Assembly: GCA_026770705.1 (NCBI GenBank)
Contig: JANJGN010000005.1
Coordinates: forward strand, 26,040,001-26,104,000
Direction of reading: 5' to 3'
DNA length: 64,000 nt
From: Isurus oxyrinchus
Taxonomy: Eukaryota
In this document: positions 1-64,000 of the stretch, one piece after another
Numbering within the stretch: the first letter of the stretch is position 1
How the letters are laid out: the number at the start of each line of letters is the position of its first letter
Notes under the pieces: model-generated
The model's input: the letters and a program-made list of their open reading frames with translations, nothing else
Told to the model about the DNA's origin: nothing
Database searches by the model: none
Position numbers and translations under genes: made by a program

Positions 1-220
1 GAATAAGCAGGTCTAATTTCTGACCCCATTTGTTGGAAGACATCTACTGTTCCACCTACATCAACTAAGCCACAACATCTTCTAAGCAGCAATGTAACAC
101 TCAACAGCAACTATTTATATGGCAACTTTAATGTAATAAAACATCTAAGGTGCTTCATAGAGGTATTATAAAACAAAATATGACACCATGAATAAGGATA
201 TATTAGGGCAAATGACCAAC

Positions 221-1414
221 AGTGTATTTGGATTTCCAAAAGGCATTTGATAAGGTACCACAGAAAAGGTTATTTTACAAGATAAGAACTCATGGTGTTA
301 TGGGTGATACACTAGCAGGGATAGAGGACGGGCTAACCAGCAGAAAGCAGGGTTGGGATAAATGGGTCATTTTCAGGTTGGCAAACTGTAACTAGTGGAG
401 TGTCAAAAGGATCTGTGTTGGGGCCTCAACTACTAACAATTTCTATTAATGACTTGGAAGAAGGAACCAACCATACTGTAGCCAAATTTGCTGATGGTAC
501 AAAGGTAGAAAAGCAAGTTGTGAGGAGGATATAAAGAGTCAGCAAAGGGTTAGAGATAGGTTAAGTGAATGGGCAAAAAATTGGGAGATGAAGTATAATG
601 TAGTAAAATGTGAGGTTATCCACTTTGGGGGGGAAAATAGAAAAGCAGAATATTATTTAAATGGAAATAGACTGCTGAATGCTATAGTACAGAGGGATCT
701 GCGAGTCCTTGAACATGAATCACAAAAGCATGCAGGTACAGCAAGTAATTAAGAAGACAAAATGGAATGTTGGCATTTATTGCAAGGGGGTTGGAGTATA
801 AAAGTAGGAAGTCTTGCTACAACTATACAGGGCATTGGTGAGACCGCACCTAGTGTACTGTGTACAGTTTTGGTCACCTTACTTAAAGAGAGGCATATAC
901 TTGCATTGGAAACAGTTCAGAGAAGGTTCACTAGGCTGATTCCAAGGATGAAGGGTTTTTTTTATGAGGAAAGGTTGAGCAGGTTGGACCTATACTCATT
1001 AGAGTTCAGAAGAATGAGAGGTGATTTTATTGAAACATATTAAGATTCTGAGGCAGCTTGACAAAGTAAATGCTAGAAGGATGTCTCCCATTATGGGGAA
1101 TCCAGAACTAGGGGGCACAGTTTAAAAATAAGGGGTCTCCCATTTAAGTCAGAAATGAGGAGGAATTTCTTTTCTCAGAGGCCCGTGAGTCTTTGGAATT
1201 CTCTTCCACAGAGAGCAGTGGAGTCTGGGCCATTGAATATGTTCAAGGCTGAGTTAGATAGATTTTTGACTGAAAAGGGATTTAAGAGTTACAGGGGGCA
1301 TACAGGAAAGTGGAATTAAGGCCAAATCAGATCAGCCATGAGCTTATTGAATGGTGGGGCAGGCTTGAGGGACCAAATGGCCTAACTTTTGTTCAACTTC
1401 CTTATGTTCTTATG
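221..1414 (+). mobile_element. CR1-type LINE, 5'-truncated and decayed (RT C-terminus to 3' end)
   Basis: YLDFQKAFDKV, FADGTK and [13 protein letters not shown]...EERLSRL motifs with frameshifts. Typical 3' end GGACCAAATGGCC...CTTATGTTCTTATG. Confidence 0.9.
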
Positions 1415-2161
1415 AGGTCAAAGGAGACCAATTTAAAGGAGGTCGGAAGCAAAATAGGTTTGCCATTTTTCCTTTCAGTTCTGTTGCCTGGGTTTTGATC
1501 AGATTGATGGAACAAAAGTCTTGGGCCTGTCAGCTGTATCCACCTTTAGGTAGTCTCAACGTCACCTGGAGTATATTTGTGTAACAGTACAGAGCTGTCA
1601 ATAATTCTACAGCACAAGGTGTTAAATAAGCAGTCTCGTTTTCACAAAAGCAACAAGAGAAGTGGATATGGAAAATGGTATAGTGTTAGAGTACTTACTT
1701 TTCATAGAATGTGCTCTATGCCTGAGGGTTTAATTTCCTTTGCTAGTGTACAGGCTGTATGCTATTTTAATATTGTCACAAATCTAGTTAAATTAAGTTA
1801 GTTCAATTATTACACACAGGAAAGCATTAACCACTGTACTTCAGAAGAAGGAAAATCTTGTGACCAGGGAATACTTTGTGAAAACACTGGGTACTGAAAG
1901 GGTAAAGGGCTAAAAATTAATTTTCTCCCATTTTCAGGCATGGGAATGTGATTTGCAATCTGCCAACACCCGGTCCCATTGAGGTAGGCAACATGCAAAC
2001 TTTTTGCTGCTCTCTCATTTGCATGATGTTAGCATTTGGCAGAGCCTGACCCATGTTGTTAGCTGCCTGAACACTCAAGAGGAGCTTAGCAGCCTGTGCG
2101 GTTAGCATGTATTCCCGCTAGCCTGCAGCTCTTACAGTTAGCCTGTCCCTCTTGAAGGGAA

Positions 2162-2396
2162 AACAAAAACAGAATTACCTGGAAAAACTCAGCAGGTCTG
2201 GCAGCATCGGCGGAGAAGAAGAGAGTTGACGTTTCGAGTCCTCATGACCCTTCGACAGAAGTTCTGTCGAAGGGTCATGAGGACTCGAAACGTCAACGCT
2301 TTTCTTCTCCGCCGATGCTGCCAGACCTGCTGAGTTTTTCCAGGTAATTCTGTTTTTGTTTTGGATTTCCAGCATCCGCAGTTTTCTTTGCTTTTA
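2162..2396. mobile_element. Palindromic non-autonomous Penelope-like mini-element, copy 1
   Basis: 100-bp inverted arms (2161-2260 / 2262-2361, 2 mismatches), a 35-nt tail (2362-2396) and direct repeat CCTCTTGAAGGGAA at 2148-2161 and 2397-2410. Same sequence family as the 3' end of the PLE at 61487-62403. Confidence 0.85.
2260..2297 (+). ncRNA. Minimal type I hammerhead-ribozyme-like motif (variant core), mirrored on the minus strand
   Basis: GTT-CTGTCGA-A-GGGTC-ATGAG-GACTC-GAAAC-GTC-AAC: stem I GUU/AAC, stem II GGGUC/GACUC, GAAA, loop-less stem III and a GUC cleavage triplet. The core has U at position A6. Confidence 0.6.
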
Positions 2397-2696
2397 CCTC
2401 TTGAAGGGAAGCTGTGCTTGTTAGAAGGAAGCAGCTGCTAACTGCCCATATTGCAATTGACTGCTCATAGAAGTTGAACAAATGGAGCACCAGGGAAGAG
2501 AGACGGCTCCCTGGTTGACAGTTGTGTCACGAGAGCCCTTCGTAATGGAGGTCGACAGGAGGAGAGAGTAACATATTTCTGCACAGGGCCAGGAGGCCCT
2601 CAAGGAACACCCGTTAAAGGGAATAGAACTAGGTAGCAAGGGAAGTCAAATCCCAGAGTCTGGTCCCTATGAAGCTTAATGACCTCATGTGGGTGA

Positions 2697-3009
2697 TCAA
2701 GGCCAGTGAATGTATCTTTGCATGATACCTCTTATTCACAGATCCTCTAACTTATCACTATTCTAAATGTTCAACCTGAATCCTGACTGCGAGGGACTGC
2801 TGATGGTGAATGATGTGATGTGGTGCATTGAACAGCGTGAAGATCAGTGAACTCACGTAGGTAGTCAAGGCCAGTGAATGTATCTTTGCATGACATCTGA
2901 TATTCACAGATTCTCTAACTTGTCACGCTGTTCAATGCACCACATGACATCACTCACCCATCAGCAGTCTCTCACAGTCAGGATTTAGGTCTAACATTTA
3001 GAATAGTGA
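2697..3009. repeat. A-B-spacer-A'-B(inverted) duplication
   Basis: 2697-2758 is repeated directly at 2865-2926. 2755-2840 is repeated in reverse complement at 2923-3009. Confidence 0.85.
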
Positions 3010-3011
3010 TG

Positions 3012-3229
3012 TGTTTCATGCAGCAAGTGGTTAGGGTGTGGAATGCTCTATCTGAGTATGCTGGAAGCAGGTTCAACTGAAGCATTCAAAAGGGAATTAG
3101 ACTGTTATCTGAAAAGGAAGAATATGCAGGGTTACGGGAGAATGGCACTAGGTGAATTCGGAGAACTGGTGTAAACATGATAGGCCAAATAGCTTCCTTC
3201 TGCGCTGTGACAATTCTGTGATTCTGTGA
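3012..3229 (+). mobile_element. CR1 3'-end fragment
   Basis: GTGGTTAGGGTGTGGAATGC...GGCCAAATAGCTTCCTTCTGCGCTGTGACAATTCTGTGATTCTGTGA tail. Confidence 0.75.
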
Positions 3230-3364
3230 GATGCTCTGCCTCATCCTCATACAACCACTAATGATTCCCAGACTCATAGGCATCTCTCAAAGCCTCCAGC
3301 TATTCAGCTATGGCAGGCACTTCACTCAAACACAGTGCAATGCAATCAGAAATTATTTTGTCTC

Positions 3365-4760
3365 TTTCTTTTGCAGGGTAAGTTCATATACAAGCACAGA
3401 GTATAGGGCAGAACCGAAGTGGGCCAGGCACAATTACAACACCTAAGCCCTACAGAGGAGATAGTCTCCATATCCTGTGTCCAGCTGTGACAGAGCCCGT
3501 AACTTTCAGCATCACACAATGACATTCAGGATGATGCCTTGTTCCTGCCTTTTTCCTCTTCTGAACATCCATCTTACCCATGCCTTGGTACTTAGCATGA
3601 AGTGCAAATGGTGTGACCACCGACATCTTGCTTTCCATTCTACCCAACTTCCCTCACCCCAAACCCTTCCCTTCTAATTTTCTGCATTCAGAGATGCAAG
3701 AACCACTGCCTGCCCTGCCACAGTGATCTCAGGAGGAAAAGCAAGAGAAACACCTCATCACTGAAGAAGAAGCACCATCACTTGTTCAGACACTCGCTGT
3801 TACCAGCTCACATATTAGCGCTGTATAGTTTAAAGTGCATATCTAGATGTGGTACGTGGTGAGTGTGCTGCAGCCACACAATGGGAAAGGAGGATAGTGC
3901 CAGCTCACTGGAGGTCAGCGTCACATACAAGGTGTACTGCAGGGAACTCAGAAAAGGACTCTGATGGATGGCTCACAGGAAAATGCTGATGAGCATACAC
4001 GCCAAAATACTTGCTGCCTTGCAGGCCTGCCAGTCTCTTGTCGTTGCCAAGGAGCATGGAGGAGTCCTGCTCCAATTACAAGTTGGAGCTCATCCTTTCA
4101 GCATGAAAGTGGTGGCCAACTCCATGACAGCACTTGGGAGTTCCAGCCGTGATGCAACCTCTGATGACCAGTGTCTCAGTTTCCATTGCAGCACAGCCAA
4201 AAGTCACCAAATGTCTCAGTGCCTCAATGGAAGCTCAGACTGAAGTCATGGCAAGCTGCCAGGCAGGCTCAGACTGCTGCCATCATGGCTGCAGATACCA
4301 CAGCTCAAAAGGGGCATGCAGGCTCTCACAGCAATCCAGCAATCTGTCCTCCAACAACATGCTAGGATTGCACAGGCACCACCCCAGGATAGTGCTAGTG
4401 CCACCGTGGTGCTTGAACCTTCAGTCCTCTCTCAGGATGACAGTATTCATTGTTCCACCACTATCATTGCACCAATGCCCTTGCTGGTACCTCCCAGCCA
4501 GCCAGTGCAGACTGTTGCTACCCATCCTAAATATTGAGGTGGGGCAGTCTGAAACCAGGCCTTATAGACCCAGAGCTGCTCAAGGTCGTCCTGAAAGAGC
4601 AGCTGAAGTCTCTCCCATTTAAAGTCGGCAGCATTCCAAGAGCAATGCTGCAACCATTGGGTTAACAAAGTGTAGGAGCACAAGTACAGGCAAAGGCACA
4701 CATAAGGCAGGCATTATAAGAATGGACAAGCGTGAATAGTTCATTTTTAATTGGAGATAT
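3365..4760 (+). mobile_element. Decayed PIF/Harbinger Myb/SANT-gene remnant
   Basis: After a polypyrimidine-AG, the sequence reads GKFIYKHRV*GRTEVGQAQLQHLSPTEE, resembling the RTGGG...LSPxEE segment of Harbinger Myb proteins. Degenerate low-complexity coding sequence follows. Confidence 0.4.
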
Positions 4761-5009
4761 TCCTGGATAAAAATGTTGTGAAAAGATTTTTCTTGGTGGC
4801 TTTTATTGCAGGATTTTGGCCACGGGGCCCGGTGACAGTCCATCACAGATCGATGAGAAGGTGGGGAATAGTGGAGCCATAATGGAATTGACTCAAAATC
4901 AAGATCCTGGCGCCCATCAGCAGGGATGCACTGACTGTCAATAACACCCCAGCTATAGGCTTGAGACCCGTGAGCCCATATATCTGCCCATTAAGTTGCA
5001 GCACAGATA

Positions 5010-5112
5010 TAATTCTGAAGAACGGTCCTTTACCTGAAACATTGCCTGTTTCTTTCTGCACAGATGCTGGCAGAACTGCTGAACATTTCCAGCATTTTCT
5101 GTTTTTATTTAC
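5010..5112 (+). mobile_element. Solo PLE pseudo-LTR fragment with degenerate hammerhead motif
   Basis: CTGAAGA-ACGGTC-CTTT-ACCT-GAAAC-ATT followed by CACAGATGCTGGCAGAACTGCTGAACATTTCCAGCATTTTCTG. Confidence 0.65.
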
Positions 5113-5489
5113 CATGACTCACTGTTTTCTGTTCTTAAGCAAATTTTTTTAATCCAAACTGACAATGACCCTGCTATTGTATGAGTTACAATTTTGAAAA
5201 CTAGCCTTTTCAGCCTTCTTACTTTGTCAAGCTCTTTCTTAAAACCCATATAGGCAATATTTACCACACCTCCATCAACTTTCTCTGTTATTGAATTAAA
5301 AATTCAGTAAGATTAATCAAATATGATTTGTCTTTTACAAATCTGTGCTGGCTTTCCAGAGAGAATGATGAACTCATCTCTTGTCACAAACAGGGCCTCT
5401 GTTACCTCCAGGATGCAGCTATGGACAGCATACTGGGAGATATTTTCTATGTTGCCCATTCCGAGCTGGAGTGATGTATCACTTAGAAG

Positions 5490-5740
5490 TTATTCATGGG
5501 ATGTGTGTGACTCTGGCAAGGCGAGTATTTATTGCCTATCCCTAATTGCCCTTGAGGAGGCGGTGATGAGCTGCCTTCTGGAACCACCACAGTCCATGTG
5601 GTGTAGGTACACCCACAATGCTGTTATGAAAGGAGTTCCAAGATTTTGGCCCAGTGACATGAAAGAACAGCAATATAGTTCCAAGTCAGGGTGCTGTATG
5701 GTTTAGAGGGGAACTTATAGCAGGTGCTGTCCTTGTTCTG
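5490..5740 (-). mobile_element. LINE family B 3'-end fragment (resumes at ~6652-6720 after a Harbinger insertion)
   Basis: Shares the ATTCATGGGATGTG...TTTATTGCC...CCCTAATTGCCCTTGAG tail with the copies at 11935, 14537 and 39220. Confidence 0.75.
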
Positions 5741-5759
5741 CAAGGATGGTGACCTTATT

Positions 5760-6651
5760 GGCCACTGGCAGTACCAACCTCGCCCTGCTGTGAGGCTGCT
5801 AGTCCTGTTGCAGGTGGTGGCATAGTTCTGTGATCACCTCCTTGGCAAATCTCCTGGGTGAGGCAGAGGTAGGGGAAGTGGTTCCTGAAAACTTATGGTG
5901 GGCTAAACCTATTGTAGCAAGCCTTCCCCCTCTCCCACTGTGCAGAGTTTGCCCTCTCTGCAGCCTCAGCTCTATTTGCCTGTTATGTTGCCAACTCAAA
6001 GGCATTGCAAATACAGCCCCAATCACTGTTGTAGCTTTTATGTGGACGGGCCAGAAAACCCCTCAGCCCTCTCTGTGAGGATGCAGTGACACTCCCTGCC
6101 AAATCCAGAAACTCACCACGACAACTCCAAAAACACTTCAGATATTTCCACAAACTTTACAATAGCAGGTGAGTCAAAAACACCTCCTCTGCCAGTTGGA
6201 TGCCTGTCCCCTTAAATAGTGTTGGTGGGGTTGGGAGGTTTCTCATGGAGCTGAACGCATGTCATGATCTGTTGACGTTGATAGCTTTCAGTGCATGCTT
6301 GGCACGGCTATCCTAGCAGCCTCCCCAGCAAGGGGCACCTTGTGGTCTGCGCCTTAAGTGGCACCGGCATATGCCATTTTCTGAGCTTGGGGCTTCCATA
6401 GTGGTGCTGTGGAGCCCAATTTCACAGCCAAAATGTTCAAAGCCCTATCAGTGACATACATATGATCATTTGAATATTTTTCCCCACCAACATCAGGTTA
6501 GGCAGCCAGGAATCCTGCTTCAGCCATTTCCACCCTACCAAGTAGTTGGCGGAGGTTCTCCTGCCGCCATGAGACTGATGCAATGTCTCCCTCCATTAAG
6601 TGAGCCTGGTTGCCATGGTTCCTGCCGTGACAGGCCGCATTAAATTCAGCC
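5760..6651 (-). mobile_element. PIF/Harbinger terminal fragment with transposase N-terminal remnant
   Basis: Terminus GGGCTGAATTT at 6651. Minus-strand peptide RFAKEVITELCHHLQQD resembles the HARBI1-type N-terminal helix region. Confidence 0.5.
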
Positions 6652-7022
6652 CCTGACTTGTGCATCGTAAATGATGGACAGGCTTTGGGGGTGTCAGGAG
6701 GTGAGTTACTCACCGCAAAATCTGGATCTGTTTCCAGCCCAAGATTCCTGTCCCCATGTTATTGTGTGTGAAATTATAAAGTGCTGAAAATTCATTCACG
6801 TATGATCATTTGGGCATCTCAACCCAACTCTCCTGAATTTAAAATGTTGTCAAGCTTATGTAGTGGGTAAAAACAATTTGCAAGTAAAAAGCTTCACAAT
6901 GATAAAACCATTCTAGAATTTTGAATGCTGTGCAGCGATCCATAGTTGTCTGCTCATGCAACAAATATCTAATGATCTGGGACAGCATCCACTGTTCACA
7001 AGCTAATTCCTATGAAAGGTTC

Positions 7023-7028
7023 TTTATT
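7023..7028 (-). terminator. Candidate distal polyadenylation signal of RAB31
   Basis: Minus strand reads caaTGTAcattcAATAAAg: a UGUA (CFIm) element just upstream and GU-containing sequence downstream. Confidence 0.5.
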
Positions 7029-7469
7029 GAATGTACATTGAAACGGCTTATGTTCAGCAACACTGCAATGTTAATAGTATTTACTATACAGTATTAGTAA
7101 TGAGAATAACACATACATCGTACCCATTTAATTGACATGTACTACATGGGACCAGCCCAATCTAAAAAATAACACATATTTTAATTGAAAATGCGCTTAG
7201 CATTAAAATGAGTTACACTTGACTGACAGAATACCCAAATTGGTGCCAAAGAGTCTGGTCATGAAAAGCCCTGTGATTATGATGGAGTAGACTTATACAA
7301 ATATGAATTCTTCAACTTATACCTTGATCACTAAGGCACATGGATAGATTTCTTTAGAACTGCAGCCAAGTTTCCCTTTTGGCCGCTAATGTCATATAAA
7401 AAAAATTGTGACGAATTTGCAGCATTTCCATTATTATGATTACACCAAAAACAACATCTAATTGGGATG

Positions 7470-7683
7470 AAAACAAAAAAACTGCGGATGCTGGAAATCC
7501 AAAACAAAAACAGAATTACCTGGAAAAACTCAGCAGGTCTGGCAGCATCGGCGGAGAAGAAAAGAGTTGACGTTTCGAGTCCTCATAACCCTTCGACAGA
7601 ACAAGGACTCGAAACGTCAACTCTTTTCTTCTCCGCCGATGCTGCCAGACCTGCTGAGTTTTTCCAGGTAATTCTGTTTTTGT
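7470..7683. mobile_element. Palindromic PLE mini-element, copy 2 (inside the putative RAB31 3'UTR)
   Basis: Perfect 80-bp inverted arms (7504-7583 / 7604-7683), a 20-nt loop, a 34-nt tail (7470-7503) and TSD ATCTAATTGGGATG at 7456-7469 and 7684-7697. Confidence 0.88.
7565..7602 (-). ncRNA. Hammerhead-like motif in RAB31 sense orientation
   Basis: Minus strand reads GTT-CTGTCGA-A-GGGTT-ATGAG-GACTC-GAAAC-GTC-AACT. Confidence 0.55.
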
Positions 7684-8347
7684 ATCTAATTGGGATGTTT
7701 TTATATAGCAAATTACACCAAAAAGCCAAAAGGTGTGATTATTTAGTAATCAAGGTTAAGTTCTGCATGATCAATGATCACAGGGCTATTAACCTGAAGC
7801 AATTAAAGATAACAATGGCAGCAGAGGTTCAATTATTATGAAACAAAGCGGTCCAATAATTGTGTAAATTGTCAGTTCATATCAGTAATCTGCATTTCAT
7901 AAATCAGTAAATCTTTCTAATTTACACATCATAAAGGTCGTGGAATACAGGGGCATTGAAGCTAACATTATTTTGCCACACCATGGAGTGAGAACTGCGT
8001 GATCAGTTCTCAACCTGAGCCAGCTTTCACAGGAAGGTACTGAGCAGAAGCTGGGTGATTCTCCACAAAGACGAGAGGAGTGAAAATAAATGTAGAGACA
8101 CTCTATGCTATCCTTGTATTCTTCCTAATGGCCGACAACAAAAGGCTTTCACAGAAGTCTAGGAGCATGGCACTCACCTGCCTCTTGTGCAGGATGGTAC
8201 ATTGCACATTGGATTGAAATAAATGAGAGCAGGGGCCAAAAACATAAACATCATACATAATATGATAAAGCCTTCAATTTGTATTGTGCGTTCATTTGAA
8301 CACTGCAGCAGAATAAAACCAATTTGCCATTCCATGCATGGTGGCAC

Positions 8348-8445
8348 CAAGAAGGCAGCTCACCTTCTCAAGGAAAATGAGGATGGGTAATAAATGCTGG
8401 CCTTGCCAGCGATGCTCACATCCAGGGGATGAATTAAAAGAAAAA
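8348..8445 (+). mobile_element. LINE family B 3' tail fragment
   Basis: AAGAAGGCAGCTCACC...GGATGGGTAATAAATGCTGGCCTTGCCAGCGATGCTCACATCC. Confidence 0.7.
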
Positions 8446-10229
8446 TCAATTTAGTGATGCATTGTGACATAAAGTTTTACCCTTGCAAACAGGTTAGCAA
8501 CCATTCAGTTAAATTGATTTCTGATGGACTTTTGTGCAAAGATCCTGGAGCTAAATCTGTGTAACATGAAGCAAGTAACTTGACACAGCACTGGAATTTC
8601 AAGATTGTCACTGCCTCTCTGCTCATGCACTAGAACCAGACTCTTAAAAGGTGGAAAATGCAACTGTCAACTTACAATTATTCTACATGTTTCCATTTGA
8701 AAATATTTTAAAGAAATAATGATAGGTAGGCACCATTTATATACTAGCACCAAATGATGCTTTGGGCATTGAAGACTGCACCTTAAAGACTGGGAATACA
8801 CCAAGAGCTATGTTAATACAATACCCAACCCCTCCTTAACAATGTGGAATGAATTTACAAAAGAAAAATGGAACCCGTATGAAATTCCCATTCATAATGG
8901 CTGCAAGTGAAAGGTAGGACTAGAAGAAAGTTTTCTCAATGCTATGGACTAAAGAAAAAAAAACGAGGGAGAATCCGTCTACAGAACCCCAATCACTGCT
9001 GACTTTATTTGACTTTTTAAATATAAAGCCTTCAGAACATTGTTTCATCATGATAACGTGATAGTTTCTCAAACACTGTCAACCAGAAAAGGAAAACCTG
9101 TAGTTAGTCAAATATAAGATTTTGCTGTTATCAACAAAGAGAATGGGCTGCTGGAAGTGGATGGTGTGGTCTCAGTCTATGCCAATTATGAAAAGTCCTT
9201 TCTAATAGAGGCTGGAAGAAATACTCCTACCTACCCAGATTAACAACTCTTCAGTATGATTGGTTAAGGAGATACACAGTTATTTGCCCTGTTCACACAG
9301 CTCCCAGATTCTCTGCAGGAAGTGCCGTACTGTGTCAATCTTCCACTTGCAGCAACTTGCCCTGCAAAGGTATTGCTCCTGTACCTTCCAGTGGGAGTCA
9401 CTAGCGAGTGAGCAGAGTAAGAATCTTGCCTGATCCTCCTGATTCCAAAGCTGATGATGTCAACTGCCCCCCTATCGCTGAGACCAGTTAACAGTGCAGG
9501 CCAAGGATCGATCAGGGGGTCTTCTTGCTCTTCATAGTTCACTGGCACACAAGGCAATTCATTCTTCCATCGAGTTCATACGATTACCAAAGGAGTAATT
9601 TTCACCTTTGTATGACCATGTGCATTAACACTTTTAACTATGGAGCACGAAAGAAACAGTGAAGAGTTTTAACTGGCGTTTAGTTTATACTGTTTCATAG
9701 CCATCTCGTAAGTTCTTGATCAGCTCAGAATAAATAAACAGACCATTTAGTAATGTGTAACTGGGACTATTATGAGTTAAAATGCTCACCCATGGGCTGT
9801 GCACATAAATTAGGATTACACCAAAGAAGTTCAATTTGCTTCTGACTGCTTGTAACCTAGAGTGTCCACAAAAAGCGGAACCGACTTCAGTCACTTTGCT
9901 CAGAAAAGGAACAGGAAAGGGCAGAAAAGAAGTCAGAAGGAAGGAAGGAGAACAACAAAACGGAGAGCTGGCATTTCAATATTTTCATTCATAGTGCAGG
10001 TATTCTCTCTGAAAACTCTTACAGTAACTTCATGAAAGCAGGACAACAGTGTGCTAGAATGAAAGAGTCAGCAGCCCAACCACTGACAAATAACCTTGAG
10101 ACTGCTAAATAATTCAAACAATAACACAAAAAAATGGGTTTTCTTCTCTTTTTTTTCCTGTTTGGCTGCTTGGAATGAGGATGTTGATTCAGCGTTGCTC
10201 AGGCTTGGTCTCCCAACACAGCTGGCTGC

Positions 10230-10327
10230 TCAGCAGCAGCGCTTGCTCGATTGTACCTGGTGTCTTCCAACTTTGAAAGCTCCATTGCTATTAACCTGAG
10301 AGGGATCCAAAGGTGGAATCTGTTGAC
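10230..10327 (-). CDS. RAB31: RAB31 last coding exon (equivalent to exon 7), 98 nt: (S)QQIPPLDPSQVNSNGAFKVGRHQVQSSKRCC*
   Basis: tgctttttcag|GTCAACAG...TGCTGCTGA. QIPPLDP matches the RAB31 hypervariable tail, it ends in the CC geranylgeranylation motif, and the phase matches the previous exon. Confidence 0.95.
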
Positions 10328-11702
10328 CTGAAAAAGCACAGTTGGAACATTAATGATTACTGGGGTTATCTTCAGGACAACCAGTTTTTAAAATTCCCAT
10401 ATTCTGGGTTTACTGAATTGGCACATCAATGATTCATGTGTCCCATGCATGGTACACGGTTAAAATGTCATAACCTGTTCTTTTGCCCTTTACAAATCTT
10501 TCGGATCCAACTAAACTGGGCCTTAGTTTAACATCTGAAAAACACCAATGCACTGAAATGTGGTCTTGAGCTCATGGCTTTCTGACTCAAGGCAGTTCTA
10601 CCTTTGAGCCAAACTGACACTCAAGTTAGCTAAATTCACCTGGCTCAGTGTTGAGGGCACTGGAGCTGCTTCACTCAGTATTCTGAGCCATGTTACCCTC
10701 TCCCCATTCCCCTCCCATCCAATAACTCTGCTAAAGAAAACGGCTTGCATATTGATGTTGACTCAGGGTAAAATTGGGCTTGGTTCTAATCTGCCTGATC
10801 AGTTTACTGAAAATTACCTGATTCCTCATGTGTTGTTCACTGAAATACAGACTGGAAATGAGCTTGGCCAAGAGAATCCCCTATAATGCAATGCAGCACT
10901 GTGACCTTTCAGAGTTTAATTGTCTCTTGAGAGAATCGAGTATCAGGGCAGCTCTTTCTTCTTTAAACTCTCCATTATGTGTAAGCTTGTACTCTATGGA
11001 GTGAAAATACGCATCTGGCCTGCATTGCAGTGAAGTCTGCAGTGTGTTATACTGCCAGGTGATTTCCCTGGACTGCATCTTTCCTCTTCACAATTCAGCA
11101 AACAGTTGTGAGAGAATTCCATGGATGAGAGCGCGATTTAAACCCGAGAGCTGAAAACCAGACTAACAAACAGTTTGCTGCAACGGTTTGGTGCCTTCGC
11201 CTGAAGTAAAACAAATCTTTTATGTTCAAGTACATTTCACAAGAAAGACAAAGGGGGCTGAATGCCATTGTTTCCCCAATTACTGAAATCATGAGAGTCA
11301 AAAAAGCTGAAAGTCATTTAAATGAAATTCCAGGTGGTGATTTTGATTGTCTGTATACTATATGGTGCAGATTCATTCTGTTTGGTTTCTACATCTGTTT
11401 TTATTTTTGATGCACAAGCAAAAGCTTTGATTAATCTCCTGAGTCATGACCAGACATGAACAATCATTGACCATTCTTAAAACATACTCTCATTTTTTTT
11501 AAAAAGCCTCCAAACAAACGTTCATGATTTCTCAGTTAAACCAGAATGAACAATCAGATATAATTACTGGGAATAAGTCAGCCAGCCAAATCTTGCCTCT
11601 GATTAAAAGCACCATTTTATTGTGAATGAAGAATGGTTTACTCTGCCGCTAGCATACAGAATAGGCAGTATCTGACACACAGATCATACTAAACTGAAAT
11701 AC

Positions 11703-11803
11703 AGGGTGGAACTTTATGGTCCCACTGAAGTCAATGGACTTTTGAACGGCTCACTAACTTTTATGGCCCCACCCCACCACAACAGGGCCTTAAAATACTG
11801 CCC
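11703..11803. mobile_element. Short Harbinger-type MITE
   Basis: Imperfect TIRs GGGTGGAACTTTATGGTCCC ... GGGCCTTAAAATACTGCCC. Confidence 0.45.
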
Positions 11804-12049
11804 AAGGTGTATTTATCCCACTGACCTCAAGTAATAGGATTCTTGAAAGACTGAGTCTGTTTCTGTTCCTAAGGGACATAAGTACTTCATATTGACAGTA
11901 CTTTCATTTTACATTCTATATATCTTTAGTAAAATATTCTTTCATGGCATGTGGGCGTCGCTGGCTAGGCCAGCATTTATTGCCCATCCCTATCTGCCCT
12001 TTAGAAGATGGTGACGAGCCACCTTCTTGCACCCCTGCAATCAATGGGG

Positions 12050-12422
12050 TTGGCGGTGGAGTAGTGGTATTGTCACTGGACTAGTTATTCAGAGACCAAG
12101 GTTAATGCTCCGGGGAGCTGGATTCGATTCCCATCCCAGTAGATGGTGAAATCTGAATCCAATAAAAATCTGAAACTAAAAGTCTGATGATGACCATGAA
12201 ACCATTGCCAACTGCGGTAAAAACCCAGCTGGTTCACTAATGTCCTTTAGGGAAGGAAATCTGCTGTCCTTACCTGGCCTGGCCTACATGTGATTCTAGA
12301 CCCACGGCAATGTGGTTGACTCTTAAATGCCCTCTGAACAAGGGCAATTAGGGATGAGCAATAAATGCTGGCCTACTGGCCTAGCCAGTGACGCCCACAT
12401 CCCATGAACAAATAAGAAAAAA
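12050..12422 (+). mobile_element. tRNA-derived SINE sharing its 3' tail with LINE family B
   Basis: A-box-like TGGAGTAGTGG and B-box-like GGATTCGATTCC. Body GGTTCACTAATGTCCTTTAGGGAAGG. Tail GGGCAATTAGGGATG...AATAAATGCTGGCC...GCCCACATCCCATGAA. Confidence 0.85.
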
Positions 12423-12467
12423 TATGGTGCAGCTACATCCATGGTGCTGTTAGGAAGGGAGTTCCAA

Positions 12468-13234
12468 GAGTTGAATTTTATAAGGGTGGCAGTGGGGAGA
12501 GGGTGTATTGCTTGTCCCCCTGGAAGTTAATAATATCACACTGTGGGTGGCCTTAACAAGCTGAGGGTTGGACTTCCGCACCTCTGTGGAAGGAAGTCCC
12601 GACCTTGGCCAGTCTGACTGCCCAGCAGCTCTTGAAGTCCCAGCAGTGCCAGAAGAGAGTAATGGGTGCTGATGGGATTGCAAGCAGTCCCCAGGAAGAA
12701 TTCTGACAAGGATCCAAGAGACAGAAAAAAATGTCGAGCCTTTTTGGCCAGGGAGTGATTGGGCAACCGAGGGAGGGGGCGAGGGTGATGGGATGGTGGG
12801 TTTTTGGATGCCAGGTGGAGAGGTACAATGAGGTGTTAAATCTTGCGTGTGGGGTGGGGTGGGGTGGGGTGAGTTGGCCCTGATGTGCACAGTACAGCTC
12901 GCCGAAGGAGGTGTACCCCTTTCTTCAAACTTTTCAAAAACATTTGGTGAAAAAAAAGGCCTTCCGAATCTTGTCTGCCTTCCACTGCTTAGCGTATTAT
13001 GGTAATGAAGTGGACTGTGGTCCTTAACTGCTGCTTAATTAGGCAGATAAGGGCCTCATTAGGCCCAGGGATGGGTGGCCTAGTGGGTGCCTTACCCAAC
13101 ACCTTCATTAGTGGCAACGAGGTGGGATGGGCAGGAATTTTGGGCTAACCACCTGTCATATTTTATGCTCCCCAAACCCACCAAAAACATACCCGAGGAG
13201 GGGGGTGGTCAGGCTGGTGGCCATAAAATCCAGG
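12468..13234. mobile_element. Harbinger-type non-autonomous DNA element
   Basis: Ends GTTGAATTTTA ... TAAAATCCAG. It interrupts otherwise colinear LINE B sequence. Confidence 0.5.
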
Positions 13235-14536
13235 TGCAGTAAAGGAACAACAATATAGTTCCAAGTCAGGATGGTGTGTGACCTGCAGGAAAACTTGCAG
13301 GTGGTGGTGCTCCCATTCATGCTTTTGCTGCCCTTGTCCTTGGTGGAGGTCAACGGTTTGGAAGGTGCTGTCTAAGGAGCCTTGGTGAGTTGCTGCAGTC
13401 CATCTTGTAAACACTGCCACCACTATGCATTGGTTGTGCAAGGAATACATGTTTAAGGTAATGGATGGGGTGCCAATCAAGTGGGCTGCTTTGCCCTGGA
13501 TGGTGTCGAGCTTCTCGAGTGTCGTTGGAGCTGCACTCATCCAGGCAATTGGAGAGTATTCCACCACACTCCTGAATTGTGCCTTGTAGATGGTTGACAG
13601 GCTTTGGGGAGTCAGGAGATTAGTTACTCACCACAGAATTCACAACCTTTCACTTGCTATTATAGCCACAGTATTTACAGGGTTGGCCCAGAACAGTTTC
13701 TGGACAGTCGTAAACCCCAGAATGTTGATAGTGGGGTATTCAGCAAAGGCAACACCATTAAATGTCAAGAGTTGATGATTAGATTCTCCCTAGTTAGAGA
13801 TGGTCATTGTCTGGCACTTAAGTGACAAGTAACATTTGCACCACACATCAGCCCAAGCCTGGATGTTGCCCAGTTCCTTTTGTATCTGAACACAGACTGT
13901 CTCAATGCCTGAGCAGTCGTGAAAGGTGCTGAACATTGTGCGATCATCAGGGAACATCCTACCTCTGACATAATGATGGAGGGAAGGTCATTGATGAAGC
14001 AGCTGAAGATGTTTGGGCCGAGGACACTACCCTGAGGAACTCCTGCAGCTATGTCCTTGAACTGAGACGAATGGCCTCCAACAACCACAATCAACATCCT
14101 TTGTGTCATATATGCCTCCAAGCAATGGAGAGTTTTTCCCCAATTCCCAGTTTTGCTAGGGGCTCCTTGGTACCACATCTGGACAAATAGATCCTTGATG
14201 TCAAGGGCAGTCACTCTCATCTCACCCCTTGAGTTCATGTTTGGATTAAGGCTGTAATGAGGTCAAGAGCTTAGTGGCCCTGGCAGAGCCCAAACTGAGA
14301 GTCAGTGAGCAAATTATTGCTGAGTAAGTGCCACTGGATAGCACTGTTGACGACCTCTTCCATCGCTTTGCTGATAATCAGGAGCATACCGATGGGGTTG
14401 TATTGGCTGGGTTTGATTTGTTCTGCTGGTCATGAACAGGGCATACCTAGCCAATTTTCTACATTGCTGGGTAGATGCACTGTTGTAGCTGTGCTGACAG
14501 CTTGGCTAGGGGCATGGCTAGATCTGGAGCACAAGT

Positions 14537-16660
14537 TTTTTTTAATTCATTTATGAGATGTGGACTTCGTTAGCTGGGCCAAAATTTGTTGCCCATCCCT
14601 AGTTGACCTTGAGAAGTCGGTGGTGAGCACCCTTCTTGAACCACTGTAGTCCATGTGGTGTAGGTACACCCACAGTGCTGTTAGGAAGGGAGTTCCAGGA
14701 TTTTGACCCAGCGACTGTGAAGGAATGGCAATATATTTTCAAATCAGGATGGTAAGTGACTTGGAGAGGAACTTCCAGGTGGTGGTGTTCCCATCTATCT
14801 GCTGCCCTTGTCCTTCTAGATGATAATGGTTGTGGGTTTGGAAGGTGTTGTCAAAGGAGCCTTGGTGAATTCCTGCACTGCATCTTGTAGCTACTGCTCA
14901 TTAGTGGTGGAGGGAGTGAATGCTTGTGGATGTGGTGCCAATCAAGTGGGCTGCTTTGTCCTGGACGGTGTCAAGCTTCTTGAGTGTTGTGGAAGCTGCA
15001 CTCATCCAGGCAAGTGGGGAGTATTCCATCACACTCCTGATTTGTGCCTTGTAGACGGCGGACAAACTTTGGGGAGTCAAGAGGTGGGTTACTTGTCACA
15101 ATATTCCTAGTCTCTGACCTGCTCTTGTAGCCACAGTATTTATATGGCTAGTCCAGTTCAGTTTCTGGTCAATGTTGATAGTTGGGAATTCAGTGATGGT
15201 AATGCCATTGAACATCAAGGGGAGATGGTTGGATTCTCTCTTGTTGGAGATGGTCATTGCCTGACACTTGTGTGGCACGAATGTTACTTGCCACTTGTCA
15301 GCCCAAGCCTGGATATTGTCCAGGTCTTGCTGCACTTGGATACAGACTGCTTCAGTATCTGAGCAGTCGCAAATGGTGTTGAACATTGTGCAATCATCAG
15401 CGAAAACCCCCACTTCTGACCTTCTGATGGAAGGAAGGTCATTGATGAAGCAGCTGAAGATGGTTGGGCTGAGGACACTACACTGAGGAACTCCTGCAGT
15501 GATGTCCTGGAGCTGAGATGATTGACCTCAAACAACCACAACCATCTTCCTTTGTGCTAAATATGAGTCCAATCAGTGGAGAGTTTCCCTGATTCCCATT
15601 GACTCGTTTTGCTAGGGCTCTTTGATGCCACACTCTGTCAAATGCGGCCTTGATGTCAAGGGCAGTCACTCCCACCTCATCTCGGGAGTTCAGCTCTTTT
15701 GTCCACTTTTGAACCAAGGCAGTTACGAGGTCAGGAGCTGAGTGGCCCTGGCAGAACCCAAACACAGCATCAGTTAGCAGGTTATTGCTAAGCAATTGAT
15801 GCTTGATAGCACTATTAATGACCCCTTCCATTACTTTGCTGATGATCGGGAGTAGACTGATGGGGCGGTAATCGGCTAGGTTGGATTTGTCCTGCTTTTT
15901 GTGTACAGGATACACCTGTGCAATTTTCCACATAGCTGGGTAGATGACAGTGTTGTAGCTGTACTGAAACAGGTTGGCTAGGGGCGTGGCAGGTTCTGAA
16001 GCACAAGTCTTCAGTACTATTGCCGCAATATTGTCAGGGCCCATAGCCTTTTGCAGTATCCAGTGCCCTCAGCCGTTCTTTGATATCACATGGAGTGAAT
16101 CGAATTGGATGAAGACTGGCATCTTGATGCTGGGGACCTCTGGAGGAGGCAGAGATAAATCATCCACTCGGCACAGCTGGCTGAAGATTGTAGCAAATGT
16201 TTCAGCCTCATCTTACGAATTAATTCATTAGCTGAGGGAGGGTGGTATGTGGTAATCAGCAGCAGGTTTCCTTGCCCATTGTTTGACCTGATGCCATGAG
16301 ACTTCATGGGGTCCGGTGTCGATGTTGAGGACTCCCAGGGCAACTCCCTCCCGACTATCCCATTGTACCGCCATCTCTGTTGGGTCTGTTCTGCTGGTGG
16401 GACAGGACATACCCGGGATGGTGATGGTGGTGTCAGGGACATTATCTGTAAGATATGATTCTGTGAGGATGACTATATCCAGCTGTTGCTTGACTGGTCT
16501 GTGAGACAGATCTCCCAATTTTGGCACAAGCCCCCCAGTTGTTAGTAAGGGGAACTTTGCACGGTTGACAGGGCTGAGTTTGCCATGGTCGTTTCCGGTG
16601 TCTGGGTTGATGCTGGGTGGCCCGTCCGGTTTCATTCCTTTTCTGACACTTTGTAGCTTC
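14537..16660 (-). mobile_element. LINE family B copy with APE endonuclease start and RT, internally deleted near 16215-16230
   Basis: Endonuclease motif DIVILTESYL (ORF 16228-16695). RT motifs YRPISLL, DIKAAFDRVWH (15478-16044) and FADD (15096-15413). A-rich tail at 14537. Confidence 0.92.
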
Positions 16661-17006
16661 TCCCCCTGCATTCCACCCATCCCCCCCACCACCATCTCCT
16701 AGCCCACCACAATGGTACCAGAAGAATTCTGCCCACTCATCTTGACAACCATACAATCAACAAACAAAATGCAATTAGTTTTTTTTTTACTTGGCACAGT
16801 AACCACAATAATCTATTACTCCCACGCACCCCACTGAACTAATAGCAACCAAGATCCAAATGAACAGTGCAATGTCACAAAACCTCATCCCATTCAAAAC
16901 TAAACCTTCCATTTTTCACATGTAGAACAGGACGCTGGTTACCAAAAACAAAGATCAGCCGGCACCTGGGTGTCTGTTGCCTTTTACAATCCCGAGCAAC
17001 AGCCCA

Positions 17007-17335
17007 TTTAGGATGATCAGTTGAGTTCGGAACATGGCTCATTTACACTTGCTAGATGCAACACACATTCATACTCAGGGACCCGTTCTTGGTAAACAAA
17101 AGGAATATGTTCAAGTTTTGCACCTCCTTTGAATTACCCGGGAGCTTGAGTCTATGGCTACCCATTGTTTTCTCCATAGCAATGCCTCAGCCAGTCAGAG
17201 ATGGCTTGCCACTAATCAGCACGCTTTTCTCCTGCAGTCTAACTTGATGTGATTGTTTGAAATTTGGCATTCTTGCATTTGTCCTGATAAATGCAAGATG
17301 AAAAATTTCAGCTTCACGTCTCTCTTTTCAGCAAA
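17007..17335 (+). mobile_element. Second PLE family: GIY-YIG C-terminal remnant plus pseudo-LTR with degenerate hammerhead
   Basis: Translates MIS*VRNMAHLHLLDATHIHTQGPVLGKQKEYVQVLHL (LEAxxI...PxL-like). At 17280-17310 it reads TGTC-CTGATAA-ATGCAAGAT-GAAA-AATT-TC. Confidence 0.55.
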
Positions 17336-17819
17336 ATCCTGAACAGCTTGTGTTCATGTTTAGACACCTACTCTCTCAAGAAAATAACTTTTTTATGTTT
17401 GAGGTTCTATCGCAATGACACTGAAGTACGTATTCCTGGTTAGTTGAGTGCATTTTCAAACTCTCTGCCCTGCCTCCTTCAATAGCTAGGATTAGAAATC
17501 CTAATAAGTCATTCAACATTGCTGCAGAAATTCAAACCTTCACACCTTGTTACCATTAATTATATATGTCACACAACAAAGACAAGCTTGCAGTGCATTC
17601 ATATTATTTACTAAAGACTAGCATTTGGAAGATGATAAAGCTGAGAACAATTCTAGTCTTGATTCTGATCAGATTTTGAGGAGATTTATGTCAATCACAT
17701 TTTCTGATCCAATGCAATGTCCTGAAATTTTCCAGTGAACAGTTGCCATGACCACAACACAGTGTAAAATAAAATTTTGGCTCATTGCTTATTGATGATT
17801 ACTGAGGTGATTTTTTTTT

Positions 17820-18040
17820 TACAGACTGAGCTGTTGTGATCTGGAGTGTGCTGCCTGAAAGGGTGGTGGAAGCAGATTCAACGGTAACTTTCTCAAGGGG
17901 ATATTGATAAATAGTTGAAGGGGAAAGATTTGCAGGGCTATGGGGAAAGAGCAAGGGGAGAGTGAAACTAATTAGGTAGCCCCTTCAAAGTGCTGGCACA
18001 GGCACGATGGATCAAATGGCTGTAAGATTCTATGATTCTA
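17820..18040 (+). mobile_element. CR1 3'-end fragment
   Basis: CTGCCTGAAAGGGTGGTGGAAGCAGATTCA...GATTCTATGATTCTA tail. Confidence 0.75.
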
Positions 18041-18221
18041 GGTCATAATTATACAGAAATTATGGCAAAATACACATCAGTTTCTGTGCCAATTTTACCA
18101 AGTAGAACTAACTCCCAAATTTCCCACGGAGTTCACTGGCCAGGCTAGAATGTAAAAACCAGCATTAAACAAGTGGAAATTCAATGGTATTACCTTATAT
18201 TTTAACTTTGATCCCATAATT

Positions 18222-18900
18222 TTTAAAAATTCATTCCTGAGATTTCAGCACTGCTGGCTAAGCCAATATTTGTTGCCCTCCACAGATGCCCTGAGAAGGT
18301 GGTGGGGAGCAGCCTTCCGGAAACGCTATGGTCCATTTTGTGTAGGTACCGCACCCACAGTGCTGTTAGGAAGGGAATTCCAGGATTTTCACCAGTGACA
18401 GTGAAGGAACGGCGATATATTTCCAAGTCAGGATGGTGAGTGACTTGGAGGGGAGCTTCCAAGTGGTGATGTTCCCATGTGTCTGCTGCCCTTGTCCTTC
18501 TAAGTGGTAGAGGTCACGGGTTTGGAAAATGCTATCGAAGGTGCCTTGGTGAGTTCTTGCAGTGCATCTTGTAGATGGTACACACTGCTGCCCCCGTGCA
18601 TTGGTCATGGAGGAAGGGAATGTTTATTGTGGTGGATGAGGTGCCAGTCAAGAGGCATGCTATGTCCTGGGTGCTGTTAATCTTCTTGAAAGTTGTTGAA
18701 GCTGCACTCATCCAGGCAAGAGGAGAGATTCCATCACACTCCTGACTTGTGTTTGTAGATGGTGGACTGGCTTTTGGGGGGTCAGGAGGTGAGTTATTCG
18801 TCACAGGATTTCTAACCTTTGCCTGCTCTTGTAGCCACAATGTTTATAGGGTTGGCCCAGTTAAAGTTTCTGGACAATAGTAAACCCCACAATATTGATG
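18222..18900 (-). mobile_element. LINE family B 3' fragment
   Basis: SPLAWMSAA and CTIYKMHCKNSPR peptides plus the shared tail. Confidence 0.85.
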
Positions 18901-19320
18901 GCTGGACAGAGCTTTAAATTACTAATTGTTTTAATCATTTTATAACCCAGAATATCTGGTTGTTAATGTTGTTGATGTTTATGGAGCTTACTGTGTGAAA
19001 ATTTACTTCAACACTTGCTTACCTTGCTGGAACTATTATACCTCAAAAAGGTAGCTCATTGGCTGTGGAGCTCTTTGGGATATCATGAAAGTGCTATATA
19101 AATGCAAGGTTTTAAATTACTTTCTTTCTCCCTAATCCCCAGTTACCAAATCCAACTGTAAAGTCCTGTTGCCACCTCATGTAATTCAGCATGGACCATG
19201 GATTGAATACAAGACTCCCTCCTGGTCAATTCTAAACCAGGTAATGCACTTAGTAAATAAAGCATCAAGAGAGCAGCTCACCAACATCCTGAAGTTGATA
19301 AATAAATGATAAACAGTACC

Positions 19321-19548
19321 CAATATAAAAGCAAAAAACTGTGGATGCTGGAAATCCAAAGCAAAAACAAAATTACCTGGAAAAACTCAGCAGGTCTGGC
19401 AGCATCTGCGGAGAGGAACACAGTTAATGTTTCGAGTCCAAATGACCCTTCAACAGAAAGGGTCATTCGGACTCAAAACATTAACTGTGCTCCTCTCTGC
19501 TGATGCTGCCAGATCTGCTGAGTTTTTCCAGATATTTTTGTTTTTGAG
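19321..19548. mobile_element. Palindromic PLE mini-element, copy 3 (more diverged)
   Basis: Inverted arms centred near 19455, a ~35-40 nt extra tail on the left and TSD AAACAGTACC at 19311-19320 and 19549-19558. Minus strand reads CTGTTGA-A-GGGTC-ATTTG-GACTC-GAAAC-ATT-AACT. Confidence 0.82.
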
Positions 19549-20229
19549 AAACAGTACCTGTTGTTCACTCATCAAATACATTTTGGTACAGTAAAAGTCA
19601 CATGCTTGGATGTAGGCTAATACCTGACTGGTTTCCAATACCTGACTGGTTTCCAATCCTTATCAGTCAATGCCATATGCAAATTGCTACTTATTGTCAG
19701 TGCCTCCAGCATCAATCTGTCTAAATATTTCCACAAAAGAAATGATAAGTAGCAACACTAATTGCCAGGGATGGGAATGTGGGTTCGGGCAGGGTCAGAT
19801 TAATGTATGGGCCTATCAGTTCATGCATGGACCAGGGACCTCCAGTAAAACAGACAAACACTAGCTCAAAATATCCTGGTATTTGAATTTTTTTTTGTTT
19901 TATTCATTCATGGGATGCGAACATCGTTAGCAGAGCCAGGATTTTTATTGTCCATCCCTAATTGTCCTAGAGAAGGTGGGCTGCCCTCTTGAAACACTGT
20001 CATCCACATGGCATAGGTACTGCAGCAGCTGTGGTTCAGTTGATAGCACCCTTGCCTTTGAGTCAGAAGGTCATGGGTTCAATTCCCATTTCTGAACTTG
20101 AGTATAACAATCTAGATAACATGGTATGAAGTCAATGTTGTACAGTTCAAGGTGCCATTTTTTTGGTGACAAGTTCTACCAAAGCCCTGTCTGTCTGCTT
20201 ACCTGGGTGTAAACAATCTCATGGTACAA

Positions 20230-20585
20230 CCTTAATTCGCAGCTGCCAAAAATAATTTTTTTTTACGTGTTCAGTGTATAAGTCAACCTCCTTTTACAGC
20301 TATGACATATTATACTCACATTAGTTGCCAGCCTCAATTTTTTACCCTACAAATGCATGTTTTATTTATCAGTATCTTATAACTGGACACAATTGAGATT
20401 AAACAGGCGATACAAGCTGTGTTGCTAAGATGCACAGGAGTTTAAGACATACCCAATGTCTGCGTGGAGCGCTGATGACATTTCAAAATGGTGACTACCC
20501 ACACCACCCCCATGGCTCACTTTTATACTTGACGTATAGGTCGACGCCTGTTTTTGGAGGGATTTTTCGAGGCTTCATCTACAGT
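20230..20585. mobile_element. Possible Tc1/pogo-type DNA transposon fragment
   Basis: Repeated subterminal-like motif GTATAAGTCAAC / GTATAGGTCGAC. It interrupts the SINE. Confidence 0.35.
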
Positions 20586-20721
20586 TTTTCAAAGAACAGC
20601 AGGAGAGTTAACCCTCAAGCAACATCACAAAAAGAGGTTATCTGCTTATTGTCACTTTGCTGCTTGTGGGAGCTTGCTGTGTGCATTTCTTATAATTCAA
20701 GTGCCTGTGTTTCAAAAGTCA

Positions 20722-21240
20722 TCTTCGTCATTTCTTCATATCGAGGATGATTCTTTCACACAGTTGATTGGGTGGAAGTGAGATACCAGTGAAATGTAGG
20801 CTTGCAGATGGTTTATGAACCTGATCTTAGCCTTACAGGCTCTCCCACAATGAGGACATCAGCTGTCAAACGGTAGACGTGGTGGAGGATTGTTGGCTTG
20901 AGGAAGAAAGCTTCCCTAACTCACTCTCTCCGTGGCTGTTCTTGTTGATTAGAAGGTCTGGACATTATTTTTGATGATGCATCCACCATTCTGGTTACGA
21001 TTGGGCATCTGCTTCCCATGTGTTGATATTAATGGAGCGGACCTTCACGGAGGCTTTGAGATTGTCTTTGTCTTGGAAACATATCTGCTAGCCCCCATGC
21101 TGACAGGCTTGTTGATAGAGTCCTGAGCAGAGCAGCTGGTTGGGCAATCTTGAGTCGGACATTCTGACATCATGTCCCGTCCATCTCAGCTGATGTGAGG
21201 TGATTATGGTCTCTACACTTGGCATGTCTGTGTCTTGGAG
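20722..21240 (-). mobile_element. RTE-clade LINE 3' fragment
   Basis: QLRWTGHDVRMSDSRLPNQLL, matching the RTE LRWxGHVxRM...RLPK motif. Confidence 0.75.
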
Positions 21241-22569
21241 GTACTTCAGAAGTACTTCACTGGCTGGAAAGCACTTTGGGGCATCGCGAGTTTGTGTAAG
21301 TGCAAATCTTTCTTTCTTGCACGGTGTTATTGGGTAGGGAGTTTGAGAATTTTGACCCAGCACTGATGCTTTATATTTCCAAGTCAGGATGATGCATGAC
21401 TTGGAGGTGGAGGTGAACTTGCAGGTGGTGGTGTTCCCATGCTCAGTAAAGATATTGTTAGAAGCTCCAGGTTTAACATCAGGTTTCTCATTCCTGCCAT
21501 TTGATGTTAACTTCCTTCAAACCTTTTCTAGCTTTTTGAAAAGAAAACTTAGAAAACACTGTGTCTGGCAGAGGATCTTCATTTGTATTTACACTTGGCT
21601 GATTGTAATGCACTGCAGACGCTCGTCATTCAACACTTTTTTGGCCCATCTGACTAACAAAACAATGAAAGACTGGATGCCTTAGAGCACCCTCAATTTA
21701 TATTCCACAGGTTCCAGACAGCAAACCAAATTGGCTGCCAGCTTGGCTAGCTTCCCAGGATCAGCTTGCAGATGTGACTGGACAGAACATTGCTCCATTG
21801 CTAAACTCCATCCCAAGCTTTTGTTCGCAAACCCATCCATCTTTCCAGTAGGTCACCATCCCCATTCTTTGAATGGAATTTAAAGGCATTTTGATCTGTT
21901 GAAACCAATGCAGTCTTTCTCTCATTGTACCGTAGCTCTAGCTACAACCACCTGCTGCGTATATACTCTGAGTAAAAAATGGATGGTTGGTCAATTTTGT
22001 AACCCAACCATCAATAGATGGTTGGGTCACAACACCCAGCAAATCCAGTCCAAGTATCCCAAAAGGGCAAGCTGATGAATACCATGTGCACTATATCTGC
22101 ATCTGGACACTTATCAAGTTTGTTTCATGTTACCAAGTGGACAGTGCCCACAATCTGTTATAGGGACTGTCAGGAAACTCAAACCGCTTGTTAGCCTGAC
22201 TTCATCCAAATTGTACAGTAAATGCTGGAACTGATACACCTAAAGCTTAAAAAGAAACTTAACATTAGAATGAATTTGCTGTTAAGTTGACCCAGACTGA
22301 AACTGAACAGTGTCTAGTCATTGAAACTCTGGCCATCCTGAGGTGGTTCAGACTTGATGGAACAGTTGGTCATTTCCTGCCTATCAACCATGTAAATCTA
22401 GAAACCTATGAAAGGGGATGACACCGCTCCTTTATGGATCTTTTATATTTACTAACTATAGGGCCCCCTGATCTTCCACTGTAACTTCAGGTGGAAGATG
22501 AGTAGAAACCTCAAAGAAATGGCATGTAGCCATTAATGCCATTTCTCCAAGTTTCTCCCGATCCTCCGC

Positions 22570-24656
22570 CAAGGTTTTTCCTCACATCCCCCCACTAAAC
22601 CTCCTGTCCCTCACCTTGAACTTATGTCCCCTTGTGACTGACTCTTCAACTAAGGAGAACAGCTGCTCCCTATCCACCCTGTCCATGCCCCTCAAAATCT
22701 TGTACACCTCTATCAGGTCGTCCCTCAGTCTTCTCTGCTCCAATGATAACAACCCAAGTCTTTCCAATCTCTTCATAACTTGAATGTTTCATCCCAGGCA
22801 ACATCCTGGTGAATCTCCTCTGCACCCCCTCCAGTGCAATCACATCCTTCCTATAATTTGGTGACCAGAACTGCACACAGTACTCCAGCTGTGGCCTCAC
22901 CAAGGTTCTATACAACTCCAACATGACCTCCCTACATTTGTAATCTATGCCTCAATTGATAAAGGCAAGTGTCCCATATGCCTTTTTCACCACCGTACTA
23001 ACATGCCCCTCTGCCTTCAGAGATCTATGGACACACACGGCAAGGTCCCTTTGTTCCTCAGAACTTCCTAGCGTCATGCCATTCATTGAATACTTCCTTA
23101 TCAAATTATTCCTTCCAAAGCGTATCACCTCACACTTTTCAGGATTAAATTCCATCTGCCACTTATCTGCCCATTTGACCATCCCGTCTATACCTTCCTG
23201 TAGCCCAAGACACTTAACCTCACTGTTAACCACCTGGCCAATCTTTGTGTCATTCGCAAGCTTACTAATTCTACCCCCAACATAGTCAGCTATGTGGTTT
23301 ATATAAATGACAAATAATAGGGGACTGAGCACAGGTCCCTGTGGTACACCAATGGACACTGGCTTCCAGTCACTAAAGCATCTTTCTGTCATCACCCTCT
23401 GCCTCCTACAACTAAGCCAATTTTGAATCCACCTTATCAAATTACCTGGTATCTCATGTGCCTTTGCCTTATTTATAAGTCTCCCACGTGGGACCTTGTC
23501 AAAGGCTTTGCTGAAATCCATATAAACTACATCAACTGCACTACCCTCATCTACACACCTGGTCACCTCCTCAAAAAATTCAATCAAATTTGTTAGGCAT
23601 GACCTCCCTCTGACAAAGCCATGCTGACTATCCCTGATCAATCCTTGCCTCTCCAAGTGGAGATAGATACTCTCCTTCAGAACTTTCTCCAATAGTTTCC
23701 CTACCACTGACGTGAGACTCACTGGCCCGTAGTTCCCTGACCTATCTCTACAACCCTTCTTATATAGCGGAACCACATTAGCTGTTCTCCAGTCCTCTGG
23801 CACCTCCCTCGTGGACAAAGAGGAATTAAAAATTTGGGTCAGAGCCCCTGCAATCTCCTCCCTTGCCTCCCTCAGCTGTCTGGGACCTGAAGATCTGTCC
23901 ACTTTTAAGCCTGCCAAAACCTCCAATACTTTGTCACACCCTATATCAATTTGTTTAAGAACCTCGCCATCTCTCTCCTCGAGTTCAACATCTTTATCCT
24001 CATTCTCTTGGGTGAAGATGGATGTGAAGTATTCATTCAACACTCTAGCGATATCCTCTGGCTCCACCCATAGATTGTCCCCTTGGTCCCTTATGGGCCC
24101 TACTCTTTCCCTGGTTATCCTCTACCCATTGATATACTTATAGAATATCTTGGGATTTTCCCTACTTTTACCAGCCAGACCTTTCTCATATCCCTCTTTG
24201 CTCTCCTAATTGCTTTCTTAAGCTCCACCCTGCACTCTCTGTACTCCACTAATGCCTCTGCTGATTTGCTTCCCTTGTACCTGCTAAAAGCCTCTTTTCC
24301 TTCTCATCGTATCCTGACTATTTCTGGTCATCCATGGTTCTCTGGGCCTGTTATTCCTTCCTATCACCCTAGAGGGAAAACAATGAGCCTGTACCCTCTC
24401 CATTTCCTTTTTGAACAGCCCCCATTGTTCCTCTGTAGATTCCCCCACAAGTAGCTGTTCCCAGTCTACATTGGCCAGATCCTGCCTTATTTTACTAAAA
24501 TCCACTCTCCCCCAATCCAAAACATTTTTTTGCAACTTGTCGATTTCTTTGTCCTTAACAAACTTAAATTGTACTATGTTGTGGTCGCTATCGCTAAAAT
24601 GCTCCCTTATCACCACCTCAGCCACCTGTCCGGCTTCATTCCCCAGAATTAGGTCC
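22570..24656 (-). mobile_element. CR1 LINE, 5'-truncated, with the longest RT remnant in the window (371 aa ORF 22952-24067)
   Basis: VDVVYMDFSKAFDKV, GVPQGPVLSP and [13 protein letters not shown] motifs. The catalytic (F/Y)ADD has decayed to LAND, so the copy is inactive. Confidence 0.93.
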
Positions 24657-24820
24657 AGCAGCCCACCTGCCATCGAAATGGCGTTTATCCCAGGAATGTA
24701 TAATTAATGCAGTGGGTTTGGGAAGATACGGTGTGAAAAGCCACCATTGCGGCCAGCGGGTAAAACGTTGTTTTACCATGCCGCTACCGCACTTAGTGCG
24801 AATCTGGGACAATTCCACCC
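24657..24820 (-). mobile_element. Harbinger terminal fragment homologous to 63090-63225
   Basis: The reverse complement GGGTGGAATTGTCCCAGATTCGCACTAAGTGCGGTAGCGG aligns with GGGCTAAATCACTCCAGATTTGCACTAATTGCGTTAGCGG at ~63090. Confidence 0.65.
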
Positions 24821-25264
24821 AATGTTAACTCGTGCAATGGACAGCACAACTAGAAGCCATCAAATAAGATAATCACCAAGAAATCCAATAGAGGATTCAG
24901 AAGACATTCCTTCACCCAAAGAGTTGTAAGAATGTGGAACTTACTATTACAGGGAGTGGTTCAAGCAAATGGTATGGTTGCACTTAAAAGGAAGCTAGAC
25001 AAGCGTGTGAGGGAGAAGGAAATATAGAGTTAGGATTTAGAACAGGAGAGATGAGAGGGGGCTTCAGTCTGTTTTTTATTCTTTAATAGGGCGTGGGCAT
25101 GGCTGGCTAGGCCAGCATTAATACTGGACTGAATGGCCTGCTTCAGTGCTGTACATCCCACCTAATCCAGCCATGAATGATGCTGTACAATTCTGTAATT
25201 AACAACAAGAGGTGGATCCATGAACATCCCAATCCTCAATGAATGTGATGCTCAGCACTTTTGT

Positions 25265-27230
25265 GCCATAAGGGCAATTATGAAGGCATGAAAGCAGAGC
25301 TAGCTAAAGTGGACTGGCAAATGAGGTTAAGGGATAGTTCAATAGAGAGGCAGTGGCAGATATTTAAATGGATAAATTGTTGAGAGTTGCAGGCTGACAA
25401 GTCCCCAGTCATGATGGACTAGGCTCTTAAAAGAAGTGGCTGGTGAGACAGTTGATGTGTTGGTTTTAATTTTCCAAAATTCCCTAGATTCGGGCATTGT
25501 TCCACTAGATTGGAAAACAGTGAGCATAACTCCTTTACTCAAAAAGGGAGGGAGCCAAAAAGCAGGAAACTACAGCCCAGTTAGCTGAACATTTTTCATA
25601 GGGAAAATGTTCGAAACTATTCTTAAAGATGTTATAGTATGGCACTTAGATAAATTCAAGGGAATCAGGCAGAGTCAACATGCTGTGAAGTAATGTGCTA
25701 TAGATAAGGGGGAACTGATGGATGTGTACTTAGATTTCCAGAAGGCATTTGATAAAGTGCCACATCAAAGGTTATTGTGGAAAATAATCTCATGGTGTAG
25801 GGGGTAACATATTGGCATGGATAGAAGATTGGCTGACTAACAGGAAACAGAAAGTAGGTACAAATGGGTCATTTTCTGGTTGGAAAGATGTAATGAGTGG
25901 TGTGCCACAGGGATCAGTGCTGGGACCTCAATATTTTACAATTTATATAAATGAGTTGGATGAAGGGACTAAAGGTATGGCTGCTAAATTTGCTGATGGT
26001 ACAAAGATAGGTAGGAAAGTAAGTTGTGAAGAGGACATGAGGAAGCTACAAGGGGACATAAGTGGGTTAAGTGAGTGGACAAAGATCTGGAAAATGGAGA
26101 ATGACGCGGGAAACAGTGAAATTGTCCATTTTGGCAGGAAGAATAAAAAAGAAGCATATTATCTAAATGGTGAGAGAACACAGACCTCCGTGATGCAAAG
26201 GGATCTGGGTGTCCTAGCGCATACAAGTAATTAGGAAAACTAATAGAATGTTATCATTTATTGCAAGGGGAATTCAACACAAACGTAGGGAGGTTGTGCT
26301 TCCATTATACAGGGCATTGGTTAGACCACAACTGGAGTACTGTGTACAGTATTGGTCTCCTTATTTAAGGAAGGATGCAAATGTATTGGAAGCAGTTTCA
26401 GAGAAGGTGTACTAGACTAATACATGGGTTGTCTCATGAGGAAAGGTTGGACAGGCTAGGCTTGCATCCGCTGGAGCTTAGAAGAGTAAGAGGCAACTTA
26501 AATGAAACATTTAAGATCCTGAGGTGTCTTTTTTTCATTTATTCTTCCATGGATTGTGGGTATTGCTATTGTCCATCCTCAATTTCCCTTGAACTGCGTA
26601 ACTGGCCACATCATGTCAGAGGGAAGTTAAGAGTCAACCACATTGCTGTGGGTCTGGATTCAGGTAAGGATGGTAGATTTCCTTCTCTAAACGTCATTAG
26701 TGAACCAGAAGGGTTTTTACAACAATTAGATATTACTGAGACTAGCTTTTCAATTCCAGATTATTTGGATTTAAATTCCGCAAATTGCGATGTTGGGATT
26801 TGAACCCGTGTCCATAGAACATTAACCTGGGCTTCTGGATTATTAGCTCAGCGACATTACACTAGGCCACTGCTATTTCTCCCTTAACAGGGCGGACGTG
26901 GAGAGGATGTTTCCTCTTGTGGGAGAATCTAGAACGAGGGGTCGCTGTTTAAAAATTAGGGTCAGCCATTTAAGACATGAGGAGAAATTTTTTCTCTCAG
27001 AAGGTCACGAGTCTTTGGATCTTTCTTCCTCAAAGGGTGGCGGGAGCACAGTCTTTGAATATTTTTAAGGCAGAGCTAGATAAATTTGCGATAAGCAAGG
27101 TGGTGAAAGTTTATCAGGGATACGTGGAATGTGGAGTTGACGTTACAATCCGATCAGCCATGATCTTATTGAATAGTGGACCAGGCTCAAGGGGCCAAGT
27201 GGCCTACTCCTGCTCCTAATTCATCTGTTT
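25265..27230 (+). mobile_element. CR1 LINE, decayed, with SINE insertion
   Basis: WIEDWL...SGVPQGSVLGP...KFADGTK (ORF 25812-26234). 3' tail GGCCAAGTGGCCTACTCCTGCTCCTAATTC. Confidence 0.9.
26527..26880 (-). mobile_element. tRNA-SINE (same family as 12050)
   Basis: Reverse-complement match to 12050-12422. It interrupts the CR1. Confidence 0.8.
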
Positions 27231-27239
27231 ATATGTATG

Positions 27240-28847
27240 CACAAAAGTGAAGACCAAAGCATCTACAATCACCTTCAGCCAGTGTTGCCAAGTGGCAGAT
27301 TCTTTTGGCATCTTCTTGAGGTCCCCACCATCACATATGCCAGTCTTCAGCCTATTCAATTTACTACGCGTGATATCAAGAAACAGCTGAGTGCGCTGAA
27401 CATTGAAAAGGCTACAGAGTCCAACAACATCCCTGCATCTGATCCAGAACTAGTGTTGCCTTGAGCCAAGCTGATCCAATAAAATGACAACACTGGCATT
27501 TACCCAACATTGTGGAATATTGCTCAAGTATGTCCTGTCAACGAAAAGCAGGCCAAGTCCAATGCAGTCAATTACCACCCCATCAGTCTACTCTCCATTA
27601 TCATAAATGTGATGGAAAGACTGGTCAACACTGTATTAAAGATGGTACATACTTAGCAATAACCTGCTCACCATTGCTCAGTTTGGGCTCCATAAGGATC
27701 AGTCTGGTCCAGACCTCATTACAACCTTTGTTAAAACAAAGGTAAGGTGAGCTGAGAGAGACTGCCCTTGATATTAAGAAGCATTTGACTAAATGTGACA
27801 TCAAGGAGCCCTAACACACCGGAAGTCAATAGGGATCATAGGAAAACCTCACTAGTGGCTGGAGCCATGCCCAACAGAAAGGGCTCACTGGAGACCAAGC
27901 ATCTCGACCCCATCACATTGCTGCTGGTATTTCCTCCAGGTAGTGTCCAAGGACCAACCATCTTCGGCTGTTTCAATGAGCTTTCCTCCATCATGTGGTC
28001 AGAAGTGAGTCTTTTCACTGATGATTGCACAGTGTTCAGCTCTACTTGGAATTCTTCAGATAATGAGGCAGCCCTTTCTTACATGTAGGAAAGCTTGGAG
28101 AACAACCACGCTTGGGTGATAAGTGGCCAGTCACTTTAATGCCACACAAGCATCAGGCAATTAACAGTTCCAACAAGAGAGAGAGTAACCACCTGCCCTT
28201 GATATTCAAGGGCGTTACTATGATCAAGTGCTGCCTCCCCACCCCCGCCAACATCAACATCCTGGGGTCACACCACTGACCAGAAACTGAAATGGACCAG
28301 CCACGTAAGTGCCATGGATACTAAAGCAGATCTGGGTAAGTGGCTCACTTTCTGACTTTCCAAAGTCTCTCCATCACCTGCGAGGCACAGGGAAGGAGTG
28401 TGATGGGCAACACTGAAGAAGCCCATCAACCTCCAAGACAAAGTTGATCATATCCACTTCCATTCATCTAAACATCATCCAACCCTTCCATCAACAGCAT
28501 ACAGTGGCTGCACTGTCTACAAAATGCACTGTAGCAAGTACAGAGGCTTCACTGACAACACCTTAAAAACACATGTCCTCCACCAACTCGAAGGAAAGGA
28601 CAACAGAAGCATGGGAACGCTATTAGCTCCAAGTTCCCATCCAAGTCATACACCATCCTGACTTGGAATTAGATCACCATTTCTTCACTGTCACGACGTC
28701 AAAATGCTGAAACTCCCTTCCTAACAGCCACATGGGCTAAGTGATTCAAGAAGGCAGCTCACTATCACCTTCTCAGGGTAGCTAGGGATGGGCAATGGAA
28801 CCTGATTTGACAGTGGTGCCCCCATTCTGGAAACAATTAAAAAAAAA
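27240..28847 (+). mobile_element. Old LINE family B copy
   Basis: SLQPIQFT, PPGSVQGP and FTDD peptides. Ends in the family tail plus an A-run. Confidence 0.8.
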
Positions 28848-31094
28848 TATAAGTCTGTTTATCAGCAACCTCCCTCAATGCAGCTGCACCACTAATTTTA
28901 ACAGAATAAGGCCACCCTACCATAGTGCACCTCCTGCCTGAAAGGGAACATCTTCATACATCCCTGTCTTGCCATTGTGACTAAAACTAAATTGTTCTGT
29001 GCTGGCCAGAATCCTCTCTTTCATGGCTTGCTGCAGCCCTTTAAGAGCTGCTATCTCACTGGAATTTTCCATTCTTCAATCAAGTTTGTAAATTGATCAA
29101 GCTCTGTCTCTGTTCAAGCTTTTGCTGCATCCCTAGCCTATTCAAATTAGGAGGGGGGATTCCAAAAAAATTAACCTGTGCCTTTGACAAGCATTGACAA
29201 GCCTGGACATTAGGCTAGCTCAATCCCATCAGCAGAAAATTGGCACTGGCGAGTCAATTTAAAAACAATACAGGCAGATTGGCCTGATTCCCACAGTTCA
29301 TGCTAATAAGCACATCCGGAAGAAGAGTGAACAATATGGATAAGAAGAAATTTGCATGAAAAAGGGTTTGTATGAAAAGGAAGATTTTCATTGACCTGTT
29401 CCTGGATGTAAGACAATATTGGCGCATCTTTTCCGTTGTATTAATTACAAAGATGCAGTGTATTTCATATGACTTGGAAAAGAGTGCTTGGTTTAGCAAG
29501 GCACCTACACATGACAAACACGCTGGAAAATACAGACGGTGAGACCTCATATAACCAATAGATGGCGGTGTAGCATAGTTCTATCACATATACGAACAAC
29601 AGCAACAATTCTTGTTTGAAAGATAGATGAGCAGAACGTGCAATAAGTTCAAAATGAGGATACTTCTACAATGCAAGAATATCAGACTCTGGGATACGCT
29701 AGCATGGCCACCCAAAGTGAATTTCATCCCCTTTCTTTCATCTCAAGATGCTTATACTTGTACTTTGGTGCCAGACAGAATCACAAAACTCCCAATGGGG
29801 ACACCTGGCAGTTCATTTTACACCCCATCTGACTTTACTCCCTATTGATTTCAATGAAATATAAGATCATGGGTTGTGTGTAAAATAGGTGAACGATTTG
29901 ATCCCATCAGTTTCCAGCTGGGATAGGTAGGGTAAAATTACCTCCACCCCACCCCAGCAATGACTTTGTTGACTGACCTTTATTGACAATTAGCAAGAAA
30001 GAGTTAATTAATTCACTCAGTAAGTACTTTACTGTCCAGGGCTCAGGTGAATCCATCTGATGTAAGGCCATTTTGGTGAGCAAAATCTAGGCACCGTTAA
30101 CCCCAAGGAATGGACAGGGTGGTAAACCCCAGTCAGTTCCTTGATGAGGAGTTAAGATGAAGAAATGAAGAGTTTTTCTGATGTCTTTGATAAATATTGT
30201 TATTGGGATATTAATCCCAGTGTTTTTTTTACAACACTGCCACCCTGTGCAAATATGTCCACATAGGACATTTCACATTTGAGCATAATCATGCTCCAAA
30301 ACTCAGGGGAACCCACAGTGCTCATCACCCGCATCCAGTGTAATCCTGTCAATGCAACGGAGCCACATAAAACGAAATGTAATCCTCAGGAGTAGAAACT
30401 GTCACTTTAACTGAAACACACTCCGAGCTCACGGATTTTAAGAAAACATTTCTTCGACAAAGTTGAATAATTTCCATAGCTTTTTTTTTGAAAGTGAATT
30501 TTGCACTTATTGAAGCAACGGATGTTTGTGCTGGAGAATGGAACACTTTCCACTTTAGGTACCAAGTATCTCCATTATTCACCCCCAAATCAGGGAAAAG
30601 AAGGCTAAAGCTCCCTCAACTAACAATACGTTTCTGCTCCATTCAGAGCAAAGAAAGAAACCAGTTCCCAACCAAACCGAGTTTTAAAATATCACTGACT
30701 TAAGGCATCGGATAGTATCTCTTTTTCCCTGTTTAAAATTTAAAATCTTGACTTTGTGACAACCTTCACCTTTGTTAACTGCACTGAAACACTATGATTG
30801 TGTGTTCTCCTTTGAGCGGGATAGTGTTCGTGCAGGATGGTACTCAACATTAAAAAAGACTGCAGTCTAAGAAAGACTCCATTGTGTGAAACTCTTTGTG
30901 ACCACTGGGACGTAATAAAGTAGTTTACAAATGTAAGCATTCAATACTGATCTCCAAACCCTGGCAGTGAGATTGGGTTAGCAACCTGCTCCTTCAATTC
31001 GACAGTTTAATAACCATCCATAGAAGCGGCAGTGCAACAGCTCAGGAAAGCTCACCCTCCAGTTTTGCCCTGCTCCCCACAAGGCAATTATAAT

Positions 31095-33885
31095 GGTCAG
31101 AATTTTTAGCTCATTAGGCGGGCGTGCGCCAGCCCGGCCAAGGATAAAATGAGGTGCGATGATGTCGGGGGAGCATCCCAGTGCACGATATTTCTGTCAG
31201 CAGGCGTGCGCTGGAGTCGGCAGCACGTCCTAAAGGTGTTTAAAGGTCCTTACGTTGGCGGGCAAGCGAAAAGGCCAAAAGGCCTTTGCATTTTTCAGGA
31301 AACCTCATCCAAGGGCAGGATGAAGTTTTCAACAGCAAATAAAAATAAAATAAAAATTTTAACATTTAATTTATAACCTGTCCCTGCTCAGGTGACAAAG
31401 TCACATTAAGGTTCATGTTTTATAACATTTTTCAAATCTTCATTTTTGATGATTTAAACTGTTCATCTCCCTGAGGCGGCTCTGTGCCTTGGGGAGGGAG
31501 AGTTTCAAGCGCACACCTGAGTGCATGTGTGAACTTGCAGTCTCGCACCCCCGCCCACCCCTCCCACTCCCCTCCCCACCCCGCTCCCCTCCCCTCCCAA
31601 CCCTGCTCCCCTCCAACCCTGCTACCTCATGCCTCCGCTCCACCATGCCCCCACACCCCACTCCCTGACCCACCCTTCTCCCCCCGACCCCGCTCCCCAC
31701 CCCACCCCAACCTCTCCCCCCCCTACCCCGCTCCCCTCCCCACCCTGCTCCGCTCCCACCCATCTCCCCACCCCACTCCCCTCTCCGCTCCGCTCCCCAC
31801 CCTGCTCCCCCGCCACCCCCGATCCCCAGCCCGCAACACCCCCACCCTGCTCCCCTCCCCACCCCGCTCCCCAGCCCGCAACCCCCCCCATCCCGCTCCC
31901 CTCCCATCCCCACCCCGCAACCCCCCCATTCCGCTCCCCTCCCCTCCCCACCCCGCTCCCCAGCCCGCAACCCCCCACCCCGCTTCCCTCCCCACCCTGC
32001 TCCCCTCCCCACCCAGCTCCCCTCCCCACCCCGCTCCCCTCCCCACCAACCTCTCCGCTCTGCTCCCCACCCTCCCCATCACCCCGCTCCCCCCCCACCC
32101 CGCTCCCCAGCCCGCAACCCCCCACCCCGCTCCCTAGCCCACTCCCCCACAACCCGCTCACACCCCACCCCACTCCCCTCTCCCCCCACCCCACTCAGCC
32201 CACCACCCCACTCACCTCCCCACTCTCCCCCCACCCCTGCTCCTCACCCCACTCTCCCCCACCACTCTGCTCCCCACCCCACTCTCCCCCCCAACCCTGC
32301 TCCCCACCCCACTCTCCCCTCCACCCTGCTCCCCACCCCACTCTCCCCTCCACCCTGCTCCCCACCCCACTCTCCCCTCCACCCTGCTCCCCACCCCACT
32401 CTCCCCTCCACCCTGCTCCCCACCCTACCCCACTCTCCCCCCCACCCGGCTCCCCACCCCATCTCCCCTCCACCCTGCTCCCCACCTGACTCTCCCCTCC
32501 CACCCTGCTCCCCACCCCACTCTCCCCTCCACCGTGCTCCCCACCCCACTCTCCCCTCCACCGTGCTCCCCACTCCACTCTCCCCTCCACCGTGCTCCCC
32601 ACTCCACTCTCCCCTCCACCGTGCTCCCCACCCCACTCTCCCCTCCACCCTGCACCCCACCCCACTCTCCCCCCCACCCTGCTCCCCACCCCACTCACCC
32701 CTCCACCCTGCTCCCCACCCCACTCTCCCCTCCCACCCTGCTCCCCACCCCACTCTCCCCTCCACCCTGCTCCCCACCCCACTCTCCCCTCCCACCCTGC
32801 TCCCGACCCCACTCTCCCCTCCACCCTGCTCCCCACCCCACTCCACCCTGCTCCCCACCCCACTCTCCCCTCCCACCCTGCTCCCCACCCCACTCTCCCC
32901 TCCACCCTGCTCCCCACCCCATTCTCCCCTCCACCCTGCTCCCCACCCCATTCTCCCCTCCACCCTGCTCCCCACCCCACTCTCCCCTCCACCCTGCTCC
33001 CCACCCCATCTCCCCTCCACCCTGCTCCCCACCCCACTCTCCCCTCCCACCCTGCTCCCCACCCCACTCTCCCCTCCACCCTGCACCCCACCCCATCTCC
33101 CCTCCACCCTGCTCCCCACCCCACTCTCCCCTCCCACCCTGCTCTCCACCCCACTCTCCCCTCCACCCTGCTCCCCACCCCACTCTCCCCTCCACCCTGC
33201 ACCCCACCCCATCTCCCCTCCACCCTGCTCCCCACCCCACTCTCCCCTCCCACCCTGCTCTCCACCCCACTCTCCCCTCCACCCTGCTCCCCACCCCACT
33301 CTCCCCTCCCACCCTGCTCTCCACCCCACTCTCCCCTCCACCCTGCTCCCCACCCCACTCTCCCCTCCACCCTGCACCGCACACCATCTCCCCTCCACCC
33401 TGCTCCCCACCCCACTCTCCCCTCCACCCTGCTCCCCACCCCACTTTCCCCTCCACCCTGCTCCCCACCCCACTCTCACCTCCCACCCTGCTCCCCACCC
33501 CACTTTCCCCTCCACCCTGCTCCCCACCCCACTCTCACTCCCACCCTGCTCCCCACCCCATTCTCCCCTCCACCCTGCTCCCCAACCCACTCTCCCCCCA
33601 ACCCTGCTCCCCACCCCACTCTCACCTCCCATCCTGCTCCCCACCCCATTCTCCCCTCCACCCTGCTCCCCAACCCACTCTCCCCCCCACCCTGCTCCCC
33701 ACCCCATTCTCCCCCCAACCCCACTCTCCCCCACTCCCCCACTCTGCTCCCCCACATAGGCAGTGCTGCCGTGTGCATTTGGCCCACCCAGCATGAAATC
33801 ACAGTCCGGCCCCGATCGCGGGTGGCGCCCGGCTTCCCCAATCACCCCCACCCGCCCCCGTCCAACAAGGGAAAAATCCCCCCCC
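31095..33885. mobile_element. CpG-rich Harbinger-type non-autonomous element hosting a minisatellite
   Basis: Ends GGTCAGAATTTT ... AAAAATCCCCCC resemble the other GGGnnGAATTTT termini in the window. CpG-rich arms flank the array. Confidence 0.5.
31548..33755. repeat. C-rich minisatellite, main unit 29 bp (CCACCCTGCTCCCCACCCCACTCTCCCCT)
   Basis: Directly visible tandem array. ~32270-33700 is homogeneous (29-30 bp variants) and ~31548-32160 is more heterogeneous and CpG-containing. Confidence 0.97.
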
Positions 33886-34321
33886 ATATGTGAGCTATAG
33901 TTAATGATTCAAGGATGATCGCCTGGAATGCTCATAGCAAGTATGTTCCTAGTTTGATTATTTCATTCACTTCTCAATTTATTTTAATCTGCAAAAGCCT
34001 CTGCAACATCCTCCAGAGAACCCTTCACTTGGGGAGTTCACAGACAGACATCTGTACCAGGGTGGGCAAACGTCTCAGCCGGAGGGCCACATCTGTGTAT
34101 GGAAATTGTATAGGGGCAAGCCATATGAGCAGTTATAGTAAAGATTCATTTTCGTATAATTAAGCATGTAAACTTCATTACATGATAATTATACCATCAT
34201 AACAACACATTGCACACAATAATGAAACCAAATACACCCCATTTTCTTTCGCCCTCTTGGCTGAATGTGAACAATGCAGTTGGTCACCCCTCCTACAATG
34301 GTATCAAAGTTTGGTACCATG

Positions 34322-34415
34322 CTTTTTCTCTCCACAAGTGCTTTCTGACTTGCTGAGTACTTCCAGCATTTTCTGTTTTTATTTCAGACTTCCAGAATCT
34401 GCAATCTTTTATTTT
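34322..34415 (+). mobile_element. PLE pseudo-LTR 3' remnant
   Basis: TCTCTCCACAAGTGCTTTCTGACTTGCTGAGTACTTCCAGCATTTTCTGTTTTTATTTCAGA. Confidence 0.6.
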
Positions 34416-34949
34416 TCTCTTGTCAACATAAATATTACTTTACTGTGATCTACAGTGTGGTGTTACAAGAGACACCAAGGGGAAAACAGCAAAGAAAAGA
34501 GAGAGAAAATGTGGAGAGACCAAAAGGCATCTGGAGGCAGTCAGCATATCACATGGGGTGTACAGTGACCTGCATCTCTTACCCCTCATTCCTATAGCTG
34601 GGATTTAATTCCTCACAGCACATTTTAAATCAACCTGTAATCTTTTCCACATCTCTTCGGCAACATGTTCCTAATCTTCAATTTCTCAAAACCTAAGCCT
34701 ACACACTCTTCATTTTCTATGGCATTCATCATCGTTCACCTAAAAATCTAAACCTTAGCTGCAGATCTAGCAGGAACCAAAAATACTTTTCCAACTTTTA
34801 TTTTCGGAAGTGCATAAACAGCTAATCTCTGAGATTATTCAGTCGCGTATGTTTTGGGACTTGGCAGGCAGCAGCATTCACACTTCAATATTTCAATCCC
34901 TTGTTCTCTAGTAGAATTGAAGGTCATGTTTTTGCCAAGCCCACAAATC

Positions 34950-35170
34950 TATTAGCCTCTGATTCTTTTGCCAAATGCCTTAAATCTGTGACCTACAGTT
35001 AGCGAGCCTTCTGCCAGGAGAAATAATTTCTCCTTATTTATCTAAGCCATATTCATGATTCACACACCTCTAGTAAATCTACTCTTAACTTTCTCTGTTC
35101 TAAGGAGAACAGTCCCAGCTTCTCTCATCTGTTCACTTAACTGAAGTTCCACATCGCTGCTACCATTATC
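34950..35170 (-). mobile_element. CR1 fragment
   Basis: TCTAAGGAGAACAGTCCCAGCTTCTC...TAACTGAAGTTCC, the reverse complement of the LGLFSLE region. Confidence 0.6.
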
Positions 35171-35294
35171 AATGCGGCTGTTACAAATGGAATTTATTAT
35201 TTAAAATTTTACAGGATCTACACAAGGATACAATTTCTTTTAAACATGGTGGTTAAAGGCACTGTTCAGTGTGTTACAATACTATTCCTGTGCT

Positions 35295-35670
35295 ACTACT
35301 ATGCTTTACTCGGAACTCAAGCTTGGCAGGAGGCTCCCAAGAGGACAGTGGAAACACTTTAGGCACGTCCTCAAAGCGTCCCTGCAGAGGTCAAACATTC
35401 CTGCCGGGAGACCCTGCCTTGTGGCCAATCAAAATGGAGAAGGCTCAATTGGGAAGGCACCATACACATTGAGAGACTTCGTCACAAACGTGCAGAAGCA
35501 CAAAGCTCCAAAGAACTTTTCTACCCAACCCTTTAAGCACCACTTGCCCTGCACGTGACAAAGCCTTCAGATTGCACACTGGACTTGTCAGCCATCTCAG
35601 AATCTCATCAAACCAGAGTGGAAGCAAGGCATCCTCCATCCCGAGTGACTGCCTAAGCAGGAGGAAGAGA
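35295..35670 (+). mobile_element. RTE-clade LINE 3' fragment
   Basis: LYSELKLGRRLPRGQWKHFRHVLKASL, matching the RTE LYGEL..G.R..G.Q.KR..D.LK motif. Confidence 0.7.
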
Positions 35671-36449
35671 CACTGCCAAATGCAAACTGCCAGTCCCCAT
35701 GGCGCCAGACCTTGACAAGAATTAGTTTCTTCAGTGAGGAAATGAGAAAAATGAGGAAACAAAACTATATAAGAGTTGACTTGACTTTTCATCAAGAGTA
35801 TTGAAGCCTAAATGTAAAATATGGAGTTTTGAAATTACAGTATATACACTTGCAAAACCAAAATGCAAATCGAAAGTACAGTAATCTAATAAGTAACCTT
35901 AAATACACGATAACTTTGTGCTATTTTCACTGCTGCTCCACATGTGCCCACCCCTTTAACATGGCTGCCGCACTCCCCTAAGAAAAGCTCTCCTCCCACC
36001 TCCAATCATTGGCCAACTCTAACTTACCTGGAAGTATTTCCATTGGCCTTGAAGTGCTACCCTTGAAGCTCTCTGAGGTTTGCATTTTACTTTCACAGCT
36101 CCCAAGCTCCCAACGCCTGTCAGCCGGGCACTTACATGTGTACGCTCTGCGCACACTGCAATCGCCGGCGCACCTTGTGGGCCTTCCCTGCTGCAGCAAC
36201 AGGCCAGACTGGAAGGCTGTGTGGGCCATGTGGCCCATGCACCAGGGTTTTCCCAGGTCTGCACCAGCACATACATACACATCACTAAATGAATGGCCTT
36301 CAAAGGATAACTAAACAGCATTGAGAAATTAACAGATGTTTCCATTGGTCATTTTCTTCTTCTCATTGGCAAAATTTCTCCTCTTTTATTGTAAGTTAGA
36401 AAAAAGAAAGACTTGACTTTATATACGCTTTTCACAACCACCAGACCTC

Positions 36450-37735
36450 TCATAGGAACACAAGACCAGGAGTAGGCCATTCGGCCCATTGAGCCTGCTC
36501 CACCATTCAATTAGATCATGGCTGATCATCTACCTCAATGCCACTTTCCCGCACACTCCCCATATCCCTTGATATCATTAGTCTCCAGCAATCTATCGAT
36601 TTTTGTCTTGAACATGCTCAGTGACTGATATGAATGATTCTACAGACCTCTGGGGTAGAGGATTCCAAAGCTTCATCACCCTCCAAGTGAAGAAATTCCT
36701 CCTCATCTCAGTCTTAAATGGCCTGCCCCTTAGTTTGAGACTGCGCCTTCTGGTTCTAGACTCACCAGCCCACATCCTACCTACATCCACCTTGTCATAT
36801 CATCTAAGAATTTTGTAAGTTTCAATGAGGTCATCTCTCATTCTTCAAAACTCTAGAGAATACATGTCCAGTTTCCCCAATCTCTCCTCATAAGCCAATC
36901 TCACCATCCCAAGGATTAGTCTGGTGAACCTCCACTGCACTCCCTCCATGGCAAGTAAAACTTCCCTTAGATAAGGAGGCCAAAGCTGTACACAATACTC
37001 CAGGTACGGTCTCACCAAGGCTCTATACAATTGCAGCAAGACATCTTTACTCCTTACTCCAATCCCCTTTGCAATGAAGGCAAACATACCATTTGCTTTC
37101 CTAATTGCTTGCTGCATCTACATGCTAGCTTCTAGTGACTCATGAACAAGGACACCCAGGTCCCTTTGGACATCAACACTTCCCAATCTCTGACCATTTA
37201 AGAAATATTCTGCCTTTCTGCGTTTTCCTACCAAATTGGATAACTTCACATTTATTCACATAACTTGGCCCCAGCACTGATCCTTGCAGCACCCCACTAG
37301 TAACAGCCTGCCATCCTGAGAATGACGCGTTTATTCCTACTCTGTTTCATGTCCACTAACCAACTCTCAATCCATACCAGGGTATTACCCACAATCCCAT
37401 GTGCTCCAATTTTCTTTGCTCACCTCTTGAGTGGGATCTTATCAAAAGCCTTCTGAAAATCCAAATGCACCACATCTCCTTTATCAAAGCTACAAGTAAC
37501 ATGCTCAAAACAACTCCAACAGGTTTGTCAAGTATGATTTTGCTTCCATAAATCCATGTTAACTCTGCCCAATCATACCATTATTTTCCAAATGTCTATT
37601 ATCACATTCATTATAATAGATTCTAACATTTTCCCTACTACTGGTGCCAAACTAACAGGTCTGTAGTTCTCTGTTTCCTCTCTCCATCCTTTCTTAAATA
37701 GTAGGGTTAGATTTGCTACTTCCCAGTCTGCAGGA
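36450..37735 (-). mobile_element. CR1 LINE fragment
   Basis: [19 protein letters not shown] and MRRNFFT peptides. 3' tail at 36450. Confidence 0.9.
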
Positions 37736-37744
37736 AGTGCTTTA

Positions 37745-38077
37745 CAACCAATGAGGTGCTAAGTGTTGACATTGCTGTAATATAGGACACGCAGCAGCCA
37801 CTTTGTGCACAGCAAGCAGTAATGCAATAATGATCAGATAATCTCTTTTAGTGATGCAGTTTGATGGATTAATAGTGGTCTGGACACCAGGGATAACTCT
37901 GCTGTTCTTCAAAATAAAGCCATGGGATCTTTTACATCCACCCAAGCAGGCAGATGGGGCCTCGGTTTAACAATTCACCTGAAAGATAACACCTCTGACA
38001 GTGAAGTGCTCCCTCAGTACTGCAAAGGACTATCAATCCTGAATTTTGTGTTCCAGCCCGAGTGTGAGACTTAAAAC
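37745..38077 (-). mobile_element. Deu-domain SINE
   Basis: The reverse complement contains GCAGTACTGAGGGAGCAC...TTAAACCGAGGCCCCATCTGCCTG...GGTGGATGTAAAAGATCCCATGGC, the Deu-domain core. Confidence 0.75.
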
Positions 38078-38084
38078 TAGCACT

Positions 38085-38815
38085 TCTAAATGGGGAGAGA
38101 AATCTGGAGTGCAAAGGGACTTGGGAGTTCTAGTCCAGGATTCTCTTAAGGTTAACTTGCAGGTTGAGTCGGTAGTTAGGAAGGTAAATGCAATGTTGGC
38201 ATTTATTTCGAGAGGACTAGAATATAAAAACAGGGATGTGCTGCTGAGGCTTTATTAGGCTCTGGTCAGACCACATTTAGAATATTGTGAGCAATTTTGG
38301 ACCCTGTATCTCAGGAAGGATGTGCTGGCCCTGGAGATGGTCCAGAGGACGTTCACGAGAATGATCCCAGGAATGAAAGGCTTAACATGTGAGTAACATT
38401 TGAGGACTCTGGGTCTACACTTGATGGAGATTAGAAGGATGAGGGGGTATCTGATTGAAACTTACAGAATACTGAAAGGCCTGGATAGAGTGGACGTGGG
38501 GAAGATGTTTCCATTAGTAGGAGAGACTAGGACCCGAGGGCACAGCCTCAGAGTAAAGGGAAGAGCTTTTAGAACAGAGATGAGGAGAAACTTCTTTAGC
38601 CAGAGAGTGGTGAATCTATGGAAGTCATTGTCACAGAAGGCTGTGGAGGCCAGGTCATTGAGTGTATTTAAGACGGAGATAGATAGGTTCTTGATTGGTA
38701 AGGGGATCAAAGGTTACAGGGAGAATGGGGTTGAGAAACTTATCAGCCATGATTGAATGGCAGAGCAGACTCGATGGGCCGAATGGCCTAATTTCTGCTC
38801 CCATGTCTTATGGTC
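38085..38815 (+). mobile_element. CR1 3' fragment
   Basis: VQRDLGVLV and MRRNFFSQRVVNLW peptides. Tail GGCCGAATGGCC...ATGTCTTATGGTCT. Confidence 0.9.
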
Positions 38816-38864
38816 TAACTTTGTGATTCAGAACAAGAGTGCTATTAACTGAGCCATAGCTGAC

Positions 38865-41356
38865 ACAGAAGTGGGAATAGAAGGGTAAGGAAGTCTTGCT
38901 GCAGATGTACAATGCCTCGATAAAAACCACACCTGGATTTGTCCAGTTTTGGTCTCCATACCTAAGGAAAGATACACTTGATTCACTAGCTTTATTTCTG
39001 GGACGAGAACATAAGAACATGAGAAGATTGTTCTTTGAGGAGGGATTGAGCAGATTGAGCCTATCCTCTCTGGAATTTAGAAGAATGAAAGGTGATCTCA
39101 TTGAAACGTATGAGAGTCTGAGAGGGTTTGGCAGGGTAGATGCTAAAACTAGTTTCCCTTGACAGGAGAATCTAGAACTAGGAAATAGTCACAGGATAAG
39201 GTGTCAGCCAATTAGAGCTTTTTTTAAATTCATTTACGGGATGTGTGTGTCGCTGGCTAGGCCAACCTTTATTGCCCATCCCTAATTACCCTTAAGAAGG
39301 CAGTGGTGAACTGTCTTCTTGAACCACTGCAGACCCACAGTGCTGTTAGGAAGGGAGTTCCACAATGTTGACCCAGCGACAGTGAAGGAACGGCGATATA
39401 TTTCCAAGTCAGGATGTTGAGTGGCTTGGAGGGGAACTTCCAGGTGTCTGTTGCCCTTGTCCTTCTAGATGGTAGTGGTTGTGGGTTTGGAAGGTGCTGT
39501 CTAAGGAGCCTTGGTGAATTCCTGCAGTGCGTCTTGTAGATGGTACACGCTGCTGCTACTGTTCGTCGATGATGGAGGGAGTGGACGTTTGTGGATGGAG
39601 TGCCAATCAAGCAGCCTGCTTTGTACTGGACAGTATCAAGCTTCTTGAATGTTGTTGGAACTGCACTCATCCAGGCAAGTGGGGAGTATTCCATCACACT
39701 CCTGACTTATGCCTTGTAGATGGTGGACAGGCTTTGGGGAGTCAAGGGGTGAGTTACTCTTTGCAGGATTTCTAGCCTCTGACCTGCTCTTGTAGCCACA
39801 ATATTTATATGGCTAGTCCAGTTCAGTTTCTAGTCAATAGTAAACTCCAAGATGTTGACAGTGGAGGATTCAGAGATGCTAATGCCATTGAACGTCAAGG
39901 GGTGATGGTTAGATCCTCTCTTGCTGGAGGTGTCATTGCCTGACACTTGTGTGGCACAAATCTTACTTGCCACTTGTCAGCCCAAGCCTGGATATTGTCC
40001 AGGTCTTGCTGCAGGTGTACATGGACTGCTTCAGGATCTGAGGAGTAGAAAATGATGTTGAACATTGTGCAATCATCAGTGAACATCCCCACTTCTGACC
40101 TTATGATGGAAGGAAGGTCATCGATGAAGCAAATGAAGATGGTTGGGCCAAGGACACTACCCTGAGGAACTCCTGCAGTGATGTCCTGGAACTGAGATGA
40201 TTGACCTCAAACAACGACAACCATCTTCCCTTGTGCTAGGTGTGACTCCAACCAGTGGAGAGTTTTCCCCCTGATTCCCATTGACTCCAGTTTTGCTATG
40301 GCACCTTGATGCCACACTTGTTCAAATGCTGCCTTGATGTCAAGGGCTGTCCCTCTCACTTCACCTCAGGAGTTCAGCTCTTATGTCCATATTTGAACCA
40401 AGGCTGTAATGAGGTTAGAAGCTGAGTGACCCCGGCGGAACCCAAACTGAGCATCAGTGAGCAGGTTATTGCTAAGCAAGTGCTGCCTGATAGCACTTTT
40501 GATGACCCCTTCCATCACTTTACTGATGATCGAGAGTAGACTGAGGAGCAGTAATTGACTAAATTGGATTTGTCCTGCTTTTTGTGTACAGGACATACCT
40601 GAGCAATTTTCCGCATAGCTGGCAAGTTGCTAGTGTCGTAGCTGTACTGGAGCAGCTTGGCTAGAGGCACGGCAAGTTCTGGAGCACAAGTCTTCAAATT
40701 GCCAGAATATTATCAGGCCCATAGCCTTTGCAGTATCCAGTGCCTTCAGCTGTTTCTCGACAATATGTGGAGTGAATCGAATTGGCTGAAGACTGGCATC
40801 TGTGATGCTGGGGACCTCTGGAGGAGGCTGAGATGGATCATCCACTCGACATTTCTGGCTGAAGATTGTTGCAAATGCTTCAGCCTTATCTTTTGCGCTG
40901 CTGCGCTGGGCTCCTCCATAATTGATGATGGGGATATTTGTGGAACCTCCTCCTCCAGTGAGTTGTTTAATTGTCCACCACCATTCACAACTGGATGTGG
41001 CAGGACTGCAGAACTACATCTGATCTGTTGGTTGTGGATTTCGCTAAGCTCCATCTATCACTTGCTGCTTATGCCATCTAGCACACCAGTAATCCTGTGT
41101 TCTAGCTTCACTGAGAACTGAGATGAGGAAAATTTTCTTTACTCAGAAGGTTGTGAATCTTTGGAATTCTCCACCCTAGGGGGCTGTGAATGCTCAGGCG
41201 TTGAGCACATTTGAGGCCGAGATCAATAGATTTTTGGACCTTAAAGGAATCAAGGAATATGGAGATAGGGCAGGAAAACAGAGGTCAAAGATCAGCCATG
41301 ACCTTAATGAATGACTCAAGAAGGTATATGGCCTACTCCTGCTCATATTTCTTCTG
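38865..41356 (+). mobile_element. CR1 3' fragment split by a LINE B insertion (38865-39218 plus 41112-41356)
   Basis: [11 protein letters not shown]... up to 39218, resuming at GAACTGAGATGAGGAAAATTTTC near 41115. Confidence 0.8.
39219..41110 (-). mobile_element. LINE family B copy nested in CR1
   Basis: KTCAPELAVPLAKL, AQFGFRRGHSA, FTDD and EYSPLAWMSA peptides. T-run (poly-A) at 39219. Confidence 0.92.
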
Positions 41357-41509
41357 TGGATATGTTCCCCATGTCCCCTGAAGGAATTTAGTCATAGCTG
41401 GGTTATAGTTCCAAAGGTATCACTTGCCATCCAGCACTTTTGTTTGTCACCTAAGTATCCGATATATTTGAATAAGCTTTAATTTGAATAAGCATTTAAC
41501 TGATGGTTA

Positions 41510-42030
41510 TATCTGGTCAGCTCATTACAGAAAGGATGTAATTGCATTAGAGAGGGTACAGAGGAGATTTACGAGGATGTTGCCAGGACTGGAAAATTGC
41601 AGCTATGAGGAAAGATTGGATAGGCTGGGATTGTTCTCCTTGGGACAGAGGAGGCCGAGGGGAGATTTGATTGTGAGGGGCCTGGATAGAGTGGATGAGA
41701 AGGGCCTATTTACCTTAGCAGAGAGGTTAGTGACTAGGGGGCATAAATTTAAAGTGATTGGTAGAAAGATTAGAGGGGAGACGAGGATTTTTCTTTCACC
41801 CAGAGGGTTGAGGGGGTGTGGAACTCACTGTCTGAAAGGGTAATGGAGGCAGAAACCCTCAGTTCAGTTAAAAGGTGTCTAGATATGCACCTCAAGTCAC
41901 GTAACCTGCAGGGCTATGGGGACCAAATGCTGGAAAGTGGGATTTGGCCATGCAGCTCATTTTTATGCCAGTGCAGACATGATCGGCCAAGCGGCATCTT
42001 TCTGTGCTGTGAACTCTCCATGATTCTATA
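41510..42030 (+). mobile_element. CR1 3' fragment
   Basis: YRKDVIALERVQRRFTRMLPGL. Confidence 0.88.
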
Positions 42031-43869
42031 TCACAGCCACTGCTGACTTTGCCCTCACCAATTATCGCACAAACTTACAGCAATCAGGAATAGGCATCCT
42101 TTTTCCCTTCCTAACCCACAAGGGTCAGAACCATCTTAGTGCCATCTCAGTTGAGAACAGTTTATTTAGCATGGGGATCTATCATCTATGTTTTTTTTTG
42201 TGAAGGAACCGTCGAGAAACAAAGCAACTCCTTTTCATCATGTGTCAGGGGCATGTAGCAAGCTAACAGCTTTTTTCTCCAAAAACATAGGAGCCTGAGG
42301 AGATCTGCCTCAGAAAGTGTCTGCTGTTACATATTGTCTGTAACATGCATCTCTTTCTCTACCTACATTTTTCTATATGCCTCTATGCGTTTAGGGAAGA
42401 GATTTCAGTGCTTCAGAATTAACCAATTAATTTTTATTTCCTTTGCACACAGTGACCATACTCCGCTCAGTAGGCAGGTTGGTGCAGCCATCTGCGCACA
42501 CTCCAACCTCCAGAGCACTCTCCCACTAAACATGTGACTTTTCCATTCCCTACACCATCTGGATTATTGAGCTCAGCGAAGGTTAATCATTTTCAGATCC
42601 ACTGGGATTCTGCAGTAAGAAAGTATTGAAGCACCAAATTCCACAGCACGCAACAGTTACAATCTAAAGGGAAAATTTGCTGAAAACAGTGATTCATTTC
42701 ACAGTTTGCACTGCCACTGTTGGAATTACAAAGCAGGTTCTCTGTTCCTGTAGCTTTCTGCCAAACCCCTCCACCAGCTGACTACATTTAACTGTATGTG
42801 GTTAGGAATGTAAGAAGGCACAGAAAAAGAAAGCCCTCTCCTTCAGACAGACCGTTCGCAATTTTCATCTCCATGAGCCTCCCTAACTTTTGTTTGCATT
42901 TTGCGGTGAACTTTTGTGTCCAAAGTGAGGAAAATGAATGCAAAGAATAGAACATGTTCCTATCTCTTATACCCCAGTAGCAGCATGATAAGGCAGAGAA
43001 TCTCTCTGCACAAAAACATCTGACGCATTCTCCTGCATCTTCCCATTGCTCATACCAGCCACTGCTATGGTTTTCCAAGATCTTCCACAGGTATTTGGTA
43101 ATGTTTCCAGTTACCAGGCTGTTCTGTGAATCCTACAGACCCTCCACATCTGACTATCACCGAAGTAGGGAGCTGTCAGCCTCATGCTGCTTTCTGACGC
43201 CACTGCTCTGGTTTCAGACCAATTGTGATCTTGTTTCACCAAAACAGAGCAGAGGCTCAAAGGAAGCACAGGGCAATTCCTGAAAACACACTATTGGCCT
43301 GAATACTGAGTCTGTGACCATCTTGGTTCACTACATGTGTAAGTCCAGACCATTAATACTGAAAAATGGCAGCTAACATGCATAGCAGAATCAGTGAATG
43401 TTTCAAAGAAACTCTCTTGGCCTACATCAATTCTGTAGGTCTGCTTTACTGTTTATCTGTTGAAGCAATCATTTAAAATAATTCCCTTCAACACTGGCCA
43501 TTCTCCACTGTATTCACACCAAGACTTGGCTCTGCATTTAATTCTGTCATTAATTTCAAACACTGATTGAACGATAGATCAAATGTTTATTGTTGTTTTA
43601 ATGTTATGGCAGATGTCTGGCAGCTTCTTTACCACTGATAAACTCTGTTCTGATCCTCCTTCACACAAGGCCTCCCAGAGTTTTGAATATTAAATGGCCC
43701 CCATTGCCCTTGACATTCTATTCAACCCCAAACAGAGTTTTTCACATTCTTCACATCGCAAAGACTGCTTGCTTCCAGCTCTATGTTATTCATCTGCAAC
43801 CCGACTTCAGCCCATCTGCTACACAAGCCCTTAACTAGAACCATGATGATGGCGTCCGTGCATTTCAGA

Positions 43870-44255
43870 TAGAAAGAGGCCATTCAGTTCGTCTTGTCTG
43901 TGCCAGCTCTCTCATCTTGCCGAGTCTCACTCCCCTACCTTTCTCCCATAGCCCCGAAAATTGTATTCTCTTCAAATAATTATCTAATGCTTTTTTGAAA
44001 ACCATGATTGAATTTGCCTCCACCACGTTTTCAGGCAGTGTATTCCAGATCCGAACCACTCTGTGAAAAAAGGTTTTCCTCATGTCACCGTTGTTTCTTT
44101 TGCCAATCAGCTTAAATCGGTGCCCTGTGGCTCTCGATCCTTCCACCAATGGGAATAGTTTCCCCCTAGCTGCTCTGTCCAGACCCTGCATCGTTTTGAG
44201 CATCTCTATCAAATCTCCTCACAACCTTCTCTTCTCCAAGGAGACAGCCCCTGCT
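43870..44255 (-). mobile_element. CR1 3' fragment
   Basis: KLFPLVEGSRATGHRFK...RVVRIWNTLPE. Confidence 0.85.
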
Positions 44256-44349
44256 TCGCACAACTCAAGTAGACTTTGGTCACCTTGGCCTTGGCTTTTC
44301 CAATGTTCCCATCCTTCATAAGCTCCAGCTTAACTAAACCTCTACCTTG

Positions 44350-44790
44350 TTCCACACCAAGTCCGGTTCACTCATCACCCCTGTGCTCGCTGACCTACAT
44401 TGGCTTCCAGGTCATCAACGTCTCACTTTTAAAATCTAACTTTTGTGTTTAAATCCCTTCACGTCCTTGTCTCTTCCTGTCTTTACAAATGACCCAAACT
44501 CTCCATTCCCCTAACTCTGACCTCTTGTGCAAAGCTTTCTCCCTTTTGCCTGACCATTAGTGGATGTACCTTCATCCTTACCCTATGGAGATCTATCATT
44601 AATCCCTCCCACTAACGCTTCAAACCCACTCTCCCTTTGAGACACTCCTTAAGCCCTGACTCTTTGACCAAGCCTTTGATCGCTTCTCCTAATATCACCT
44701 TCTTTGGCTCGCCATGCATTCTTGCCCAATATTGCCTTTGTGGAACACTTTAGGACTTTTCTGTATGTTAAAATATGCTTGATAATGCAA
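44350..44790 (+). mobile_element. L2-clade LINE 3' fragment
   Basis: CTCATCACCCCTGTGCTCGCTGACCTACATTGGCTTCCA encodes ITPVLADLHWLP, an L2 signature. Confidence 0.7.
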
Positions 44791-45359
44791 GCTGTTGACT
44801 TTGCAGCTTTAAAATTTGCTACTTCAAGGATTAATGAGAGTTACCCTGAACCCATCAGCCAGGTGAGTTCATTCTTCATATGGAAGCCCTAACATTAGTC
44901 ATTCCACAAACAAATAAGTACACTTTCCAGCAGGGGGCACTGATAGTCGCCAAGAACTGGAGAATAGGTCATTTTCACCTCCTTAGCCCAGGGACCTTGT
45001 GATCAACTATAGTTGCGACTGGCACTTCAGCTAATTCAGAATAGAGTGGGTGGAGATTAAGCTTGAGGCATACATGGTCTCTGAAGCTTGTGTGTTTCAT
45101 TTCTTTTACAACACTGGCAAAAATTCCCCATCGTTACAGCCTGTGCAGCATGATACAGTCCCACAGTGCTGTGGGTTTTCTAAAATTGCCCATTCTTCTC
45201 TCCTTACCTAAAGATGCAGCGTTGTCAGAGATATCCCAAGCCTGGTTATGAAGAAGATACTGAGACCAGGATGCTTTGGGAGAGACTGTTTATTTCTCAC
45301 CACAGAGCTTACTTCTCCACTCTGACACCAGACACCCAGTGCTGGCTGACTCTTCTTTA

Positions 45360-46021
45360 TATACATAAGTCATTAAAGGTGGCAGGACAGGTTGAGAGTG
45401 TGTTTAGTAAAGCATACAGTGTCCTAGGCTTTATTAATAGAGGCATAGAGTACAAGAGCAAGGGGGTTATGCTGAACTTGTAAAGAACACTAGTTAAACT
45501 TCAGCTAGAGTATTGTGTACAGTTCTGGGCAGTTCTAGGAAGGATGTGAATGCATTGGAGAAATTGCAGAAGAGGTTTACAAGAATGGTTCCAGGGATGA
45601 GAAACTTCAGTTATGAGGATAGATTGGAGAGGTTGGGACTGTTCTCCTTGGAGAGGAGAAGGCTAAGAGGAGATTTGATAGAAGTATTCAAAATCATGAG
45701 AGGGCTGGATAGAGTAGATAGAGAGAAACTGATCCTGCTCACAAAAGGATCGAGAACAAGAGGGCACCATTTAAGGTGCAAGAAGCAAATCTGATGTGAG
45801 AAAAACCTTTTTCACACAACGAGTGGTTCAGGTCTGAAATGCACTGCCTGGAAGTGCTGGAAGTGTGGTGGAGGCATTAGATGATTATTTAAACAGAAGC
45901 AATGTGCAGGGTTATGGGGAAAAGGCAGAAGAATGGCACTGAGTCATAATGCTCATTCGGAGAGCCAGTGCAGGCATGATGGGATGAATGGCTGCCTCCT
46001 GTACTGTAACAATTCTGTGAT
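45360..46021 (+). mobile_element. CR1 3' fragment
   Basis: KAYSVLGFINRGIEYKS and QKRFTRMVPGMRNFSYEDRL. Confidence 0.88.
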
Positions 46022-48436
46022 AACACATTTGTTCTTAATTAACTAAACATTACCCAACACCTGCTCACTTTATCACCTTAAACTATTGGGTATTTAACAT
46101 CCAAACAGAACCCATTAGATACTAACAAGCCTTAAGTGGTGAATTATTCTCTTGGAGCCAGCAGGTCTCTGGTTCCTTGCGTTGGACCAATCTTCAGGAA
46201 TGATTCAAGGGAATGGTGGTCATTTTAACTTGGGTTGATAATGTAAACTGGGCCGTCTCAAATCAGCTGTCCATTATACATCTCACCTGAGTTTAGTTTC
46301 CAATGTGTAACCGGAAGCTTGGCACTTCCGCCCAAAATCAGAACTACCCAGTGTGTTGTTGGCTATTCTACCCAGAGATTCAACCTTCAGAGTTGAGCCC
46401 AATTCAGTCCTCCACCCTTTCTCAGAGAAATTATTAAGTAGCCATCAGAAGCATGGCTATGTTTCCATTTGTAAGGAATGCTAAGGGCAATTATGTCAGT
46501 TGATGTCCAAGTGAAAATTACATTTGGGGCCATTATTTTAATTGTGGGTGAGTGGGTTGTGAAGTGAGTTGGGAACTCTTCTGCTGTTCCAGAAATAAAG
46601 CTTGGGTTGTCTCAACTTGGATCTCATTTAAAACCAACCGGCCGACTTCCCATCAGCAACAGCTGGAAAGTTGGAAGAAAGCAGCAGTCCAGAGGCTGCC
46701 CGCCAATGTGTGGTAGCAGGAATTTCATATTCAGGAAGGGCAAGGGGGTGGTGGATATGTCATTCGAGGCAAGGTAGACATAAGCTTTCCTGACGGGTAC
46801 TAGGGGTAGTGTTCTTACTCCACCCGCCCTCTGAAAGGAGAGGAAATAAAAAAACGCAACTGTTTTCAACCTCAGCTTCTCCCTGGAAGATTCTGACCAA
46901 CTTTCAACTGATGGCAAACCTGTGGTGACTTCACCAAGCAGGCCTCGGGTAACATGGACATCAGTGGGATCCTTCCTCTTCAGGTGGATGTAGATTAACA
47001 TCTAGAAGGAAGGGATCCGGTGAATTTTCAGCTATTAAGTAACCTCAACAAATTTAACTGTCAACTCCAATTCCTTCCCAAACCCCATACTCTGACCTTT
47101 TAATCTCCAGATAGCCACTGTCAGTTAATGAACTGACAACTCACAGTGGCTGGGATTTAAAGTTGATCAGTGATAGAAACTAAGGAACTCAATTTCGAAT
47201 GTATTAATATAGCTCATTCCTTTGTTTTGATAATTTAATATTGATGTATAAAACATATATCTGTGCAAGAAAGTGGGTTATTATGCATGGGTTGCAGGAA
47301 TGTGACCTCTAAAGGTGACCGAATAAAAGTGTGAACCATTAAGCCACCTACACTCTGGTTCGAACCAAACCATCCAGGTTTTAAGTGGAGTGTCTGGAAA
47401 ACTCAAAAATATGAACAGGATTTATCTGTAGCCTGATATTTAATGTTGAAATCTACGTTTCCAACTTACTTTAGTGTCCTATAGTCATGTGATGATCTTA
47501 GCTCTGAGTGCTACAACAATTACTTCAATCAATTTTCATTAGCGGCAAATCAAACGTCAGAATTCAAGTCAAAATTCCATTCCTTGCCTTGCCCCAATCC
47601 TATCACTCTTTTGATTTAATAATAGCAAATACCTGGTGATGCTGAGCTGAATCACAAACTCGGTAGCTGGGAAGATTCCATGCCAATGTTCACTTGTTGG
47701 CACTGGATCAAAAAGCTTTGATTCAACTGGAACGCGTACACACAATAGTAGCAATTGTATAAATTCGTGGTCCAGGGCACTAGTGTGGATGGACAATCCC
47801 ACAGGATTACTGACCTCCATGTGCTAACTCTGGCTATGCACTCCCTGAAATGTGCATTTGTAAAATCGACCCTCTTTTTGTTTTTGCTCAGTAAACGTGC
47901 CCTGGTTTATTATTTTGTATTGTTGCTTTATTTTATATTGGCTTCATTTTAAAATTGAAACAAAGTTGTTTCAAAGCAAACCCAGGATTATTTATTTGTG
48001 GACAGAATGTAGGCAACATCAGCCAGGTTGGATTTATTGTCTGTCCCGAGTTACCCTGAGGTGTTACAATCCTTGTGATGGCGATGGTGATCCAACGTGA
48101 TGGGTGTTGTGTTCAATTGTTCTGTGTTTGATTATGTGAATCTGTCTATAATTGACGTTCACTGTGCTTGGTTGGTTAAACTTGGGTGTGGACTCAGAGG
48201 AAAGTAAACAAACTATGGAAAGAGCTGGAAGCTTGAGCGGAAGCACATAGCTGACATTTTAAAACACTGTGTATAAAACTCGTTACATCCAAAAGAAACT
48301 AATGCCATTTCCGCATAGACCTGAGATATAAAATATAGTGCTGGGAATTCCAGAATTTGACCCTCTTATCTGCAAGATGGCACCTCCAACGTAACTCACT
48401 GAAATGTCAGCCTAGATTGAGAACCCAAATCTCTGT

Positions 48437-48660
48437 TGTAATATGTCTTTAAGGGATTTCAGCTTGACATCACTCAAAGGGAAATGTGTCATGTGATCCA
48501 GTCTTTGCTTCACTTTTGCTTTGAGCTTTATACCTATGTATAACTGTTCTCGTGTGCTTAATCATAATAAATGAACATGGTTACCTAATCCCTTGTGAGC
48601 GATTGGTGCCTTGTGTCTTGTACAGTAAATAAACCCAAAGATTATATCATTACAATAACA
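48437..48660 (+). mobile_element. Possible solo LTR inserted in a Deu-SINE fragment
   Basis: TGTAAT...ATTACA termini with internal AATAAA. The flanks (48365-48435 and ~48672-48750) join into SINE sequence. Confidence 0.4.
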
Positions 48661-49047
48661 TGACATGGTGATCTGTGGTGTGGACTGGAGCTCAAGTCCA
48701 CACTCATGTGATTCAGAGGTAAGCGTGCTACCATCAAGCCTAGGTTGATACTGAATTATTGAAGACCTATGAAGGCACTATTGATAATTCCTTCTGTCAC
48801 TTAACTGATAATTGGCAGACAACAGATAGGATAGTAATTGGACAGTTAGAAAAATACCTGTTTTCTGTGAATTTTTCACATTATCGGAGAGATGCCAGTA
48901 TTGTTTCTGTACTGGAATAGCTAGGGGGTTAGCTAGTTAGAGTATGCAGAATTGGATGTGGTAGGAGTACAGAGCTTTGCTCTGAACCATTCATTAAGGG
49001 ACCATTTAGCTCTGGGGGTTTTGGCATTCAATATACAAATGTACAAA

Positions 49048-50950
49048 TTAGGAGCAGAAGTAGGCCACACAGCTCCTCAGGCCTGCTCTGCCATTCAATA
49101 AGAACATAAGAACTAGGAGCAGGAGTAGGCAATTCAGCCCCTCGAGCCTGCCCTGCCATTCAATACGATCATGGCTGATCTCATTTCGGCCTCAACTCCA
49201 ATTTCCCGCCCTCTCCTCATAACACTTCAACCTGTTACTAATTTAAAATCTGTCCATCTCCTCCTTAAATTTATTCAGCGTCCTGGCATCCACTGCACTC
49301 TGAGGTAGTGAATTCCACAGATTCACGACCCTTTGAGAAAACTAATTCCTGCTCATCTCTGATTTAAATCTACCACCCCTTAGCCTAAAACTATGGCCTC
49401 TCATTCCAGAATGCCCCAGAAGGAGAAACACCTGCTCCACATCTACTTTGTCTATCCCCTTTAGCATCTTATATACCTGAATTAGATCTCCTCTCATCCT
49501 TCTAAACTTTAGCAAGTATAGGCCTAAACTGCTCAATCTCTCCTCAAAAGACAAGCCCTGCATCTCTGGAATCAATCTAGTGAACCTCCTCTGAACAGCC
49601 TCCAATGCAACTACATTCTTCCTCAAGTAAGGGGACCAAAACTGTGCACAGTCCTCCAGATGTAGTCTCACAAATGCCTTGTGCAGTTGCAACAACACTT
49701 CCCTATTTTTATACTCTATTCCTTTAGCAATAAATGCCAAAATTCCATTTGCCTTCCTTATTACCTGCTGTGCCTACATACTAGCTTTCAGCGATTCATG
49801 CACGAGGACACCCAGATCCCTCTGCACTGAAGCATTCTGAAGTTTCTCTCCATTTAAATATTCTTCTGACCAAAATGGATAACCTCACACTTATCCAAGT
49901 TAAACTCCATCTGCCAAATTTTGGCCCATTCACCTAACCTGTCCATATCCATTTGTAAATTTCTTATTTCTTCATTGCAACTTACTTTCCCATCTATTTT
50001 GGTGTCATCTGCAAATTTAGCTATAGTACCTTCTATCCCTGAATGCAAGTCATTAATATAGATTGTAAATAGTTGGGGCCCAAGGACCGAACCCTGTGGC
50101 ACCCCACTAGTTACAGCTTGCCATCCAGAAAAATACCCATTTATCCCGACTCTCTGCTTTCTGTTGGTTAGCCAATCCTCTATCCAAGCTAATATATTAC
50201 CCCTAACTCTGTGAGATCTTATCTTGTGTATTAATCTTTTGTGCAGCACCTTATCAAAGGTCTTCAGGAAGTCCAGATATACTACATCTACAGGATCCTC
50301 ATTATCCACTTTGCTTGTCACATCTTCAAAGAACTCTACCAAATTAGTCAGACACAATTTACTTTTCATAAAAGCATGCTGACTCTGATGGATTGCATTT
50401 TGACTTTCCAAATGCCCCATTACTGTTTCCTTAATAATGGTTTCCAACAACTTCCTAACAGCAGACGTTAAACCAACTGGTCTGTAGTGTCCTACTTTCT
50501 GCCTCCCCCCTTTTTAAATAAGGGTGTTATATTAGCATTTTTCCAATCCACTGGAACCTTTCCAGAATCCAGGGAATTTTGGAATATTATAGCCAATGCA
50601 TCCACTATCTCCGCTGCCACTTCCTTTAAGACATTGAGATGTTCCTGGGCTCTTGTCATCCTTTCATGCCAATAGTTTGCTCAGTACTTTTTCTCTGAGT
50701 GATGGTGATTGTTCTAAGTTCCTCCTTCTCTATATCCTCTGTATTACCTGTTACTATTGGGGTGGTACTAGTGTTCTCCACTGTGAAAACTGAGGCAAAA
50801 TATCACAGCCATTTCTGCGTTCCCACTATTAACAACCCAGTCTCGTCCTCCAAGGGACCAACATTCACTTTAGCTACTCTCTTTCCTTTTATATACTTGT
50901 GGAACCTTTTGCTATCAGTTTTTACATTTTGTGCTAATTTTCTTCCATAG
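49048..50950 (-). mobile_element. CR1 LINE with RT remnant and duplicated 3' tail
   Basis: VDVVYLDFLKTFDKV, SGVPQGSVLGP and intact FADD (ORF 49854-50450), frameshifted elsewhere. Confidence 0.93.
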
Positions 50951-50954
50951 TTGG

Positions 50955-51485
50955 TTGATCTGATTGCAAACTCAATGCCACATTCCTAACTACCCCGATA
51001 ACCTTTCACCCTCTTGCTTATCAAGGATCTACCAAGCTCTGCCTTAAGAATAGTCAAAGATTCTGCTTTCACCACCTTTTGTGGACAAGAGTTCCAAAGA
51101 CCACAACTCTCTCAGAAAAAAAATTCTCCTCATCTTTGCTTAAAAGGGTGACCTCTTATTTTTAAACCATGACCACTAGTTCTAGTTTCTCCCACAAGAG
51201 GAAACATCCTTTCCACATCCACCCAGTCAAGACCCCTCGGGAGCTTATCTGTTTCAATCAAGTCACCTCTTACTCTTCTAAACTCCAGTGGATACAAGCC
51301 TGGCCTGCCCAATCTTTTCTCATAAGACAACCGTCTCATTCCAGGTATTAGTCTAGTAAACCTTCTCTAAACTGCTTCCAATGCATTTACATCCTTCCTT
51401 AAATATGGAGACCAACACTGTACACAGTACTCCAGATGTGGTCACACCAATGCCCTGTATAACTGAAGCATAACATCTCTACTTC
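50955..51485 (-). mobile_element. CR1 3' fragment
   Basis: LYPLEFRRVRGDLIET...MFPLVGETRT. Confidence 0.85.
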
Positions 51486-52089
51486 ACTTAAAATGCAGAA
51501 AAGACTGGGTTGTAGTTTCACCAGGTTGAAACCTCATTTCTAAGGTATGCCTGATGCTGCTTCTGGCTGTACTCCACATTAAAGCAGGTTTAGTTTCCTG
51601 ACTGGATAGTAATGGAAGGGGTACTATGCTATCATGATACAGATGGTGTTACATAACTCTGCTGCTACTGCCCACACCCTCATAGATACCCTGTGGGTTC
51701 TACTTAGCACAGCAGTAGTATCATGATGTACAATCCCTCAATGCGCAGAAGGAATTTTGTGCTCACAAGCACTATACAACAACCATTCCTATCTATCCTG
51801 TTGTGTCTACAATGGGTAGGTTGGTGAAGACAAGGTTCATGTTGGTTCTCTAACCACTTGATGTAAGCCAGCCTGGGAGCTATGTCATTCAGTAGGATAA
51901 CATCTAGTGTGGTCATTGGTGGTACTAGCAAGCCGCCTACCCAGAGTGAATTCTATGTTCTTATCTCACTCCAAGTGGTGCTCAAGATAGAGGATATTGA
52001 TTTGAAGGGTCAGTGAATCACAGAAGATGAAGCTGGAAGTTTCCCTCACCTTAAGCATTGAAATGCCTTAACTTTTGATGGGTCTCCTT

Positions 52090-52440
52090 TACTCTTTCGT
52101 GGGATATGGGTGTCGCTGGCATGTTGCCCATCCCTCTTGAACTGAACGGCTTGCTGGGCCATTGAGGGCAGTTAAGAGCCAACCGCAGTGCTGTGGGTCT
52201 GGAGTGATTTGTAAGCCAGACCAGAAAAGGATGGCAAATTTCCTTCCCTAAAGGGCATAAGTGAACTAGCTGGGCTTTTACAACAATCAATGATACTTAT
52301 CATGGCTACAATTCCAGATTTATTAATTGAATTTAAATTCTGTCAGCTGCCATGGTGGGATTTGAACCCATGACATTAGGGCCATTAGCCTGGGCCTCTG
52401 AATTACTAGTCTAGTGACACTATCAATACACCACCATCCC
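52090..52440 (-). mobile_element. tRNA-SINE (family of 12050)
   Basis: Reverse-complement match including head GATGGTGGTGTATTGATAGTGTCACTAGACTAG and the LINE B tail. Confidence 0.8.
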
Positions 52441-53234
52441 CTAACCTACTGGTGGGATATGACATACCACGATTGCACACCAATGCCCAGGTCTAAATAA
52501 GAAGGTCTCTGCACAGCCAGCTGGGTTGAGATTGCCTTATTCTTGTCAATTTGCCTATTTTCCTTTCATTTAAATTCTGGATCTGGATGTCTTTTTGGGG
52601 CACTTTGGAAGCTATTAAGAGACATATGTAGGCCAGATTGGACAGTACTTAGTGGCAGCTGAGATTTTATTTTTAAAAGAGCAGCTTAGAGTCATTTACA
52701 GCACAATGGGAGGCCACTCAGCCCATCAGGTCTATGCCAGAAGGGTCATTTTTTTCTGATGTCAAGTTCATTATCCATCTCGTTCACATTTAAAGGTTGC
52801 ACAATGAAATGCTTGTTGCCTGACAGATAATCTCTTAAATTGTTTCTATATTACAATCATTCTCAATTGATACTGTAAATTTTCCTCTATTTTTCTTTCC
52901 AAATTCCAAAGATATTTTTCGGCATGCTCACTACAACACTAATGCATTGGAAGTAAAAGTCAAATTAATTCCTTCCAAGGGTCTCAAGATTGTGTAACTC
53001 CTTGCTTCTTTCAATGTTCCCTTGCTCCTACACTCCCGAAGCTCTTAAAAACTCCAGGTTGGCATCACCTAATCACTATTTCATGATTCACCTTATATTT
53101 TATTATTTTTAAAGTTGGCAGTGTCCTCTTGGATTCTCAATAGTTTAATATACAAAGTTTTGTGATCAGACAGCATTCTACATGGTAACTTCATTAACCG
53201 GTGATATAACATTCAATGAGTAAGCATTACTTAC

Positions 53235-53344
53235 TGATTCTCTCAAAGAGCTCTCCAACGTTAATGGCATTCTTTGCACTTGTTTCAACAAAGATCGCAT
53301 TAATGAACTTAACATACTCCTGGGCATCCTTCACTGTAACCTCT
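53235..53344 (-). CDS. RAB31: RAB31 coding exon (equivalent to exon 6), 110 nt: (R)EVTVKDAQEYVKFINAIFVETSAKNAINVGELFERI(S)
   Basis: ttgctgttccag|AGAGGTT...AGAATCA|gtaagt. Contains the G5 motif ETSAK. Phase 2/1 joins both flanking exons. Confidence 0.96.
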
Positions 53345-53785
53345 CTGGAACAGCAAACAGAGATTGATTAGTCAAACCTGCATCAACCAGGGATAGAGGG
53401 AAAGTAGGAAAAATTTTCCGTTTTTTGAGGTTTGCGTATGTATAAGTGGTTCATCCAATTAATAGCTGTGCATCATAAAATTAGAATATTTTCTAATGAG
53501 ATATTATTCATTCACAGCCTTTTTTAAAATTGTGAGCAACTGATGATGTTGTATCTATATTATTTTAAATGGTAAAATGTAACCGTGAAAACTGCTTCCA
53601 CGAGCCAAGCTCATCACATCAACAAACTGCTGTCAATTCGCAAAAATAAAGATACTTTGCAGTGCAATGCAGTTTGAGGGAAGCGGCAAAAGCCTTTAAT
53701 ATAGATGCAATCATTGATTACTAAAAGGGCAGCGATAATCTGCTGCTTCTACACAAACCAACCTAGATCATGTGCAAATACAAAC

Positions 53786-53892
53786 CTCATATCAGAAAGG
53801 TCACATTTATTGCCAGCAATTGCGACCACAATATTTTCAGGCCCATGCTCTTTCAATTCCTTTACCCATTTCTTCAAAGTGTAGAAGGACTC
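53786..53892 (-). CDS. RAB31: RAB31 coding exon (equivalent to exon 5), 107 nt: ESFYTLKKWVKELKEHGPENIVVAIAGNKCDLSDM(R)
   Basis: ctttccactcag|GAGTCC...GATATGAG|gtttgt. Contains the G4 motif NKCD and is near-identical to human RAB31 SFYTLKKWVKELKEHGPENIV. In frame with both neighbours. Confidence 0.97.
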
Positions 53893-54969
53893 CTGAGTGG
53901 AAAGACACAGTGAACATGATCAGAGCTCCAAATAAAAAAGACATTATTTTCTCACAGTTCACAAGTTTAGCTTTAGTAATAAATCTGTTAAGGCACATGT
54001 CTATTTAGTTATTTAATTTCCTCTTTTAGTTTTCCCTTACCATGCATCATCTCACAGTGGGGCAGTGCTGTTGATATTTCCGGCAATGAATGTTCACTAG
54101 GCAACCTTTCATCTTTCAGATTACTGTAAACAACAAACTTTTTTTTAAAAAATCTTGTTTTTTTTGAAAAGCGATGATTTTCCAAAACTTCCCTAATGGC
54201 TATATTGGCTCTTTCAGTCAAGAGAACTCTGAGTTGTCATCAGTGGTCTTCCACAATTGCCTAACAATTGGTTTTCATGCAGCAGAGTGAATCATCTCTT
54301 CAGTTCCTGTCATCTCTTCAGAGTTGAAACCTCTCACCATACCGGCTTCAGATCTGGAGCTGACACATTCCCAAACAGCGACAGACAGCCTTTTCATGTC
54401 ATGGTGGCCCTGGGATGGGAAGAGATCTGATGATCTGTTTGTGAGCCTGGTGCTGTGCTTCTGGATCATCTCAAACTCAGGAATGTCATATGTGAACATT
54501 TAGGCAAAAATATTTTCTTTGACCCGTGGAAAGTGCAGCCAGAAATGGAAACTGTAAAGATTGCTGTTAGACACTTTGAGTTATCTTGTTCCTGCAAATA
54601 CAATCACGGGGTGCTGAGTAATAGCTTTTCATCAAGCACGTCTGAGAATTATCCGGTGACTGGTTGTTTTTAGTCTGCTAGTCTAATTTAACCGACCTTT
54701 AACTGTATGGAAGAAATACATTTCAAAACACTCGTTAAAAATGCTCCTTTTCAAGAATGCCTGTGAGCCCTAGACATGTTTGATGAAAAACTATTACTCA
54801 GCATCCCACGATAGTACTTTCAGAAACAAGCTAACTCAAAGCCCTAACCCTCCTCATTTTCGCTTTTCACCTCCAGCTCAATGCCCACCGTTTCTTTCTT
54901 ACTGTATAGTACTTTGTGACAACTCCGCATATCATAGAACCCATGTTTCCTATAATGTCGATACAGCAT

Positions 54970-55872
54970 GGAACTAAGTAGGCCATTTGGCCCTTCAAGC
55001 CTGCTCCACCATTCATTAAGATCATGCCCGATCTGCTTGAGTTTCGAGCTCCACATTCCCATCTACCCCCGGTAACTTTTGACTCCCTTGCCTAACAAGA
55101 ATCTATCAACCTCCACCTTAAAAGTGCTCAATGACCCTGCCTCTACTTCCTTCTGAGGGAAAGAGTTCCAAAGTCGTACAACCCTCAGAGAAAAAATTTC
55201 TCCTCATCTCTGTCCTAAAAGAGCGATCCCTAATTTTAGGACAGTGCCCCCTAGTTCTGGACTCACCCACAAGGGGAAACACCCATTCCACATCCACCTT
55301 GTTGAGACTATTCAACATCTTATATACTCCAATCATCACCCCTTACTCTTCTAAACTCCAGTGCAGACAAGCCCAGTCTGTCCAATCTTTCCTTGTAAGA
55401 CAACCCACTCATTCCAGATATCAACCTTGTAAACCTCCTCTGAACCACCTCCAATGCATTTACATCCTTCCTTAAATAAGGAGACCAGAACTGCACATAG
55501 TATTCAAGATGTGGTCACATCTGTATAATTGAGGTATAATAGCCTTACTTTTATGTTCAATTCCTCTCGTCATAAAGGATAGCATTCCATTAGCCTTCTT
55601 GATTACATGCTGTATCTGCATTCTAACTTATTGTGACTCCTGCACGAGAACACCTAGATCTCTCTGCACCTTAGAATTTTGCAGTCATTCTCAGTTTAAG
55701 TAATACTCTGCTTTTTAATTCTTCCTGCCAAAGTGAACAACTTCACATTTTCCCATATTATACTCCATCTGCCAGATTTTTGCCCATCTATATCCGCCCA
55801 TCAACCCATCTATATCCGCCTGCAACTCATTCTGTCTTTTTCACAACATAATTTCTGGCCTATCTTGGTGTT
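54970..55872 (-). mobile_element. CR1 3' fragment
   Basis: VFPLVGESRTRGH...FRTEMRRNFFS. Confidence 0.88.
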
Positions 55873-55874
55873 AC

Positions 55875-56190
55875 TTTCCAAACCCGTGACCTCTACCATT
55901 TAGAAAGACAAAGGCAGCAAATGCTCAGGCACACCAACAGCTGCAAGTTCCCCTCTAAGCCACTCAAAACCCAGACTTGGAACTATATCACCATTCCACC
56001 ACTGTCGCTGGATCAAAATCCTGGAACTCCCTCCCTAACAGTACCGTGGGTGTGCTTATACCACATGGACTGTAGCGGTTCAAGAAGGCAGCTCACCACC
56101 ACCTTCTCAAAGGCAATTAGGGATGGGTAATAAAATACTGTCCAAGCCAGCAAAACCCACAACCCATGAACAAACATTAAAAAAAATATT
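55875..56190 (+). mobile_element. LINE family B 3' fragment
   Basis: CKFPSKPL...SGSRRQLTTTFSKAIRDG plus the family tail. Confidence 0.8.
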
Positions 56191-57646
56191 TGGAAGAAAA
56201 TATATTGTGGGGGAAATCCAGTTTTTTCCTGTCCCGTCAGGCTTTTTGTTTAAATGTTTCTCCTTTAGAAGTATCTACCTGTGCAGAAGCTTTTCTTGGT
56301 TGTCGTTATGCATGTATTTTAGGTGTAGAAAATGTTGAGAGTCCAGTCGATCCAGAAGAGCTTGAGTTTGCTTTAATATTAGCCACTCAAGGAGGATGAC
56401 AGGGTGGTGAGGTGTAGGGGTTAATGAAGGAAAACTTTAATTGTTGTTGGATTCTTGGCCGCCTCCCAAGCACCAAGTCTCACATTTCTTTAATAACTTT
56501 TAATAGAGGCAAAGTGTGAGTTTGCAAAGCCTTACTTTGAGAACAGTTTGATTTCTAACTTAAATCTTTAGATCTAAGTAGCCCCCGAAAATCAAAAAAG
56601 TAGCCCTTGAGAAAATCTCAAAAAGAGCCCTGAAAGAGAAAAATATATTTTGTCCCCTGTCCTTAAGCGACCCTTAATTGGCCACTTAAAGGCCTCTGTA
56701 GGCCTAAGGCCCAACACGTCCCCTGTAAAATTTCAGACAGGTCAGGGGCAGATGGCTAGGCAGCGAGAAGGCCACCTATTGAATTTTGTTTGTTCCCCCT
56801 TCAAACCCACTGGTGGGGCAGTGCAAAACCCAGCCCCAGGAGTGGGATCCCTGGGTGATTATTATTTGTTAATTTCCCCTTCCCTGTTCTACTGATTCTG
56901 AAGCCATTTTCAGTGCCATCCCTATACCAACTTAATCAGCTAACTCACAAAGGCACATAGATGAGGGAGAGCATACAGTCCATCTACTTCTTCCTTTCAT
57001 AGAAGCCTATCGCTGCATCTCCTATCTCTTGAATTAATCCAGGGTTTTTGCCTCCAATGCTGCTTGTTGTTAAGGAGTGAATTCAATGGTTGAAAAGCTG
57101 CGTACGGATCTGCAATGATGTCTCTTTGAAGGCAGGTACATTGTGACTCTTCTTCCTTTTCTCTTCCGATAGATTCTCCCCAAGAGGTGAGAACAAGACG
57201 TACAACAGCGCCTGGCACTTCATTACACTGAGCACTAACTACTACCACCTCACAACCTACAGTGAGAAAGTTTGAGGAATTGGCACTTCGAATGAAGCAC
57301 AACTAAGTGCAGGTCGCTGAAAAGGAAGCAGATGGATAGGGCAAAGCTGCCAACCCACAGCAGTTGCTATAAGAAAGGCTTGCATTTATATAGCACCTTC
57401 CAAAACCTCAGGACATCCCAAAGCACTTTCCAGTCAATGAAGTTTTTGTTTTATTCATTCAGAAGATGTGAGCACTCCTGGTAAGGCCAGCATTTAATGC
57501 CCATCCCCAACTGCATTAGGAAGGCAGTGGTGAGCTTCCTTCCTGAACTGAATGGATTGCTAGGCCACTTCAGAGGGAAGTTAAGAGTCAATTACATTGC
57601 TATGGGTTTGAAATCATATAGACCGGAGCAGGTAAGCACAACGGAT

Positions 57647-58620
57647 TTAAAAGCGAAATATGCTGGAAATACTCAGCAGGTCTGGCAGCATCTGTGGAGA
57701 CAGAAACAGAGCTAATGTTTCAGGTCAAGGCTTCTGAGGAAAGGTCCACTTGCAGTTTGGGAGATCACTTTGCAGAATTCCAGAAGCATGACGCCGACCT
57801 TCCATTTGCTTGCCATTTTAATTCACCACCTCTCTCTCTCCCTCTCATTCATATTTCTGTCATCAGCTTGCTGTAGGGAAGCTCAGCACAAGTGTGAGGA
57901 ACAGCACCTCATCTTCTGATTCGGCACTTTACAGCCTTCTGGACTCAACACTGAGGTTTTTTTCTTAGTCACTCATGAGATGTGGGCTTCGCTGGCTAGG
58001 CCAGTATGTATTGCCCCTCCATAATTGCCCTTGAGAAGGTGGTGGTGAGCTGCCTTCTTGAACCGCTATAGTCCATGTGGTGTAGGTACAGCCAGTGCTG
58101 TGAGGGAGGTAGTTCCAGGGTTTTGACCCAGCAAATTGAAGGAACGGTGATATATTTCCACGTCAGGGTAGGGAGTGGCTTGGAGGGGAATAATAACTTC
58201 AACTTTGACTTCAACAACTTCAGACCATGAACTTTGTCCTCTACTTTGATTATTTTTTTCCCCCAAGTACCAGTCTGTATCTTGCATTCATGTATTTGCT
58301 TCCAGAACTGTCCTTTATTCTGCCATTAACAGTTACTCTGGACCAATGCTTTGTTTCTTTACTCCTACCATTAACACTCCCTTTGCCTTTTGTTCCATGA
58401 CATCTTTGTAATTTAACCTCCCTGTCCTCTAACCTATCCCTGACCTTCCCTTTTTGCTCAATCTGACCCTCTTCCCTTTTTCAAAAGCATAAAATCCATC
58501 ATATTTCTACCTCTGTTTGGTTCCGAAGAAGTGCCACATTGGACTTGAAACGTTAACAGTTTCTCTCTCTCCACAGGTGCTGCCAGACCGGTTGTGTTTT
58601 TCCAGCATTTTGTTTTTGTT
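57647..58620 (+). mobile_element. Truncated PLE with inverted 5' pseudo-LTR, GIY-YIG C-terminus and 3' pseudo-LTR; LINE B fragment inserted at 57956-58190
   Basis: Inverted pLTR at 57647-57726. LGDHFAE...KHDADLPFACHFNSP and EEQHLIF peptides. Hammerhead-like GGTT-CCGAAGA-AGTGCC-ACATTG-GACTT-GAAAC-GTT-AAC at 58519-58557. Confidence 0.8.
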
Positions 58621-59564
58621 CACCTAAGTCTGCTTGTTGGAATGTGAGCCATTCAGACGTGGTGTGAACACATCACTAATGCACAGTGCAAATGAGGCCC
58701 CACGATGTATGCACAATCTTGTAAAATTAGCACCGCTGTGTACTTTAAGGAAATGCTGCTTTTATTTCAGATCTCCTGGTTCTTTTGTTTCTACCAGAGT
58801 GGCAACCGTGACTAATTGCTTTCTGCTCATTTTCTGCTACCAATTTCCAGGATCGATGCAAGATTAACTAACTCATTTCAGACTCTGGGTCCAACTGGCA
58901 AACCTCTGTGGGCTGTGTGCTCAATATCAAACTGTGCACTTAGTAACTGAGTGTTCAGGGAGCTTTGGGATTACTCATTGCATTTTGGTAGACACATCTG
59001 CATTTCATGAAAAACTTGTGTCTCTTCCACTCCATTAGTTGGTACCAGAGACAGCAGATAGCCTGAAATATTGTACATGAAGCCGCGAAATAATCAATGC
59101 AAATGGATTTATATTGACTGCAGTCGGCTGAAAATGTTCCAGTGCGGGTTCATAACAATACAAATGAATGGGATATGATTCTCATGTATTTACTAATGAC
59201 TTGCAGTCAGTAATGTGATGATTTCAAGAAGGTCCTTTACAATTTTTAGAAATTTTATTTGCTGTGAATTGATTTGGCCTGAGTAGTAGCTCTAAAGTTA
59301 CCCACAAAAACATCTGACTAGAGTCTGGGACTACCAGAGGCTCTGAACATTCTGCAGCTGAAAGGGAACATTTTAAAAAGGAGAATATGGTTAAAGTCCT
59401 TCATTAGGCTGACACTATTTAAAAATAAAGATACAAAATTTTCCCCCTCAACTGGCAGAGCAGCTGCAGAGTTGAGATACATTGTTTAAGTTATGTTTTA
59501 GGCACACTGACTTTGTTAAGGGAATAATGGCTGATCAATCACCATGATGATATTACAGGTACAT

Positions 59565-59945
59565 GGGGAGATGGTTGCCTAGGGGTAATGTCACTGGACT
59601 TGTAATCTAAAGGCCCAGATTAATGCTCTGGGGACATGGGTTCAAGCCCCAGCTTGGCAGCTGGTGGAATTTAAATTCAATTTTTGATTTAAAAAGAAAA
59701 TCAGGAATTGAAAGCTAGTGTCAGTAATGTTTACCATGAAACTATCACCAATTGTTGGAAAAACCCGTCTGGTTCACCAATGTCCTTTAGGGAGGGGAAT
59801 CTGCCATCCTTACCTGGTCTGGCCTACATGTGACTCCAGACCCACAGCAATGTGTTTGGCTCTTAACAGCCCTCAAGGGCAATTAGGGATGGGCAACAAA
59901 TGCTGTCCTTGCCAGCGACTCCCACATCCATGAACAAACAAAAAG
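59565..59945 (+). mobile_element. tRNA-SINE (family of 12050)
   Basis: Full-length match: head, GGGTTCAAGCCC B-box, body and tail. Confidence 0.85.
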
Positions 59946-60099
59946 AGGTAGAGTTCTTTCGTTCAATGTCAGGCTTAATCTTTCAAAATTTAACATTACT
60001 TTCCTCATTGCCATCCCATGATATTTTTTATTTATTCTTTCATGGGATTTGGGTGTCACTGGCAAAAAGCCAGCATTTGTTGCCCATACCCATTTTTTC

Positions 60100-60900
60100 C
60101 CCAAAAATATACTTTATTCATAAAATTTATAAAAGTACATTACAAAACATTATCTCGGAAATTACAGAAAGTGCAATAAAATTCAACTCGTCTCCAAATC
60201 GCATGAGGTGCCTCAATACAATTCTAATACACTTGATACTTACAATATACATTCCATGTCAGGCATACACCCTGAAGGCAAAATGCTTCAAATTGAAGAT
60301 TACAGTTAAGCGCAATAGAATTCAGCTTTCTTCTATACAGCATGTTCCACTCTTAGGAGCTTCAGTACTTTTGATCTTTACAATATACATTCCTTATCAG
60401 ACATACAGCCTGAGGGGTTCTACATAGTTTCTAGCCCGTGTACTATTGCTGAAAGGCCTTAGACATTGACATTTCCCTATGGTACCTCTGAGGTAGCTGC
60501 CCTAAACTTTAGTGTGTCCCTCAGCACGTAGTCCTGGACCTAGGAATGTTCCAGTTTGCAACACTCAGTTGAGGACAAATCTGCACTGGAAGTTCAGTAA
60601 GTTTCAGGCAGATCAAAGAGTGTCTTTCACCGAGTTGATGGTCCTCAAGCTGCAGTTGATGTTCATCTCAGTGTGTGTCCCTGGGAACAGCCCACAGAGG
60701 ACAGTACAGAGATCTGTGTCACAGAACTGCTCGGGATGAACCTCAACAAAAACTACTGCAACTGTCTCCACATCTTCTTTGCAAAGGCACATTCCAGAAG
60801 GAGGTAGACAACAGTTCCTTCCCCACCACAGCCAACTCAAGGGCAATGTGCATAAGGGATGAGAGTCAGGTGAGTAGAATCTGATGAGGAGCGTCTATCT
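60100..60900 (-). mobile_element. Tx1/L1-clade LINE 3' fragment
   Basis: EDVETVA...VLCGLFPGTHTEMNINCSLRTINSVKDTL, resembling the zinc-finger-distal region of Tx1 ORF2. AATAAA near the 3' end. Confidence 0.6.
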
Positions 60901-60949
60901 CACCGCCAACCACGCTACGTCTTGGTTGCTCATACTTAAATGCCATCGA

Positions 60950-61240
60950 TCTAGGTGGCTTGCTAGGCCACTTAAGAAGGCAATTAGTGTCAGCCATGTT
61001 GCTGTGGATCTGGAGTCACTTGTAGGCCAGACCAGGTAAGGACATTAGTGAACCAGATGGGTTTCTATAACCAGAAATAATAGTTGTCATGGTCGACTGA
61101 GACAAAAATTCAATTAATAAAATCTGGAACTGAAAGCAAATTCCACCAGCTGCAATGGTGGAATTTGAACCCATGCCCCCCGAGCATTAACCTGCACCCC
61201 TAGGTTACTAGTACAGTGACATTACCATTATGGCACAAAT
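60950..61240 (-). mobile_element. tRNA-SINE (family of 12050), partial
   Basis: CTGGAGTCACTTGTAGGCCAGACCAGGTAAGGACATTAGTGAACCAG...TTTGAACCCATG. Confidence 0.75.
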
Positions 61241-61486
61241 CCACTCCCTGCCCCCTCCCACCACACCCCCAAAATGCTAATTACATATTAATTTTGTTTA
61301 ATTGTAGTAGTCACTGGGCATGAGCTTGGGATTCTCTTGTGTTCACATGAATAGGAATAGACTGGATCTGCAGTGGTTGGGTTTGGAGGTGTACGTTTGT
61401 AATGTGTATCACTGCAAATAATTAGGCTCCAGTTCCATTCTCCACCACTTGGCTTCATGGGAATAGAACATTCTGCAACAGATAGT

Positions 61487-62403
61487 GACCGTTCCCTCCG
61501 TGACACCCTGGTCCACACCTCCATCACCCCCAACACCTCATTCCCTTCCCATGGCACCTCCCCATGCAATCACTGAAGGTGTAACACCTGCTCCTTTACG
61601 TCCTCTCTCTCCACCATCCAAGACCTCAAATACTCCTTTCAGGTGAAACAGCGATTCACTTGCACTTCTTTCAATTTAGTCTACTATTTGCGCTACTCAC
61701 AACATGGCCTCCGCTACACTGGGGAGAATAAATGCAGACAGGGTGACCGCTTTTGACCTTCACTCAGTTCGCAAGCATGACCCCAACATTCCTGTCACTT
61801 ATCATTTCACCACCCCATCCTGCTCTCATGCCCACATGTCGGTCCTTGGCCTGCTGCATTGTTCCAGTGAAGGACAGCACAAACTGGAGTAACAGCACCT
61901 CATCTTCCAATTAGGCACTTTACAGCCTTCTGGACTGAACATTGAGTTCAAGAACTTCAGACCATGAACTCTACCCTCCATTTTGATCATTTTTCCCACC
62001 CCCTTCCCCCACTTGGACCTTGAAACTTGTTTTTATGTTTTGCTTTCACAGAGCACTAAACCTTGTTCTGCTATTTACACATTCTGTTATCTTACCTTTA
62101 TGCCACTATCAGCACCTTCTGTAGTCTTTAACACTACCATTAACACTCGCTTTGTCTAGTGTCCATGACATCTTTGCCCCCACCTATCCCTGACCTTCTA
62201 TTTTGCTCCACCTGCTCCAGCCCCTCTTAACCAGTATAAAATCCATCACATTTCTACTTCTCTTCAGCTCTGAAGAAGTCATACAGACACAAAATGTTAA
62301 CCCTGTTTTTCTCTCCACAGATGCTGCCAGTCCTGCTGAGTTTTTCCAGCATTTTCTGTTTTTATTTCAGATTTCTAGCATCCACAGTATTTTGCTTTTA
62401 TTT
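61487..62403 (+). mobile_element. Penelope-like element 3' part: Cys-rich linker, GIY-YIG endonuclease pseudogene and pseudo-LTR
   Basis: DRSLRDTLVH...PCNH*RCNTC...FTCTSFNLVYYLRYSQHGLRYTGENK...GDRF (degenerate VY/YIGET), then PVTYHF and QHLIFQLGTLQPSGLNIEF. The pLTR has CTGAAGA at 62270 and the GATGCTGCCAG...CTGCTGAG motif. Confidence 0.88.
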
Positions 62404-62713
62404 TAGTGAGAAACTGAGTAGGCTTCATCCTCCAATCAGGAACAGCGGACAATGACGATATCTAATCTTGCATAAAACACTCACAGTAAAATGATGCTTT
62501 TCCATGCTTCGGCTATGAAATGAGAGAAAATTGGAACTCTGGTTGAACATGCTCTTCAAAATTGACTCAGAACAGTAACATTTTTAGGTTTCATTCTCAT
62601 GAAAACTCAGAATAAATGATCTGATGCTTCAGATGTAGTTCAAACCATTTCCCACACTGACAGTGATTGACACAGATTTGTAACTATAGAACTGGATTTT
62701 ACAGCAGATTTAC

Positions 62714-62785
62714 CTCATTCGTGATGTCGTAAACTATAACGGCTGCGGCAGACCCACGGTAATACATCGGAGCCAGTGAGTGGAA
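62714..62785 (-). CDS. RAB31: RAB31 coding exon (equivalent to human exon 4), 72 nt: FHSLAPMYYRGSAAAVIVYDITNE
   Basis: Minus strand reads ttcctattag|TTCCACTCA...ACGAATGAG|gtaaat. The translation carries the Rab switch II/RabF4 motif (LAPMYYRG). FHSL and AAAVIV match RAB31 rather than RAB22A (FRAL, AAAIIV). Phase 0/0. Confidence 0.96.
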
Positions 62786-63089
62786 CTAATAGGAACAAAT
62801 GACAAAACAAATTAAACAATCTTAATGCATCCATTTTATAAATGAATACTTATTTATTTTATAACACAGACCCTTCAGGCCACTAGTTTGTATGCAGGAA
62901 ATTTAAAGAATTAAAAATCACATTCTGAACTTTTAACAAATATTTAACTTGTTTATTTCTTCACTTACTAAGTTAAAGCAAGACCTGCATTTATATAGTG
63001 CCATTCATGACCATCAGAATTCCAAAGTGCTTTACAGTCAATGAAGCACTTTTGAATTGTAGTCACAGTTGTAATGCAGGAAACACAAT

Positions 63090-64000
63090 GGGCTAAATCA
63101 CTCCAGATTTGCACTAATTGCGTTAGCGGGTGGGTAAAACGACATTTCACACTGTATCACCCCAAACCTGCCGCAGTAGTTATGCATTCCTGGGAAACAA
63201 GGAGTTTTGACGGCAGGTGGGCTCTCCTACGCCCGCCACACCATCACCTCGCCACTTCATCACGTTGGGTGCCATATTTAAACTCCAGACCCGCGCACAC
63301 ATCTCAGTTCTTCCAGCCCAGGACTAATTTAGGGAAGATGTCCACGAAAGGCAGGTTTAATGACACGTCACTGGAACATCTTTTGGGTGCTGGGGATGCC
63401 TGCTGCGATATCCAGTACCCCGGCTCTGGCTGCAGGATGGGCAGTGGTGTGACCAAACAAGCTTGGTAGGTGGTGGCAGCGGTGATCAGTGCCATGCTGC
63501 ACAGAAGAGGTTGGCCATCCAATGCAGATAGAGGATGAATGGTCTCATCCGTACAACCAGGGTATGGCAACCATCTCAGCACTCTAAACCCATATACTGG
63601 AGCCAATCTCACACTCACTGGCATCCCATTCACTGCCAGCTGAAGGGACATCACCACCCATTCTCACACACATACCCTCACATGTCCATCTGACCTCATC
63701 TCCTCTGGGGACCGCCTCTTCAACCCTCACCATCTTGAGGCCACTTGCACAGATCACCATGTGCCCTCACACACACCCCAGGTTACCCTCCTACCCCAGT
63801 ACAACACTCATCCTGCAGCCTCCTCCCTTGCTTGAGGCCATTTCTCCCATTTCCCCAAGTAAGCCCTAGCCCTGCAGCCTTTGAAAAGCTACCCACACAT
63901 GGCTGATCTGGTCGATGGAGATCTGCAGTGAGGCCCCCTAAAAGTGATGTGGTGCTGCCTGTGAAGCATGGCACTGATGACTGCGAGTGCTGACCACAGC
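63090..64000 (+). mobile_element. PIF/Harbinger left end with Myb/SANT-like pseudogene exon (63338-63562)
   Basis: MSTKGRFNDTSLEHLL...VTKQAW*VVAAVISA / KRLAIQCR*RMN, a Myb_DNA-bind_5-like pattern (RF...L..LL...W......QC.KR). Stops and a frameshift are present. Confidence 0.7.

Follow-up and report, generated by a model that had tools for sequence, protein, structure and literature searches.

Three palindromic mini-insertions of Penelope-like elements share a 5' edge that may mark a transcription start

A 64,000 nt stretch of the genome of Isurus oxyrinchus (contig JANJGN010000005.1, positions 26,040,001 to 26,104,000; hereafter, the window) contains three short palindromes whose arms resemble the pseudo-LTRs (pLTRs) of Penelope-like elements (PLEs) and meet at or inside a hammerhead-like motif. 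The locus raises the questions of what kind of insertion these palindromes are and what sets the position at which they begin.

Anatomy of the three mini-insertions

Positions within the arms are numbered by a 135 nt reference unit from copy 1 (2262–2396; unit +1 = 2262). Copy 1 consists of a tailless short arm (2162–2260, minus strand; unit +1 to +99) and a long arm (2261–2396, plus strand; unit 0 to +135; tail 2361–2396), identical at 97 of 99 positions and flanked by a 14 bp target-site duplication (TSD; 2148–2161 and 2397–2410, plus strand). Copy 2 consists of a long arm (7470–7602, minus strand, the sense of the host mRNA; unit 0 to +133; tail 7470–7503) and a short arm (7604–7683, plus strand; unit +19 to +98), identical at 80 of 80 positions, with a TSD of 14 bp (7456–7469 and 7684–7697, plus strand). 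Copy 3 consists of a long arm (19321–19458, minus strand; unit +1 to ~+140; tail 19321–19361) and a short arm (19458–19548, plus strand; unit ~+9 to +97), identical at 81 of 89 positions, with a TSD of 10 bp (19311–19320 and 19549–19558, plus strand). Copies 1 and 2 match at 128 of 131 positions; the long arm of copy 3 belongs to an older subfamily and matches copy 1 at 120 of 133.

A prior sequence-only reading had described one architecture at 2162–2396, 7470–7683 and 19321–19548, and its coordinates and anatomy are borne out. The arms are inverted head to head in 3/3 copies, and an extra tail, put at ~34–40 nt, measures 36, 34 and 41 nt and occurs at one end only. The TSDs, put at 10–14 bp and found to be 14, 14 and 10 bp, are rarely matched by chance: among random draws with the same spacing as the copies, omitting draws in the 31–34 kb tandem array, a flanking repeat of at least 10 bp occurred in 2 of 5000 and one of at least 14 bp in 1 of 5000. 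The copies were also correctly taken to be independent insertions, each having its own TSD and its own junction; the three junctions differ from one another, with 0–3 nt of microhomology or filler at the joins. The same holds for their lack of coding sequence, the sole ORF of at least 100 aa over the copies being a stop-to-stop frame across copy 2, and for their minimal size, both arms comprising just the last 100–135 nt of the pLTR.

We conclude that the three copies are almost certainly PLE insertions with the inverted-plus-tail structure already known; an inverted copy, a tail and a TSD together are textbook PLE anatomy. Truncated EN+ PLE insertions are described as having an inverted 5' copy, a 30–40 bp tail and a TSD (Arkhipova et al., 2013, PMC3846280; Craig et al., 2021, PMC8557442), and the mini-insertions resemble them in the head-to-head inverted pLTR, the one-sided tail, the TSDs (8–10 bp in the accounts in PMC3846280 and PMC8557442, 10–14 bp here) and the requirement in cis for the pLTR only. 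They differ in comprising only the last 100–135 nt on both arms, and in having a tailed arm with a fixed edge; in the passages of those two papers on truncated insertions we found no description of a fixed edge. Trans-mobilization of any non-coding copy is likely.

Other classes were considered and rejected. A class II MITE would have symmetric terminal inverted repeats and a fixed TSD, whereas the copies have a one-sided tail and TSDs of 10–14 bp with differing sequences. A Pol III SINE does not fit, as no tRNA, 5S or 7SL head matched over any copy (17 Rfam matches) and the unit is wholly pLTR-derived; the only Rfam matches over the copies were sub-threshold matches to microRNA precursors, produced by the palindromes. 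Non-LTR retrozymes (PMC7229834; bioRxiv 10.64898/2026.07.22.740005) are likewise non-coding, hammerhead-bearing, pLTR-related and probably PLE-mobilized, but their units, each with a complete hammerhead, are repeated directly in tandem and yield monomer and circular RNAs, whereas each copy here is one inverted insertion with a variant core and no direct tandem units. Viral and metagenome contigs contained 0 matches to a 30 nt unit pattern; matches to a 21 nt pattern (seven metagenome and four genome loci, 0 viral) extended over just 21–29 nt in GC-rich context and were attributed to chance.

The 5' edge and the relatives of the copies in the window

The unit is identical to the pLTR arms at 57649, 58521 and 62268 at 75 of 97 to 107 of 131 positions (77–83%). 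The proposal that it belongs to the same family as the ends of the GIY-YIG PLEs in the window thus stands as to family, but those PLEs are not its parents: because identity is just 77–83%, these pLTRs are older relatives of the copies. The old truncated PLE at 57648–58620 (plus strand) comprises an inverted arm (57648–57726), a 15 nt sense piece beginning at the 5' edge (~57732), an endonuclease-region remnant, another repeat nested at ~57958–58190, a TATA-like box at 58488 and a pLTR ending at unit ~+99. The old truncated PLE at 61487–62403 (plus strand) comprises a zinc-finger linker and a GIY-YIG-type endonuclease remnant, followed by a TATA-like box (62235–62241), an initiator-like A (62266; unit −1) and a tailed unit ending at 62403. 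The putative GIY-YIG identity of its body is indirect, through 41% identity (E 3e-18) to the RT-bearing P0005 over the sub-cutoff GIY-YIG region of P0005; the linker, CX4CX2C, is of the Neptune/Nematis type (criterion, CX2-5CxxC before the endonuclease). Pfam gave 0 matches for 3/3 PLE fragments in the window, and no RT was found in the 64 kb. There are also two old solo arms, one at 5013–5110 (plus strand; unit +1 to ~+100), which has a canonical core and shares the 5' edge, and one, tailed, at 34312–34418 (plus strand), which starts near unit +33 to +37, close to the predicted hammerhead cut. Decay of the 34312 arm is too far advanced for exact placing of its start.

In all, the window contains seven insertions, with 11 arms and one 15 nt piece. 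The three tailed arms of the mini-insertions (3/3) start within about 2–3 nt of one another, where the hammerhead motif begins, an agreement having a post hoc P of ~0.001–0.002 under uniform truncation, even with ends confined to 100–135 nt. Two further pieces, of older copies, start at the same edge. Six of the 10 pieces without body start at −1 to +2 and four inside the unit; upstream pLTR sequence is absent from all 10 and present at just two places in the window, and no arm in the window ends 2–250 nt upstream of the edge. The 3' ends lie at ~96–100 (6 arms) or ~133–140 (5 arms), and both classes fall 14–24 nt downstream of a repeated TTCCAGCAT-like motif. The results support the reproducible 5' edge at the hammerhead claimed by the sequence-only reading. 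They do not support a fixed strand-switch point: the short arms of copies 1, 2 and 3 start at +1, +19 and +9, and read contigs reveal further hairpin centres near +60 elsewhere in the genome. A published plot of genomic copy ends (PMC11167929, Supplementary Figure 2) may already show the edge.

A transcription start as candidate origin of the edge

In both body-attached pLTRs, the distance from the start of a TATA-like heptamer (background, 57 matches in 128000 positions) to unit −1 is 31 nt, judged here by the spacing expected between a TATA box and a transcription start. Lying 31 nt behind the TATA-like box, the edge is therefore possibly a transcription start, and we put at about 0.5 the probability that mini-insertions begin at the pLTR transcription start, 2–4 nt before the hammerhead core. 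The putative start site is based on two old copies that, being homologous, amount to a single post hoc observation, in one 64 kb window and in old copies rather than the young A6U subfamily described below; one of the two pLTRs has a C-variant box and GG instead of AG at the initiator position, and the edge in the 62268 copy reads also as a polypyrimidine-CAG acceptor and as a 6 bp mini-palindrome. Known pLTR promoters include one in rotifers with TATA and Inr-like motifs, where pLTRs are reported to be enough for trans-mobilization (PMC3846280), and one in D. virilis Penelope that is described as TATA-less, with a start 46 nt before an intron (PMC2377424).

According to this start-site hypothesis, a TATA/initiator-like pLTR promoter would start RNA at unit −1/0, from a full tandem element or from any truncated copy retaining a 3' pLTR. 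An endonuclease-bearing PLE protein would nick both target strands, as the anole element does in vitro, and reverse transcription would be primed inside the RNA at two sites ~35 nt apart, near +99 and +135. With the priming sites adjoining the RNA 5' end, each cDNA would run off after 100–135 nt; the two cDNA ends would be joined head to head with 0–3 nt of microhomology or filler, one arm being variably trimmed, and staggered nicks would yield the 10–14 bp TSDs, which, like the junctions, are seen directly. The ribozyme motif would be present in the copies because it lies at the transcript start, its activity not being required; the copies, having no promoter, would therefore be dead unless transcribed by read-through from a host gene.

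A close parallel is the Anolis carolinensis element Poseidon (Frangieh et al., 2024, PMC11167929). Its tail is defined by two start sites inside the RNA, each target strand is nicked and then extended, the length of the product depends on where the RNA begins, and cleavage by the ribozyme is not needed. Under the start-site hypothesis, the mini-insertions would be like Poseidon in having two start sites about one tail apart, ~100–135 nt downstream of the hammerhead, with both strands primed and the ribozyme dispensable. They are unlike it in that the clade is likely different, given the CX4CX2C linker, of Neptune/Nematis type, in the window remnant, and in that helix II of the young unit does not contain a start codon opening a long frame; the main text of PMC11167929 does not treat mini hairpins. 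The origin of PLE inverted ends and tails is treated as unsettled in PMC11167929 and PMC8557442. If the edge is a transcription start, a genome with so many copies would permit a purely computational test of two-site priming vs. self-priming, and also a test of whether the hammerhead matters.

A broader proposal, which we offer tentatively, is that with internal priming ~100–135 nt from the RNA 5' end every pLTR promoter, even in dead truncated copies, would template promoter-bounded, strong-stop-like cDNAs, and that a protein dimer carrying two RNAs would give rise to two such cDNAs, joined head to head as the commonest PLE insertion in this lineage. If so, the start site and both priming sites would be mapped in tens of thousands of fossil copies, and a subfamily whose ribozyme (A6U) is probably crippled would have amplified well.

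We also weighed whether the edge is instead an intron end, RNA being processed at a polypyrimidine-CAG acceptor that directly precedes helix I, or a fold-back site, where nascent DNA would self-prime on a short palindrome and copy itself into the second arm; we regard this as unlikely. At the edge of the 62268 copy lie a pyrimidine run, CAG and a 6 bp inverted repeat, and in D. virilis Penelope it is the 5' end of helix I that closes the intron (PMC4209133); splicing, however, predicts a common first exon in the copies, and none is present in five arms at the edge. Self-priming at palindromic junctions has been proposed (PMC3846280), and a loop-like outcome is suggested by the tailed arm being complete in 3/3 copies and the short arm trimmed in 2/3, as well as by two joins in the genome (2258 to 2314; 2258 to 2318) that fit such events. 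However, the DNA fold is weak (−3.9 and −1.1 kcal/mol), and ~+99 also terminates solo and body-attached sense arms and therefore behaves like a priming site of its own, not a fold-back stop.

Read contigs, analysed over positions 1800–11000 of the window (covering copies 1 and 2; copy 3 and the body-attached PLEs lie outside), show that the unit belongs to a very high-copy family. The odds run well against the possibility that this is a dedicated non-autonomous family, of SINE- or retrozyme-like masters or of hairpins re-copied from host transcripts, mobilized in trans by PLE proteins. Summed contig depth reaches 1.1–3.8 million on element bins vs. 11–36 on the lowest single-copy bins, and some exact junctions have a depth of 174–529 vs. 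9–31 for single-locus contigs, weakly suggesting that ~10–25 loci may share them, depth not being copy number; recurrent microhomology joins would equally yield such common junctions. Copies 1 and 2 are close (128/131), with no coding partner above ~83% identity in the window, but from a single stretch of 64 kb it cannot be concluded that a young coding partner is lacking. Butterflies are reported to carry short Penelope elements of a non-autonomous kind (PMC6685494); here, direct tandem units were not found, and the three junctions differ, so that the copies do not derive from one hairpin.

We give little credence to ordinary random 5' truncation plus inversion, with the common edge a coincidence or a product of the reader's selection, in which case the edge is not special and the copies are ordinary PLE debris of the kind already described. 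Heavy 5' truncation, an inverted truncated copy and a 30–40 nt tail are presented as standard in PMC8557442, there are 2182 different joints over 1800–11000, all repeats included, and hairpin centres near +60 exist. Against this stand the agreement of three independent arms within 3 nt (P 0.001–0.002), the edge shared with two more pieces in older copies and the empty interval 2–250 nt upstream. Among seven distinct genomic head-to-head joins with known filler (12 of 607 joins listed), five have an edge-starting arm or filler; in the other two, both arms start at +57 to +87, which the start-site model explains only as ordinary truncation. No empty-site joint with one TSD copy was present among the 15 listed of the 2182 joints; 13 of these 15 were set aside (filler not known, sides <31 nt), because such joints are possibly long unique contigs linking repeat copies or arms running into non-reference sequence. 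An apparent hotspot near +53 was rejected as a possible alignment artefact, derived largely from set-aside joints.

The hammerhead-like motif, and copy 2 in the RAB31 3'UTR

In copy 1, the motif occupies 2264–2298, with a predicted cut at 2294/2295. GAAA, a UH cut site, an extra base before helix II (between 9 and 10.1) and G10.1–C11.1 are all present (checked against PMC4209133), as in minimal hammerheads; the palindromic 15.2–16.2 is present in copies 1 and 2 and lost from copy 3. Pairs of motifs on opposite strands, 100–700 bp apart, are likewise noted in the minimal-hammerhead paper compared. The motif is unlike minimal hammerheads in its A6U core, 5 bp helix II, shortened helix I 5' strand and head-to-head arrangement. 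The conserved A6 is replaced by U in 4/4 young arms that reach the core, which thus depart from the minimal hammerhead core CUGANGA, while the core is canonical in the 5013 arm, the 62268 arm and the 57733 piece. We found nothing on A6U as a PLE variant in PMC11014351; changes at position 6 are associated with low activity in the account in PMC3088659, which concerns A6C and in which A6U was not found. No Rfam hammerhead occurred among 17 matches at E ≤ 5.

The sequence-only reading had offered, as one possibility, that the ribozyme fold sets the truncation and strand-switch point; whether by the fold or by hammerhead cleavage, this is very improbable. The edge does match the 5' strand of helix I, the decayed 34312 arm begins close to the predicted cut, and the anole ribozyme cleaves in the presence of protein (PMC11167929). 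However, the predicted cut is at unit 33/34, 33 nt inside the unit and not at −1 to +1, copy ends do not coincide with it, and the whole core is kept in 4/4 young arms passing it. The core is A6U, and the isolated motif does not exceed shuffled sequences in stability (z −0.5 to +0.2). When the arms are folded in isolation, helix II has a pairing probability of 0.16, 0.007 and 0.98; in 3/3 whole insertions it is 0.0. Because the head-to-head motifs pair with each other, they cannot fold in the hairpin form, and the modelled value of 0.0 argues against dimer self-cleavage in that form. Moreover, catalytic mutants left in vitro insertion unchanged (PMC11167929), and a structural stall would halt reverse transcriptase 3' of the fold, not after copying through it. 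We conclude that the ribozyme is unlikely to set the 5' edge and that cleavage as its cause is largely refuted.

An assembly fold-back artefact can practically be dismissed: near-perfect palindromes are a known assembly problem, and no listed contig crosses the hairpin centres of the window copies or, among 32 contig pieces listed, the copy 1 junctions, but the TSDs are exact, the arms unequal with 2, 0 and 8 mismatches, and the junctions different, and both copy 2 outer junctions occur in head-to-head orientation in contigs of X1 and of a different sample, X5, presumably an RNA run, the left also in X12 (organism B), with overlaps of 19–30 nt, under the 31 nt bridging rule.

Copy 2 appears to occur in organism B as well. 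It lies in the last exon of the host gene RAB31 (7007–10327, minus strand; 32 codons, then a ~3.2 kb 3'UTR; polyadenylation signal AATAAA at 7028–7023, minus strand), where it constitutes an 80 bp perfect duplex in the 3'UTR, ~460 nt upstream of the poly(A) site (hairpin fold −170.7 kcal/mol, z −22). If mini-insertions are promoter-bounded by-products, host mRNAs would gain perfect duplexes of 80–100 bp in single events. ADAR and dsRNA sensors act on substrates of this type, such as an 80 bp perfect duplex in an mRNA.

Anatomy and family of the mini-insertions

Across the window, the 135-nt unit, the pLTR end at 2262–2396 of a Penelope-like element (PLE) insertion, matches 11 arms in seven insertions (numbering is such that +1 is window position 2262 and the hammerhead core, C3 to A9, is unit +3 to +9). 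The coordinates assigned by the sequence-only reading to three mini-insertions are confirmed (copy 1, 2162–2396; copy 2, 7470–7683; copy 3, 19321–19548), as is the architecture claimed for them: each is a head-to-head pair comprising a tailed long arm and a short arm. For copies 1, 2, and 3, respectively, long arms end at +135, +133, and about +140, short arms end at +99, +98, and +97, and tails are 36, 34, and 41 nt. Each copy also has its own TSD, of 14, 14, and 10 bp; among 5000 random draws with the same spacing, skipping those inside the 31–34 kb array, matches of at least 10 bp occur in 2 and of 14 bp in 1. Arm-to-arm identity is 97/99, 80/80, and 81/89, and the long arm of copy 1 is identical to those of copies 2 and 3 at 128/131 and 120/133 positions. 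The junctions are not alike: in copy 1, a single G separates two full arms; in copy 2, there is a single filler base and the short arm begins at +19; and, in copy 3, there is an A run and the short arm begins at about +9.

Insertions having an inverted truncated copy, a tail, and a TSD, as in copies 1–3, have been described for PLEs (PMC8557442; PMC3846280; PMC8969392), as have short non-autonomous Penelope elements in butterflies (PMC6685494) and minimal hammerheads in opposite-strand pairs (PMC4209133); the accessible text of PMC5753468 makes no mention of hairpins. Retrozymes are direct tandems (PMC7229834; bioRxiv 10.64898/2026.07.22.740005), whereas copies 1–3 are head-to-head inverted. 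We conclude that the mini-insertions are a real feature, belonging to the known PLE inverted-plus-tail insertion type.

Against the arms 57649, 58521, and 62268, belonging to the truncated PLEs at 57648–58620 and 61487–62403, the unit shows 77–83% identity. The proposed family membership stands; the PLE remnants are therefore older relatives and not parents. A Pfam search of the 61487 remnant gave no match; in a homologue search, 6 of 17 candidates passed. The remnant is 41% identical (E 3e-18) to sequence P0005, which has an RT match and a sub-cutoff GIY-YIG match (E 0.0044), the latter inside the region aligned to the remnant. By motif, the CX4CX2C linker of the remnant resembles those attributed to Neptune/Nematis PLEs (PMC8557442).

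The fixed 5' edge and its proposed explanation

The feature of copies 1–3 that is new relative to known PLE inverted-plus-tail insertions, and makes them a new variant, is a fixed 5' edge: the tailed arms begin at −1/0, 0, and +1 (3/3 copies). Three more pieces share it: the copy 1 short arm, the old solo arm 5013, and a 15-nt fragment around 57732. Of ten pieces in the window with no attached body, six begin at the edge and the others at +9, +19, about +20, and about +35; pLTR sequence upstream of the edge occurs in the window only in the two body-attached copies. Under uniform truncation over 100–135 nt, three ends within 3 nt have a post hoc P of 0.0018–0.0010. A promoter-bounded edge was not found in the published work on PLEs that was searched; one may still be recorded outside it, in Repbase/Dfam, in most of the subscription literature, in Lunse 2017, or in image supplements to PMC11167929.

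The edge is best read as a transcription start, with a probability of roughly one half. The two pLTRs that are attached to a body each have a TATA-like heptamer (at 62235 and 58488) whose first base lies 31 nt upstream of unit −1. Unit −1 itself corresponds, in the 62268 copy, to the A in TTCAG, an initiator-like sequence; a TATA-to-start spacing of −31 and an initiator consensus are familiar promoter features. The background of the TATA pattern is 57 matches in 128000 positions. PLE transcripts begin in the upstream pLTR (PMC6765202; PMC2377424), and TATA and Inr-like motifs are present in a rotifer pLTR (PMC3846280). With the anole protein, both strands are primed, at two internal sites that define the tail, and the RNA 5' end determines product length (PMC11167929). 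The 3' ends of the arms fall at about 96–100 in six arms and 133–140 in five, each after one repeat of a short motif, and these two zones fit two priming sites.

The promoter-like spacing, the two-site priming, and the setting of length by the RNA 5' end lead us to a run-off explanation, to which we give even odds. According to this explanation, RNA would begin at the pLTR transcription start, that is, at the edge; run-off cDNAs would be made from the priming sites closest to the RNA 5' end; and these cDNAs would then be joined head to head. Any copy with its promoter retained would yield a usable template, in which case the alternatives previously posed, truncation or a non-autonomous family, would merge. 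Against the start-site mechanism, the two promoter copies are homologous to each other and decayed, the 58521 copy has no initiator A, the upstream letters come from old copies and not from the young subfamily, and, in D. virilis, the promoter lacks a TATA box and an intron ends at helix I. Judged by its letters, the same site also reads as a putative splice acceptor or weak mini-palindrome.

The sequence-only reading had instead offered, as one of two possibilities, that the ribozyme fold sets the edge. The young-arm motif matches the minimal PLE hammerhead (PMC4209133) except for U in place of A6 (4/4 young arms); A6 is present in older copies. An A6U PLE subfamily was not found in the published work searched, but one may be recorded in Repbase/Dfam, other subscription papers, or Lunse 2017. 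Two observations favour the ribozyme: the edge coincides with helix I's 5' strand, and arm 34312, which is decayed, begins near the predicted cut. A ribozyme origin of the edge is nevertheless unlikely. The cut lies at +33/+34, so that a cleaved template would be without the core that young arms keep; position-6 changes give low activity (PMC3088659, for A6C); shuffled sequences fold as well as the 45-nt motif does (z −0.51, +0.18, −0.40); helix II probability, 0.16, 0.007, and 0.98 in isolated arms, is 0.0 in 3/3 whole insertions; and, for the anole element, catalytic mutants left insertion unchanged and none of the RNA reads stopped at the cut (PMC11167929).

Older pLTRs (62290–62320, 58550–58578) have a branch-point-like hexamer, a pyrimidine run, and CAG before unit +54, an arrangement that looks like another splice acceptor; in the young subfamily, the CAG is replaced by CCG. 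In the older family, +53 to +59 can pair with +80 to +85 or +110 to +116 (e.g. 62320–62385). Each of these two repeated downstream motifs precedes one 3' end zone, and the first is altered in the young subfamily.

The family in read contigs

Read contigs from 4 of 24 runs covered 1800–11000, that is, copies 1 and 2. In bins over copies 1 and 2, summed contig depth is 1.1–3.8 million in three DNA-like runs vs. 11–36 in the lowest single-copy bins, which shows a very high-copy family in the two sampled organisms, A and B, although summed depth does not give the number of copies. For copy 2, the left and right outer junctions are both contained in contigs of runs X1 (6685–7492, 7663–8403) and X5 (7007–7499, 7665–8421), and the left junction also lies within an organism B contig (run X12, 6688–7492). 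The junction overlaps are 19–30 nt, below the 31-nt bridging rule; the contigs therefore support, and do not prove, that copy 2 is not a fold-back artefact and that its insertion predates the A/B split.

Our counts draw on 15 of 2182 joints, of which 13 were set aside as uninformative, on 12 of the 607 filler rows, and on 32 contig pieces. The 12 filler rows include eight head-to-head joins, seven of them distinct (one is present in both orientations); an arm or filler begins at −2 to +3 in five of the seven, and both arms begin at +57 to +87 in two. We conclude that the edge recurs beyond the window and that further hairpin centres exist. The depth of these joins, 174–529 vs. 9–31 for single-locus contigs, hints at repeated formation or re-copying.

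At 7676–7697, organism B contigs (runs X6 and X12) differ from the window over 21 letters at the copy 2 right TSD and fit it only from 7697 onward; organism A contigs fit.

Host gene and other repeats

Protein matches place Rab exons on the minus strand at about 62776, 53890, and 53290; the best match of exon 53785–53892 is Rab-31 (E 1.2e-18; Rab-22A, 2.5e-13). RAB31 contains the window, with a last intron of about 43 kb and a 3'UTR of about 3.2 kb. Contigs of X5, by our guess an RNA run (zero depth in 11 of 30 bins), have one end at 10327, where there is an AG acceptor, and the other at 7007, 16 nt past AATAAA; copy 2 is thus in the 3'UTR of the RAB31 last exon (7007–10327, minus strand). Its predicted duplex is a perfect 80 bp (−170.7 kcal/mol, z −22). 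Copy 3 is within the last intron, and copy 1 falls some 4.6 kb past the poly(A) site.

A 257-bp palindrome at 2754–3010, whose arms are 78% identical and which has no relation to the PLE unit, has a partial direct duplicate at about 2700–2753; its bin depth of 580–1026 suggests a modest, MITE-like repeat family. At 54574–54841, 70-bp inverted arms (84%) flank about 130 nt, a possible MITE. A degenerate C-rich tandem array of about 2.4 kb (31440–33900) yields long low-complexity open frames. Decayed LINE-type reverse transcriptase fragments, which we take to be CR1/L2-like, are many (13100–16100, 22950–24700, 25790–26800, 39200–41100, 49340–50510), some as inverted pairs, and another short repeat end (60–75 nt, 80%) occurs in inverted pairs at 11935–12414 and 59886–60090.
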